A stretch of DNA of 63,984 bases, filler included, from Catajapyx aquilonaris (lineage: Eukaryota), in NCBI GenBank assembly GCA_000934665.2. It is 3 parts of 3 records of this genome, joined end to end, with 100 filler letters (N's around TTAATTAATTAA, not from the genome) between each part and the next. Parts side by side here need not be neighbours in the genome. Positions count along the whole stretch, not along the records: positions 1 to 21,371 come from JYFJ02006066.1; 2 more parts are not named here. One strand, 5' to 3'. The notes below the pieces were generated by a model, which did no database searches, had not been told where the DNA came from, and saw nothing but the letters and a program-made list of their open reading frames with translations. Numbering within the stretch: position 1 is the first letter of the stretch; each line of letters starts with the position of its first letter. The translations under genes and the position numbers were made by a program. This document shows, one piece after another, positions 1 to 63,984 of this stretch.

Positions 1-3000
1 GACACTGGGGCCGTGGGACCGCGGCCGTGACCCGTGATCACAGTGCCGTGGATTCCGGAATGACGCCAAATAAACAACCGCGGTAACCTGGGAGCGCCCA
101 GGATAGCCAACACATAAACACATAAGAAAATAAACAGTGACGACAATCTTTTTGAACGTGATAGTACTGTAAACCCTGCTTTGAGTGGACCCTAGCTGTA
201 GTTTCTACTGCAGAAATCTTTGCAGTGCCAGCAACTGATAGGATTTTCCATGTGTTTTTGACTGGCAGAATTGAACCTGCCTAATGCGGAAATGGACAGC
301 ATTTTTCAGCCCTTCAGTAAGGAAAACCCTGAGTATAGTACAATTTGCTTTGCATTAAGAGTTGTTTCACAACTTGGGCAAACTGAGATCAGGGCAAGAA
401 AAATGCAGGAGTAGCAAACCATGGCATGTATAAAATTGTCAGTGGCAGAAAAAGAAATCAGCGTTCAAAAATAGAATGAAATTGTGGCTCCAATTTTTTT
501 CAGATATGTTCATGCATCTTACCAGTGCATATCAAGCAAAACTACACAGACTATAATTTTTAGTAACTTTGCAATATTACATTAGCCGAATAATAATATG
601 AATATTGAAAACACTCAGAGCAGAAATAATTTTCAATTGCTGATTGTAAATCTAGTATGACGTTCATAAATAATTACAGTTAGTGCTTTCGCCCTGTGGC
701 TTAATAACCCGCATAATCATGGAATCACACTGATAAATCCTTTCTGCAGGTTAAGGAGACACCTTGGTGGCTTGTCCATAACCACACAGCCTCATCAGAT
801 CCTCATATTTTGTACTGGATATAACTTAAGTCATGGCTGTTTCCTGACAATGGAAGTGGTGATATGTTGTGCCTCAGCAAAACTATTCACCTGCAGAGTT
901 TACATTTTGCATCGTAAAATCAGAAGTTACCCATATTTTCATGCAAAAAATGTCAGTGGCAATAATTTTCCACATGGGTGTTGTTAGTGTATTGATGCAG
1001 AGATATTCCTAATTACGCAACATTACTAAGCAGTAGGTTAATGGATATATTAGCTTATTCAGTGGAGTTGAATATTGAGAATGTCTTTTGCAAATTTCTG
1101 TTAATGAAAGCCCACTATTTTGTAACCCTGTGAATGATGAGTTCCGGCAAGCATTTTGCAGCTTCATTTCCTCTCAAGCTAATGAATTGAATTTGTTCTT
1201 GCTCGTATCATTTGTAAAGTATGGGAGCTTCACATGCCATGTTATACTAATTTTGCCACACATGGGGAGTGATTCTATACACAACTTTCACTTAAAAAGC
1301 ATTTTAGTTGTACTGTGGTTTTACAACTGGCTAGCATGGTGTCTTTCCCTTGATACTTGTTCCTTAACAATCAGTCTTTTCCTCTCCACTGTGTGTGTTG
1401 GCTATGTATACTATGCATCTTTTCATGTTCCTCATTTGTGAATGTAGTGCATTTCAATGAGTTGTCACTTTGCATTTGATCGTATTTGATTGTTACATTA
1501 AGGGCAAAGTTGAGTTTAATGGTTGTATCAATTCTACCATAATACTGGCTTGATTAATAAGAGAAGATGCAAGGCATTCAATGCCTCGATGAACTTGCGT
1601 TATTAATAGGTCAAGTATAAGTAATCTAAGCGAAGGAGCTTGCTGTAGTCAGTGAATTATCTAGCCATAGCACAGCATACTAGAAGGTGATTTCAAGGGA
1701 GACAAGTGGAATTTCGTCAAACTTAGTCTTATCAATTGCGTGCCTGCTCGTTTGCTTCAGTATCAGTTACACTTAATGGCTCTTCGTTTGGGTGTACTTG
1801 CATGATATCATGTCACACTCCAGGGTAATGTGGTGTGGGTAAAACATTACTACTATGAAAATACTGTCTACTTTCAAGAGTGCAATTAAAACTACTCAAC
1901 TTACCATAACATCCTTATATTTTGCCCATGTTGCATGATTTTAGTTTGTGGTGGCCTCTCTAACACCCTGTTACTGTTTTCATGTCTCTCAAAAAACACG
2001 GCTTTATGACTATCCTTTTTTGACGTGGCCTTTGAAATGAATTCAGTGCGACTTAGTTGTAGTTTTCTAATTCATAAGAAGACAGTAATTCTTGACTCAT
2101 TGCATTGAAGGCAAAGGGAGCAATTCATATGATAAGTGCAATTTTCATATATGGCAGATGCATTGAACTAGAAGCTGGGTCTTTGTCATTGAAATTCAAT
2201 AAGTGACACAGCTGTAAAAGGTAACCAGAATATGTGAATTATGATGACTAAAGAATATCTCATTATCGTTCGCCCAGAGGAAGGCGAAAACTTAAAATTT
2301 AACTACCACGTTTCTTTTTGTCTTAATATGATTAATATAATTTAACCCCAATTTGCTTAACCAATTGTCTCCTGCTGGATTCTGCACTCTTTGGGTGGGG
2401 ATTTAAAAATAGCACCCTAAGTGAAAATCACACTATCTGGCACCATTCGTTTAGCTCTCGATTCATGCACAAGATGGGGCTGTCCGGGACCGACAAACCC
2501 GACTTGTATCTTGAGAGAGCCTTGTACCACCTCATATACTATGCATCAGAAGGTGACTTCATCCTATTGCGACATCTACACGTTTTTTTAGGGGGCTTCC
2601 ACCCCTCGTAAATTTCCAAGATTATTCTAAATGATTGCCCACTCCCTCTGATAATGAAAAGATTAAGTGTCCTGTTAAAAAATTTTAAAGGTCTAGTTTA
2701 AATGGAGGTAATGTGAGCCACCAGGTGCAAAAAAGGTGGCTCAGGTGGCAAGCGGCCACAGCTCTGAGCAGTCTGCCTGGCCAATTAGGAGCGAGGACAC
2801 TTTTTACTGCCAAATTGGCGGCGGGGGATTTGCCTACCCTTCACAGATTATTCTGATTTTTCCCATGGCAAAAAGTAAGTCGCAGACTTTCGGGAATTTT
2901 TTAGTGGTTTTCAGCTGCACGTCCACTTACCGGGAAATATGCGGCAGGGAGCTATGTGTATTTAAATTCTTGCAGTAAATGTTTGCTTACAATGAAAGAG

Positions 3001-4206
3001 ACCTTTGGCCTATGACGTCATGCCATTAAAAATATTACGCGAGTGGCGTAAATACTCATGAACATAGAAACTAGAAGAGTTACCTGAGGCTAGATTGAAA
3101 GAAATTTCCGGTGGGATTATACCAGTGAATTTAAAAATTATTCTTTTGTTTGGTCGTATTATTATAATACGACCAACAGGCTGCGGGAGACAAAGGGTTA
3201 ATGAAGCTACATTACACCACCTTCAATGTATGCTTGTATTTATTTTATACATTTTTAAAGGGCTTCTCATAGGTACTCACCTAGGCACAAAGTTGCCCAG
3301 TGTTATGGTAATACTTGTGCTGTCCAGAATGCAATTGTAAAGGAGCCATACTGTACTCTACATTTGCATCAATTCCACATTTGAATCATAAAATGAAAAT
3401 GAGTTTTATGAATTTTAAGCCTTCCTCATAATTTTTGTTGTATGGTTGGTGTAGGGAAATTGCACACATAAAATACAGATATTTTATTTAAAAATAAAAT
3501 CGAGAGCACCAAAATATGCCCAGCAATTTATGGAGCTGTAGGACACATACTTTGCTTTGAAACTGGTTTTTTGGAGAAAGCAGTCCCCAAAAGGTGTTGA
3601 ATAAATGTGAAAGCTGGGATTGTAGAATAGCTACAATCGACTCACACATACTGTAAAATAACCCCTTTTCTACCAGCTATACCTGCCATCACCTAGATTT
3701 TCGCTTACATGTACTCTGAAGATAAGGACAAGATATTAAACAAGAAGTACCCATTTTATGCCGGTAATAGGTTCCTGCAGCATAGTAACAATAAGTGAAT
3801 TGGCGTAAATCGAAACAAAGTTATAATGTAAGTAAATGAAATATGTTCCAACATTTTTAATCTTTTCCCATTGACAGTATTATTATTATTATTGCTGTTT
3901 TTATTGCACTACAACCTCTCAACCTTTTTACTCTTGGGGAACCCTTGAAATCATATTCATGTCTCAGGGAACCCTGACATAAAAATGATATAACAACGAG
4001 CAGTTTACCCCTTCTTCGCACGGGAATCGAAGAATTCTGTTGCCATGGTAACCCATTGCTACTGTAACCCATTGCGGGGCCCGAAGGGTCAGCCAGGGAG
4101 GAAGGGGCGGGAGGGGAGAAGTAAGGCCGCCTATAGATTAGTACAAATAGTTTCCAACACATTCATAGCTGTTATTATTTGTGAAATATCTTGTCTTCAT
4201 ATTTAA

Positions 4207-4398
4207 GCCACGTTTACATGTGAGCAATTTGACTAGCAAAGTCTTCGCCAAGCAGTAACATTGCTGAGTAATCCGAGTAACCAATATTGTTTGAGGCGAA
4301 CATCGATTGTTACTTTCACCTCAAACAATATTGGTTTCTTGTGTTACCCAGCTCGGCGAAGACTTTGCTCGTCAAATCACTCACATGTAAACGTGACT
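4207..4398. mobile_element. PIF/Harbinger-like MITE, family H1 copy 1
   Basis: Inverted ends cacgtttacatgtgag...ctcacatgtaaacgtg with AT-rich (TTAA/TTTTA) flanks. Homologous to the copy at about 14454-14613. Confidence 0.6.
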
Positions 4399-4413
4399 TT
4401 TAGAGTACATGTA

Positions 4414-4959
4414 CAGGGTGTTTCAGAGTCACAGGTCAAGCGGGCACGAGGGGGTGGGGAATAATCGTAGGTGACGACAACCCCCAGTCGGTTTTATAAA
4501 ACAATTAGAAATACGGCAGTAATCAATTTATTTATTACGGCCGTACGGCGTGACGTCATATCCTCTCTGTTCGAATTGACTGGCGCGGACTGGCTAATGC
4601 AGCATGGGTTGAACGGCTTTTTAGCCTTGCGGGTTGCACTGAAAAAGGCGCTCTCATGCTATACCAGTAGGGTACTGTACACTGTACCCTGCCGGTATAG
4701 CAGGAGAGCGCCTTTTTCAGTGCAACCCGCAAGGCTAAAAAGCCGTTCAACCAGGTTCAACCCATGCTGCACTAGCCAGTCCGCGCCAGTCAATTCGAAC
4801 AGAGAGGATATGACGTCACGCCGTACGGCCGTAATAAATAAATTGATCAACTTACTACCGTATTTCTAATTGTTTTATAAAACCGACCGGGGTTGTCGCC
4901 ACCTACGATTTTTTCCCACCCCTTTGCGCGTGCTTGACCTGTGACTCTGAAACACCCTG
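4414..4959. mobile_element. Tc1/mariner-type foldback MITE, family M1 copy 1 (almost fully palindromic)
   Basis: TA-CAGGGTGTTTCAGAGTCAC...GTGACTCTGAAACACCCTG-TA. The arms pair along almost the whole 546 bp, which explains the mirror-image ORFs in the track. Confidence 0.9.
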
Positions 4960-5567
4960 TATATGGCACTGATTGGTTGATGCTAATTATCACAGTAACA
5001 AGGCTGCAGATCTAAATGGCACCTCTGAATAAAATGATCCTCTTGTTGACAGCAATAAATTTATCCTCGAATGTTGTTGACAGTATTATTACAAAATACC
5101 CTGTTAATGTACAGTCCAGCTCATAAAGAATGGTACAACTCTATGGACGACGTGTTTATTCTGATTATCCAGCATTATTCCCAACCTGATTTCGTCGCGA
5201 CACTATGGACAACTTGTCCTAGATCTCTGCCGACTCATATGACCCCTCCCGACTTTTTCCGAAATTATTTATTACCAAAATGTTCAACCTGATAAAATGC
5301 TTACATAGATTTGAGATGAATTTCCCCCCTTAAAATTTCCTACTTTGCCTTGTTTTTTTCTTCAATTTTTTTTTTGATTTTAATTGCCTTTTCCCAGCCT
5401 TCCTCATGACCCCTAAAAACATGCTGGTGACCCAGGGGTTGGGAACAGAATAAACATTTTGTCCATAGAGTCGTACCATTCTTTATGAGCGGTACTGTAC
5501 TATTGCAACAGGATCAGAACACCAACTTTTCCTATACTAGCAAAGCCGTTAGGACATTTTCTTTGTA

Positions 5568-6306
5568 CAGGGTGGGGCAAAAGTCATGGGCTAGTTTAAA
5601 CGACGCAGCATGGCGTAAGTAACGAATGATTATACTTTTTTTAAATTACACTACACAGAGACAGATATGCCATTTATGGATCAAGGTCCAAAAAAGTCAC
5701 TTCTTGAAAACAACACCGGATAGATGTCCACCTTTGCGGGCAACACATATTCCTTCAAACTCCGGATGAAACCCTTCATGACGCGCTCCAGCATGTCCAG
5801 AGAAATGTTTCTCACGGCGTGTCTTATCTGATCCTTAAGATTAGCCAATGACTGAGGACGTGTGACGAACACCAAACAAATTAAAAGTCTAGTGTTTCCT
5901 GGGAGGGTCATTTCGAGATTTGGGGACATTCCTTGGCCGTCGCGGTCACCGGATTTGACCACCCCCAACTTCTTCTTGTGGGGGTACCTGAAGAGTTTGG
6001 TGTTCGCCACACATCCTCAGTCATTGGCTGATCTTAAGGATCAGGTAAGACACGGCGCCTTGAGAAACATTTCCCTGGGCATGCTGGACCGCGTTATGAA
6101 GGGTTTCGTCAGGCGTTTAGAGGAATGTGTCGCCAGCAAAGGTGAACATCTATCCGGTGTTGTTTTCAAGAAGTGACTTTTTTGGACCTCCAACCATAAA
6201 TGGCATATATTTCTCTGTGTAGTGTAATTTTTAAAAATATATAATCGTTCGTTACTTACGCCATGCTGCGTCGTTTAAACCCAACCATGACTTTTGCCCC
6301 ACCCTG
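5568..6306. mobile_element. Tc1/mariner-derived foldback element with the transposase 3' end on both arms
   Basis: TA-CAGGGTGGGGCAAAAGTCATGG...CCATGACTTTTGCCCCACCCTG-TA. The + arm encodes WPSRSPDLTTPNFFLWGYLKS...ECVASKGEHL. The minus arm encodes the same C-terminal segment (PQSLANLKDQIRHAVRNISLDMLERVMKGF). Confidence 0.88.
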
Positions 6307-9115
6307 TACATACAGTATATGAAAAAAAAAGTGTTTTAGGTGTTCTTTATGTAGCATTTTCCTTCTCCCCATAATGTTTATACATGATGGTTGGTTGTGC
6401 TTGTAATGAGCATAACCAAGTGTTGTAAGAAAGGTGATCTAGAAGTTATGGAAGTGAGAAGTTGATTTACTTATACACAAAGCAGTGGCTACAAGCATAC
6501 TGAAGCATACTTATCACCACTACAGTGTTGTTAAAATAACTGGCTTATTGGAATTAGATTTTGTTATTTTCCCCTTTCTGTGACATATGAATTAATGTCC
6601 CTGTTCATTTAGATTTCATACATTGTTATTGCATTCCTCCTGTTTTAGCAATTATTTTTGTATGAAGGTAACTACAGCTCCCTGTCAGCCACAGATGCTC
6701 CGATTGCAGGTGCAACTGTTGCCATTCTGTGTTGAGCTTATTAGATGAAAGACTGCCAGTAACTCATTTAGTTGAATGGTTCTGTGGGCTTCACAATCAT
6801 TGAGAATCAGTTCTTTGTTTTGTTTCAAGGATTAATTTGATGTCAGAGTTGCAAAATTAAGCATTGCATGGTGAGGAAGTTGTAGGTCATACTCTAAACA
6901 CCTACTGAGTACCACTGCAGTAGAGTAAGTAAAAATAGCTGAGTAAAAGGAAGTTGCTTGTTCACTTAATTATTGTTAGCTATCATAAGCAGAGGTCCCC
7001 CAGGGCACGTCATGAGGGTACAGTCGTGGTGCAACCTTTGCTTTCTGGATGTATTATATTCCAGCATGTGCAAGTTTCTTGTAAACACATTAATAATTGG
7101 AACAGAACAGTAACATTAATTTTTTATGATACTCTGTTAATCCCTGATAAGATGTCACAAGCAGTGAATGCACTTTATAGAATTAAGTGAATCTTCTGTC
7201 AGTGGGCATTCTTAAACCAGAACATGGACCAAACTTTCAATGGCCATTGCTTGAGTCTTTGGAAACTTGTACAAATTTTATTCATCTGTTGGGAATTTTG
7301 AACTAGTTGAAATGTCATATTTTAATGATCTGCACTTTTGGAAAGCAATATTAAGACTATTTTTTTTCATTACACCAAGGTTTTATCTTGTAATTCTGAA
7401 GCATCAAATGACTTATGAAAATAATATTTATTTACAAACAGATCAGGCCTAACACAGTTAAACCAAATTTCTAGCAACAACAACTAAGAAGGCATAGGTG
7501 AAGAGATTACTATTTGTAGTGGCCACAAAACTGTGATCTTTGTCATCATATGCCTTCAAAAAAAGTGTATATGCTATATGAAAACCACCACTTTCTTGAA
7601 GCTTATGGGCATTGCCCTAGGGAACACGCTGTAGGGAACCATTGACGTAATGCTATTGTTGTTTGTATGGATCCCATCCCTTCCTTCAAAAAATAGCCAC
7701 TATTCCCTTTGCAAGGTCAGTAACCCTGTACCTCTTCTGTAATATGATTTTTAAAGTTTGAAGAGATGTCACCTTTGTTGCCTTTGTTATTGTGACTTGC
7801 TTGGTAATGACAACAAAAGTGACTGCAGTCTGGACTTTAAAAATCGAAACATAGTTATTGTCCAACTGCCAGAATGAGATATATGAAGAGAGTCAAAAGT
7901 ACATATGAAACAGATTCTATGCATCAGCTCCACATGTCAACTCCAGATGTAATGACATCTTTTTCTTATCAGTGAACTGTAGGGTCTTTGAAGGCAAACA
8001 TTTTTGTGTGTTTCAAACTCCCATGTGATGCAACATATTGCCATGCATGTAACATTATGGATTAACCGTAGTTACATGCAATAGATTACTGTTTCTCCAA
8101 AGTGTGCAGGATGATCTGGGGAGGGAGGGATATTAGCTAAATTGAGAATGGACATATGCCAGAACTTGGGAGTACCATAATCAACAAGACTTCGAGTGTG
8201 GTGAGTAACAGTGACAATTGCATTGTCACCTGAAGGCGGTGTTGGTCAGAATAACTTCCACTGATGTCATGTCACCAGACTTGGGGGCTTCCAATTTGAT
8301 GTGATCTCAGTCAGAAAAGCTGAATCTTCCTTTTGGCACATTCAGGTGGGTAAGGAACAGCTGGACAGAATGTTTGATTTGGAAAATAAGATGAGAACCA
8401 CCACTTGTCGAGGAGACATGGTTGTGTAAAATCTGGGCTTGTTATAGACTTAGTTTTTATAGACAGCCAATACAGAGGACCTGTTAGCAGCTTCTGGGTC
8501 TGAAGGTGAAAGGTAATAGAAGTGTATGAATGAATAAGTCAAGTTATAGGCAGCCGTTTGGAGGAATTTTGGAATGAAAATAAGTGTATGAACATCATTC
8601 CATCTTGAACGATATGGCTTAATTTCCCATGTGATTAGCATTATTTATTTGTGACCATGCAGGCCTTCTTAGTATGCCTATTTCCAGAAGTATTTGTTTT
8701 CAGGTACTAATTAGCACCATATTGTTTATCACACCCTCTAATAATTTTGGGCTTCTAATCACATGGGATAGCATTTTTGGTCAAAACATGTGAAGGGATA
8801 ATTTAATTGCAAAGCATCAAGTTACAAAAAATTATATTTAAAAAAAAGCAGTTCTTGTGAAAGTATACGTTTCCTTTTGGCCTGTGTGTGTGTGTGCGCG
8901 TTATTTTTTCCCTCTCCCCTCCCTTTGGGTTTATAGGCCAGAATTGTCCTCGAATGGTTTGATTGTAACAAGACTTAATGTCATGTGCAGGACAGTAGAG
9001 CAATTAATATTCTTGCGCAACTTTGAGCACTTGTAGCTGTTGCTGCCATTGTGTGGTCCATTAGCTTGTCACAGTTTTTTGTATATTAGCAAGTGACACT
9101 GCCTTTTACATGCAG

Positions 9116-12100
9116 GAGATCAAAAATATGCAGCTGGAAGAGGCTCTCAATGAACGAGCTGATGAAGAGATGGAAGTCTCAGACTCTGAAGAAGAAGGAT
9201 TGTGCATCTCAAAGAAACGATCTAAAGCTGAAGAGGAGGAGGAGCATGAAAGAAATGTTGCAAATCTAAAGGTACAGAACAAGCAATTTTGTGTAACAGC
9301 TTTGAATATCGAGTGTGGTCAATGACATCTGCATAAGGTGGTCATGGAGAGCAATTCCTTAATGGCTTAACCCATCTCAGGACTGAAATAAAGGCAGTCA
9401 CTCCCAATGATCATTGGCTTGAATGCTTGGGCTGGAGGGAATAAGTAAGCAATATCATGCTGCCTTAATGGGAGATATTTTCCAGTATAAGATGTATAAT
9501 GTTTTTGTTGTGTAAATGTTTTGTTATGTAAAATTATGTGGTGCAAATATCATGGTCAGAAAATGTTTAGTTTGATAAATGGCATGGTGTAGAAAAAATG
9601 TACGATCTGGGAAAAGGAAGAATATCATGCTATAAATAAGAGAAACTGGAATGACTAAAACTGATCAAATTGGAACTGAACCAGAAACAGAGGGTAGATG
9701 GGAAGAAGGCCACCCAGTTGCATGCCACTGACAGCGAGTGCAGGACAGAGTTATGACAACCACCACACAGTGGTGCAGATTCCAAAAAAGCCTGGACAAA
9801 ATAAAATTTTCACACTTTGGAATGTAATTTTTCAAGTTGATCCAATATGTTGTTAGATAAGAGAATCAAGATGTTCTGTACTTGTGTTGGGGTAATCCTA
9901 AAGCCCAGTACAGTTAATCAAAATCTGATATAATTGACTTGGCATGGGCAGTTTTTGTCATAAAATCCTATATTTTGTTGTTGAAGAACACTTCCCTGGA
10001 AACTAAATAGCTGATTCTTCCACGGGACTGTTGCAGAATATACTGAGTTGCAATAGTGCTGTCAAAAGAGTGCTAAGACAATCAGATACAGCTTATATCA
10101 CCAAAATGTCAATCCAGCTTGGATTGCATGAAAATTGCACCAAAAGAACTCTGCTAGACCGTGAGAGGTCTTTTGTGTGATGAGGAGAAGCACAACATAA
10201 GTTGGCTTCCGGGCAGATTGGAGGAGATCTGGCACCCATGTTTGAACTGGCAGTTGTTGGTAGTACCATCTGGCCACCAGTGGCATGTAACTTGGAGAGT
10301 CCACCTCCGCCCTGCTTGTCCTCTCTGTCTGGCTCAGCTCCAGCCTGACTGGTTTTGGTAGTTCTGGTTTCTCCTAAATATGCCATAAAATTTTTGATTT
10401 TCCTAGACATTTTATTTTTCTACACTACAATATTTCTCTGGCCAATAATTTTCAGAACGTGCTCTTTTTGTAACGCAATATTTTAAATATTTATACAGTA
10501 GACTCCGAATATAACAGACTAGAATGGACCTGGAAATCAGTCTGCTATAACCAAGGTCTGTTATAGCCAAATGCACAGGCCTTTTATGGAAGTATGGTGG
10601 GACCAGCCTTTCGAGTCTGCTATAACTGAGAGTCTGTTATAGCCGAGGCTGTTATATCGGGAGTAAATTGTACTATGAAAACTTTCATCCCATAAAAAAT
10701 GCTATGGCTTGAAACGTTTCATTTTCATATCAATTTTTTCACTCCACTTTTGAGGTCCATCTATTCTGTACTCTATACATATACAGGGTGTATCAGAGTC
10801 ACGGGTCAAGCGAGCACGAGGGGGTGGGGAAAAATCGTAGGTGGCGATAACCCCGGTCGGTTTTATAAAACAATTAGAAATATGGCAGTAATCAATTGAT
10901 TTATTACGGCCGTAAGCTCTCCTGCTACACCGGCAGGGTACTGAACACACTACAAGTAGTGTGTTCAGTACCCTGCCGGTGTAGCCTTTTTCAGTGCAAC
11001 CCACAAGGCTAAAAACCCGTGCAACCAGGTTCACCCCACTGCACTCTTGCCTTAACTCTTGCCAGCCCGCCTGACTCGATTCAAACAGAAAGGATCTGAC
11101 GTCTCGCCGTACGGCCGTAATAAATAAATTGATTACTGCCGTATTTCTAATTGTTTTAAAAACCGACCGGGGTTATCGCCACCTACGATTTTTCCCCACC
11201 CCCTCGCGCTCGCTTGACCCGTGACTCTGATACACCCTGTAGAGTATTTTGGTATTGAAATTGGTTGAAAATTGCCTTCCCTGCCCATTATTCAGGTGAT
11301 ATTATTTTAGCATCTCATATGTGGTGGAAGAGCTAACAGATGATCACTATATTTTGTAGGAGGAGAATGACAGCTTGCGCTGTCAGTTGGAGGCGTATAA
11401 AAATGAAGTAGATTTGGTCCGTCATGATCTGAGAACAGAACTGGATCAAAGAGAGAAGCAAATAAAATTGCTTCAGCAAACTCTACAAGGATTGCAACAG
11501 GTAAATTATGATGGAATTATTTTGGAGTACTAACTTCTTAGAGTTCTTTGCGACCAATATTTTATCCACACCCAAAATGATGGAGGCAGTATGCATTGCA
11601 AGGCTCCAGTGAGTTCAATGGAGAGACAATCATTTCTCTGTTCCCATGTGAATATTCACCCACTCAGCAACAACTTAGACTCTTAGAGCAATGCTGCTGT
11701 CCCAAGGAAAAATGACATTGTGACAGAATAATGGCCTTGTCGTGGGATTAATATGATAATGTTACATTGGATATTGTTGTATTTGTGGCATGACAACCTC
11801 CAGCTTTGCATGGACCTTTATATCATCCTAAGTTAACATATTTAACTCAGATATGCCAAGTGTCCCCTATAGGGGACACCTGCACAGTTGTTACATTTTT
11901 ATTTTTTTGCGCAGGTTCTTCTGCTGCTAAAGAACTGGCAGTAGTCACAGGGGCTTCAATAGAGTCCCAGCTAATGATACAAGTTCAAACCTGCTCAATA
12001 TTGCTTTCGATTTTTAAGATACAGGTGTTTGAATTTTAACGCAGGAAATAATGGTGCACCTCCACATTCCGAAGACGATTAGTAATTAATTCTCGAATGT

Positions 12101-15100
12101 TGATAGCATTATGAGTTATTTTTTGTTTGTAATACTTAGAAAACTTAGGCCGAGCGCAAATCATGCAATGAAGGTGCGACGTCGCCCCTATTTGTTGCAT
12201 CGAGACAGGATGCGCGCGCAGCTTTCGGACGACGATAAGTCACATTGCACACCCGACGCAAATCATGCAATTTCGATGCGATCTTAGGCGCGGAATTGCA
12301 GTACAGTACTCCATAATTTTAGGGAAGTAATACCGTTCACAGTTCATGAATGAGGTCATTCTTGACCACTGTTTGTGTACTATCCACGCTCCATGGGCCA
12401 CCGGTACTGGTACGACGTAACCGGTACGTCACATACTTTGGTACAGTATAGCCTAGTATTTACTCATTTCCAACAAGTCACAACATTAGCATGGGACCCT
12501 CTACACTCGTGGGCCCCCCTGGGAAACTGGGCAGCGTGCTCATGGGTTAAGACTGCCCTCCTTCCAACACTCTGTATCGAATATTCACGGAGATTCACTC
12601 CGATCTGGGCGCCGCCATCTTGGAAATTGCCTCCGATGGGGGGGAGTTTTCAAGCAGTGCTGGAAACCTGCAACACCCCTGCGACCTCGGAGGAAAGCGG
12701 CGCGCGCACCCTGCGCATGCAACTAGTCGCTGCAACTTCGCATGATTTGCGCTCAGCCTTATGAATGATGATGTCGATGTAGAAATATAGCCATATTTTT
12801 TACTTTCCTTGTCTGAGGGTGGCGTTGAAATCGGGTGTCCCGTATGAGGGACACTCGGCAAATGCACCACATGTGGACCGGCAAGTCAAGTACCGGTACT
12901 CTGGGCTCTGCTGTAATGGATCCTACATTTGACTACTTGCCTTGGTGTGAAAATATGGTACTACGTTGGTAGGGCTACCAAATCATGATATAGGCCAATT
13001 TCCATCTGGCTGGCATATGATGTTATATGCACATAAAAGACAATGAGCTGTGTTACATGACATTGTTGTGTCACTTCCATTCAGAATGTATTGGATTGGG
13101 ACCCCTTCGGTAACTATTATAGTTACATACCAGGCCCCAGAGAGCAGTGTAATCCCTCTCACTCTTCTCCTCCTCCTGACTCCTACCCACTCCAAAAACC
13201 AGTAAGTTGGGAAAGAATGGGAAGTACTGCAGTTGGAAGAAAGAAGGTAGGGCAGGATTAACCCGCTTCATCTCTGATGCTCAGGTAAAGGGTGGATGAA
13301 CCGAGTGCAGAAACTTGCTGCGCAGCTGAGTAAAGTGTGCATTTTCACAAGTTATGTCAGAGATCCTGCTCCATAATCTGCATACCTTTCTGAAAGGGAA
13401 CCATGTAATGCAGCTTATTATTGGCAATTTTTTCTCATTATTATTGCTTATGAGTAGGACATTTTAAATTCACTATCCAAGTAGCTATTAATTTAATATT
13501 TATTAAGAAAAATTATACCCATATTAATTCACTAATTCTCCTAACCCTTTTAGTGGCCATATGAATTTGTTTAAAATTGTAGAATCGTGATTTTCAAGTT
13601 CAGATTACTCATCAGTCAGGGAACTAATTAGGCAAAAACTGAGTTTCACTTTTTCATGTAATATTACTAGAACAACTTGCATTAAAAATTAACTTGGGTC
13701 ACCACCAAATCAATCCTGAAAGGAATCATTTCTAAAGATGTCGAAACTTTTGAAGGTCACTTGGTTAAAGGTCATGACCATGGTCTGCCTGCACAAAAAT
13801 GCACCACTTTTGAATTGCTGGAGGCTTTCACTTGCTTACGTGTAAAAACTTCCTTGTGAATTATGGCCCTGTTCGTTGTGTCCTCTGCCAGCAGTTCCAG
13901 TGGTGTGTTTCAGACTTTGAAGTATGGTCCAGAACTGACAATGTGGGAAACTCACTTGCTCTGCCACCTCCAGAAAGTTTTGGCAATCAAAAGGCTATAG
14001 AGAGTGACCAAACTACAAAGGAACAGCCTTGATCAAGAGAGACTACTTGACCTAGGCTTACAAAATGTGGTTCAAAAAAAATGTGGTTCAATCAATATGG
14101 TGTTTGTGTGCAAATTAGCTAAATATCTGTCGCTATGTGGCTATGTTGATTGTGAGGGGAAATGCTTTAAACAATTCTTTTACAGTCAAATGGATAGAAT
14201 TCAATTTAGCCCCTCGGAGGGGGCTGTTCCAGACACACCCTAAATATGTATTTTCTCAACAATAAAACAGAATATTTGTAAATAGTGAAAATATGCGAAA
14301 CAATCTGGTAATGTGCATTCAAAAACATTAATGCCTGAATTATGAAATCATTACTCTTGAATACTGTTGTGAATTTATGAAATGTGTCCAAAAAAGCCCT
14401 CCCAATAAGTACTTCACTTTTTTATTAGAACTACCTGCCATAATAGGGTTAAAGGTACGTTTACATGTGAGCGATTTGACGAGCGAAGTCTTTGCCGAGG
14501 TGAGTAACCAAAGTAACCAATATTGTTTGAGGCGAAAATCGATTGTTAATTTCAGCCTCAGCGAAGATTTGATTTCGCTTCGCTCGTCAAATCGCTCACA
14601 TGTAAACTCACCTTACGAACTTTTCTGATATCTCAGTTCAAAATTGATTGGAAGCTTCAATGTGTAATTTAATTGTAGTTGAATATTACTTTTTAATATA
14701 TTCTAAAAACTGAAGATCGAATGTCTTCTTTCAGCAACTTTTGGAAGCACGACGTAAGCAAGCAGAGGACGAACAGATTTTACGAGATATGGAGCGCCAG
14801 TTGGCTAGTCGTCCCATACTTGTTTCACAAGAAGGAACTATGCAAAGCAATGAAAACTGCACAGGTGATGAAGAACCACGAGTTGAAATGGCAGACGGTA
14901 TGGGGAAGTCTGAGGCAAGCCGAGTCACAGACAGGGAAGCTCGGCTTTTAGGTATGTAATGCACTTTCTGTGTCTCATGGTTATTATAGCATTGTGTCCC
15001 TCTTTTGCAGGTTTAATCTCCACTTTTCTTCATGTCCATCCATTTGGTGCTGGACTAGACTACATATGGTCATATTTGCAACGAATTGACTCTGGCTTAC

Positions 15101-15249
15101 GACCAGCTGATATTGAAAATTTGATGACACGCTTTCCCACTGTGTTTCGTCAAGAGTTGTCAGGTGTAGGTGCCAGTATGGAACGACGATGGCTTTTTGT
15201 TGGGTTTCAGAATCAGTGCACATCTAATCTAAGTATAGCCTGTAGTTGA
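9116..15249 (+). CDS. ENOX: Ecto-NOX disulfide-thiol exchanger (ENOX1/2 family), 3' four coding exons; no earlier exons recognised, 5' part presumably upstream of the window
   Basis: Exons 9116-9271, 11360-11500, 14735-14951 and 15011-15249, all AG/GT-bounded with compatible phases (0,0,1). Translation includes EEMEVSDSE, LKEENDSLRCQLEAYKNEV, QQTLQGLQQQLL and LISTFLHVHPFGAGLDYIWSYL...FRQELSGVGASMERRW, matching the ENOX C-terminus. Confidence 0.93.
10496..10670. mobile_element. pogo/Tigger-like MITE
   Basis: TA-CAGTAGACTCCGAATATAAC...GTTATATCGGGAGTAAATTG-TA with internal (G/C)TTATA(G/A)C repeats. Confidence 0.65.
10784..11239. mobile_element. Tc1/mariner-type foldback MITE, family M1 copy 2
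   Basis: TA-CAGGGTGTATCAGAGTCAC...GTGACTCTGATACACCCTG-TA, clearly homologous to 4414-4959 with an internal deletion. Lies in an ENOX intron. Confidence 0.9.
12148..12758. mobile_element. PIF/Harbinger-like non-autonomous element
   Basis: TTA-GGCCGAGCGCAAATCATGC...GCATGATTTGCGCTCAGCC-TTA, a 3-bp TTA target duplication with GGC ends. Confidence 0.8.
14454..14613. mobile_element. PIF/Harbinger-like MITE, family H1 copy 2
   Basis: ggtacgtttacatgtgagcgatttgacgagcgaag...cttcgctcgtcaaatcgctcacatgtaaactcacc. The interior (gtaaccaatattgtttgaggcgaa) is shared with 4207-4398. Confidence 0.65.
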
Positions 15250-17385
15250 TGTTGTAAATTGACTATTTTGCACATTTTGTGATAAGCTAGATGTGACAAG
15301 GATTTGTATGCTGGTTACATTTTCTTGTGTCATACTCCATATGTTGAAACAAGTGTTAGTAAGAAGGTAATTAATTTGTTTGGTTGTCAGCTGAAGTTGC
15401 TTTGACAAACTTTGTCAAAGTTTGATAAAGTTGTGCAATACAGTGATTGTGCCTACACTCATGCTACGGAGAAATATGCACCCAGATAAGTCATTGAACA
15501 TGGTAGTAATCTTAGAAAAACAATAGTGAATTCCGTCAATTTGCAAGTGCCATGACATGCACTGATGAAGTTATGTTTAGGGATATGAAAACCAGCTGAC
15601 TGAACAAGGTGTGCCTGAATTTGGCTTCCACTGCTTGTCAAATTGTAGGCTTTAGAAATCTGTATTCATTGAAAGGATTAAATTATTTCTTGGAATTTTT
15701 AGGGTGGCCTTCCAAAAGTGCTTTTTTGAGTCACATTCAGGTGTGCATTGCTGGGTGGAATGTAATTGGCACTTGTGTCAGAGGCATCACCACTGCTTTA
15801 TTGCCAAAAGGGTTTGAGCCATCCATCTTCAACAGTATAAAAATAATTTCATGGGTAAATGCATAACTGGCCACTGTGGCATAAGTCTTATCAGTCAGTC
15901 TTTCTGGAAAGTGAAAACAGGAAACAGGACAGTGAAAAAAACACTTTATAGTGTGAGAATAGATAGAGCACAGTATGAAGTAACATCTGGGTTGATGCTT
16001 TTGGTAATGTCAAGGGAAAAAACCGGTGTAAAATGTGTAAATGTTACAGATAACAATACCTCAGCCATGTTCACTCATGTGCACAATTACCCAAGGGGGC
16101 AGGTTCCCAAGGAACTGATACTCTAGATATGGTGATTTAATTGATGATAAAAGGGTTGAGGGAGATTTTTGTCTGTCTCTGCACAGAAATTCTTTCAAAT
16201 ATCTGTGGTTATGAGCATAACAGTTCTGTCTTTCTCCGTTTCTTGGTTTGCACACACTGACCAGGTGCAACAAGTATGCTGTAAAGTCTGTCATTTGCAA
16301 AAAAGGCTTGGAGGTTGAAGGCAGGGTGTGAATTGTTGGGACCTGTGGTCAATTTAAGAAGATGGACTGTAACAGTAAAAGTAGTGGCAAAGTGGGATAA
16401 GAAAGTATTGGAGCTGTTTTTTTAACCTACTTTTCAACATAAATTGACAGAATTTGTATTGTTTCCTACATGAATATTATTGTTTTAACTTTATTGGTTG
16501 CTGGACTGGGTCAAAGTTGCATTTAAGATGTCCATCAAAACATTTGGGGAATAACACGTTTGTTATCAGTCACTGACCAATTGTAAAAAAAAATGCTGTG
16601 GTCTTATTTGTCAAGTTATGATTTTAAAAAGATATTATTTTGTTGTGATATTATTACTAATTTATTTATTCACTTTGTATGTCCTATGAACAAGTGATGA
16701 CTGGACATTTGAATGTCTATTTTTATTTATTTTGTGGAGAAGGGTGTAATTTATTTATGTTGTTCATAAATGCATGTAGAGATTTAATTGCTTAAATTCA
16801 GTGTTTTTATTAGCTTGTGGATAAATGATTGTTATTATATTAGTGCCTGGTAACTGAAATTGTTATTTTTCGCTTCAATTGTTATCAGTTTTCTTATTTT
16901 ATTAATGGAATTGTTCCACTAATTTTGGATTTCATTCTTCAATAGTATTCTTTGGCATGTTTGGAATAATAGCTATAAGATTTGTATTGTTGCATTTCCT
17001 TTGGAAGATGCTTGGCTCTTGATAAGGCCAAAATACCACATTAAATGGTGGGCCCAAATATATGAGGACATCCGGTGCATCATTTAGTCATATGAAGCTG
17101 ATGTGTTGTTTCTGCTTTTCACTTGGGCTGACATGTGGCCCAGAGGCACTCAACTGATAACCTCCAGAGAATCTAACTTGATATAGTTGTTTTTCATGAG
17201 TATGTACCATAATTTTTTGTTACCCTGAGTAGTTGTTATTGTTTGCTATGATTTCTTTTGGGAAAATAAAATGATTTTCTCTGATGCTAAAATGTTGTCT
17301 AATTATATTGCCATCATAAGAAAATGCCTTGGAATTTGGGTTTAATGTAAAATACTGTAGCCCCAGAAACATGATGGGATCAGTT

Positions 17386-17625
17386 GAGGGGTAGGAGATC
17401 AAAAACAGCCAAGTCCACTTGGAAAAACTGGTCGTAAAATGAGCAAAAACTGCTTATTACTTAAGTCTCACTGGTACATGCTTGAAGATTTTTATGTCCA
17501 TATGTTGCCGCAGTTCAGTTACATACGCAAATGTGCAGTTAATACCCACTGACATTAAAATACATAATTTGTGCTAGAACCCCCATAGGTGGGTGGACTT
17601 TGCCGTTTTTGATCTCAGACCCCTC
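17386..17625. mobile_element. MITE with GAG termini and a 4-bp TSD (Sola2-like)
   Basis: AGTT-GAGGGGTAGGAGATCAAAAACAGCCAAGTCCAC...GTGGACTTTGCCGTTTTTGATCTCAGACCCCTC-AGTT. Confidence 0.65.
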
Positions 17626-18277
17626 AGTTATAAGGCTGGCATCGTTCTCACACATGTACTCTTTATGTCATCCTGGACCTGGTTAGCCAATCCAACTGAA
17701 CACTTCTTCTCATGACTCCAGCCTCTCAGCGAAATGGGACACCATTCTCTGACAAAATGTGACACCATGGCAGTGATCACTATTTTGGTGTATGGTCACC
17801 TAAGGAGATCCAGGCTCAATCTGTTTGTACTTGTTGAGTATGAGTGCTGAGGCCTGTTCCATTAGTGCAGGCCGGCCTGGGAAGTTGTGCCTGATGGGTC
17901 GGCCTCCTTGCTAATCCCAACAATAGTTTCATTTTTGTTAGTATTATTTAGAAGTCACCATGTCATCCTCTAGGTTTGACTGACCTTCAAACAAGAACGT
18001 ACCATGGGCAGCCCTGATTATATAATTATTATTGATGGTTGAAGCATAAAACACATCTAGTTGTTAGCGGTTGGGTCTTCGACATTTCTCACTCCTATAG
18101 ACCTGCAAAATTTTAGACTTATTTTGGGCCAACGAGGATATACTCTGACAGGATATTAATGTAGATTTCTGACTCACTCTGCAATAAGAAGGCAAAAAAA
18201 AAGGTATGGAGATGGGAGAGTGTGAGTCGCCTAATTCCTCAATAACTACATTATCTCCCAAAAGAGAGCCAACAACA

Positions 18278-18278
<1 letters not shown>

Positions 18279-18342
<64 letters not shown>
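18279..18342. repeat. (TAA)n microsatellite
   Basis: About 21 perfect TAA units. Confidence 0.95.
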
Positions 18343-18671
18343 GTCTTAATGAAAATGCAATGAATGTGGTGTTTGAGAGCCCGACATGGAGTTTAAAAAA
18401 AATTAGGTTCAGACATGGATCCGTGGACTTTTATACATTATTGTCCTTTTTTGTTGTTGTTTTCGAGGTCTACAAGCAATGGATCATTTATCTGCAATGC
18501 AATAATATCAAAGGAGAAAGAGTTGCTCCACGGCCGAATGGGATATCACATCGCCCAATTTTATTTCTCATCAGCCATTTTCCGGTCGGTCGTCATCATT
18601 AATATTTAAGCAAGAGTAAAACCCACAAAGATCATGAGCAGTAGCTGGCTTCTGCTGCACAGGAAGCTACC

Positions 18672-20276
18672 TTAGCGGTCATCCCTGACGCCCATCGTCC
18701 AGCCCATATCCGGATGTTGGCGGCAATACCCGTAGAGCTCGGAGATGTAGCAGGGCTTGACGCAACATTCCTGATGCGGACCTGTAGAAGCGTAGGATGT
18801 GGTCAGGAAGCTACGGGCTCTCTCCTGACGGAGAAAGGGGAAGGTAGAGGAGTCTCTCTGAGCCTTCATTGTCCTGGAGGAGCCCTTGCTGCCTGCCACA
18901 TGTTGTCCATCCCTCTTTTCCCAGGAGTTGTATTCACCTCCGCATATGTAATTGAGGATCAGCGGAATGTCCTGGCCACATGCGTATCCGGGTCCACGCT
19001 TCATCCTGTACAATAAGTAGGCCTTTAATGCTGCTTGACAGTTCTGGATAAAAACAATAATAGCTACATTTTTTCCAGCCCTACACTGTAGTGTTCATGT
19101 GGCATTCTAATACACTGTACTCCCGATTATCCGGGCTAATGACTGCACGGTGTTTCCGGATATTCGGACACGGATAATCGGGAAATAGTTCTAGACATCG
19201 TAAAAAAAGAGCTATTCACAGGTTTTTAATATACTACTCTATAGACTAATAGAGAGTATGCTGTTTGGTTGAATCAAAATAATATAACTTACCATACAAT
19301 TTTTACTTTGTCTGCTGGAAAAAGTCTGTTCTATGTATGTCTTCGTTGGGGAGACATAGCGGGTAGTTACTTCTAACTTGGCAGTCCCAGTGATAGCAGT
19401 GCGTGGTACTGCTAAATTAGCAGTGGGACGAAAATTCGACGCATTTTTTCGGACCGCTTTTATTTATGTAATTTTTTGGCGATGCACTGATATTTCGCAA
19501 CACGGATAATCGGGAGTGCAGTGTATATCTACAGTGTGTTTCTAATGAGTAATCATCTTTACTTGCCGTGAGGGTCGGTTTTAGTTGTCGCTAATATCGC
19601 CCGCATACTTAGAACGCCCTGTATACAGGACAACCCGATGTTGAGATAGAAATTTTTCTTTTGAATTTTTAAATCACCCGGCACCCAAGCCCGGCACCAT
19701 CTACATTACAATGCTACAGTATATAACGACGAGATGCTTTGGCGACAGAGTACTCTTATTGATTAAATTGTGGGCCTAACAAGTAATTTCGACTGACATA
19801 TCATATACTCCAGAATGGTGACGAAATAAACATTAGTGAATAATCGGCCAAATCGCCTAAATCAACTAGAGCAATTTCGCCTTAGGAATTGCAAACAATC
19901 CTGATTTCGGGTATTAAAGACCAATTTTTTCTATCATACTGCATGATTATGCCAGCGACAATATTGTCTGGCATGGATCATTTTTAATTTCAGTAAAACA
20001 TTACGTTTATAATATGCAACATAATGATTCAAATGGTGCCAAATGAGTGTACTGCATTTTTTAAATGGAACTAAGGCATTCAGATAAAGCGTCGGGTGTG
20101 GCTTGGCGCGGCTGAGCAATCTCTCAAATATACAATTCAATATACTGTAGCTTAATCACGGCCTTCCTGACTTACCGGGACAATGCCTCAGTCGAGGCTT
20201 GCTGGGACAACCCTTCCAGATGTGGACATGATGCGAAGAGAAATACAAACACACACAAGAAAACCAGGATCGCCAT
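18672..20276 (-). CDS. Insulin-like peptide preprohormone, 144 aa, two coding exons
   Basis: Exon 1 (20276-20176) encodes MAILVFLCVFVFLFASCPHLEGLSQQASTEALS(R), a hydrophobic signal peptide, with donor CG/gtaagt. Exon 2 (19005-18672) has acceptor tacag/G and the phase 2 junction matches. Product layout: RMKR furin site, B chain GPGYACGQDIPLILNYICGGEYNSWE (C-X11-C), KR, C-peptide, A chain TGPHQECCVKPCYISELYGYC (CC-X3-C-X8-C), 16-aa tail. AATAAA on the minus strand at 18565-18560. Confidence 0.92.
19113..19523. mobile_element. pogo/Tigger-like MITE in the ILP intron
   Basis: TA-CACTGTACTCCCGATTATCCG...CGGATAATCGGGAGTGCAGTG-TA. Confidence 0.75.
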
Positions 20277-20314
20277 GACGATTAGACAAGTAGAAGTGTT
20301 GTAGTGCGACATGT

Positions 20315-20404
20315 ACTGGTTGGTTTCAAGTATATATTAGGAAGATTGCAAGAGGCTAAAAATTTCGAGTCCCGTTGCCATGGATGTGTGGACGTCAGCG
20401 TCAT
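20315..20404 (-). promoter_or_regulatory. Putative ILP core promoter (TATA-like box plus tandem CRE-like sites)
   Basis: Minus-strand AATATATA at 20338-20331, about 55 nt upstream of the ATG. TGACGC-TGACGTCC (two TGACG half-sites) at about 20403-20390. Confidence 0.3.
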
Positions 20405-20609
20405 GCAGGTGATCATCATTAGTGCAGTATTCAGGTCTGCACCTGGAATCGGTTTCTCGCTAGTTTATTATTATCACCATTCACATAATATTATGAGGGA
20501 TGTTCAAAATATTCTGAACTTTAATCAAACGCATATTATACTTATATCAATTTTCGACGTTATTTCTGCGTCTCACCTTGAATCCTGTTCCACAAAAATA
20601 ACGCCAACG

Positions 20610-21371
20610 TTTATACTTCCCGACTCGCTTTGCGAGGTGGGGGGGCTACGCCCCCCCACACCCCCCCTTGGGGCTGCGCCCCAATTGGCGCGCCTTCGGC
20701 GCTATGCCCGTGTTCCGCCTAATCCATCCGGTTACAGAAATCAGTGACGTCTCCGGTAGCGATGATGAGTTTCCGAACGTGCCCTCTCTGACGTATCGTT
20801 CAAAACAGCGCTTGGGATGACAGGTGGGACCGTCTGTGACGTATCATTCTCACGCCGGGTTTGAGTAGTGTAAGCAAATCCCAGGGGGTGTATGGGAGGG
20901 GGTGGGCCATTGTTCTCCTTCTTTACGACCATCTGCCGGCAAGGCCGCTCGGGGAACCGGGGGAGTTGGGGGTATACATTAATTTCGCGATCTCGGGTTA
21001 GCGTCTACATTTAATTTGGCGATCTCGAAAACGGCTGGGAAATTCGCGGTTTTTTGAGGATTTTTGGAAATTGTAAATCGGGTGCAAGGAATCCAACGGC
21101 GTAAGTCCGACGTCTCTGCGACGCCGGGAAGTGCGAAATCTTTTTCATCCTATATCCTCCTCCTCGGCGTGGGGCTTTATATATATTAGACTCGCTTTGC
21201 GAGGCGGGGGGGCTCCGCCCCCCACACCCCCCCTTGGGGCTGCGCCCCAAGTGGCGCGCCTTCGGCGCTACGTGTTCCCGCCCGGGCGTACCCAGCACCG
21301 CTAGAGAGCTGGAAATAATAACCTGGAGTTCGTCGTCAACGGAGTGACCATGTTCCGCCTAATCCATCCGG
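20610..21371 (-). mobile_element. Tandem Helitron-like GC-rich repeat
   Basis: The unit gactcgctttgcgagg...cccccccacaccccccttggggctgcgccccaa occurs at about 20621 and 21188. The minus strand starts TCTAATATATATAAAG at about 21190. Truncated by the gap. Confidence 0.4.
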
Positions 21372-21470
21372 NNNNNNNNNNNNNNNNNNNNNNNNNNNNN
21401 NNNNNNNNNNNNNNNTTAATTAATTAANNNNNNNNNNNNNNNNNNNNNNNNNNNNNNNNNNNNNNNNNNN
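21372..21470. other. Assembly gap with an artificial TTAATTAATTAA spacer
   Basis: N-run, TTAATTAATTAA, N-run. The same construct is at 42880-42978. Confidence 0.9.
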
Positions 21471-21471
21471 N

Positions 21472-21516
<45 letters not shown>

Positions 21517-21719
21517 GAAGTGGGGGAAGTGCACCCCCCGGGGTAAGTGCACATATTGTGCCGCCATATTGGAATGAAAATGGCTGACGACACCAAAACG
21601 CGTCAGCTATGTAGCTGCACTGTGCAGCTACACAGCTGATGCGTTTTGGTGTATGAGAAAGGTACTTTTATGCTCCAGGAGATGGTCTTACCCAAAATTC
21701 AAAAATTCAAAAATTCAAA

Positions 21720-23200
21720 GATGGCGCCCAAAACTTTGATTTTGATATTGCTTATTGATGGCCCCTTACGATATCGTTTGGATGGCACTTAAAATGATCA
21801 GGGTAATGTTTAATTGACATTTCCGCAAAATCTGGAGAACCCTTTTTTGATATTTGCCAAATATAAAAATATTTTAGTTGCAAGACGTGTAGAGTAAGAG
21901 TATAGTCACCTCAATATTAGTAATGAAATTACTCCAAATGTGTTGGGTTAAATATTCATGCTACAGATCGTGAGAATTCCAGATTCTAGGGCGCTACATG
22001 GGTAATAATAAATAGCAATTTTAGTGACCTACTAAAAAGATAATTCGCATGAAGTTAACAGAAGCGCCCATTTTTAAGCCCCTGTTTAACTTTATGCGGA
22101 TTATCTTTTTATTAGGCAATAGCGAAATCGGTATTTGCATTATATTCTATGTAGTGTTAGAATCAGGCACTCTATTGATGTGCAACATGAATATTTAACG
22201 CAACACATTTGGAGTAATTTCATTACTAATATTGAGGTGACTACTCTTACGCTACACGTCTTGCAACTAAAATATTTTATATTTGGCAAATATCAAAAAA
22301 GGGTTCTCCAGATTTTGCGGAAATGTCAATTAAACATTACCCTGATCATTTTAAGTGCCATCCAAAAGATATCGTAAGGGGCCATCAATGAGCAATATCA
22401 AAATCAAAGCACAAACGAATGGCGCACTGAAAATTGCAATTTCTCAAGGTCGGCAGGCTGGCCCCCCAAAAAGTAAAAATTAATATCTCGAGAACGGCAG
22501 GAGCACAAACGATGTGCTTTTCGGCACAAACGGGCACAAACGAAGCACAAACGATTGCCATGAACGAAACAGAAATTTGCGAAAGTGTTCGGGCCAAGTC
22601 AACGGACGTGACGTGATTTGACATGAGCTTCTCCGAGTTATGGTCCACCAAATGAGGTGACCACACTGACGGGACGCGTTTGAAACCAAAAAAGTTACTA
22701 TAGTCGGCAAATATCGAAAAAGGGTTCTCCAGATTTTTCGGAAATGTGAAGTAAACATTGCCCTTGTCATTTTAAGTGCCATTCAAAAGAAGTGGTAGGG
22801 GGCCATCAATAAGCTATGTCAAAATCAAAGTTTCTGGCGCCATCTTTGACTTTACATTTTTGGATTTCTTAGAAATGAACACGACCATCTCATAGAGCGT
22901 AAAATGCCCCTTCGAATGCACATATCAAATGTTACATTTGACCTGACCTTCTAGGAGATATGGCCGTCAAAGTGACCGCGAACGTAGCAAAAATGCTCGA
23001 AAATGGGCATATTTGACACCCTGTCCGAACAGTTATCGGAAATATTGCACTAAGCTGCTTATTTATTTAGCAGTGACTTGCAACCAGTGATGCTTCTCTG
23101 GCTTGATCAGTTGAGGGATGTGACAGGAATGTTGGGGCATATTCTGGCTACATAGCTAGAAGATACGTAGGCTTTTCCGATAACTGTTCGGACAAAAAAG
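21720..23200. repeat. Complex foldback DNA-transposon relic
   Basis: About 21735-21970 is the reverse complement of about 22175-22410. A third related copy is at about 22700-22860. The tgtccgaacagttatcggaaa motif is inverted at about 23022 and 23175 and recurs at 24275 and 24540. Confidence 0.7.
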
Positions 23201-23492
23201 TTGAGGCACCCGGTATACTGGAATATAATAATACTGCTGAAGAATACTATAGAATAAGCAATCTGCACTCAAATACTCAACCCTCCCCAGCTTTATCTCC
23301 TTACATAGTTACATCGTATATGCCAAATGAAATATTGTCTGCCTATCACAGAAAGCGAGAGAACAAAAACCGCTGAGCATTAACACTAATCCACAACCCC
23401 TCCTCTACCCAATTATTCCTCAACTGTAATAAAGTATTTGATACTCACTCCCTTTTGGCAGCAGCCCATTCAATTTGGCCACTTCATTACCC

Positions 23493-24898
23493 CAGGGCTG
23501 GAACTGGTTTTTGCCCTTCAAAATACTGACTTTTAAGGCAAAATTACTGACCAATTACTGACCATTACACAGCGCAACAAAAAAAAAAAAACTTTCGGCG
23601 TGTTACTCGGAAACCACTATGTAGATCATGTTAGTAGGACCCAAAGTAGCCGGGGAACGCCCGGGAGGTCTCTCCCAAAATGTGCAGTGGGTCAGGGTGA
23701 CCAAAAATCCGAAAAATTCAAAATATTGACGTTTTTTGGCCTATTTCCAGGACTGGCAGCCACTGTAAGTTTCGGATTTTGTTTTTGCTGGCATTAGGTG
23801 TTACCTGGGTCTAGTCTGAAGCCACTATGGTGTTTAAAGTCAATCTTTTATAGAAACTGTGGTTTTCCAGGGTCCTTTGTATGGAAAAAATTCCGTTTTT
23901 TTGGTACTTTTTCGTCAATTTTTGGGGAACAGTGTATGGACTTTTTTAAAATAAAGTGTAGCGTAATGGGCTCTTTAGAGACCCTACAATCAAGGAATAA
24001 TAGTAGAACTTTCCTATGCAACCCTAGTACGCGTGTGCAAAAGCCTAATCTTATGGGTAAAATCGCGTTTTTTCGCATTTTTGGTGATTCGACTTTTTTC
24101 AACATTTAAAGCCAAATATTCCTCGGCTTTAAAATAAATGAATTCTTCTTAGTCTTACAAACTGTCAGGGACCCCCATAGTATGGAAAAAAAACTACGAT
24201 TTCCATAAGCAACCCATGTACGCGTACGCGTACAAAAAAAATACGCGCGTACATTGGTTGCTTATGGAAATCGCAGTTATCGGAAAATTGCACGTAGCTG
24301 CTACTTTGCAAGCAGTGACTTGCAACCTGTGATTTGTCGGAGGAATGGGGAATGGGGAAAAGAGGGTCACACATCCCATGGCATGTGTGACCCTCATTTT
24401 TCCAGGCTTGACCGTCAATTTTCAGCGGGCAGTACGTATGCCACTTCAACATACGATTCGCAGGGAATATTCCCCGTTCCTCCGAAAAATCACACTTTGC
24501 AAGTCACTGCTTACAAAGTAGCAGCTACGTGGAAGTTGCCGATAACTGTTCGGACAAAAAGTTGAAACAAACAGCCTGTATATTTTAAAATGTAGTAGGC
24601 CCAATAATGATGATAAGAGTCATACACACTTCCCCCCCCCCCCTCCCCCCCCCAAAAAAAAGTTCGGTGGGTCGCGGTTCAACATAGAGTGCCGTAGTGC
24701 CGAGCCGGAGCTGGAGCCGGAGCGTTATTCGTTATTTTTGCAGTGATTTCGTAAGAATTCGTATGATTTCAAAACGCTACCTTTCCAGTCCACTAAAAAT
24801 ACGGACTTTACGGACTTTTTGACGAAATTACGGGAAAATACGGAGCTTGCATGGAATTACGGACTTTTACGTAAAATACTGACCTAGTTCCAGCCCTG
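23493..24898. mobile_element. TIR DNA element inserted at the KH-gene stop codon
   Basis: 13-bp TIR CAGGGCTGGAACT...AGTTCCAGCCCTG flanked by the direct repeat TTACCC. Subterminal ttacgga/ttactga repeats. Confidence 0.7.
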
Positions 24899-27800
24899 TT
24901 ACCCCCACCACATTGTGGGAAGCCGGGGTGGGGGAGGGTACAGGTAAAGGTTTATCTTGTATTTCGTGAACTCTATGTCATCCGGGGTTCCAATTAGCTT
25001 CAGGTTGGTCTCACTGATGTCCCTCTCCATTATCTGGTCAAGTGAAGGAATAGATGTCAATTAACACACTTACCACGACTGATGGCATCCAGTATCAAGT
25101 GGCAGATTACAATACAGTCGAGTCCGACATAAAAGACTCAAAAGGGATTGCAAACATCTGCATCTCAAACCAATGTTTCCTATATCCAAATACACACGCC
25201 ATGTATGGAAGTATGCTAGGACCAGCCTTTCCAGTTGGCTATAACTGACAAGGGAAGTTTAAGTGTTGTCCGCAGAGTTTCTGAATGACAATTGGCACAA
25301 TAATATAGGCAGGTAAGTTATTAAAGGAAATGCAAACAATTTAGGTGAATGCACACAAGGTCAAAATTTCTGACCTCTCGAACTCACGAGGGACACTTTC
25401 CAAGGTCCCACCGATTTTCTTGAAAATCTGTACATTGGTAGGCCACCCCAAGGAATGAATAACGCACATAAAGTGACCTGCCAAAATAATAATAATATAT
25501 AATAATAATATCCGGGTAGTGCTTGGCCTTCTCGGCATGTAGCACGGACCTTTATTTGTACGATGTACATATTTGGAACCTAATTATTGAAGCGCCCGGG
25601 CCCCACGAGCAGGATGATAGGAGGGGATGTGCAAGGTGCAGTGCAATGTCTTTATGTGGCCATTTTTAGTGAACTCCCCCGGGTGGTTTAGTCTGTGGAT
25701 ATACCACCCGAGACGAAGCCAGAGGTGACCCTGAACTCTGCACGAGATGAAGGGGGTGTCCCCGGGCTGGGATCGAACCCGGGACCTTAACATCCGTGGG
25801 CGCATACGTTACCGCAGCACCACTCCGCCTCCCCTACCTGATGAAAATGACCTGGTGACCCCTTTTTGGGGGGCAGAGGTCAACTCTTAAATGCCGAAAA
25901 CTCACCCATTTTCTTGAAATTCAGTGCATTGGTATCCCACACTGTCATATTATATCTGCTCTATTACTGCATATTACTCTGCTCTGGCTTGCCACAGGTA
26001 AAGGACGTACTTTTTCCTAGCTCGTGGCTGCCCAAGGTCGCCGGTATCCACCTTGTAAATCGCCCCTCTCGTTACGGCCCGGTTCGACTACGTCCGCGGG
26101 TAAGATGGGGGGGNGGGGGGGCCTTACAAAGGCTGAAATGAGCATAAGCTGGAGAAGCAGTTCCAAGAGAACATGAAGGTCTCCTCGGAGGTGGCACTCA
26201 CCAAGGTGCTATCAGGTTGACTGGTGGATCAAACCAAGCTGGTGGAGGAGCTGCAGACCACAATGCAGGTACTCACCTCTAAGCTATCGGCAATCCTAAC
26301 CCGCATCTCGGACCTAGAGGCCAAACTGACAGACTTGGAGGACCGCGGCAGGCGAAACAACATCGTGGTATTTGGCCTCCCGGACGCCGAAAAAACATGG
26401 GACGAGACCGAAGTGCAAGTTTTGAAGACGCTGTCCAGGTATGGAGTGATCCCGCCAAACCCGAACTTCCCAGTCGAACGGTGCCACAGACTGGGGGCGC
26501 TTCCGCCCTGGAGGATCCAGGCCGGCCATAATGATGTTGTCTTTCTTTAACCCCTTCAGCCCCAGATCGGCCCGAACCACACAGTTTTCGGCTTACGCGT
26601 ACTCCGAAGATACGGACAAGATATTTTGCAAATAATAACAGCTATACTTACGAGATCTGGGAAAACCTTATGAATGTGTCTGGAACCATTTTACTCGTCT
26701 AGAAGTCCCTAAATTAATTTCCAAAAAAGGGCTATAATAACTCGAAATTGGACTACTGCCGCCCAACTTTAGGCTGATTTAATTATGAAATGCGTGAAAG
26801 TATGCGGAATAACAACTTTGAGAACCATACCAGAGGAATTTGCTGAAATCGTCGTACTTTGCGAGAAATTAATACTTATTTGCAGCTTTCTGGCACTTCG
26901 GAAAACTCCGCATACGGTTCTCCAAGGATCTCTAGGTACATATTCAGGATATTTTAACATATTTCATAATTTTAATCTTTCTGGCCCAGTAGTCCGGTCA
27001 CTGAGTCGTGCAAGTTCGACAAAATTCTTTCAAAAGGTTTCTCAATGGATTTCACCACTCGAATACCTCCACTAAACAAAATAAAAAGTCTACCGAAATC
27101 TGACTTGTGGAAGTACCTGAAAATGGAATATGTCAAATCCAAGTAATGACTGCCAAGAACACCCTTAGTAAAAAAAATAGTTACAAACCGTACTGCTGAA
27201 TATTGGGTGTAGTATATCGATTTGTATGTTTACGCGGGAGAGGAAACCAAATATGCAACTTAAAATGTGATTTGACCTCATCTGACGTCACAGAATGGCC
27301 GCCAAAAAACCTCTCCATGGAGAAAACACTTATTAATGTTATATTGGTTATTTTATGGAATATGCATTAAACGTTTTTAATTGTTTCGATGTACAGGGTG
27401 TATCAGAACTCTACCGTAAGCGATATGCCGATGGCATAAGGGGCACCAGAGCATCATTTTATGTAGAGGGGTCATCCTCTCTAGGCAGCCCCATTACGTA
27501 GATAATTGACCTCAACCAACTAGTATAAAATATCCTGGCAGGTATGCGAACCTTCAGCCGCCAATCGCTTCACAGGTCATGTCGCAGCTATTTTCTGGGG
27601 GGCTACTGCCACACTGCTATTGGGGTAGTCACTAAGGGCTCTTAGAATGCATTTCCCCCCAGATGCACTGCTATTCTACAATCACACTTAAGCGCAATCG
27701 CCACTTCGCAAATGATCAATTATCTACGTAATGGGGCTGCCTATAGAGATGATGACCCCTCTACATGAAATGATGCTCTGGTGCCCCTTATGCCATCGGC

Positions 27801-30800
27801 ATATCGCTTACGGTAGAGTTCTGATACACCCTGTATACAGCTGTTGATAACTTACAAATACTTGGTGAGTGCTGCCACCATGGCCAAAGGCCACGTCATA
27901 TGCTAATATTTGCCAACTATAATTATAAGCTTATTGCGTTTGTTAAAAAACAATACCGGAATGCTCACATTGTGTTTGATGGCTATGGCAGTGGCCTTTC
28001 TACCAAAGATGAGACTCATCAAAGGAGAGGTGGTAGTGAGGTGGGAGTGAATGTGGATTTCACTCCAGATATGTTGCTCAAAATGAAGAAGCCATTTCTG
28101 GCAAACACAAGCAACAAGCAGAAATTCCTTCATTTCCTGGGATCCAAAATCATGAAGCATGAAGGCATGCAAGTCACTCACTCATCTGGTGATGCTGATT
28201 ATGATATTGCAATGACTGCTTACACAACAGCTCTGACACAGCCTGTAGTAGTTGTAGCAGGGGATGACACGGACCTCCTCATTCTGCTACAACACCACTT
28301 ATCGGTCAGCAACCATGAGACCATCATCTACGTATCTCCAAACTAGCACAAAACTTATAGATAAATCCATCCTGAAAAGGGAACTTGATCCTGACCTCAG
28401 TCACTTCCTACTCTTTATACATGCTCTGTCCGGATGTGATACAACATCGAGACCCTATGGCATAGGAAAACTTTCAACTCTGAATAAATACCATGTTCTC
28501 AAGGAATTCGCTGAATTGTTCATGATGGCGGATGTTAAGCTAGAGGAAATTGAGATATCCGGTAATAAGGCCATTGCAACCATATACGGTTGCAAGGATG
28601 GTTCAGATTTGAATAGTGAACGTGATTCTAAGTTCACCGAAACTTAGGTTGCTTCGAGTTCCAGCTACGTGCCCCCTAACGCCTACCACCAACATCAGAT
28701 GCTGCCAGATTCCATAGCCAGCGGGTCTACCTCCAAGTGCAGGCCTGGCTAGGCAACAAGATGGAGGCGACACAGTGGGGCTGGGTGCTGTGCAACACAG
28801 GGAACGAGTCCATCTTGAAGCCGCACAGAATGGATCAACCTGCAGTACCAGGAGCTCTACTGAAGATCGTGAAATGCAACTGTAATTGAATGTGTGCCAA
28901 AAATACATGTTCCTGCAGGAAAAATGGACTTCAATGTCACTTGGTGTGCGGTCAGCGGAAAGGGATAACATGCACAAATGGGCAAATTCATGATTCCAGT
29001 GACACCACTAGTATGATGAATTTGTGCAAATGTGATGATGCACAGATACGTGGGAGTATCGTTCAATACATTGCATTTTAAACTGTATCAAAACAATTAT
29101 ACCGTATATTAGCAGCATGATTATGTTTTTCATTTAAATATTAAAATGCTCGTTCATTGAAATAGATTTCTAACTACTTTATACTACCATTATTTTATTT
29201 GATGTGAAAATAATCCATATCTGGTCCATTCTTCGTTTCTGATATCGTTCTTCCACAGATCAGTCACCGACCATACTCTGTCATTAAGTGCCAACAGGCA
29301 TACATCGGCTGGTGTACTGTCCAAGTTTCCAGGTCAAGAGGAGCTTAGGTGAAGCACATGAGGTCAAATAACCTTTTAAGTTGCATATTCCATAAAATAA
29401 CCAATATAACATTAATAAGTGTTTTCTCCATGGAGCGTTTTTTTGGCGGCCATTTTGTGACGTCAGATGAGGTCAAATCACATTTTAAGTTGCATATTTG
29501 GTTTCCTCTCCCTCGTAAACATACAAATCGATATACTACACCCTATATTCAGCAGTAGGGGAGAGGGCTGTACCATGGAACACTTTTTCAACATTTATTT
29601 TTATTTAGTAAAGTTGTTCATGTTTTCAACATGTGAAACTGTCCATGTATAAAGCATATTGTTGCCCACACAATGGAACTTACTCATTTTGTATGTCACT
29701 AATAACTTCACTAAAAATAATTAATATGTGATAGTGTTGCAAATGTTCCATGGTACAACCTGCTGATGTACCTTGGAACAATCGGATGTATCCTTGGAAC
29801 CATTTATTTTCCAGCATGATATTAGGCTCAACAATGCAAATATTTTATTTCATGTTGTAGTTTTCATTCTTTTCAAAGCCAATTTTGAACACTATTCTTG
29901 ATGACAGCCTGACACAACACACTAACTGATGTGTTCCAAGGTACATGCAGGGCTACTTTTAGAAATGAACTTGCCTCTCTTTCGTGCATTACATGATTGG
30001 TAGGTAATAATGATTCAGCACTGTAGACTATTGGTGTACACTTCAGAGCAGAACTTCATCTACTACAAATATGTTATATGACAGGAGCAATAATCGACAA
30101 AAGGCCTCCCAAAAAACTTACTTTTGAGTATGAAAAATCACTTCCGCCACTCACTACCTCCTAAATGGCTACCTGCTAGGGTCTGCTTCCAACTAGGGGG
30201 CATATGCATCCTTTGATTCAGAAAGTGGCCGGTACATGTCAACACAAGCTGTGGTACATTGAGTGTTCCTAGGTACATTGTACTCAAGGTACAGCCCTCT
30301 CCCCTACGGTTTGTAACTATTTTTTTTACTAAGGGCGTTCTTGGCAGTCATTACTTGGATTTGACATATTCCATTTTCAGGTACTTCCACAAGTCAGATT
30401 TCGGTAGACTTTTTATTTTGTTTAGTGGAAGTATTCTAGTGGTGAAATCCGTCGAGAAACCTTTTGAAAGAATTTTGTTGAACCTGCATAGGATATTTCT
30501 GTTTAATGACCATAATGTTTAATACCATAGCACCATAGACTTTATTTCTTCAACAGTGAACTTGATTGACCAGTGCCTTGACTTTTCGGTCCACTTATCA
30601 GTTACCTCAGATCACCTTCCAGTATGTGCTTCCTTTCCCGTCCCTGGTCTGGCGCCGCCTTCCCCAATCATACCAAGACTAAGGATGGTAATTCCAGAAC
30701 CCGGGTTTCAATTCTTAGCTCCAGATTTAGAACAACTATTTCTCCTCCTGGATGATATAGAAACAATGGCTTTAACATTCAGAACTTTGATCAATCAACT

Positions 30801-33800
30801 GTTCCAAAACTCAGGAATGCTATACAAACCATCCAGACCTAACCCCAGACCTAACCCATGTTAGGAAGCATGTAGCCCCCTGGTACGATGGGACCTTGCG
30901 GGATCAAAAATCATGGTTAGACAACTCTTAAAAACCTGGCGTGAATCCCAAGACTCGGACTCCCCCCAAGGTTACCTTGCAGTGCGTAGGGCCTATTGGA
31001 ATCAATGTGATGCTAAGAAGAAAGTCTACTTCAGCCTCACTTTACCCAACCTATTGCTCACACAGAACTCTTCGGTTTTTTGGAAGACAAGCCGGAGGTT
31101 CAGATCTGGCAAGTCTAAGCAATACTTGGACCCTGAGGTTTGGTGGAACCACCTTGCTCGAACCTTATCCCCGGAAGTGGATGAGCATTCCCAGACCAAT
31201 ACTCTGGCAGTACTGATGCCCTCCCCCCTTTACCTGTTCATACAATGGATGCAGCTTTGACCAGGGATGAGCTCACAGTAGCACTCGCAAAATTAAAAGC
31301 TAAATCGGCACCAGGTCCTGACCTTGTTCCAAATGCTTTCCTAAAAGTTGACTACCCTTGCCTCCATTCAATATTACATACTCTTATTAACGAGTGTATA
31401 ATCACGAGTAGCGTTCCCTCAATTTGGACCCAAATAAGGGTGGTGCCTATACACAAATCAGGTCCACTGGAAGACCCCGCTAACTACTGTCCAATTTCAT
31501 TGGTAAATAATATCGCCAAACTTTTGACCTCTATTCTCACAACGCAGCTGACCAATTGGGCTGAAGAACATGGGATTTTTTTCCGAAACCCAGGCTGCTT
31601 TCAGACCGGGCAGGGGATGCCTTGACCATCTCTTTGTTTTCAACTCTATAATACAAAGGTTCACGGTAAAACCCAAGGGCAAACTCTTTGCCACTTTTGT
31701 GGACTTATCACGAGCATTTGATTCCGTCCCCCACACACTATTGTTTACGAAACTCTTAGAGCTTGGGGTTAGCCAACGCTTTGTGTGCCTATTAAATGAC
31801 CTTTATTCTAAATTCACTTTAATAGCTGAGAATGACCCAATACTGAGAATAGTCCCTGGCATCGGCCTTCCACAAGGAGAGCCCCTAAGTCCTGTCCTAT
31901 TCAACTTGTATTTATCAGATCTCGAAAGTTATTTGTGTCAACATGGTGCCCCGGGAGCAAACTTTCGTCCGAATTCCTCTGATATAAATACTCTCTCTTA
32001 CGCCGATAACATTATTTTAATTTCAGATAACCCACTCCATTTGCAAAAGAATCTGAATGCCCTACGCGCATACTTTGATAAGAACTGTTTGAAAATTAAC
32101 TTGAAAAAAACGAATGTCGTATGCTTCAAGCATGCTGGAAAACGCCCGAAAACAACGTTCTACTGGGACGAGGTACCGATACCATGGGTCCAATCTTACA
32201 TTTACCTTGGTGTTCCCATTTTTTTTACGTCCGGAAAATTTGCTGTAGCATCATCGTTATTTAAACAGAAAGCTATTGCAACAATTAATGGATTATGGCC
32301 CACCTTAATCAAAATAAAACTGCGGAACATAAATGTAGCACTGAAACTTTTCCACACGCAGATTGCTCCAATCATTTTGTATGGGGCTCAGGTATGGGGT
32401 CCCTCACAAGTTCAAACAATAAATCAGGTACAAAGTTTTTTTTAATCAAAAAGTTCCTGCAGATACCCCGTAACAAGGCGAATAATTTCATCCATTTGGA
32501 GACCGGCATTCCCCCTTTATCACTGCGCTTTTCCCAGCTCCAAGTGAAGTTCCTTTTGAAAATGCGTAAACTTTCTGAGAACAGGCTAATAAAAATTGCG
32601 TATAGGCCGGCTCTTCAATTAGCGCAAAAGAATCCTTCTAACCAAACCTCGGTGTCCGAGACGAATGGTTTCCTATCAAGAGCGAACACTGAGCTGAAAA
32701 TATTTGACTTATCAGATCTTGAGCTTCTTGCCCTCCACCAGAAACACGCGGACTATCTTCTTGAGCAGAGCAATTTGGCTCTGGCCCAATCTTCTCATTA
32801 CGCATACTACCGTGACATGCAAGGCCCTGCCCCAGCCTACTACTTATCGTACTCAATTCCAATTAAGATAATAAGGATGATGGCAAATTTACGTACTTCA
32901 TCGTCCAAGCTCATAATAGAAGGAATAAAATTGCAGTTCACACCTGAGAAATGTTGCACGTGGTGCAATGTTGCGGATTCATTCACCATTCATCATCTCT
33001 TATACTTGTCCTTTCTTTGTTACCCCCCGGAAAATGTTTCTTTACAATCTTCAGTCATTTCCCCCGGACCGGCAACATTGGCTTTTACTTGATGTAACGA
33101 AAGAGACAACTTACAATCTGTACAACTTTTTCACCAATGTTCTCAAAAGAATCGATGTGTGTTCGGCCTAATACCCCCCCCCGAGCTTTTCTGATATACC
33201 CATTTTTTGACCTTATCTAAGCATACGCTTGTTATTTAATTCCTACCCCCCGTCCAATAAAATTGTGTATTTTTATTTTCCTTTCTATTCCCTGTTATCA
33301 GGACAAATACTGGTAAAATGTATAAAATGCAATCGCAGTCAGAGCTGTCCCCCTAAAGGGGCTCTGCCCCAACAATGGGGTTACTTAAATAAAAAAATAA
33401 ACTGTCATATTATATGTAAGATGTGATCGTTGTACGGACATGATTGGAACACATTGTTACAAACTGTTGTAGGTGGGTGATTCTCCAAAAACTTACCAAT
33501 ACCATGTCCCGGAATAATAACTCAAAAATGGCTTGACTTTTTAAACATTTGTAGAAGCAGTTGACACCTAGCCATCCCCATGAAAACAAAGAAAAATATT
33601 AAATTAAGTTTTACTGCAAAAAATGTCTAAGGGCCTAAAATCACTATTCTTGGCATGTCCCGATCTCATTTTAAAGCATGCTATATTTTCTTACAATTTA
33701 ATCATTAACATTAGACAAGTTTCAATACTATAATTAAATTGTACATAGTTGACGGTATAAAACAACATTTTAAAAACGATTTATTCATTTGACATGACCT

Positions 33801-36800
33801 TGCTGCATCACTCCAAAGTGTGTCCCGAGTTTTCATGTTACTCTCCTGGATCAGGATATTATTTTAAAATTTGCAGTGAAACAAAGGAATTTTTTACCCA
33901 GTTATTTGGCAACACTGCTTCTCCATGACACCTTGTTTTAACTACAGATTGATGTGCAAGGGGTAAGTCTTCTAGTGGGTTTTAAAAAATTAAGGTGTTT
34001 TAAATTCAGTTATGCGGCACATTTTGCATTCACACCCCTGGCTCATTTTTCTATGTCACAAAATAGCTTAAAAAATGTTTTCAAATAACTGTGATTCCAT
34101 GGCATGAAGGGATGTCATGAACCCACCGAAATTTCCATAGTCAACTTTTGTTCTGGACCTTGATATTAATCCTATTGCATGTATAGGTCATTCTTCTGGC
34201 TCCCGAACTCCTGGAAATAATACTCACTCTCCTGGCATTTTCTGTGCCAGGAGTTAGAGAGACTCGAGGGAGAGAGTCGTCAATGTCTTACGTCACGGTC
34301 GACTCCGATTGGCTACTCCTAGGCGTGTATCTGCTGAAGGATACTATAGGCATGTATCCTACTTGCACAATGTGGCAACACTGCAAATGGAACATTACAC
34401 TGTTGCGCGCAGTTAAAATTTTAACGAAATTATCTTTCTTGAACAAGATGCGATTCAAAAAATTGTCCTTCATCAACTAGTGTCTGAAAAATTAATACAG
34501 TGGAGCATCGATTATCCGAACAGAGTCTGCCAAGGGGGTGTTCGGATAACTGATTGTTCAGATAACCGATCATTTACGGGGAAAAATGGTACCGGTGTCA
34601 TAGGAGCAATATGAAACTAAGAAACAGTGATATTAACCATAAAACTGTATATTTTCTGTCACAGGCACGTCTTAAAAATACTGTACATGTACCTTACTGC
34701 CCTTGCAAGAAGTAGTCCTGCAGTTTAGGGAGGGNAGGGGGGAGGGGGGAGGGGGGAGGGGGTAAATGGTTTTTTTTTGTTTTGTTTTTTGTTTTTTGGC
34801 TGTTTTGGGGTTTTTTTGCCGACTCGAAAACGTTCGGTTAACCGATGGTTCGGTTGATCGGTGTTCGGATAATCGATGCTCCACTGTATTAAAATTCCGT
34901 CAGCTTTTTAGTGCCTACTGTGGTCATTTCAAGTGCAACAATATTCCAAATTCTCGACTTTTGAGCCCAGGTTTTCACTACTTGGGGACAGATATTTAAA
35001 AACTGAGTTTCACTTTTTGATATAATATTATGAGGAACAACTTCCAATAAAAATAATTTTGGTTAACTGCAAAATCAATCCCGGAAGGTTTCAACCATTT
35101 TAGAATATGAGAGTTAGTTCCCCATATTTTTCCCTGATTTGTGACCTCATATAGAGTAAGTGAGAGTTTTTCCAGATTTTTAAAACAAGTTTTGAAATTC
35201 ATTAATTTTTGCTTTGAAAATGGTAAGTCTTTGGAGAATCACCCAGGCGCTAATGTATGATGCTTCATTTCATTTGCTGGTGGTTTATGCTTCCGACTTA
35301 CGACAAATGAGGGAACTTGATCTTCTGAATTTTCCAAGAGCTAAAGCCGGATTTGACGCCAATCAGGCACATAATTTGACAAAAAATAATTTCTGTATTT
35401 TACCCCCCAAACAAATTCACAAACGACTTTTTCAAATATGGCTGCCATCTAGCAATATAGCTCATTGTAATCAGAGTAATTATCCCTTTCCAGTGATGCA
35501 ATAAAATGTCTGCGTTTTTGAGTGCGACATCTGAAACTTTGCCCGTAAGGGACGAAAAACGCACCCAAAGTGACCTGCTCAAAATTACCCAGTGACCCCT
35601 TTTTGGGGCTACCAATGCACCAAATTTCAAGAAAATGGGTGAGTTTTTGGCATTTCAGAGTTTACCTCTGCCCCCCCCCCCNCCCCCCCCCAAGAAGGGG
35701 TCACCAGGTCATTTTGAGCAGGTCCCTTTAGGTGCAGTTTTCATCCCTTGGGGTAGCCTACCAATGTACAGATTTTCAAGAAAATCGGTGAGACCTTGGA
35801 AAGTGTCACTTGTGAGTTCAAGAGGTGGTCATAACTTTTGACCTTGTGGGCATTCGCCTAAATTGTTTGCATTTCTTTAATAACTTACCTGGCTATATTA
35901 TTGTGCCAGGGGAGGCGGAGTGGTGCTGCGGCAACGTATGCGCCCACGGATGTTAAGGTCCCGGGTTCGATCCCAGCCCGGGGACACTCCCTTCATCTCG
36001 TGCAGAGTTCAGGGTCACCTCTGGCTTCGTCTCGGGTGGTATTTCCAATAGACTAAACCACCCGGGGAGTTCACTAAAAATGGCCACATTAAGACATTGC
36101 ACTGCACCTTGCACATCCCCTCCTGTCATCCTGCCCGTGGGCCCGGGCGTTTCAAAAATATGGTCTATGTATAAGTTACAATAACGGTCCGTGCCGCATA
36201 CCCTATATAGGGTCAGGCACTACCCAAGAAAAAAAACAACTATATTATTGTGCCAAGTTTCATTCAGCAACTCCACGGACAACACTTACACTTCCCTTGT
36301 GAGTTTGCTAAGAGCTGAGTATCTCATATTTGGAGTCCACTGTAATATAATTATTTTCACATAGCCTCCTGAGACCTGGTGTCGACATATGTCGACATCA
36401 GCAAAAGATTTTTTTGGGGCCAACTAGTGATGCCAACAGAACTGTAATATGTCGGTATCCCATGGTTACAATCTGGCCTCAATAGCTGTAGCCACCTAGT
36501 GTCGAATATCTGACTTGGGCCATGAAAATTAAATCGTGGATAAAAATGGCGGATGCCGCTGCTGAAGCTAGGCGCTCATCTGATCAGTTTTATTTTTTTA
36601 CTCATATTTAGAGTGCGATTTTCGCAATGCAGTGAATGTCCTGGGATTCGCAAGGTGTGTATTAGGACGTACGAAAAGGTGTGTCTGTGACAATCTTTGT
36701 TGCTGTAGAGAACTGGTAATTTTCTTTTCTTCCTGAGACCAAATGCCCATTTAAATGGACATCCGAAAAATGGCATTTTTAGCTGAATGGGTGTGACTTT

Positions 36801-39800
36801 TCTTTAAGTGCCTGTACCTATACACCCATAAGGAAGTGCGCTTTTCACTATGCAGTTCAGTTTTAAAATCTAGAATACCAGGGTACCACTCTAGCGGGTA
36901 AGAAGGGAAGGAGCAAGCCCCATGCCTGGAGTGGTGGCGTTCAAAAATAATTTTATTTATCTTTAATTGTCTTCTGAGAGGAATTGCTACCACTAATTCC
37001 ATACATGAATTTTAAAAACATTATTTTGAGGATAGAGCACTATGTTAGTGATCCATTAAGTGATATTTAAATTTTCAGCTTTCATCCGTTCTGCTTTTGT
37101 AGCACCAATTGGGTCCTAATGTTCTCATTGGTTGTTTGTCGCAATTTTTGTCGATATTTTAAAACTAAAATTTTTTTCTCGTTTCTTATTGGGAAAATGT
37201 TCAGAAAATGCAATAGGAACTGACACTGCGTTAAAAAATTCTTCTCAGGTCTCAGGAGGATATGTTGAAAAGCCACAACTCTATGGGACTTCAAAGTCCA
37301 ACTGTCACATTTCTGAAGTTTTTTGACCAATTTATTATTTCTTGACAAAATTGAGTATCAGTGTTTCTCAAAATTCAGTCCATTGCCCATGGGTGAGCCG
37401 TCAGGAGTCTCCCAAGCCAAGGGGCAGGTAACTAATAGAAATCTATAGCTCTTGTTTGGTGTAATATCAGATAATGGCATTTTAAGTATATGAACAAGAA
37501 GCCTCTTGCCTTCCACAGCAGTTTGTAAAAGTCTGAGAAACATCGCAGTTCACTATGGGACTGATTTCAAATTGCTAACTCTCCCCAGGTCTACGTCTAT
37601 TTCTTAGTTACCATCAAAAAGGAACACCTTCATTGTGACACTGACCTTGATCTTCACCTGTCCAGCTTCCTCAAGTTCCCTGATCTTGCAGCCACCTCTG
37701 CCAATAAGTTTGCCAACATCCTTTGTAGCAATAGGAAAATTGAGGCTGTTCGTGGATGATGATGAGAATCCACAGGATCCATCCTGTGCTCTACCTGGGA
37801 AGCCCTGATCCTGGGAGGAGCCATTGCTGCCATCCCGCCAGCCACCTCCTCCCCCACGACCATACTGTTGGCTGTACAGCAAGTCTTCAATCAGTTGCTT
37901 GGACAAGGTACAAGCTTCTTTTGTGCCAAACATCTCGATGACATTGTCGCCCTTATTGATCTGAAAAGTAGCAACGGCAGAATTTTAATGGCGAAGGCAG
38001 AAGCACCCCTTTCAAAAGCAAAGTGTCACAAATGCATATCTGTTGAAAAACAAAATTCTTTCATCAGGCAGTCCATAATTGAGTCAATGCAGCCAAAAAT
38101 AAAGTAAATATATGCTAATGCCTCTCGTCATAACTAATAATATTTACATCATTTGCTTTGAAAATCATTGATACTCCCATGTTGGGGACTTCACATCCTT
38201 AAAACTATTACAAGCCAAGTTAAGATGCACCAACCTTAATCCTGGCTCCACTGTTATCCTGAAGCTCCCGGATCTTGGTACCCCCTTTCCCGATGATCTT
38301 GCTGACATCTCTCTCTGCTACTTCCATGGTCAAATGGCTGCTACCTTCCTCCCTTCCCAACCCACCCCCTCCTCTAAATCCACCTCCCTCTTCACCCCAG
38401 CCACCCCCCTCTTGTGATTCTGGAGCACAGTCTCCTCCAAAGTGGATGCCTCCCCTCAGGAAGCTATTCATAAGGCGCTCGGCCTCATGCCGGCACCAAC
38501 GGGAACCGCAAATCTCACCAGTTCCATCATCTTTAACCTTTTTCGAAAGAACTTGTATTAGCCTTGGTCACACTGGGGAAAATGTTCCCCCACTGGCATA
38601 TTCCCCCTTCTACATCCACAACTTCCAGTGCAGTTGACAGCAAAACATCATAGTAGTTTTACCTGCATTGCCATCATGTACAGTAATTCACTTGCTTGTC
38701 ATCACTGTTGCCAAATGCCTAATTTTTTGTGTCAACTGTGTTTTGGTTATAACAACCACACAGAACTTTCAAAAGGGACATTTTCAGGTCTAGCTAAAGA
38801 GATGGCTGTGATAAATGTCCCACATTGTAAAAGTGAACCTTTTTCAGGCAGCACTCATGTGACTCAATATTTGGTCTTGAAAACAAGTAATTCACAGCAA
38901 AATCTCAAAAGTTTTGAAAGATACTACACGCAATAATGATCCAGCAGCTTACCTAGTCTGACAGAAAGTGGATCCACTTTCAATTGACACTGACAAGGGA
39001 AGGCTGTGAAGTTAGCACTAACGGATTTGGACAAAAATCGATCAGTGGGCAAGTCACATGCGTAGAATAGAATTCACTGGTGAACTTAAAAACATTCACT
39101 GTGCAACCATTTTCGAGATATGAGTGATGTCAGATCAGGCACACTCAATAGTGGATCCGCTAGCTCCCTTTTGAGATTTATTATCATCATCAAAAAAAGT
39201 CTTATAGAACGGCTGTCTGCCCGTCTGGCGAACGGTTTTCGGATTCTGATTAAACGTGACCTATATAAGTGTCATGGCCAACTTCCAATGACCTGCCACT
39301 TCCGCTTTTCTGGGTTCACTCTATCCCCGCAAGTCTACTTCAGAGTTTGAGACCAATGCCCCAGTCCCGTGACGGATAATAGGGGTTCTACTGTAATCTT
39401 TTGTTACAACAATTTGTAAACTTGAATGAGACTACTTCATCGTCAATGTTACTTTCTTTGGGGGGAAATTACCCATAAAGGGCAAGAACTCTGCATTCAG
39501 GGCATGGAGAGCGTCTGGGGAATAAGCCACTGAAGCATTTCAAGCTATCGGGACTACTGACAAACTGTCTGCAAATACCCTTCATGCACTAGAACATTTT
39601 ACTGTGATTATGTACGGTGGAAAGTGCAAGCACACAAGCGTGGACATGCTCAAGAGGGATATGTTCGTCGGGGAGAACAAACCCCTCTACCTGATGCCGC
39701 CAACTTCAGATGCACTCCATCAGCATTTGCTACGAGCAGCATACCAGGCTGGTCAGGTGTGGGGCAGGTCTCTTCATCTTTCATGGAGATCCTCCTCTGG

Positions 39801-41632
39801 ATCCCTCGTCATCGGGGTGGACCTTACAATCAAGTGGATGGGAGCCCATATGGACCACCCTCCCAAGCATTTGGGAGTCATGCAGAGCACTAGATCTGTG
39901 CAAATGCAGGACAGCCTGCCAAACCCTTCGGTGCTCCTGCCATGCAGCTCAGCTGCTTTGCACACCTGGCTGCAAGAACTGCAAGGGTGAATGTTCAAAC
40001 AAAAGGTATGAACGTACGTTTATCTATTGACACATGGCAATAAAAACTGCGGATTAAATAATTGTTCCAGGACTCATGAAAAGGAAAATCAAGACTTCTC
40101 TAGGGGACACATGAATATAAAGCTTGGGTGGGTGTGGGTGTTTGTGTTTATTATAAGGTGAATTAAATTATATTTAAGGAGATTAAATTCCTTCAAACAA
40201 CTTTTGCTGATGTCACATTTAGCCTCAAAAATGCCGAGAGTAGTCGGAAATAAATGCCATACCCAAGAAGTTTTTATTTCGAGGCAGCACAGACCTCTCC
40301 CAATTTGCAGTAGGCCTAAGTTTTTTAAATGCTGTCGATGGAGCCGTAATGGTAGATTGGATCCATTTCACGATGGTTGATTTAGTTTCAGAAGCACATA
40401 ATTTCACCTAAACGACACCTTACACGACTAAGTAAGATTATTTTCAAATTTTCCCGCCATTTTGGAAAATCGGTCGCCATCTTGGATCTAAGGGTTAAAA
40501 AAGATGGCGCTACGGGGGAAATCGGTCCTTGGTGTGTAGACAATATTCCTACAAAGTGGCTTGCCGTTATAGTAATTTGCCGCTTTTTTTACAGAATTTT
40601 TTACGTTTTTTGAAAACCGGCCGCCATCTTGGGTCCTAAGGGACGAAAAAGATGGCGCCACGGGCAAAATCGCTTATTTTGGTCTAAGCTACAATCCTGC
40701 AAAGCGGCTTGCTTTTATCATGATTTGCCGCTTTTTTTTGGCGTACCTCCTGCACTACTCCTGTCTTTTTCTATTCAAGTTCTTAACCTGATTTTATTTT
40801 TGGCTACACATACTGCAATTCAATGTCCTACAATGAGTTTATTTGACTTCCTATCCATTAAAGCTCTTTAGCCAGTATACACTCATGATAGTACAATGTC
40901 AATATATTGCAACAAATAGTTTTAAAAGTAGATAAATCACTGGTCATCTAATAGTCTGATCAACTGGTCATCGAAGCATCTGAAGATCTGGTCATCAAGG
41001 TCATCTGATTTTGATTATTAAACATCAAAATGTCAACCTCCAATCTCCAACCACAAATAATAATCAAATAATTTGTAGTCCATCCAACATCACAGTCTTC
41101 TTGTCAATGTCCTGTGGCACATGCTTTAGTCCGAAAACCATTTGCCAGTATCTGTTGCGGTTGAGGCCCTGATACCTGTCCACAGACGGACAGGCAGACA
41201 GAGCCGTTCTATAAGACTTTTTTTTCGATGATGATGAAAAATCTAAAAAGGGAGCAAGCGGATGCAGTATTGACCGCGCCGGATCTGACGTCACTCATAT
41301 CTCGAAAATGGCTGCACAGTGAGATTTTTGTCCAAATCCATTAGTGCCAACTTCATGGCCTTCCCTTGTGAGTGGGAATTACCTTGGTTCAGACATAAAA
41401 CTCACCTGTGATTTTACTCACATTAAAAATAACCACCACCCTCCAAAATCCCTACCCAAATCTTTGTCCCGCTCTCTTGTTCAAACTCCCTCTTCCTACT
41501 CCCCTTCCGTCCAATTATGTGCCGGATATCTTGCTTAGCCACCTGGAAGGTGGTCTTCTTCTTGGTTGAGCCTCCGAAGCCACCACAACCTCCACCACCA
41601 GGATTTGAACTGCCAGTCATAATAGCATCCAT
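24899..41632 (-). CDS. Gly-rich triple-KH-domain RNA-binding protein (about 309 aa), DDX43-like N-terminal region without helicase; possibly a decaying paralog
   Basis: Exons 41632(ATG; acceptor at 41670)-41456, 38537-38235, 37960-37646 and 25033-24899, all phase-0 GT-AG. GXXG loops: IIGRKGSR, IIGKGGTKIRELQDNSGARIK, LIGRGGCKIRELEEAGQVKIK. Each KH is completed by the next exon (GEICGSRWCRHEAERLM; VIEMFGTKEACTLSKQLIE; NLKLIGTPDDIEFTKYKI). Confidence 0.75.
25245..25940. repeat. Dispersed repeat family C (terminus CTGACAAGGGAAG), interrupted by a SINE
   Basis: Homologous to 35530-36303 and 43990-44334 (shared ttggaaagtgtccc...gagttcgagaggtca and gggtcac..ggtcattttgagcaggtc blocks). Confidence 0.75.
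25500..25834 (-). mobile_element. tRNA-derived SINE family S1, copy 1
   Basis: Head GGGGAGGCGGAGTGGTGCTGCGG...GGTTCGATCCC (A/B boxes) and a (TAT)n tail. Nearly identical to 35909-36239. Confidence 0.85.
27394..27833. mobile_element. Tc1/mariner-type foldback MITE nested in the Academ-like element
   Basis: TA-CAGGGTGTATCAGAACTCTACCGTAAGCG...CGCTTACGGTAGAGTTCTGATACACCCTG-TA with inverted arms of about 120 bp. Confidence 0.88.
29558..30304. mobile_element. GGGGAGA-terminal (pogo-like) MITE splitting the right Academ-like arm
   Basis: TA-GGGGAGAGGGCTGTACC...GGTACAGCCCTCTCCCC-TA. Removing it restores cagcagTAcggtttg, matching the left arm. Confidence 0.88.
30520..33171 (+). pseudogene. LINE ORF2 (endonuclease end plus reverse transcriptase), fragmented
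   Basis: Successive ORFs 30556, 30913, 31245, 31570, 32295 and 32968 in shifting frames. The catalytic YADD reads YADN. Confidence 0.88.
34498..34886. mobile_element. pogo/Tigger-like MITE family B, copy 1
   Basis: TA-CAGTGGAGCATCGATTATCCGAAC...GTTCGGATAATCGATGCTCCACTG-TA. Confidence 0.9.
35530..36303. repeat. Dispersed repeat family C, copy 2 (hosts a SINE)
   Basis: Homologous to 25245-25940 and 43990-44334. Ends CTTCCCTTGTGAG. Confidence 0.75.
35909..36239 (+). mobile_element. tRNA-derived SINE family S1, copy 2
   Basis: 16-bp TSD CTATATTATTGTGCCA (35893-35908 and 36240-36255), A/B-box head and A-rich tail. Confidence 0.9.
38990..41372. mobile_element. Composite TIR element in KH-gene intron 1
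   Basis: About 50-bp imperfect TIR: CTGACAAGGGAAGGCTGTGAAGTTAGCACTAACGGATTTGGACAAAAATC...GATTTTTGTCCAAATCCATTAGTGCCAACTTCATGGCCTTCCCTTGTGAG. The terminus resembles family C. No clear TSD. Confidence 0.6.
39430..40757 (+). mobile_element. Second Academ(XPG-type)-like remnant (3' part and terminus)
   Basis: Frameshifted MPPTSDALHQHLLRAAYQAGQVWG...GWEPIWTTLP...CKCRTAC..RCSC...CKNCKGEC. Subterminal aagatggcg repeats. Ends ...GGCGTACCTCCTGCACTA (5'-TAG terminus). Confidence 0.7.
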
Positions 41633-42293
41633 AGCAGAATCCTGGCTATGGGCCTGGATCTCTAGATAACCTGGGACAACGGTAAAAGTGTGAAAATATT
41701 GATTTTCTAGTACCAGCTTTTATCACATCAATGGCCAAGTGTTCTAGTATTGTGACTTATTTTTTATCTAGGAGAACTAACAAGGTCAAAAATCTAACCT
41801 ACACCTACTGCAAAATTAACAAGTCACATAAACATACATGAGCTTTATAATATGCAAGTCACGTGTGAAATATTGGCAGTGATGCTTTACCAAAGATTTG
41901 CCTCATGTATAGAATGATCCTCTAAGTCTAATTGTATTTGTGCGCAAGTCACACATTAGCAATTTACCATGCTTTTCAAACAGGATGCAAACAAGATCAA
42001 GAAACAAAAGCTATTTCCACTGCTATAAATCTAAAGTTACATTTGGACACCCCAGAGATTACATCTTAGACATGTCCACTAATAATATATGTGTTCCTTT
42101 AACCCCGGAACCGTGCCGTGGGGTCTTTTCGGACCCCAAAGGAATTAACATGCATTAAAATTACAATTACAATGAACTGTTTGCCATTTTAAAAAAGTAT
42201 ATAGCAGGAAGTGCATGTTTATTTTGAATTAGCGATCATTTTAGGCATTGTTCAAAGAATGATTGCATATAGTCAATACATTGAAAAGTATTA

Positions 42294-42539
42294 CAGTGCA
42301 GCATCGATTATCCGAACAGAGTCTGCCCAGGGGATGTTCGGATAACTAATTGTTCGGATTACTGATCATTTACGGGGAAAAATTGTACCGGTGTCATAGG
42401 AGCAATATGAAACTAAGAAACAGTGATATTAACCACAAAACGGTATATTTTCTGTCACAGGCACGTCTTTAAAATATTGTACATATACACCTTACTGTCC
42501 TTACAAGAAGTAGTCCTACAGTTTAGGGGGGGGGGGGGG
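42294..42539. mobile_element. MITE family B, copy 2 (cut by a gap)
   Basis: CAGTGCAGCATCGATTATCCGAACAGAGTCTGCC..., colinear with 34498 and 63117 up to the poly-G/N-run. Confidence 0.85.
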
Positions 42540-43469
42540 NNNNNNNNNNNNNNNNNNNNNNNNNNNNNNNNNNNTTAAGGTGGAAATGAAGCTAGAGTCA
42601 CTCAATGAGAATTTTATGAAAAAAACATATGTTACGCAGTTTTGTGTCCTCTTATCAATGGCGCAAAGAAAAATACACGTCACCGTGCAAATTAGCGAAC
42701 TAGAGGGCTCAGAAGTTCGCGATTTAACATGGGCCCTTATGGCAGAATTTTCAATAGTCCCCAAAAAAATGATAAGCAAATTAGAATTTTAAAATTTAAT
42801 GTGGAATATGTCGGGAATTATATACTGATCGTAACCGCAAAAAGAAAAACCTACCTCACCGTGCTCTTTCAATTTGTATNNNNNNNNNNNNNNNNNNNNN
42901 NNNNNNNNNNNNNNNNNNNNNNNTTAATTAATTAANNNNNNNNNNNNNNNNNNNNNNNNNNNNNNNNNNNNNNNNNNNNGTATGAATTATTATTATTATA
43001 TTATTATTATTAGAATAGGGGGCCAATGTCCCAAAGTCCTTTCCGCCTCCTGCGGCCAAGGATGACCTCGGAGGTCAAGTCCAATGTGCTAAAAACCTTC
43101 CCAGTAAAATACTACCCTTAATGATACCCCTGGGGCATATGTCGGGGCCTCCGTATGGATTTTCGTAGCTGATCCCAGGAAAGACAGACAGAAAGACAGA
43201 GACATACGTCGAGAAATATGTATTAGATTCGCAAATTCACAACATAATTTTAAACATGGCAAAACTGACAGCCACACACTTATTATTTGTCATACACAAT
43301 ATTATTTTGTCCATAGAGGTGCCCCCAGAAATATCGCTTGGATCTTCATCGGCCATCTTTAACAGCTGGTATGGGACTTACACCAGGATTAGATATACCC
43401 GGTGCTAGAGCCATAGGCTCTCTTAGGGAAGTGGATTACCACTATCGTGCAGGGACAGGGTAGGGATAG

Positions 43470-43785
43470 GAGGGGGGGACACTGGTGCATGTGAAATGTC
43501 ATCAAGTTGGGGGTCGTATGCAGTCCCTCAGGGGGCCCGTTCGCCAAGATGATCCCCTAGATGCGAGTCAGAATATCCCCACTGACCCGCACCTCCTCCA
43601 GGGCAGGGAAAGGAAGGAAGCGGCTGTGGCCTATTTTGCGGTACGATCCCAGGAATTTTTCCTGGAGCGACCTTGGGAAACCACAGAAAACCAAGGTCAG
43701 GATCGCCGGCCTCCGGGATTCGAACCCAGGACCTCCCGATTAACAGTCAGACACCATATGGTTCCATAGCCACTCCACCACTACT
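43470..43785 (-). mobile_element. tRNA-derived SINE S2 (tRNA-Asn-like head)
   Basis: Minus-strand head ...GGTGTCTGACTGTTAATCGGGAGGTCCTGGGTTCGAATCCC followed by a non-tRNA body. Confidence 0.6.
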
Positions 43786-43989
43786 GCTTTGGTACTTACA
43801 CCAGGATTGCTCTAAGGGGTAGGCAACTCTACTGGAGCATTAATGACATTATGTCATTTACTGCCCAAATATCCAACTTAGGACTTATACCATTTTTTTT
43901 TACCAACTTGGAGTAGTTCTCTGAACGCAATGGCAGTCCTATCTCGAAAATTGCATTTTTGGACTTGGGCCACTCTTGTTCTAAGCGCC

Positions 43990-44334
43990 TCAGTTATGAC
44001 CTCTCGAACTCACAAGGGACACTTTCCAAGGTCTCACCCATTTTCTTGAAATTCGGTACATTGGCAGCCCACCCCAAGGGATGAAAAACTCACCTAAAGT
44101 GACCTGCTCAAAATGACCCAGTGACCCCTTTTTGGGGGCTACCAATGCACCGTATTTCAAGAAAATGGGTGAGACCTTGGAAAGTGTCCCTGGTGAGTTC
44201 GAGAGGTCATAACTTTTGACCTTGTATGGTTCTGCATAAATTGTTTGCATTTTCTTTAATAACTTACCTGCCTATATTATTGTGCCACGTTCCATTCAGC
44301 AACTCCATTTACATCACTTACACTTCCCTTGTCA
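43990..44334. repeat. Dispersed repeat family C, copy 3 (internal hairpin)
   Basis: Contains the self-complementary block gacctctcgaactc...gagttcgagaggtc. Ends CTTCCCTTGTCAG. Confidence 0.75.
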
Positions 44335-44637
44335 GTTGGGAAAGCATGGACCAGCATGGACCATCCCCCCAATAGTCCTGATCTTGCACCCAAAGACTTC
44401 CACTTCTTCCAAGCTTTGATGAAGTCACTGTCTGGACACCATTACACCAATGATGACGTGGAATACACCGTTTTATGCAAGCAGCTTTTCCAACCTAGTG
44501 AAGTGATAAGAGTCTCAGTATTGGCGGAAACTCTGTGGAAAAGTAGAAGTATGCTTTCTACTGCTAATCTATTTGATTTCCCAAACAAAAATTACTGTGC
44601 ATTAAAAAACGGAACGTCTTTTCAAAACAACCCTTGT
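44335..44637 (+). mobile_element. mariner transposase 3' fragment with right end
   Basis: HPPNSPDLAPKDFHFF (YSPDLAP-type motif). Ends ttttcaaaacaacccttgta. Confidence 0.75.
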
Positions 44638-45139
44638 ATATACATCTAATGGAATGATGCAATCATAGTAAAACTGGGAGGTTTGTAGCCTTCAAGAGTG
44701 GTGCTCCTACAATGTATTATTGAGTAAAAGTGCAGTGTGTTAAGTCCATGATGTCCACCTTAGGTTCAGAATACATTGACTGAGCCAATGGACCTGCAAT
44801 GCTTCAATCACACTACTGTCACAGGGTAGTGATTAGCTGTATGGGGATCAAATGTTGTTCTTTCTTTCCTAGCCTTCTCAAAGTACCTCTTCAACCTCCA
44901 TTCCAGAAAGCTCTTTGACAACCGAAATTGTAGGGATTTCATGGTAACACGTGAATCTGTCAGGTGGCTCATCCCAGCCAAAATATTTTGTTTTATAAGA
45001 TATGGACATACCAGATAAAAGTCACTCATTTTGATTTTCCAACAACAATAATTCAGTTGGAAAGCACTGTCCTAACGAGTTTCGTGGTGATTTTACGTTG
45101 CAGAAAAAGAACTTCACAAGGTGAATCTTGTATGAGCGC

Positions 45140-45145
45140 TTTATT
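45140..45145 (-). promoter_or_regulatory. Candidate ALiX polyadenylation signal
   Basis: AATAAA on the minus strand about 365 nt after the ALiX stop codon. Confidence 0.4.
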
Positions 45146-45507
45146 ACCAAATCAATGACAGCTGAGTAACATTATAATTCTAACACTAAACTATATTGAT
45201 ATTGCAATTGTGCATAAATGTTAATAATTTTCCTCACAATTAGAAAGAAAGCATATATTTGTATATGGTCATAGAATATAATGGCATGATAACAATCACC
45301 AAAATCCTTCACATTGATGACCACTCGCATTGAAACAGCAGATGGTAACAGTACATGTTTCAACAAACTTGTAACCCAACAATACCATTGTTATGCTCCT
45401 AATACATAGTGGAACACAAGCTTGATTAACATACTTGAAACCTTGATTGCTTAAAAAATACTTTTGGTCACATTAAGGCTTGCAAGAAATGCGAATGCTA
45501 ATCAGCA

Positions 45508-46882
45508 TTACATCCATCGAGGTGGCTGTTGCTGTGATGGCTGCTGTTGGGGAGGTTGCTGTGGCGGGTAAGCTGGATACCCAGCAGGTGGTTGCTGTGG
45601 ATATGGATAACCATATGCTGGAAGATACAGAGAGAGTTACAACAGGGTCATTTATACTAAATAACACTGTGCATACCAGGTTGTACGTATGACCCATATG
45701 GATTAAACCCCTGAGGCATTGGTGTGTACACAGGGTATGGTTGTGCTTGCTGTGCATATGGCATTGGCATCCCCTGTGGATAGACCGGATAAGGCAGACT
45801 ACTGCTCGGAGCAGTTGTAGATGATGGTGCTGCAGGTCTGGGTGCTGAGTATTCCGGTTGACTTGGGGTTGGTGGAGGGGGTCTTGGAGGTGCCTGGCGA
45901 GTAGGATCTGCAAATATGATGCAATATAAAATATTAACAGTGAGCAAATAGGAAACATTGACATACAAACATCATGTACAATATGTTGCATGTATACAGG
46001 GTTCTGAAATTTAACCTACCATCGCTTTGGGAGATGATATATGGGTTCTAGGTGATCACTTTGAGTATATGCAACATGGGCCTCCGATGCAGTTTAATAC
46101 CGAGATGATGTGCTTCAAGCACAAGGTATAAAATATCTTGGCATGTATGCGTCCCCCCATGCAACCTTACATTTTTCTTTTAAATATAAGGTGTTACCAT
46201 GTCATTTAATTTTAATTGACGATCCTGTTAGGTGTAGCAGGTAATGTCCTAGGCGATGGAAGTGTCGTAAGCAGAATACGAAACCTATCTATCAGCTGAG
46301 ATAATGCACTTTTTATTTAATGCTAAATATCTTGGTAACTATGTGTCGGAGACCCATGTCGCACATCCTCAAAGTGATCGCCTAGAACCCCTCTATCATT
46401 TCCCAAAGCAACGGCACATTAAATTTCTGAACCCTGTACAATGACTTGTAACCTCAGGAATATTTTGAACTTCATATGAGGTTGGAAAACAGGTGGTCAA
46501 GTTAAAGTGCAACATGACCCATCAACTCCATTATTATGACAATAATTATCATTGACAATACTAAGAAAATCATCAAGAACAATGACAACTATGCCAAATC
46601 ATATAGTAGTGTACTGCAGGGCGACACGGTGGCCGAGTGGTTTGCGCCGCAGCCTTCCACCTCTAAGGTCCCGAGTTCGATCCCCGGGTCGGACGGAGGA
46701 TACTTATGTGGATAGAGTTTCGATGGGTTCTCTCCGTGTTCGAGTGGGTTTTCTCGGGGTTCTCCCGTTTCCTCCCACTATCAAAATCCATCACATTACA
46801 GGCAAATGATTAAAATCGGTTATTCAAAAGATGATCCCCTAAGAGGCCCAAGGGGCCTATCACTGGGTATCCATTATTATTA

Positions 46883-46935
<53 letters not shown>

Positions 46936-49900
46936 CTGAGTGTTAATGATGGAAAAATATTTTAGAAGTGATTCTACTCTTTGCAAGTTTCACCAATTCT
47001 GCTTACTCATAAGCAGTTGAGAGTTTTTATAGTCAATATCAAATTAATCTACTCTGAACACATTTGCATGGCCTGACCAGTCACCAGAAAATTCCATAAT
47101 ATTGGTCAAGCGAGATGGCTTGGTGTACTGTGTACGCTAGTCATCGCTGGCTACCCCACGCTGAGATTAATGCCGTGAGGAAATGAATGAATGAACACAG
47201 AAATGCCAATAAATGATACTGCATGTTTTCTGTTTCAAGACAAATCCTACCTACCACTGTTATCAGAATGCCACCTGCACCAGACAACCACTGTGACATC
47301 TGAGGGCAATAAGATGCCTGACAAGATGCAGAGTTGTCATGTGTCATGCGTTTCATACCAGATGCCTCTGTAATGACTATACACAGGGTAAGACAACTCT
47401 TTACCTTGGTGGACCTCTTATTGCCCAAAGGTATCAGTCGGTCGTCTGGAATGAGTAGGATTTAGATAAAGTCGTGGATGGGATCTTCCTTCCAACCAAA
47501 ACTGCACAACCTTTTTTCAATCATGAAAAAACCTAGGTCACCTCACCTCCGGCATGATGGCTGGGTGCAGTGGGAGGAGCTCCCATGGTCTGCCGAGCCA
47601 AATTCTGCGTCATGTCCTTCATTAGTTCTTCTTTCTCTGTCTTGCGGGCAAAACAGTAGTCTGATACCTTGTTTTGGAATGTAACCAGCAACTGCAAAGA
47701 GGATAAAATTCATCATTAACTTGAACTACTACGGGGAGGAACTTTCGTACCTGAGTCAAGTCATTGTAAAACTTGGTTCCTTCAGTTACATTGCTTTGCA
47801 GTTCCATAAAGGCATCGTGGGAAGCAGCCAGCTCCTTCAGGAATTCATCACGTTGAGAGGCAGCACCTAGTCCACTCTTCTCCTTGCAGAAATCATTATT
47901 CAAAGCCTGTCCAAGAAAATATAGTCTTGGGAAATTACTCGCTTTCAAAATAGAATGATACTAAGAACCTGTCAATCTTCTTTACCTTTTAGTCAATAGT
48001 GGCTCATCAGCTAGTTATTATAAAGTAAAGAACTATGACATTTTTGTAATAAAATAAAAATGGCCGTTATCTACCATTACACAAAGCCTTTTAAAAATAA
48101 TTCTGAGAGCACAGGTGCTATACAACGGGACAATTCAATGCAATATCTTGCATCTGTCCCTCCCACAAATAAAATCTTGCACCATACGCCTCGCAGCAAA
48201 ATGCAACAAGGCATATTAAGAAATATGGTGACTGGCTAATAAAGCTGAAGAGAAGTTACCTGAATTTGCCCAACGAGTCTCTCCTGCTTCTCCACACTTT
48301 CTTTCACCTGCCTCTGCAGGGGACCATAAACTTGGCCCAACTGCTCCACAGAGAGGGCTGGTTCATTAATGGCACCATCATGAGCCAAAGCACTAAGGAA
48401 AGCATTTTTCATATCGATACTGGCAGACTTCAGCTCACACTCTATGGAATCACGCTCAGCTTTTAGCCCTTCCACTTCGTCCATCAAGCTCTTAAGTTGC
48501 TGTACTGTTGGGCTACTCTGAATCACTGATGTTGGGTTTGATGATGGGATAGAAGAAATCAGTTCTTCCTCAAAACCACTCAATAATTCCATTCCTCTTC
48601 TGTGCTTGTCAAATTTCTCTTTCACAACCGCATCTGCCTGCACTGCATTGGTGATAATTTGTCTGGAAAAAACATAAAACTAGCATGAATGTGACGAGAC
48701 GTGTATTTATGCACTCAGAAATAACTTTCATTTGCAGAAGCAGTAATTCCTTGTCAGGACTTCTGAATCATGGTCATATAGTATATATCAGTGTAAGTTC
48801 ATATTATTGGAAAACTGAATATGTCCTTGCTGCAATTCCAGATCAAGACAGAAATGCAATTCTTTTTAAGGACTGAAAAATGGACACCCCATGCAAATTA
48901 CACACCCTTTGTGCCTACACCAGACCTCCAGGCAAAACCACAGGGCAAGGTGGGAAGTTGTTTGAAATGAATCAGTTTCTATTTGATCAGAAATGCTAAA
49001 AGTAGGACCGATACTTTGAGATACTTTAGCATAAATCAGAAATGTGTTATTGGACATCAGCAGAAAAGAAAAAAAAATTGGCGTCAATTTCAGTTGACGC
49101 CTTCTTTCTTTGCTGATGTCCAATATATTGGACATCAGGTCTCAGGAGGATACACGATTCTGGTCTATCCATAGTCTACTACAGGCAGATTCATTATACA
49201 AGAGCAGATCAATAAGTAACGCAATAAATTTAATTTAAGCAAAAGTTTAATAGATAGACAAAACTTAAGATATACATAGCGACCTTCCAATCCTTTGGCT
49301 ATTTTTCAACATATGAACTGTTTCTGTTGATGCATTTGTCCCACAACTGTGGTACATCGTTAAAGGTGCCATGTTTTTAGAGCTCTGTTTTTTGCAATAA
49401 GGCCTTTTTTACTGGGCGTCCGGGACAATGCTGATCGGTAATGTCTTCTTGATCCTCAGAAAACAGCTGACACCATCATGAAATGTTGCTATGGTCCAGG
49501 CATGTGTTCCCATGCACTTCTGTCATGTCCTTGTGAATTTGGGTGGGAGTTTTGCCTTGCATCCACAAAAAAGCACAGCAGCTTAATGCTCAATAAGGGT
49601 GGGCAATGCTAACACATTCGCCACCTTTGCTGGCTTGTTCTCTTTAGATGCACTTGGGGGCACCCTCATGCAGATGTGTACAGACCTGACCATGTACTGT
49701 AAACTGTACGACTTTCGTCTCTTTGCCCCCTTGAAAAAAAGGCCTTATGGGCTTATGGCAAAAAACAGAGCTCTAAAAAATGGCATCTTTAACTATGTAT
49801 CAACAGTGCAAAAAGAACTGTCCCAGTCATCCTGACGTGTGGGCTGGCCGCTCGACACACACCATGTAAGTTACATGGTGTGTGTCGAGCGGGCAGCACA

Positions 49901-52900
49901 CACATCAGGATGACTGGGACAACTCTTTTTGAACTGATGATACCCCAGTGGGACAAATGCATCAACAAAAACAGTTCATATGTTGAAAAATAGCCAAAGG
50001 ATTTGAAGGTCGCTACGTATATCTTTAAGTTTTGTCTATCTATTAAACTTTTGCCTAAATTAAATTTATTGCTTTACTTATTGATCTGCCCTCATATATT
50101 TAAATGATCATGATTGTGATATTTGTTAACCAGCTACACACTCCTTGTGGATGATGCCGGGTATGGGCCTTACAGGTGCACATCAATAGCAAGTATGTAG
50201 CTCATTAACACACCTGTATTTGCTGCCATTGGTAACAAAGGTTTCTGTCAATTTTTCCGATGGCGTTCTCTTCCATTGTTCCTTGAACTGTTCACGAAGT
50301 TGATCATCAGATGTTTTCTCCTCCTGAAGAAGCCTTAGAGCCTGGCAAGAAAAATTCACTTGTAAAGGGCAAAACAAACAGCAGCGAAAATTTTCATGTT
50401 AGGCCTGACGACAGGTCTCCAAGTCAAGTTCTTTCCACACCTGAGGTTGCAAGTTTGATGTCTTCCATTTTAAGAATGTCTTGAGTTTTGATTTCAACTA
50501 CACAACTGTTATCATATATGAATATACCTCATCAAGGATCTGCTTATTTCTCTCCAGGAGCTCGGGAAGTTCAGATATTTTCTTTTGCAACTCTGGAAGT
50601 CCTCCAGCTTGCCTCACAGCTCGTGCCTTCTCTAAGACAGATTGTGGAACTGTATCACCTCCCATGTCCTCCAAGGCAGCAGGCAGGTTCAGAGAAGCCA
50701 GGACACTACAGGTACACAGAAGAAATTTCACCAAATAAAATTACAACCTCATGTGGTCAATTTAAAAGTTACCACACAAAAGACATAGTACAATCCATAA
50801 TAACAACAACAATGCAACAACACAGTAGAAGTAGTAACATGAAGAACAACAACAGGTGCAGACAGGGTCAAACAATTGACTGACAAGTTTCATATATGTG
50901 GACTAGGTGGCAGTTTCTCTTTGCATTCAGGTGAGAAGCCCTCCTGACAATCATATTTTCTGGTGTTCATGGGTCAATACTTGGTAGATGCCTGAGGCAT
51001 ATATCTTGTAAAATTTAGGTCTTGATTCCATTGCTAAACAACCGGATGAATTAATCCTGATGAATCAAAGCCTTCTACCAACAAAAACACTATCCATAAC
51101 CTGCAGACACATGATTTTCACCTGTCAAAATAACTGTTTCCAATGCAGGTGTCAGGTGATATGCACTTTTATGCATAACAGTGAGTAGTATATTCTATTG
51201 TAGAGGATGTTTGTGAACTCCCCTGATAAACTTTCTGGGGTGGTAGGAAGATCCAAAAATAACATTAGGTTGTGTCGGGAACACAAGCCACAGCTTTTGA
51301 CGTGAATACGTCTTTAAAATCGGATCAGTCTTGGGGGGAGTGAATTGATTGCTTATTATCAGTATTGAAGTCTGGACACATGCATGGTGACCCTCCTAAG
51401 AATTTCCCTGCATGCCCCTGCCATGGGCCCCATGGCATGGCCCCCTGGCAGGGTCCTGACTCTAACACTGTACACTTAGGATATAGTAGACTCGGATATA
51501 GTAGACTGTAACGCTTTTCTGTAAACCCCCAGTTTGCCTCCATGCCCCCTATGTAGATCCGAATTTAGCCACTCCGGATATAGTAGACTCGGATATAATA
51601 GACTCGGATATAGTAGACTCGGCTATAATAGACTGTAACGCTTTTCTGTAACGCTCGAGTTTGCCTCCATGCCCCCACTCTATACGGACCCGATTTTAAA
51701 GACATATTCACGTCAAAAAGATAAACTCAGGAAGAGCGAGCATTTGGCTCAAAGTGCCCTAGTTTGGTGGCAAAGCCCATCAAGGGTTTACATGAAATTG
51801 CAAGCATTCCAGCAACTTTCACAATTCTTCCGTCTGAAGCACCTTCCCCTGGCTCCTCTCAGGCTGTACAGCTTTTGATAAGTATGGAAGGCATAAGTAA
51901 AAGTCACCTGTGTACAGGAACATAACTGGAACCTGGAACCAGTTTAGCACAAGTCGATTACAATTTTACTTATCCTAATTAAAAATATAATGTACCAGCA
52001 ATTGGTCATTAATAAGCTAAATACCTCAAGACCCCTATACAGCCAGTCTGACCTATGTAGCACCAACATATGTGGATTAGACCATGCGCAAAAAAATCTA
52101 AGGCACAAACTGTTAAAGTAAAAATCCGCCAAATTGTGAAAAGACACATTAAATTTCAGCCTATGGGAACTCAAACCTGCCTACCAATACTTATTCCCTC
52201 ACTCACAGTTGACATGTAACAGACATTGTGACCACTTCTGGGCTTTGTGGTAATCCTTTCCTGCCCGTGATGGCCTCAAATGGATAGGGCAGTGACTCCA
52301 GTATCAATATATGTATAAGGTACAGCACAGGATGCAGTATAATTTACAAACAAGTTCCATATACGTAAAATTCAACTTGTGTATAATGTTGTGAAACATT
52401 CCACTTATGTAAGTCAGGGACTTACTGTATTATGTTTATAAATGCTTTTCTCCCTCTCTGGCTCCCTACCTGACACTGCCAAAACTTATATTGACTGATA
52501 CAAGAATGATTTTTGCCATTAGAAATAAAAGCTCAGAAACTCCATTAACCGACAAAATTGCACTCTAAGACTGAAATGGAAAATTACTGCCATGTATGTG
52601 ACCTTAAATCCAAATTATCATGGCATCATATTTGAATGCCTCATTTTGGAGCTTCTTGGTAAAAACCTTTATCTCTCACATATTCCACAACCATCTTTCT
52701 TACAATGCCTATCTCTAATAAATGCACTCCAACATCTAATACTGAGAAAAAACTTTCAGAGTTTCTTACTGTAGATAAACTACTCAAATCAATTGAAGAC
52801 CTTGGGGGAAGAACGATCAAGCTCCACTTTTTGTCAAAAATGAGGTTCATAATATCTCAGAAGATGCTTTCACTAGTGTAGAATAAGATGGTTTGGTCAT

Positions 52901-55900
52901 GGTTGTGGAGTAATGATCATAGGTCACTATGGAAGGCCCCAAAAGTGGGATTTCCAATGGAACCTTATGGGCCTTTGAAATTTAAAAGTGGAATATCTCA
53001 GTTTCACCTTGATTGTTCTTCTCCCGTGGTCTTCAATTTATGTCATTGCATGTAATGGTGAGTTCCACCACTTCAATTTGACATTAATTTGTGCAGATCT
53101 GCCGTCAGATGTAAGAAGACCGTAACTCAAAAACTAGTAAGAGCGAAAGTTGCATGCATGCCCTGCACTAATCCCCTCTGAGTCTGGGTCAGGGATGCAT
53201 GCGACTTTCGCCTGTACTAGTTTTTGAGTTACGATCTTCTTACATCTGACGGCAGAGATAAGTCCATACGGTGGTGTTATGGAGTGTTGCTGTAAAACCT
53301 ATCTACATTTTATAGATAGGCATCATCATCTCTGTACAATGAAGATGGGTTTATTAGGTTAATTCTTAATTTATTAGGTAGATGCATTGTTGTTGTTGTT
53401 GTTGTTGTTGTTATTATTGTTGTTATTATTATTATTATATTACTATAACGCAGTGCCAATATTAACAGTGACCTGTTTTAGATCCTGAATTTGACATCTG
53501 AAACACTAGAGTCACCTGTTAAGCATTTGTGTGGATTCCCTCAAAGTGCCAATTTCCTTATTTACAATCTCAGTCTTCCTGACATCATAAGCAGCCATGG
53601 CTTGATGGATGATGACTGGCATAAGGTTTTCAAATAGATCTGAAACAATATACATCATATTTTACCATCATAATTGTCCATCCAAAACATGCCAACCTAC
53701 CAGTCATGTTTTGACTCATTCTCTCAGCAAGAGGGAGAGTTCTGGCAAGCCTTGCAGATGCAACTTTTTCCACAGGAAGCAAAGACTTCACCTCAGGGAC
53801 ACGCTCATGGTATATGAAGTCATTGTCCTTTCTAGCTTCAGTCAGAGCTCGTTGAATTTTGGCATTGTATTCCTGAAGCATGCTGGGATTTGATGAACGC
53901 TGCTGTGACTCTTTGATGAGTTCCGATGCATGCTGACAGGTTCCAAAAATACTAATGACAATATTCCATGGCGTTTTTTTTAAATGGGTACGTGGTGCTT
54001 ACCTGCAATCTGGCAATTTGTTCTCCAATATTTTTCTTTGCACCACACACAAGGCTCTGGTAGAACTCTGATAGTCCATGGTAGCCAGCCTGCTTGGCAG
54101 CAACCTTGGAAAGAATGCTCCTTTATATTGGAATGCAGCCTATTTCTATTTTATATGCAGCATGAACTTCATAAACAGTTATTACCCATTAAACTAAAAT
54201 GAAAGCAGTAACTGATGAAATGTAACTTACAAGAGGCACCCACTCTCGGTCCCACAAAGGCCGAACAGTTTCCCTCTGCATCTGTTTAAGAGCATCAGCA
54301 TACAGTTCTTCACCCTGGGTACATAACTTGGCAATAAGAGCTTCTTTCATGCGGTCTGCAAAGAAGCACACATATGTCATTGCCTCACCCATTACCGGTA
54401 CTGCCTGGGTTCTGGACTTCATAAAAGTTACCTTCCCAAATGGAAAGACACAATATATGCATATTAAGAGGCTTCATAACGTACTTTGATCTCCATCCCT
54501 GAACTTAACATTCAATATTCAGAACAGACTGTACTGCAAGAATGAAGTTTTTTTTGCCTGATTTTTCGATTCTCATTTACAAATTGATCTCAATGGCTTT
54601 TTAAAAATATCTGACATTCCAACAAGGGACCATTTTCTTACCATGGATAGCCTTATTTATGAATATCTCTTGAGCCTGAGCCAGCATGAGGGCAGACAAG
54701 GCACCCAAAGTCTCTGGATTTAGATCTGGGGTTGGATCTTGCTGGATGGACGACATTATGCAGCCTTTCAGGTGGCCAAAAATACCTGCTGCTTGCTGTG
54801 ATTACCAAAACGGCATAAATAACTGGTTTGGGTTAAATCGATGTGATTGAATACCTGCAACAATTTGGCTGCCAGTTTTAATCCATCATCGCTCTCCAGA
54901 CTTTGACTAGCAGCAATCTGGGACTGCAGTGCCGCCATGTTGAATAAGATGCATACTTTTTCATATGCCAATGAACTCACAGCTGAAAGACATAATGTCG
55001 GTAATAACTTGTACTAATCCCTTCAATTTAATACACTTACTCAGGCTTATTTTCCCACCAAAGATGGATCCCTTGTCAAAAGCATCCTTCCACTTAAATG
55101 GAATCTGTACCTCACTGGGAGGAATCTTGCCTTCCAAAGCAGCAAGTTGATCATAGTACCTGAAATCACAGAAAAAGAGTAGGTTCATCATGCAGTCCAA
55201 GAACACCAACTCTATAAATGTGCAATCCTAGTTATCTAGGAAGAGAATATAATTTGACTGTTTGGCAGCCACAATCAGGGGAGTGGGTGGGATACGGGAG
55301 AAGGAAAATGACAATGCCAACCTAAGACATAGTCTTATCCAAATAATCGAACTGTTAATTCTGACTTCAAGAGGGATGAAGGGAAGTTCCATTGCATAAG
55401 TTGAGAAAAGACTGACACTCACTGGGCTGCCAGGCCATGAATGAAGAAATAGGGTGGGGCTGTCCCTCATTCTCCCCCACCTTGGTACAAACATTTTCAC
55501 TGTCATAACATGAACTAAAGTATCTAATAAAACCAAAAGCAGATCCTGAATAAACATTCCAATTCCAATGGAAAGGTTCTAACATTTATCAGGAGTGTTT
55601 GAATGATAGGTCATGCACCTCTATCCTTTACTCTCTATCCCTTACAGGTTGTGGCCGACCTGGTGGGCAGCAGAATCATAATATCTGATAATCATTGCAG
55701 TTTCTACACAAATGATATGAGCATTTTTATATGGGCTCATATGAGTGAGTGGGGTTTGTAGTGCGCTTGAATGCCCTATGTTGCAAAAATGTTAATGATC
55801 TCTGGTTCATGGAGCACCAATTATGGATTCAACTCATTGGAGTTGTAGGTGATCAGATTTTGGCATCAAGATTTTGGCTACAAATGTAGGGGTTCTGGGG

Positions 55901-58462
55901 TGCTATTATGGTGCTAGAGAAATCCACCAAGTCCAAAATATCAGTTTTGAGATAATCCAAAACAAATATTTGATCTAGCACTTGTTTACATGCTAGTGAA
56001 TGCATAAAGTCCTTGCTTGCTGACTCATTATGCATCTTTAGGACTAAATGGCCTTCACCAGGTGAAAGTGCAAAAAAATGATACATAGGAGCAGTTGTAC
56101 AATATGAACATGAATTTAACGCTAACTACAGAGTTAGCTCTTGTTTACATATAGACCAACTCCATATGCAACGGCCCACAGTAAATAACTCAAAACTGCA
56201 AAAATGGGGCTTAGTGAATTTCTCCTATATGCCAACGATATTATAGAGTGTGTTACTCTGCCTATAGGTGAATGGTCTAGAGGGGAAACAGGTGAAATGG
56301 ATGGATGGATTCTTAACTCCTGGCAATGTAAATAAAGTTGGCCAAGAATGCAGCAGGGCCCTTGCGTAATGTTTGATTTTTGTGAAAATGGTTTTTGCAA
56401 AAAATAATTGGTATTTTTTCCATGAGCTTGAGTTACACATGGATGTGGGAGTGGACACTTTTCATCTTACACCATTTACAAAAGACCTGCCACAATCAAT
56501 TGATATGCAAGTGCACTGCACGATGTCTCTGACTTCCTTTACATCACCAACCCATCAATTATATCCTTGTTCCCCTTCTCAGACCATTCACTTGGGCCCA
56601 GTAACATCCTCGACATAAAAGAGTAAACCCGTGTGAACTCCAACAAACTTTCTAGGCACCGATACCATACCCACACACGACATTTGCAGAATAGGTATAC
56701 TGTATCCCTTACCCTGTATAGGGGAGACAAGGCACAGTGGTCCACTTTTGAACATTTGAATTTTTTAAAGATCTCCTGTTGTACCTACACACCCAATATT
56801 TTCCGGCATGGTGGAGGTACTCTTTGGTAATATAAGTGACTAATATATTCACAGGTAGTGCCATCCCTTTGCATTAAATAAATTATACAAACTGACCTAT
56901 GCAAATGGACCACTGTGCCCCGATAGTGATTGGGAGTTTGGGACCTCTAATTCACACAAGAAGTTTATTTTATTTTTTATCCTACATCTAACCCCTCTAA
57001 ATAAACAGAAAATAAATAAAAGGGACTTCTGTTACTGCAACCTGCAGACACAAGTGAAACATTGTCTCTCTCAGGAAAGTTGACCTTGTCCTGCCACATC
57101 CTTTGGCAAATTAACTTTATTTCATATTAGTGTCTGTCAAAACCATTAGTATATAAAACTACGACATAAAGTGCTGTACAGAGGCAAAAGGGTCGTCCAC
57201 AAAAAGGTGCTCACTGGTCCATGGACCACTGTGCCCCAGAGGGCAGCAACTGACATGTTATGAATCGTAGCTTCCATTGCAAATGACGCTTTCCAAATTT
57301 CCAGCATTTATGCACAAAGGATGGCACTATTCAACAACATTTTTACATCAGGGTCATGCCCAGCATCTACGCCTGGCATGGCATTTAAACTGTGGGTTAG
57401 AAGTAACTTCACTACCCTTCAAATAGATTTCCCCTGATACAGCAGGATTGCAGGCATCTCACAGGTGGCTGTCATGTTGGCAAGAAGCACAATAGTGACA
57501 TGTTTTACAAGCTACCAGATGAAGACATTATTCTGGTTACTTATATTTTTAAAATGGAAAGGACCACTGTGCCCTGGTCTCCCCTACTGTCTCCTTTGCT
57601 TCGAATCTTAGAATCGCATCCATTGGCAACATTGTTTTCCATTGAGGTGGAGGTCCATTCATACTCATCAGCATACTGCATGTCTCAAAATCTCTCTCAC
57701 ATCTGTACCAGCAAAAATGTTGCTGATGCTCATTTCCACACCTCTCCTCTCCTCCAAATGTGGCAATGAGTTACAATCATTGTTGGAAAGCTCATTTAGG
57801 CTGTCTTGCACCATCATTGGTTTCACTTGAAACCCCAGGGTTACCATTGTAATTAACTGTTGGGCAAAAATTAACATTATTCCAGGGTTTCAAGCAAAAC
57901 CTACAATGCTACACCCTGGCCTTAATGTGTCTTCCAACCATAAGGGATTTCACCTACATAGCATTCACGAGTGCCTTCAAAATTGCCTTACTGATGTGTA
58001 GCCAACTGATCATGCCGGTTTCAGTGCCATTGCAAGAATCACAATCTAATGTGACGGCCATGCCAAATTACCTGTCCTAATCGCAAGCACCTCAGCTTGT
58101 CATTCGTATCATTTTATCATGGTGCCACTTGGCACTCACATTGGCATAAGTCTAGAGCAGGGCGTGACCACCCATTCCTCACGCACTTGTGAATTTGTCA
58201 CTGCCACAGCATAAACCCTTTAACTTAACCACATGCAAATGACCAAACAGCCTCACTTGTAAAGTACTTCCAGAGAGCTCTCATGTTTGTCCAGGGTTCT
58301 CCAGGTAGCATTATTGCGGAGTTTGTTGAGCTCGGCGATGGCAGCCGAGTGATCCTCGGGCTGGTCCGAAGTACTACATGACGACGAAATCAGGTTTTTG
58401 AGCGGCTTGACCAAGTCCACATCCGACGTCTTCTTCAACGGTACAACGATCAAATCCGCCAT
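45508..58462 (-). CDS. PDCD6IP: ALiX / programmed cell death 6-interacting protein (Bro1, V and proline-rich domains), 15 exons, 846 aa
   Basis: Exons 58462-58257, 55159-55041, 54982-54855, 54795-54642, 54355-54231, 54104-54003, 53932-53701, 53639-53516, 50705-50528, 50341-50214, 48662-48260, 47906-47751, 47691-47547, 45907-45677, 45617-45508. All are GT-AG and join into a 2541-nt ORF. Motifs: [74 protein letters not shown], and a P/Y/Q-rich tail. Confidence 0.97.
45997..46436. mobile_element. Tc1/mariner-type foldback MITE in ALiX intron 13
   Basis: TA-CAGGGTTCTGAAATTTAA...TTAAATTTCTGAACCCTG-TA with imperfect arms of about 100 bp. Confidence 0.75.
46619..46934 (+). mobile_element. tRNA-derived SINE S3 with a V-SINE-like core and (TTA)n tail
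   Basis: Head GGTGGCCGAGTGG...GAGTTCGATCCC, core GTGGGTTTTCTCGGGGTTCTCCCGTTTCCTCCCAC, tail (TTA)n at 46874-46934. Confidence 0.8.
49199..50094. mobile_element. mariner-derived foldback element with two 3' ends
   Basis: TA-flanked inverted arms of about 150 bp, each encoding WDKCIN(K/R)NSSYVEK*. An internal minus-strand HTH remnant ([15 protein letters not shown]) and a palindrome of about 105 bp at 49820-49925. Confidence 0.82.
51470..51690. repeat. 15-bp tandem repeat (ACTCGGATATAGTAG) in a MITE-like relic
   Basis: About 6 copies of the unit plus a duplicated ctgtaacgcttttctgtaa...gtttgcctccatgcccc block. Confidence 0.75.
53097..53259. repeat. Short inverted repeat (MITE-like hairpin)
   Basis: atctgccgtcagatgtaagaagaccgtaactcaaaaactagta...tactagtttttgagttacgatcttcttacatctgacggcaga. 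Confidence 0.8.
56721..57584. mobile_element. GGGGAGA-terminal (pogo-like) non-autonomous element in ALiX intron 1
   Basis: TA-GGGGAGACAAGGCACAGTGGTCC...GGACCACTGTGCCCTGGTCTCCCC-TA with internal GGACCACTGTGCCC repeats. Confidence 0.82.
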
Positions 58463-59753
58463 TGTCCTTCAAAATACTTCCTCCCGACTCGCTCCTTCAA
58501 GCTTCAAAAAAGCAAGGAAGCGGCAGCCTCAACTTCACGTGAACGTGAAGTCCTTAATAATCGTGACAACACCGCGCGTTGCCAGATCGACCCACTTCAG
58601 ATCCGGTATGCATGACATATGACCACAGGCATTGCCACAAGGCTGGAATTATACGTGTACCACTAAACACAGGACTCCATAATGTTAGGTTTCACATGCA
58701 ATTTGTAGAATTATTACACCTATTGTCATGCAATAAGTGGCAACAGTGTGCGAGAGTGGGTGACATCACTTTTGAGTAATGTGTAAGATTACTATTATTT
58801 TTATAGTAATACTTCATATAATGAAGGTATGTCAAATTTTGAGCTATAAAACAGTGTGCGACGCCATGTTGGTCGTCCTGATGAATCACAGCGCGCCTTT
58901 TTGAACACTTGATGCGCTATTAGTTGCTCACAATCAAGTGGACCATGGTGGACACATGAGGATATATCTCTCTCACCATCATTGGCGGATCTCACACTGA
59001 GACCGCCTGAGCCCATCCTGAGACTCAAAAGCAGTGGGAGTGTGAATTGCCATTGTGACATGGCAGGTTTATATGCATCTACGCTGAAAAGACTGAAACA
59101 AGGTGACAGCTCTTCACTTTCACCTGTCTGGACGATGCATGAATAGTCTAAATATTAATATCTTAATAATTATATTCTGCGTGCAGTATAGTTTATTTGA
59201 CATGTGGCTTAGTTATTAATGACAAGTTGGTAACAATAAGGAGCACATGTAAAACACCAGATTAGGTTAAATCAAGTATACTGTATAAAAATGATGTGAC
59301 AGACCTGACATGCAACTGAAGACAGTGGAAGACAGTGGGTCGAATTTTCGTCTCACTGCTAGTTACTGCTAACTTAGCAGTACCAGTGTTGGCAATGGTA
59401 CTGCTAAGTTAGCAGCAGCAAGAGCTCTTGGCAGCAGTAACTATCAGTGGGACGAAAATTCCACCCAGTTTGAATACATGGAGTGCTACTTTCTTTCAAA
59501 ACTCAGTCATGCTTACATTATGATTGCTTTCATGTTGGCCTACAGTACAACAAATAGATTATAGTGAATCTTATAATAATTAGAATTTGGTTAGTGCACT
59601 TATACTGTTTAGACCTGATACGCACAAAAATAATATTTCCTAATACACTTGCAATGATCACACCATCTGGCTTGCTTCATAATGTTTTGCATTTTCAGTC
59701 TTATAACAAAGTGGCAGCTAGAGAACCATATCACATGACATGATATATGTTAC

Positions 59754-59825
59754 AGGTTCCACCGAGATTTGAACTCGGATCACTGGCTTCAGAGTCCAGA
59801 GTGCTAACCATTACACCACGAAACC
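59754..59825 (-). tRNA. trnQ-CTG: tRNA-Gln(CTG), variant or pseudogene
   Basis: Reverse complement GGTTTCGTGGTGTAATGGTTAGCACTCTGGACTCTGAAGCCAGTGATCCGAGTTCAAATCTCGGTGGAACCT is 72 nt with intact A/B boxes and a CTG anticodon. It has about 4 differences from the conserved metazoan tRNA-Gln, including an A:G mismatch in the anticodon stem. Confidence 0.85.
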
Positions 59826-60306
59826 CTCGGTACGGTACATGACAATATATGGCCTATGCAGAATGGTATGTAAATATGAACAACAGTGCAGCCGCCTTAA
59901 CGGCTATCATCCGTACTTGCGAAAGGCCTCCAAGGCTTCCCGGAAGAATAATTTATAATTATCCATCCACTTTCAATCCACTTCTGCATGCGTTGACGAG
60001 CAGTTCAACATAAAAAATATAGACTACTGTGTAATGAATAAATAATTGAGGAACTAAGTTCTTCTGCGTGTGTAAACAAACACACCGTTCGTCGTAGACT
60101 ACTAGGTAGGCCTACTTCCTGTACATACAAAGCACTTTTGCTCCATAGGACAAAAGGCAGCTTACATCAGCCATTATTATTCTACATTCTACTACTTAAC
60201 ATGTAAATTACTGTAGAATGCACTCCACATATGCATCAGAAACCAATAACCGTGCTCTGATCGAGAAAAGAAAGAGGACAGACATAGCCAAAATGGCTAA
60301 CTGTAA

Positions 60307-60417
60307 CCCAGGTAGCACAAAAAGTTGGGCCAATATTGGACGAATGTTGGCCCAATATCTAAGATATTGGGCCAATATTGGCTCCAATATTGGCCCAACT
60401 TTTTTGTGCTACCTGGG
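60307..60417. mobile_element. CMC/EnSpm-like MITE in the ALiX-MBOAT7 intergenic region
   Basis: AA-CCCAGGTAGCACAAAAAGTTGGGCCAATATTGG...CCAATATTGGCCCAACTTTTTTGTGCTACCTGGG-AA, a 2-bp TSD with repeated CCAATATTGG. Confidence 0.75.
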
Positions 60418-61146
60418 AAGCTGGCTACATCACGGCAATATCTTGTTCATGGCATTCAGGCATGCTGTACCTCTCTGAGTACCAAACCATACCAAACTAC
60501 CAAATATTCAGTGCTCAAAACACTGGTGAGCACTTCCAAAATAAAAGTGATCTGCTAGCTGTGCTATTATTAAAATCTGCCTTTCTTTCAGCTGGTGGGA
60601 TTGGCATTTGCATCGGTTTACTCTATGGCGGAGGCGGGAGAATAATAGCCTAATTATTATCAGACGCTTTTTCTAGTTTAAAAGCATTCGTATGAAAATT
60701 ATTGCACTTCCTCCCGCTAGATCTAATGCGCATCCGCACCGCCACTCTTACAGACTCCTACGATACGGTAGTTTAATTACAGAGTATCCGCTACACCGGG
60801 AATTTTGGCGCTGGCATTGATATAAATGGGAAGAGCGCGGAGGAACAAGTGATTTATATGACATTTCGAACTACTCACACTTTACACGTTATGTGTTACA
60901 TTTTAAATATGATGTATATTTTATCCCATATATATGTCATTATCGGGCATTATACCCTGCATTATACAGTCACACTGGCGCTGTACCCAGAGGCGGTGGG
61001 AAGGTGAAGTAATGGAGAGTTCTCCTGTTGCATTATTTGTCTCATTATCAGCAGAAGGGGAACAGCGGGACGAGCGGGACACATGCGTTATGAAACACAG
61101 GCAAGAGTGAAGAGAGTTGCTAGCCTTGGCCGTGCGGAAGTGAATC

Positions 61147-62914
61147 ATGGAGTGGGACGACGTGATCTACCTCTCTCTGCTCATCTTCTCCATAGGATTT
61201 GGGGAGTACTTCCGAAGAGTAGAGTCGGTTTCTCATAGACAATGGCTAGCGAGCATCACAGGGGCGGTGTTTGTTGTGGTTGTGTCTGGTGTACACACCT
61301 TACATCCGCTCATGCTCCTTGCCCTTAACATATTTATCATCTTGAAGACGAGTCGGAGGTAAAGTTGGGATGCCTTATCTTGAAGTTGTGGAGGTGTTTT
61401 TTTGTGTATTGAATGGCAGCATGAGACTGCGGGGTGTGGCATGCAATATGTTCCGCAGAACAGGTGTAAGGTCCAGGTGAAACCATTATACCATAGGAGT
61501 TGCAGAAGCAGAGTGATGTTCATAAATGAATTACTAAAGCATTCATGAAGCTTCATAATTTTTGTACTTTCTCTCCCTTCATCACAGATGATTTGTCATT
61601 CCATATAAATGTGACTGTGGCGGTATGTGCTTAACTAGTGTTTCTGCTTTCTGTGGTACAGAAAAATGACCTTATTTTGAAGCATGTGAAACTAGTTTAC
61701 CACACATGGGGGGAAACATGAAATGCAGTTGTGATATCTGATCATATTTAGGTTTTTTACATTTGTGAGCATATACCTTCGTTACAAAAATGTAAATGTA
61801 CTTAAGTGCATTAGATCCTTCCATGGGATACATTTAAGTAAGTGCTCATATGCATTGCTCAGCGTTGTCATGAGTTACATTGTCAAGGAGGCTGTTGGTT
61901 TGTTAGAAGCTAGATACAGCTGTTGCATGTGATTAGATTATACAGAGGTACCATATGTCAGGTGCAAGTCTGATTACAAACAAACCATGATGTTAAATAC
62001 AGCTTTTGCAAAATAAAGCCACTCCTCCACTCTCTGATAATGGAACCTCTGATATGGAACTCTCTGATAATGGAACCGGTATAATTATAATAATTATGGT
62101 AATCAGCATGAGTTTACATTGTGCTTCACTTCTAACGTGCTATTTGTTTGCACCTTCATGCAAGGCATATGACTGTATATATTCAATAGTGAGTCAAATT
62201 AAAATATCTAATAATAAATTTTGAGGGGGAGGTGTGGTGGCCGTGATGGTAACGTCACGGCTTGCTGAGTGAAAGGCCCCAGGTTCGATCCCCGCCTGGG
62301 GAACTTTCCTTTCACCTGCGTCGGGAGGGTCTCTGACCTGCACCAAGGAGGTGTCTGGCAACCTAACCTCCTGGGGGACAGCACATGACCCATGTTGTAG
62401 ACATTGCACTTGCACCCCATGTTCCCTCCCCAAAAATCCCTACCCCTACCCTACATCCTTGACTCCTTGCACCGGTGACTGAAGAAAAATGACAGAGAAA
62501 ACTGATGGTGGTGTGCCACCCCCCAAATAGGCCATTGATGCCTGGCACGGGGTAAATTAAAAATTAAAAAAATATATATAATAATAATAATAATAAATTT
62601 TGAGGAAAGGAGGAAGTCACTCTACACCAGTTGGATGTGTCCCTTGGGGCTTACCTGCCTGTTGGTCACCCCTGCTTTATAATGGCATGCTTCTATATGT
62701 GTGAAGTGCAGTAATTACAGTAGAATAGTGAGCATAATTATTACTGCATTCCCCATTGAAGGTTAATTGCTCCGTATTTATTTGCAGGTACTGCCACATT
62801 TTAAGCTTTGCCTTGAGTTTTTGTTACTTACTCTGGTTCCGCACAACGTACCACTTTGGCGTACCCTATGCGCCTGCACATACGAATGCAGTTCAGATGA
62901 TACTGACGCTTAAA
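61147..62914 (+). CDS. MBOAT7: Lysophospholipid acyltransferase 7 (MBOAT7/LPIAT1, Drosophila frj-like), first two coding exons; continues beyond the window
   Basis: Exon 61147-61358 (MEWDDVIYLSLLIFSIGFG...VVVSGVHTLHP, donor AG/gtaaag) and exon 62788-62914 (YCHILSF...LLWFRT...PAHTNAVQMILTLK, donor gtaagt). The phase 2 junction matches. NAVQ(M/L)xLTLK is typical of MBOAT7. Confidence 0.88.
62227..62587 (+). mobile_element. tRNA-derived SINE S4 in MBOAT7 intron 1
   Basis: Head GGTGGCCGTGATGG...GGTTCGATCCC, AT-rich tail, TSD TAATAATAAATTTTGAGG on both sides. Confidence 0.8.
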
Positions 62915-63116
62915 GTAAGTGATGTTTTAAAAAAAATTTTACTCCTGCTGTGAAATATCCTTATAAAAATATTCATAACTATATATTGCAATTTGATTGG
63001 CACATTCCAAGTGAAATTCTATTTCAGGTTTTTAATTTTTTTTGAAATAATAGCTTGTTAAAGCAGTTACTGTTATTAAGTTATTTTCATAGGCAATAAA
63101 AAATTAGTTGCCTATA

Positions 63117-63474
63117 CAGTGGAGCATCGATTATCCAAACAGTCTGCCAAGGGGGTGTTCGGATAACTGATTGTTCGGATAACCGATCATTTACGGAAAA
63201 AAATTGTACCGGTGTCATAGGAGCAATATGAAACTAAGAAACAGTGATATTAACCACAAAACTGTATATTTTCTGTCACAGGCACGTCTTAAAAATACTG
63301 TACATGTACCTTACTGTCCTTACATGAACTAGTCCTGCAGTTTAGGGGAGAAAAAAGGCGTTTTTTTGTTTTTTGGGGGTTTTTTGGTTGGTTATTTGGT
63401 TTTTTTCCGACCCGAAAACGTTCGGTTAACTGATGGTTCGGTTGATCGGTGTTCGGATAATCGATGCTCCACTG
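63117..63474. mobile_element. MITE family B, copy 3
   Basis: TA-CAGTGGAGCATCGATTATCC...GGATAATCGATGCTCCACTG-TA, near-identical to 34498-34886. Confidence 0.9.
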
Positions 63475-63756
63475 TATTATATAGAGTAGAAGCCACCCAG
63501 CAGGCCTTGAACTGACATTTCAGAAGAATCATAGAATGAGCAGGGATTGGAGCAGGGTTTAGATTTTGCATCTGAATATTCTAATGAGTAATCAATGCAT
63601 CTGCCAGGGGCACTTCAAGCTCCTGGCACTGACGTTTTTTTAATCTAAATATGTTGTACTCCCAATTAACTAAGTGCAAATTATCTGTGCATCACAAAAA
63701 CAAAAGAAAATAAATAAAGGTCAGAAAAATGCCAATGTCTTGCAAACAAAGAAATA

Positions 63757-63984
63757 CGAGGAGTGATCAAAAAGTAAGGTCTCCAAGGCTGTAACCTTTA
63801 TTCTGTATGAACACAAATGACGAAACTTACAGGGTACATGAGGACAATGGACATCTACTTTTCTACATAGTTTCCACACCGAAGAAAGCACTTATCCCAT
63901 CGCCAGACCAGTTTCTCAATCCCTTCCCAATAGAAAGGGGTGCCCTGTTGACAGCACCAGTCACGCAGCCTTCTTCACCTCATC
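63757..63984 (-). mobile_element. mariner element right end, runs out of the window
   Basis: TA-CGAGGAGTGATCAAAAAGTAAG TIR. The minus strand encodes LVWRWDKCFLRCGNYVEK*. Confidence 0.8.

Follow-up and report, generated by a model that had tools for sequence, protein, structure and literature searches.

A divergent insulin-like peptide gene of the LIRP/sirp type with a putatively N-extended A domain in Catajapyx aquilonaris

In this work we describe, on the minus strand of a 63,984-nucleotide stretch of Catajapyx aquilonaris DNA (the window, 64 kb), what is probably, at odds that we would put at about 0.7, an intact and functional gene for a secreted insulin-like peptide (ILP) of the LIRP/sirp type, whose A domain would stay N-terminally extended and which would probably be a ligand of the insulin-receptor tyrosine kinase. 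The preliminary description of this DNA had read a two-exon gene there (exon 1, 20276-20176; exon 2, 19005-18672), and when these coordinates were read again their content matched that description. The precursor runs from a hydrophobic leader through a propeptide ending in RMKR, the B chain, a KR pair, a C region and the A domain to a C-terminal tail (Table 1). The gene encodes a further LIRP-type peptide of a familiar type, and its features are unusual in degree.

Starting from the ATG at 20276, exon 1 encodes 33 residues plus two bases, and it ends at a consensus donor (CCG/GTAAGT, the slash marking the splice point). We compared 253 phase-compatible ATG...GT candidates within the 15 kb upstream, and exon 1 ranked in the top 15 by hydrophobicity; of these 15 it is the nearest and the only one with a GTAAGT donor. 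Its leader has a 13-residue hydrophobic core and its join to exon 2 is predicted. A hydrophobic ATG exon at 25538, with weaker donors, may be an alternative first exon. The second in-frame ATG at 20312 makes the start codon ambiguous, and the choice hangs on the transcription start. Exon 2 begins at 19005, after the acceptor cttattgtacag/G, and the split codon gives an Arg that is followed by MKR. The GC content is 0.505 in exon 1, 0.562 in exon 2 and 0.388 in the intron. The intron also holds a MITE-like insert, which lies between 24-nt inverted repeats at 19110-19133 and 19503-19526. This is the only coding intron of the model and it precedes the B chain, B, C and A being uninterrupted in one exon. 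We considered a cryptic intron in exon 2 (donor-like GAG/GTGAAT at Gly23, acceptor-like TTCTACAG/GT at Gly75, both in phase 1) and did not accept it for the main form, since it would remove the last part of the B chain together with the entire C region. The tail-coding part has a single GT, in the poor donor GGC/GTCAGG, and AAG/GTAGCT is located 3' of the stop. With canonical splice sites, an intact frame and an AATAAA downstream, the gene looks real and intact as far as its sequence indicates.

Table 1. Coordinates in the window of the features of the insulin-like peptide gene
Feature	Position	Strand	Remarks
TATA-like element TAATATATA	20331..20339	-	About 55 nt upstream of the ATG at 20276; resembles the consensus, putative function
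Alternative in-frame ATG	20310..20312	-	Would add 12 leader residues, MSHYNTSTCLIV
Exon 1, coding part	20176..20276	-	Leader MAILVFLCVFVFLFASC..., start of the propeptide, two bases of the split Arg codon
Intron, GT...AG	19006..20175	-	1,170 nt; splicing predicted from the sequence
End of propeptide with RMKR	18996..19005	-	R-x-K-R furin-type consensus directly before the B chain; putative cleavage, from the motif
B chain GPGYACGQDIPLILNYICGGEYNSWE	18918..18995	-	Cys B7, Cys B19, Gly B8 and Leu B15 retained
KR dibasic site, B/C junction	18912..18917	-	Aligns with KK/KR of the relatives
C region (DGQH...SYAST)	18783..18911	-	43 residues; FPF...R..A.S motif conserved in LIRP/atirpin-type C-peptides
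A domain GPHQECCVKPCYISELYGYC	18723..18782	-	CC-x3-C-x8-C; Gly A1, Glu A5, Glu A15 and Tyr A19 retained; Pro A2, His A3
C-terminal tail RQHPDMGWTMGVRDDR	18675..18722	-	16 residues, by translation
Stop codon TAA	18672..18674	-	No usable donor upstream of the stop
AATAAA polyadenylation signal	18560..18565	-	About 107 nt past the stop; presumed use

The assignment of the peptide to the insulin six-cysteine framework held: the cysteines are spaced C-x11-C in the B chain and CC-x3-C-x8-C in the A chain, and exon 2 passed the Pfam Insulin profile (PF00049; 24.6 bits with a curated cut-off of 23 bits, E 5.3e-5, profile positions 3-81 of 81). A phmmer search of 1.84 billion representatives gave 20 matches at E<=1e-3 and found no ortholog among these representatives. 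Looking up the 20 matches gave an organism name for 13, all of them insect proteins named ILP or LIRP-like; the best identity was 40%, over most of the length, and none of the named relatives exceeded 40%. The profile search returned 11 matches, 10 of which are named insect LIRP/ILP proteins. The proposed resemblance to insect LIRP-type ILPs is thus supported, since the nearest relatives in both searches are all of this kind when named. In a 31-row alignment the peptide departs from none of the 6 invariant and none of the 6 nearly invariant columns (C9, G10, L17 and C21 of the B chain belong to the latter), and a word-index protein search with it gave no candidate. The top ESM Atlas clusters (0.92 and 0.90) are from Arthropoda; 38% and 46% of their members carry Insulin, which adds nothing beyond the family assignment.

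The AF2 model places helices at residues 12-21 (B) and at 76-82 and 87-93 (A), with a pLDDT of 70-82 in the core and a mean of only 62.5, and it predicts a further helix at residues 60-69, in the C region. When this model was compared to the PDB with Foldseek, 17 of the 18 rows listed were proinsulin, insulin or IGF, with top TM scores to the target of 0.44-0.75 and no match at E<=0.001; the best PDB match by sequence was the DILP1 A chain (E 0.18). A profile made from 30 relatives, the Catajapyx protein being left out, recovered the ILP ORF among 1,714 six-frame ORFs of the window (E 8.9e-27, 90.5 bits) and had its runner-up at E 0.81; together with a scan for the cysteine motif, this bears out the earlier statement that the 64-kb window holds no other ILP. 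Searches with the peptide's motifs matched nothing in the main texts of papers, and in the supplement of PMC7357564 they matched only LNYIC, in two spider aIGFs. As far as these literature searches reach, the peptide is therefore not in print. On these sequence features we file it as a divergent LIRP/sirp-type peptide, and neither as an arthropod IGF (aIGF) nor as a relaxin.

The insect LIRP/sirp peptides, exemplified by Copidosoma floridanum 'probable insulin-like peptide 3', Plautia stali ILP1 and LIRP-like proteins from Bacillus rossius, Cylas and Anoplophora, have the six-Cys framework in common with the Catajapyx peptide and gave the best sequence matches (identity 27-40%). They further share a short propeptide that ends in K/R-R before the B chain (such a pair stands shortly before the B chain in 11 of the 19 relatives with a full N-terminus, as counted by eye), a B chain of the form CG...C.G.YN...K[KR], a C region with FPF...A.S and an A chain of the form G-x-x-x-ECC-x3-C...E...YC. 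The typing as LIRP/sirp is based on YN...KR after the B chain and on FPF...A.S, which align with LIRP-like sequences; both are present in termite atirpins as well. Unlike this group, the Catajapyx peptide has Pro for V/I/L at A2, no basic residue in the 15 before CC, a 16-residue tail, a long end branch and B, C and A in one exon. Atirpin, from cockroaches and termites, is a sirp that likewise has CC-x3-C and a conserved FPF C region, according to the passages of PMC10148640 that deal with it. An atirpin would be recognised by orthology or synteny with the sirp cluster of these insects and by its expression in all tissues, and CC-x3-C and FPF are the marks that the Catajapyx peptide shares with it. 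Two termite atirpin sequences from the supplement of that paper, which we compared by eye, differ from the Catajapyx peptide in having KK after the B chain, RR-x-x-R directly before GVYDECC, V at A2 (Pro in our peptide) and a tail of 2-3 residues (16 in our peptide).

The A chain, its processing site and the tail were compared in 29 parsed relatives. The peptide had been described as having an atypical A chain, with Pro-His at A2/A3. Both residues are there and Pro A2 is rare, since 27 of the 29 relatives have V/I/L at this position and a single one has Pro, but His A3 is nothing unusual among them, 7 of the 29 having GVHDECC or GIHDECC. The one relative with Pro in the A2 column is a weevil peptide, the LIRP-like of Rhynchophorus ferrugineus (P0017). 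Its tail has 10 residues, and the 16 residues that precede its CC hold no dibasic pair. At A1, however, P0017 has Asn where ours has Gly, and a lone Arg stands 6 residues ahead of its CC. As P0017 groups with a weevil LIRP-like protein and not with ours, the resemblance at A2 is probably convergent.

A basic convertase site directly before Gly A1 is missing from the Catajapyx peptide. The sequence and the comparison with the 29 relatives agree with the earlier observation of no dibasic site before the A domain: the basic residue nearest to CC lies 15 residues before it here, compared to 5 in 21 of the 29 relatives, and none of the others exceeds 11. The site is thus missing as claimed and an N-extension would follow from it, but neither is new among ILPs. 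Longer A-chain N-termini of DILP1, 6 and 7 are described in the parts of PMC10560217 on the Drosophila peptides, weak or absent convertase sites in the atirpin passages of Veenstra 2023 (PMC10148640), and the supplement of PMC7357564 contains hymenopteran aIGF sequences that also lack one. The same atirpin passages call the convertase sites 'not as easily identified', which suggests processing in the constitutive pathway. A pre-A1 convertase site is typical of sirp and not strictly defining, because atirpin counts as a sirp without clear sites, at least in those passages. The loss of this cutting site is unusual in degree, in a hormone of a kind already known. The tail, which had been called IGF-like, is long for this type but does not resemble that of an arthropod IGF, with neither extension exons nor a GTVxPx(F/Y) motif in the 18.6 kb downstream; 25 of the 29 relatives have 8 residues or fewer, and longer tails are those of P0013/P0024 (16), P0017 (10) and P0005 (10, by eye). 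Its HPD..W sequence is reminiscent of the tail, also of 16 residues, in the unnamed proteins P0013/P0024. These two are 8-Cys proteins, and P0005 and Copidosoma ILP3 have part of the same tail.

How the precursor would mature can be proposed from these motifs. The leader would carry it into the ER, the three insulin disulfides would form and the N-terminal propeptide would be cut off at RMKR; in neuroendocrine cells, the KR at the B/C junction would be cut as well. As the canonical basic site before Gly A1 is missing, the A domain would remain N-terminally extended, keeping either the entire C region or, if a convertase cuts the monobasic site between RQERAR and S, around 10 residues. In the C region the internal basic sites are KAQR and RQERAR, and its last 10 residues (SFLTTSYAST) include no basic one. 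The C-peptide FPFLRQERARSFL quoted earlier is present but makes up only 13 of the 43 residues, without the 23 before and the 7 after it. The basic residues of the FPF motif need not be cleavage sites, because they are conserved in relatives that have a proper pre-A1 site. The product would most likely act via the insulin-receptor tyrosine kinase. According to the sections of PMC10560217 that concern site 1, the residues of DILP5 that correspond to Gly A1, Ile A2 and Val A3 are among the contacts in this site, and longer A-chain N-termini, as in DILP1, 6 and 7, should fit site 1 of the Drosophila receptor. In DILP1 and DILP5-C4 (PDB 9ef1), as presented there, the A chain starts before the canonical Gly, as we propose for the Catajapyx peptide, whereas their extensions are of 2-3 residues and made at real basic sites, and A2 is Val. 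Pro at A2, which is a receptor-contact position in DILP5 and insulin, probably alters affinity.

Several other explanations have to be weighed against an intact LIRP/sirp hormone gene. The gene could be a recently inactivated or drifting sirp paralogue under relaxed constraint, in which the site loss and Pro A2 are early decay and which gives little or no active hormone; we consider this unlikely. The end branch of the peptide is long, 1.7 in a first tree (median 0.66) and 2.89, the longest of all, in a second one (median 0.58), the basic site that 21 of 29 relatives have before A1 is lost, the V/I/L at A2 of 27 of 29 is replaced, and sirp genes are known to duplicate and to be strongly variable, as stated in the part of PMC10148640 dedicated to them. 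Against such decay, the frame is open and keeps the six Cys and all 12 of the 12 invariant or nearly invariant columns, splice sites are consensus with a polyadenylation signal past the stop, GC3 of the coding part is 0.655 against the 0.39 GC background of the intron, the RMKR and KR sites are retained and the 64-kb window is without a second ILP copy. We find it distinctly unlikely that the peptide represents a conserved unnamed ILP subtype, whose marks would be a B helix starting with Ile-Pro, a KPC A chain, N-extension of the A domain and the D-domain-like HPD..W tail. Such a peptide would circulate as a 'split-proinsulin' (B disulfide-linked to an uncut C-A chain) and could, with Pro A2, be an antagonist or an agonist that is weak or biased. 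The first tree (29 rows; P0024 and P0063 were left out as near-duplicates) had a starred clade (97/90) of the peptide with Copidosoma ILP3, P0021, P0005 and P0013. In the second tree, from which the long-branch rows P0005, P0013 and P0017 were dropped, it pairs weakly with Copidosoma ILP3 (66/93), and P0021 is outside the group. On these trees we do not claim a subfamily. Both trees were made of the peptide and its LIRP-like/ILP relatives alone.

It is very unlikely that the gene is the aIGF (dilp6-type) of this species, that is, a largely uncleaved growth factor secreted constitutively, from the fat body or elsewhere, whose tail would serve as a short domain of the D/E kind. The RMKR site would suit such a product in fitting the furin consensus, which EKR does not fit. 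The C/A junction is without a convertase site, as in the aIGFs of Apis, Bombus and Camponotus (...GPGLAEECC / GPGLVEECC; PMC7357564 supplement), and hymenopteran aIGFs also have residues past the last Cys (PMC7357564); the tail of 16 exceeds the few residues found past the sixth Cys in neuroendocrine ILPs (Veenstra 2020, PMC7357564), and the CC-x3-C spacing is that of IGF and atirpin, as given in the atirpin passages of PMC10148640. However, the long tails of aIGFs come from extra exons, the last of them with GTVxPx(F/Y), and their C domains are short (Veenstra 2020, PMC7357564); the 18.6 kb downstream, read in all minus-strand frames, have no such motif or Arg-rich exon, there is no good donor ahead of the stop and the AATAAA follows it by 107 nt. 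The same donor, motif and AATAAA evidence led us to reject a read-through of a missed donor into further 3' exons of the aIGF type. The exon layout also departs from the aIGF archetype, where exon 1 encodes the signal peptide, B and part of C, and exon 2 the rest of C and A (Veenstra 2020, PMC7357564). Moreover, the C region is 43 residues long, carries the FPF motif of LIRP-type peptides and is preceded by KR; those of Apis and Blattella aIGF have roughly 15-25 residues by our own count. None of the named matches is annotated as IGF. A ligand of an LRR-GPCR (gonadulin/dilp8-like or relaxin/dilp7-like) in place of a ligand of the insulin receptor kinase seems highly improbable. The atypical N-terminus of the A chain could reflect another receptor, the Aedes relaxin C-peptide also has a PFL...A.SFL-like motif, and gonadulins are so variable that sequence by itself hardly excludes one (PMC7357564). 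They have no fixed sequence signature, being defined by poor ILP similarity, gonadal expression and the LGR3 receptor, and are too unlike other ILPs for easy recognition (PMC7357564), whereas the Catajapyx peptide is easy to recognise and can be aligned from end to end with LIRP-like peptides. No arthropod ILPs are better conserved than the relaxins, whose A and B chains are highly conserved (PMC7357564), and in spite of this no relaxin-named protein is among the matches. In Aedes relaxin (one sequence, by eye) the spacing is CC-x4-C and the first B-chain Cys is not followed by Gly, where our peptide has CC-x3-C and CG.

Outside well-studied insect orders ILP repertoires are poorly known, and annotation often misses short ILP genes. 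If the LIRP/sirp-type gene described here is expressed, peptidomics and receptor assays could be applied to it at low cost; a drifting gene would be an example of the fast turnover of sirp genes. With either outcome the picture of the family would not change. The peptide raises the question of ILP diversification alongside duplicated receptors, and it may serve as a natural experiment on how far an insect insulin depends on canonical processing and on the Gly-Ile/Val-Val receptor epitope.

The insulin-like peptide (ILP) gene looks like a real, intact gene that has diverged strongly. Its exon 2 scores 24.6 bits with the Pfam Insulin model (cut-off 23; model positions 3-81 of 81), in agreement with the family assignment of the preliminary description, and a phmmer search with the ILP among 1.84 billion representative proteins gave 20 matches at E≤1e-3; the strongest had E 1.7e-7, and the 1e-10 level was not reached. 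Furthermore, when a profile of 30 relatives, without the window's protein, was run on 1,714 six-frame ORFs of at least 25 residues, the ILP ORF was recovered at E 8.9e-27 (90.5 bits) and the runner-up ORF at E 0.81. A cysteine-motif scan of the whole window picked up no insulin-like A or B chain besides those of this gene, and both scans bear out the earlier statement that there is no other ILP in the window. Exon 2 has a GC content of 0.562 (GC3 0.655) and the intron of 0.388.

Features of the ILP gene
Feature	Position	Strand	Content
Exon 1	20276-20176	minus	ATG, 33-codon hydrophobic leader MAILVFLCVFVFLFASCPHLEGLSQQASTEALS, donor CCG/GTAAGT; ends two bases into a codon
Exon 2	19005-18672	minus	334 nt; begins at acceptor cttattgtacag/G, 1,170 nt downstream of the donor
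Order in exon 2	translation	minus	MKR, B chain, KR, C region, A domain, tail, TAA
B chain	between MKR and KR	minus	GPGYACGQDIPLILNYICGGEYNSWE
C region	between KR and A domain	minus	DGQHVAGSKGSSRTMKAQRDSSTFPFLRQERARSFLTTSYAST, 43 residues
A domain	after C region	minus	GPHQECCVKPCYISELYGYC
C-terminal tail	before TAA	minus	RQHPDMGWTMGVRDDR, 16 residues

The codon split across the two exons encodes Arg, and the remainder of exon 2 is an uninterrupted frame translated as P0001 (110 aa); splicing and expression of the gene are inferred. The coordinates, splice phase, RMKR, KR, B chain, A chain and tail length of the preliminary description were right on re-reading the sequence, whereas its C-peptide, although made of C-region residues, is confined to 13 residues in the middle of the 43. 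An upstream in-frame ATG at 20312 would give 12 more leader residues, and cleavage of the leader right after Cys17 is unlikely because Pro18 comes next. Exon 1 is among the 15 most hydrophobic of 253 phase-compatible ATG...GT first-exon candidates in the 15 kb upstream of exon 2, and within those 15 it is the nearest and the sole one with a GTAAGT donor. An ORF beginning at 25538 is an alternative candidate for the first exon that equals it in hydrophobicity, but its donors are weaker.

At the other end of the gene, the tail-coding part contains a single GT (GGC/GTCAGG), poor as a donor; AAG/GTAGCT lies past the stop codon, and a polyadenylation motif AATAAA is found at 18565, ∼107 nt past the stop. 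On the minus strand, all three frames of the next 18.6 kb downstream were free of GTVxPx(F/Y) motifs and of Arg-rich stretches. Veenstra 2020 (PMC7357564) cautions that tails of arthropod IGFs (aIGF) are overlooked if a donor goes unnoticed, a situation that this gene does not seem to share. An (AAT/ATT)n microsatellite at 18270-18370, which reads as a poly-Ile ORF, lies just downstream of the polyadenylation signal, and the intron carries a MITE-like insert (19110-19526) with 24-nt inverted repeats, 96% complementary and 369 nt apart. Inside exon 2 there are a donor-like GAG/GTGAAT at Gly23 (18936-18941, minus) and a strong acceptor-like TCCTACGCTTCTACAG/GT exactly at Gly75 (18780-18795, minus), both in phase 1; joining them would fuse the B-chain core directly to PHQECC, and the pair is probably a coincidence. 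N runs (assembly gaps or masked stretches) occupy 21372-21471 and 42540-42979; the former lies ∼1.1 kb from exon 1 on its upstream side, so the promoter region can be read only in part.

Elsewhere in the window, ALIX/PDCD6IP exons (Pfam ALIX_LYPXL_bnd and BRO1) are located at 47622-53998 on the minus strand, with 34 matches at E≤1e-10 among 439 candidates, the best in Anabrus (Orthoptera, 62% identity), Periplaneta (61%), termites (56-59%) and Macrobrachium (59%). These ALIX matches indicate that the host is a pancrustacean, probably a hexapod, without a near relative in the protein collection searched. Between ALIX and the ILP gene, two minus-strand ORFs that combine KH_1 domains with Gly/Arg-rich stretches (37604-38567) are probably a KH-domain RNA-binding protein gene, and overlapping non-LTR retrotransposon ORFs (RVT_1, E 7e-27) with apparent frame shifts between them lie at 30523-33092 (plus). 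The ORFs at 4471-4869 (plus) and 10702-11172 (minus) have no Pfam match; over one stretch (...FKTIRNTAVINLFITAVRRDV...) they are almost identical, though oppositely oriented, and they look like dispersed repeat copies.

The A chain, the site before it and the tail were compared with 29 parsed relatives; P0005, an unnamed Logan protein missed by the pattern for its extra Cys, was read by eye (KR-GIVHECC, tail of 10 residues). At A2, where the ILP has Pro, 27/29 relatives have Val, Ile or Leu, one has Ala (P0021) and one has Pro (P0017, the LIRP-like protein of Rhynchophorus ferrugineus, ...SRDNPESECC); the His at A3 is found in seven of them (GVHDECC/GIHDECC). Pro at A2 is by this comparison rare, with precedent, and His at A3 is ordinary, so that the earlier "atypical A chain" holds for the former residue and not for the latter. 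A basic residue directly precedes Gly A1 in 21 of the relatives and is absent from the ILP, whose nearest basic residue lies 15 residues from the CC, compared with 4-11 in the eight relatives that lack it too. No K/R pair occurs within 16 residues before the CC, in keeping with the lack of a dibasic site before the A chain described earlier, and the same is true of the relatives P0017 and P0019. According to this, loss of the C/A cleavage site in the ILP is the extreme case among the relatives compared, yet precedented. Its tail length is equalled only in the unnamed Logan proteins P0013/P0024 (10 residues in P0017, ≤8 in the other 26), in which ...PHPDDMFDW... stands against ...QHPDMGW... in the ILP. 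P0013/P0024 have eight Cys, the extras before the B chain and at A4; P0005 also has eight, one just before the B chain and another directly after the fourth A-chain Cys (KPCC). The tails of these proteins resemble that of the ILP (HPD..W; YCRQ), and they may belong to an arthropod ILP type so far undescribed.

As to the kind of ILP, 13 of 20 phmmer proteins looked up carry an organism name and all 13 are from insects. These are Plautia ILP1, Copidosoma "probable insulin-like peptide 3", Pyrrhocoris ILP2/3 and Laodelphax ILP1, LIRP-like proteins of Rhynchophorus, Anoplophora, Agrilus, Adelges, Bacillus and Cylas, and proteins without named function of Exocentrus, Ignelater and Zophobas; a profile search found 11 proteins, 10 of them named insect LIRPs or ILPs. 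In the alignment, the ILP shares with LIRP-type relatives a propeptide with a K/R-R end, CG...L...C.G.YN...K[KR], an acidic stretch, a C region with FPF..[KR]..A.S and then G-x-x-x-ECC-x3-C...E...YC, and it keeps 6/6 invariant and 6/6 nearly invariant columns. The FPF motif is also present in two sequences of termite atirpin, a short IGF-related peptide (sirp), in the supplement of PMC10148640. Because of these matches and this layout, which agree with the LIRP-type resemblance proposed earlier, we file the ILP with the LIRP/sirp type, set apart from aIGF, gonadulin and relaxin by descriptions and individual sequences. The lack of extension exons, the different exon layout and the long C region argue against an aIGF. 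Relaxins, the best-conserved ILPs of arthropods according to section 11 of PMC7357564, were not among the ILP matches, and the sole sequence compared, Aedes relaxin, has CC-x4-C and no CG, unlike the ILP. For gonadulin, section 8 of the same article offers no sequence definition, and this identity is unlikely only because the ILP is so readily recognised as LIRP-like.

In a first tree (29 rows, near-duplicates P0024 and P0063 left out) the ILP grouped with Copidosoma ILP3, P0021, P0005 and P0013 (97/90), with a program warning of long-branch joins. Once P0005, P0013 and P0017 were removed, the grouping was reduced to a weak pairing with Copidosoma ILP3 (66/93), and the ILP branch was the longest (2.89, median 0.58); we therefore claim divergence and not a subfamily. 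An AlphaFold2 model built with a 31-row alignment (core pLDDT 70-82, mean 62.5, pTM 0.43) has a B helix at 12-21, a helix at 60-69 in the conserved C-region motif and A helices at 76-82, beginning at Pro76, and 87-93. In Foldseek, proinsulin, IGF-1/2 and single-chain insulins made up 17 of the 18 rows listed, none at E≤0.001, and the best PDB match by sequence was the N-extended DILP1 A chain (E 0.18).

Regarding processing, we take RMKR to match the furin-type R-x-K/R-R consensus, and EKR at the B/C junction to be a plain dibasic site of the neuroendocrine convertase type, without the P4 Arg preferred by furin. The A chain would not be releasable at Gly75, in which case the product would be a single chain, should furin alone act, a B chain held by disulfides to a C-A chain left uncut, or an A chain lengthened by 10 residues after a monobasic cut at RQERAR/S. 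Of these events the monobasic cut is the least certain, since its basic residues are also present in relatives with a proper site before A1. According to Viola et al. 2023 (PMC10560217), the DILP5 residues equivalent to Gly A1, Ile A2, Val A3 and Tyr A19 are among those in contact with site 1 of the Drosophila receptor, and an A-chain extension of 3 residues is directed away from the receptor; A chains with longer N-termini should accordingly be accommodated. It is therefore plausible that the ILP binds the insulin receptor kinase as an N-extended ligand, and of its changes Pro at A2 would be the likeliest to alter affinity. The closest published analogue for its possible behaviour is atirpin: in Veenstra 2023 (PMC10148640) this sirp, in which convertase sites are not clear, is argued to be constitutively processed and to be a local factor. 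The ILP thus belongs to a known insect kind, LIRP/sirp, with a rare Pro at A2.
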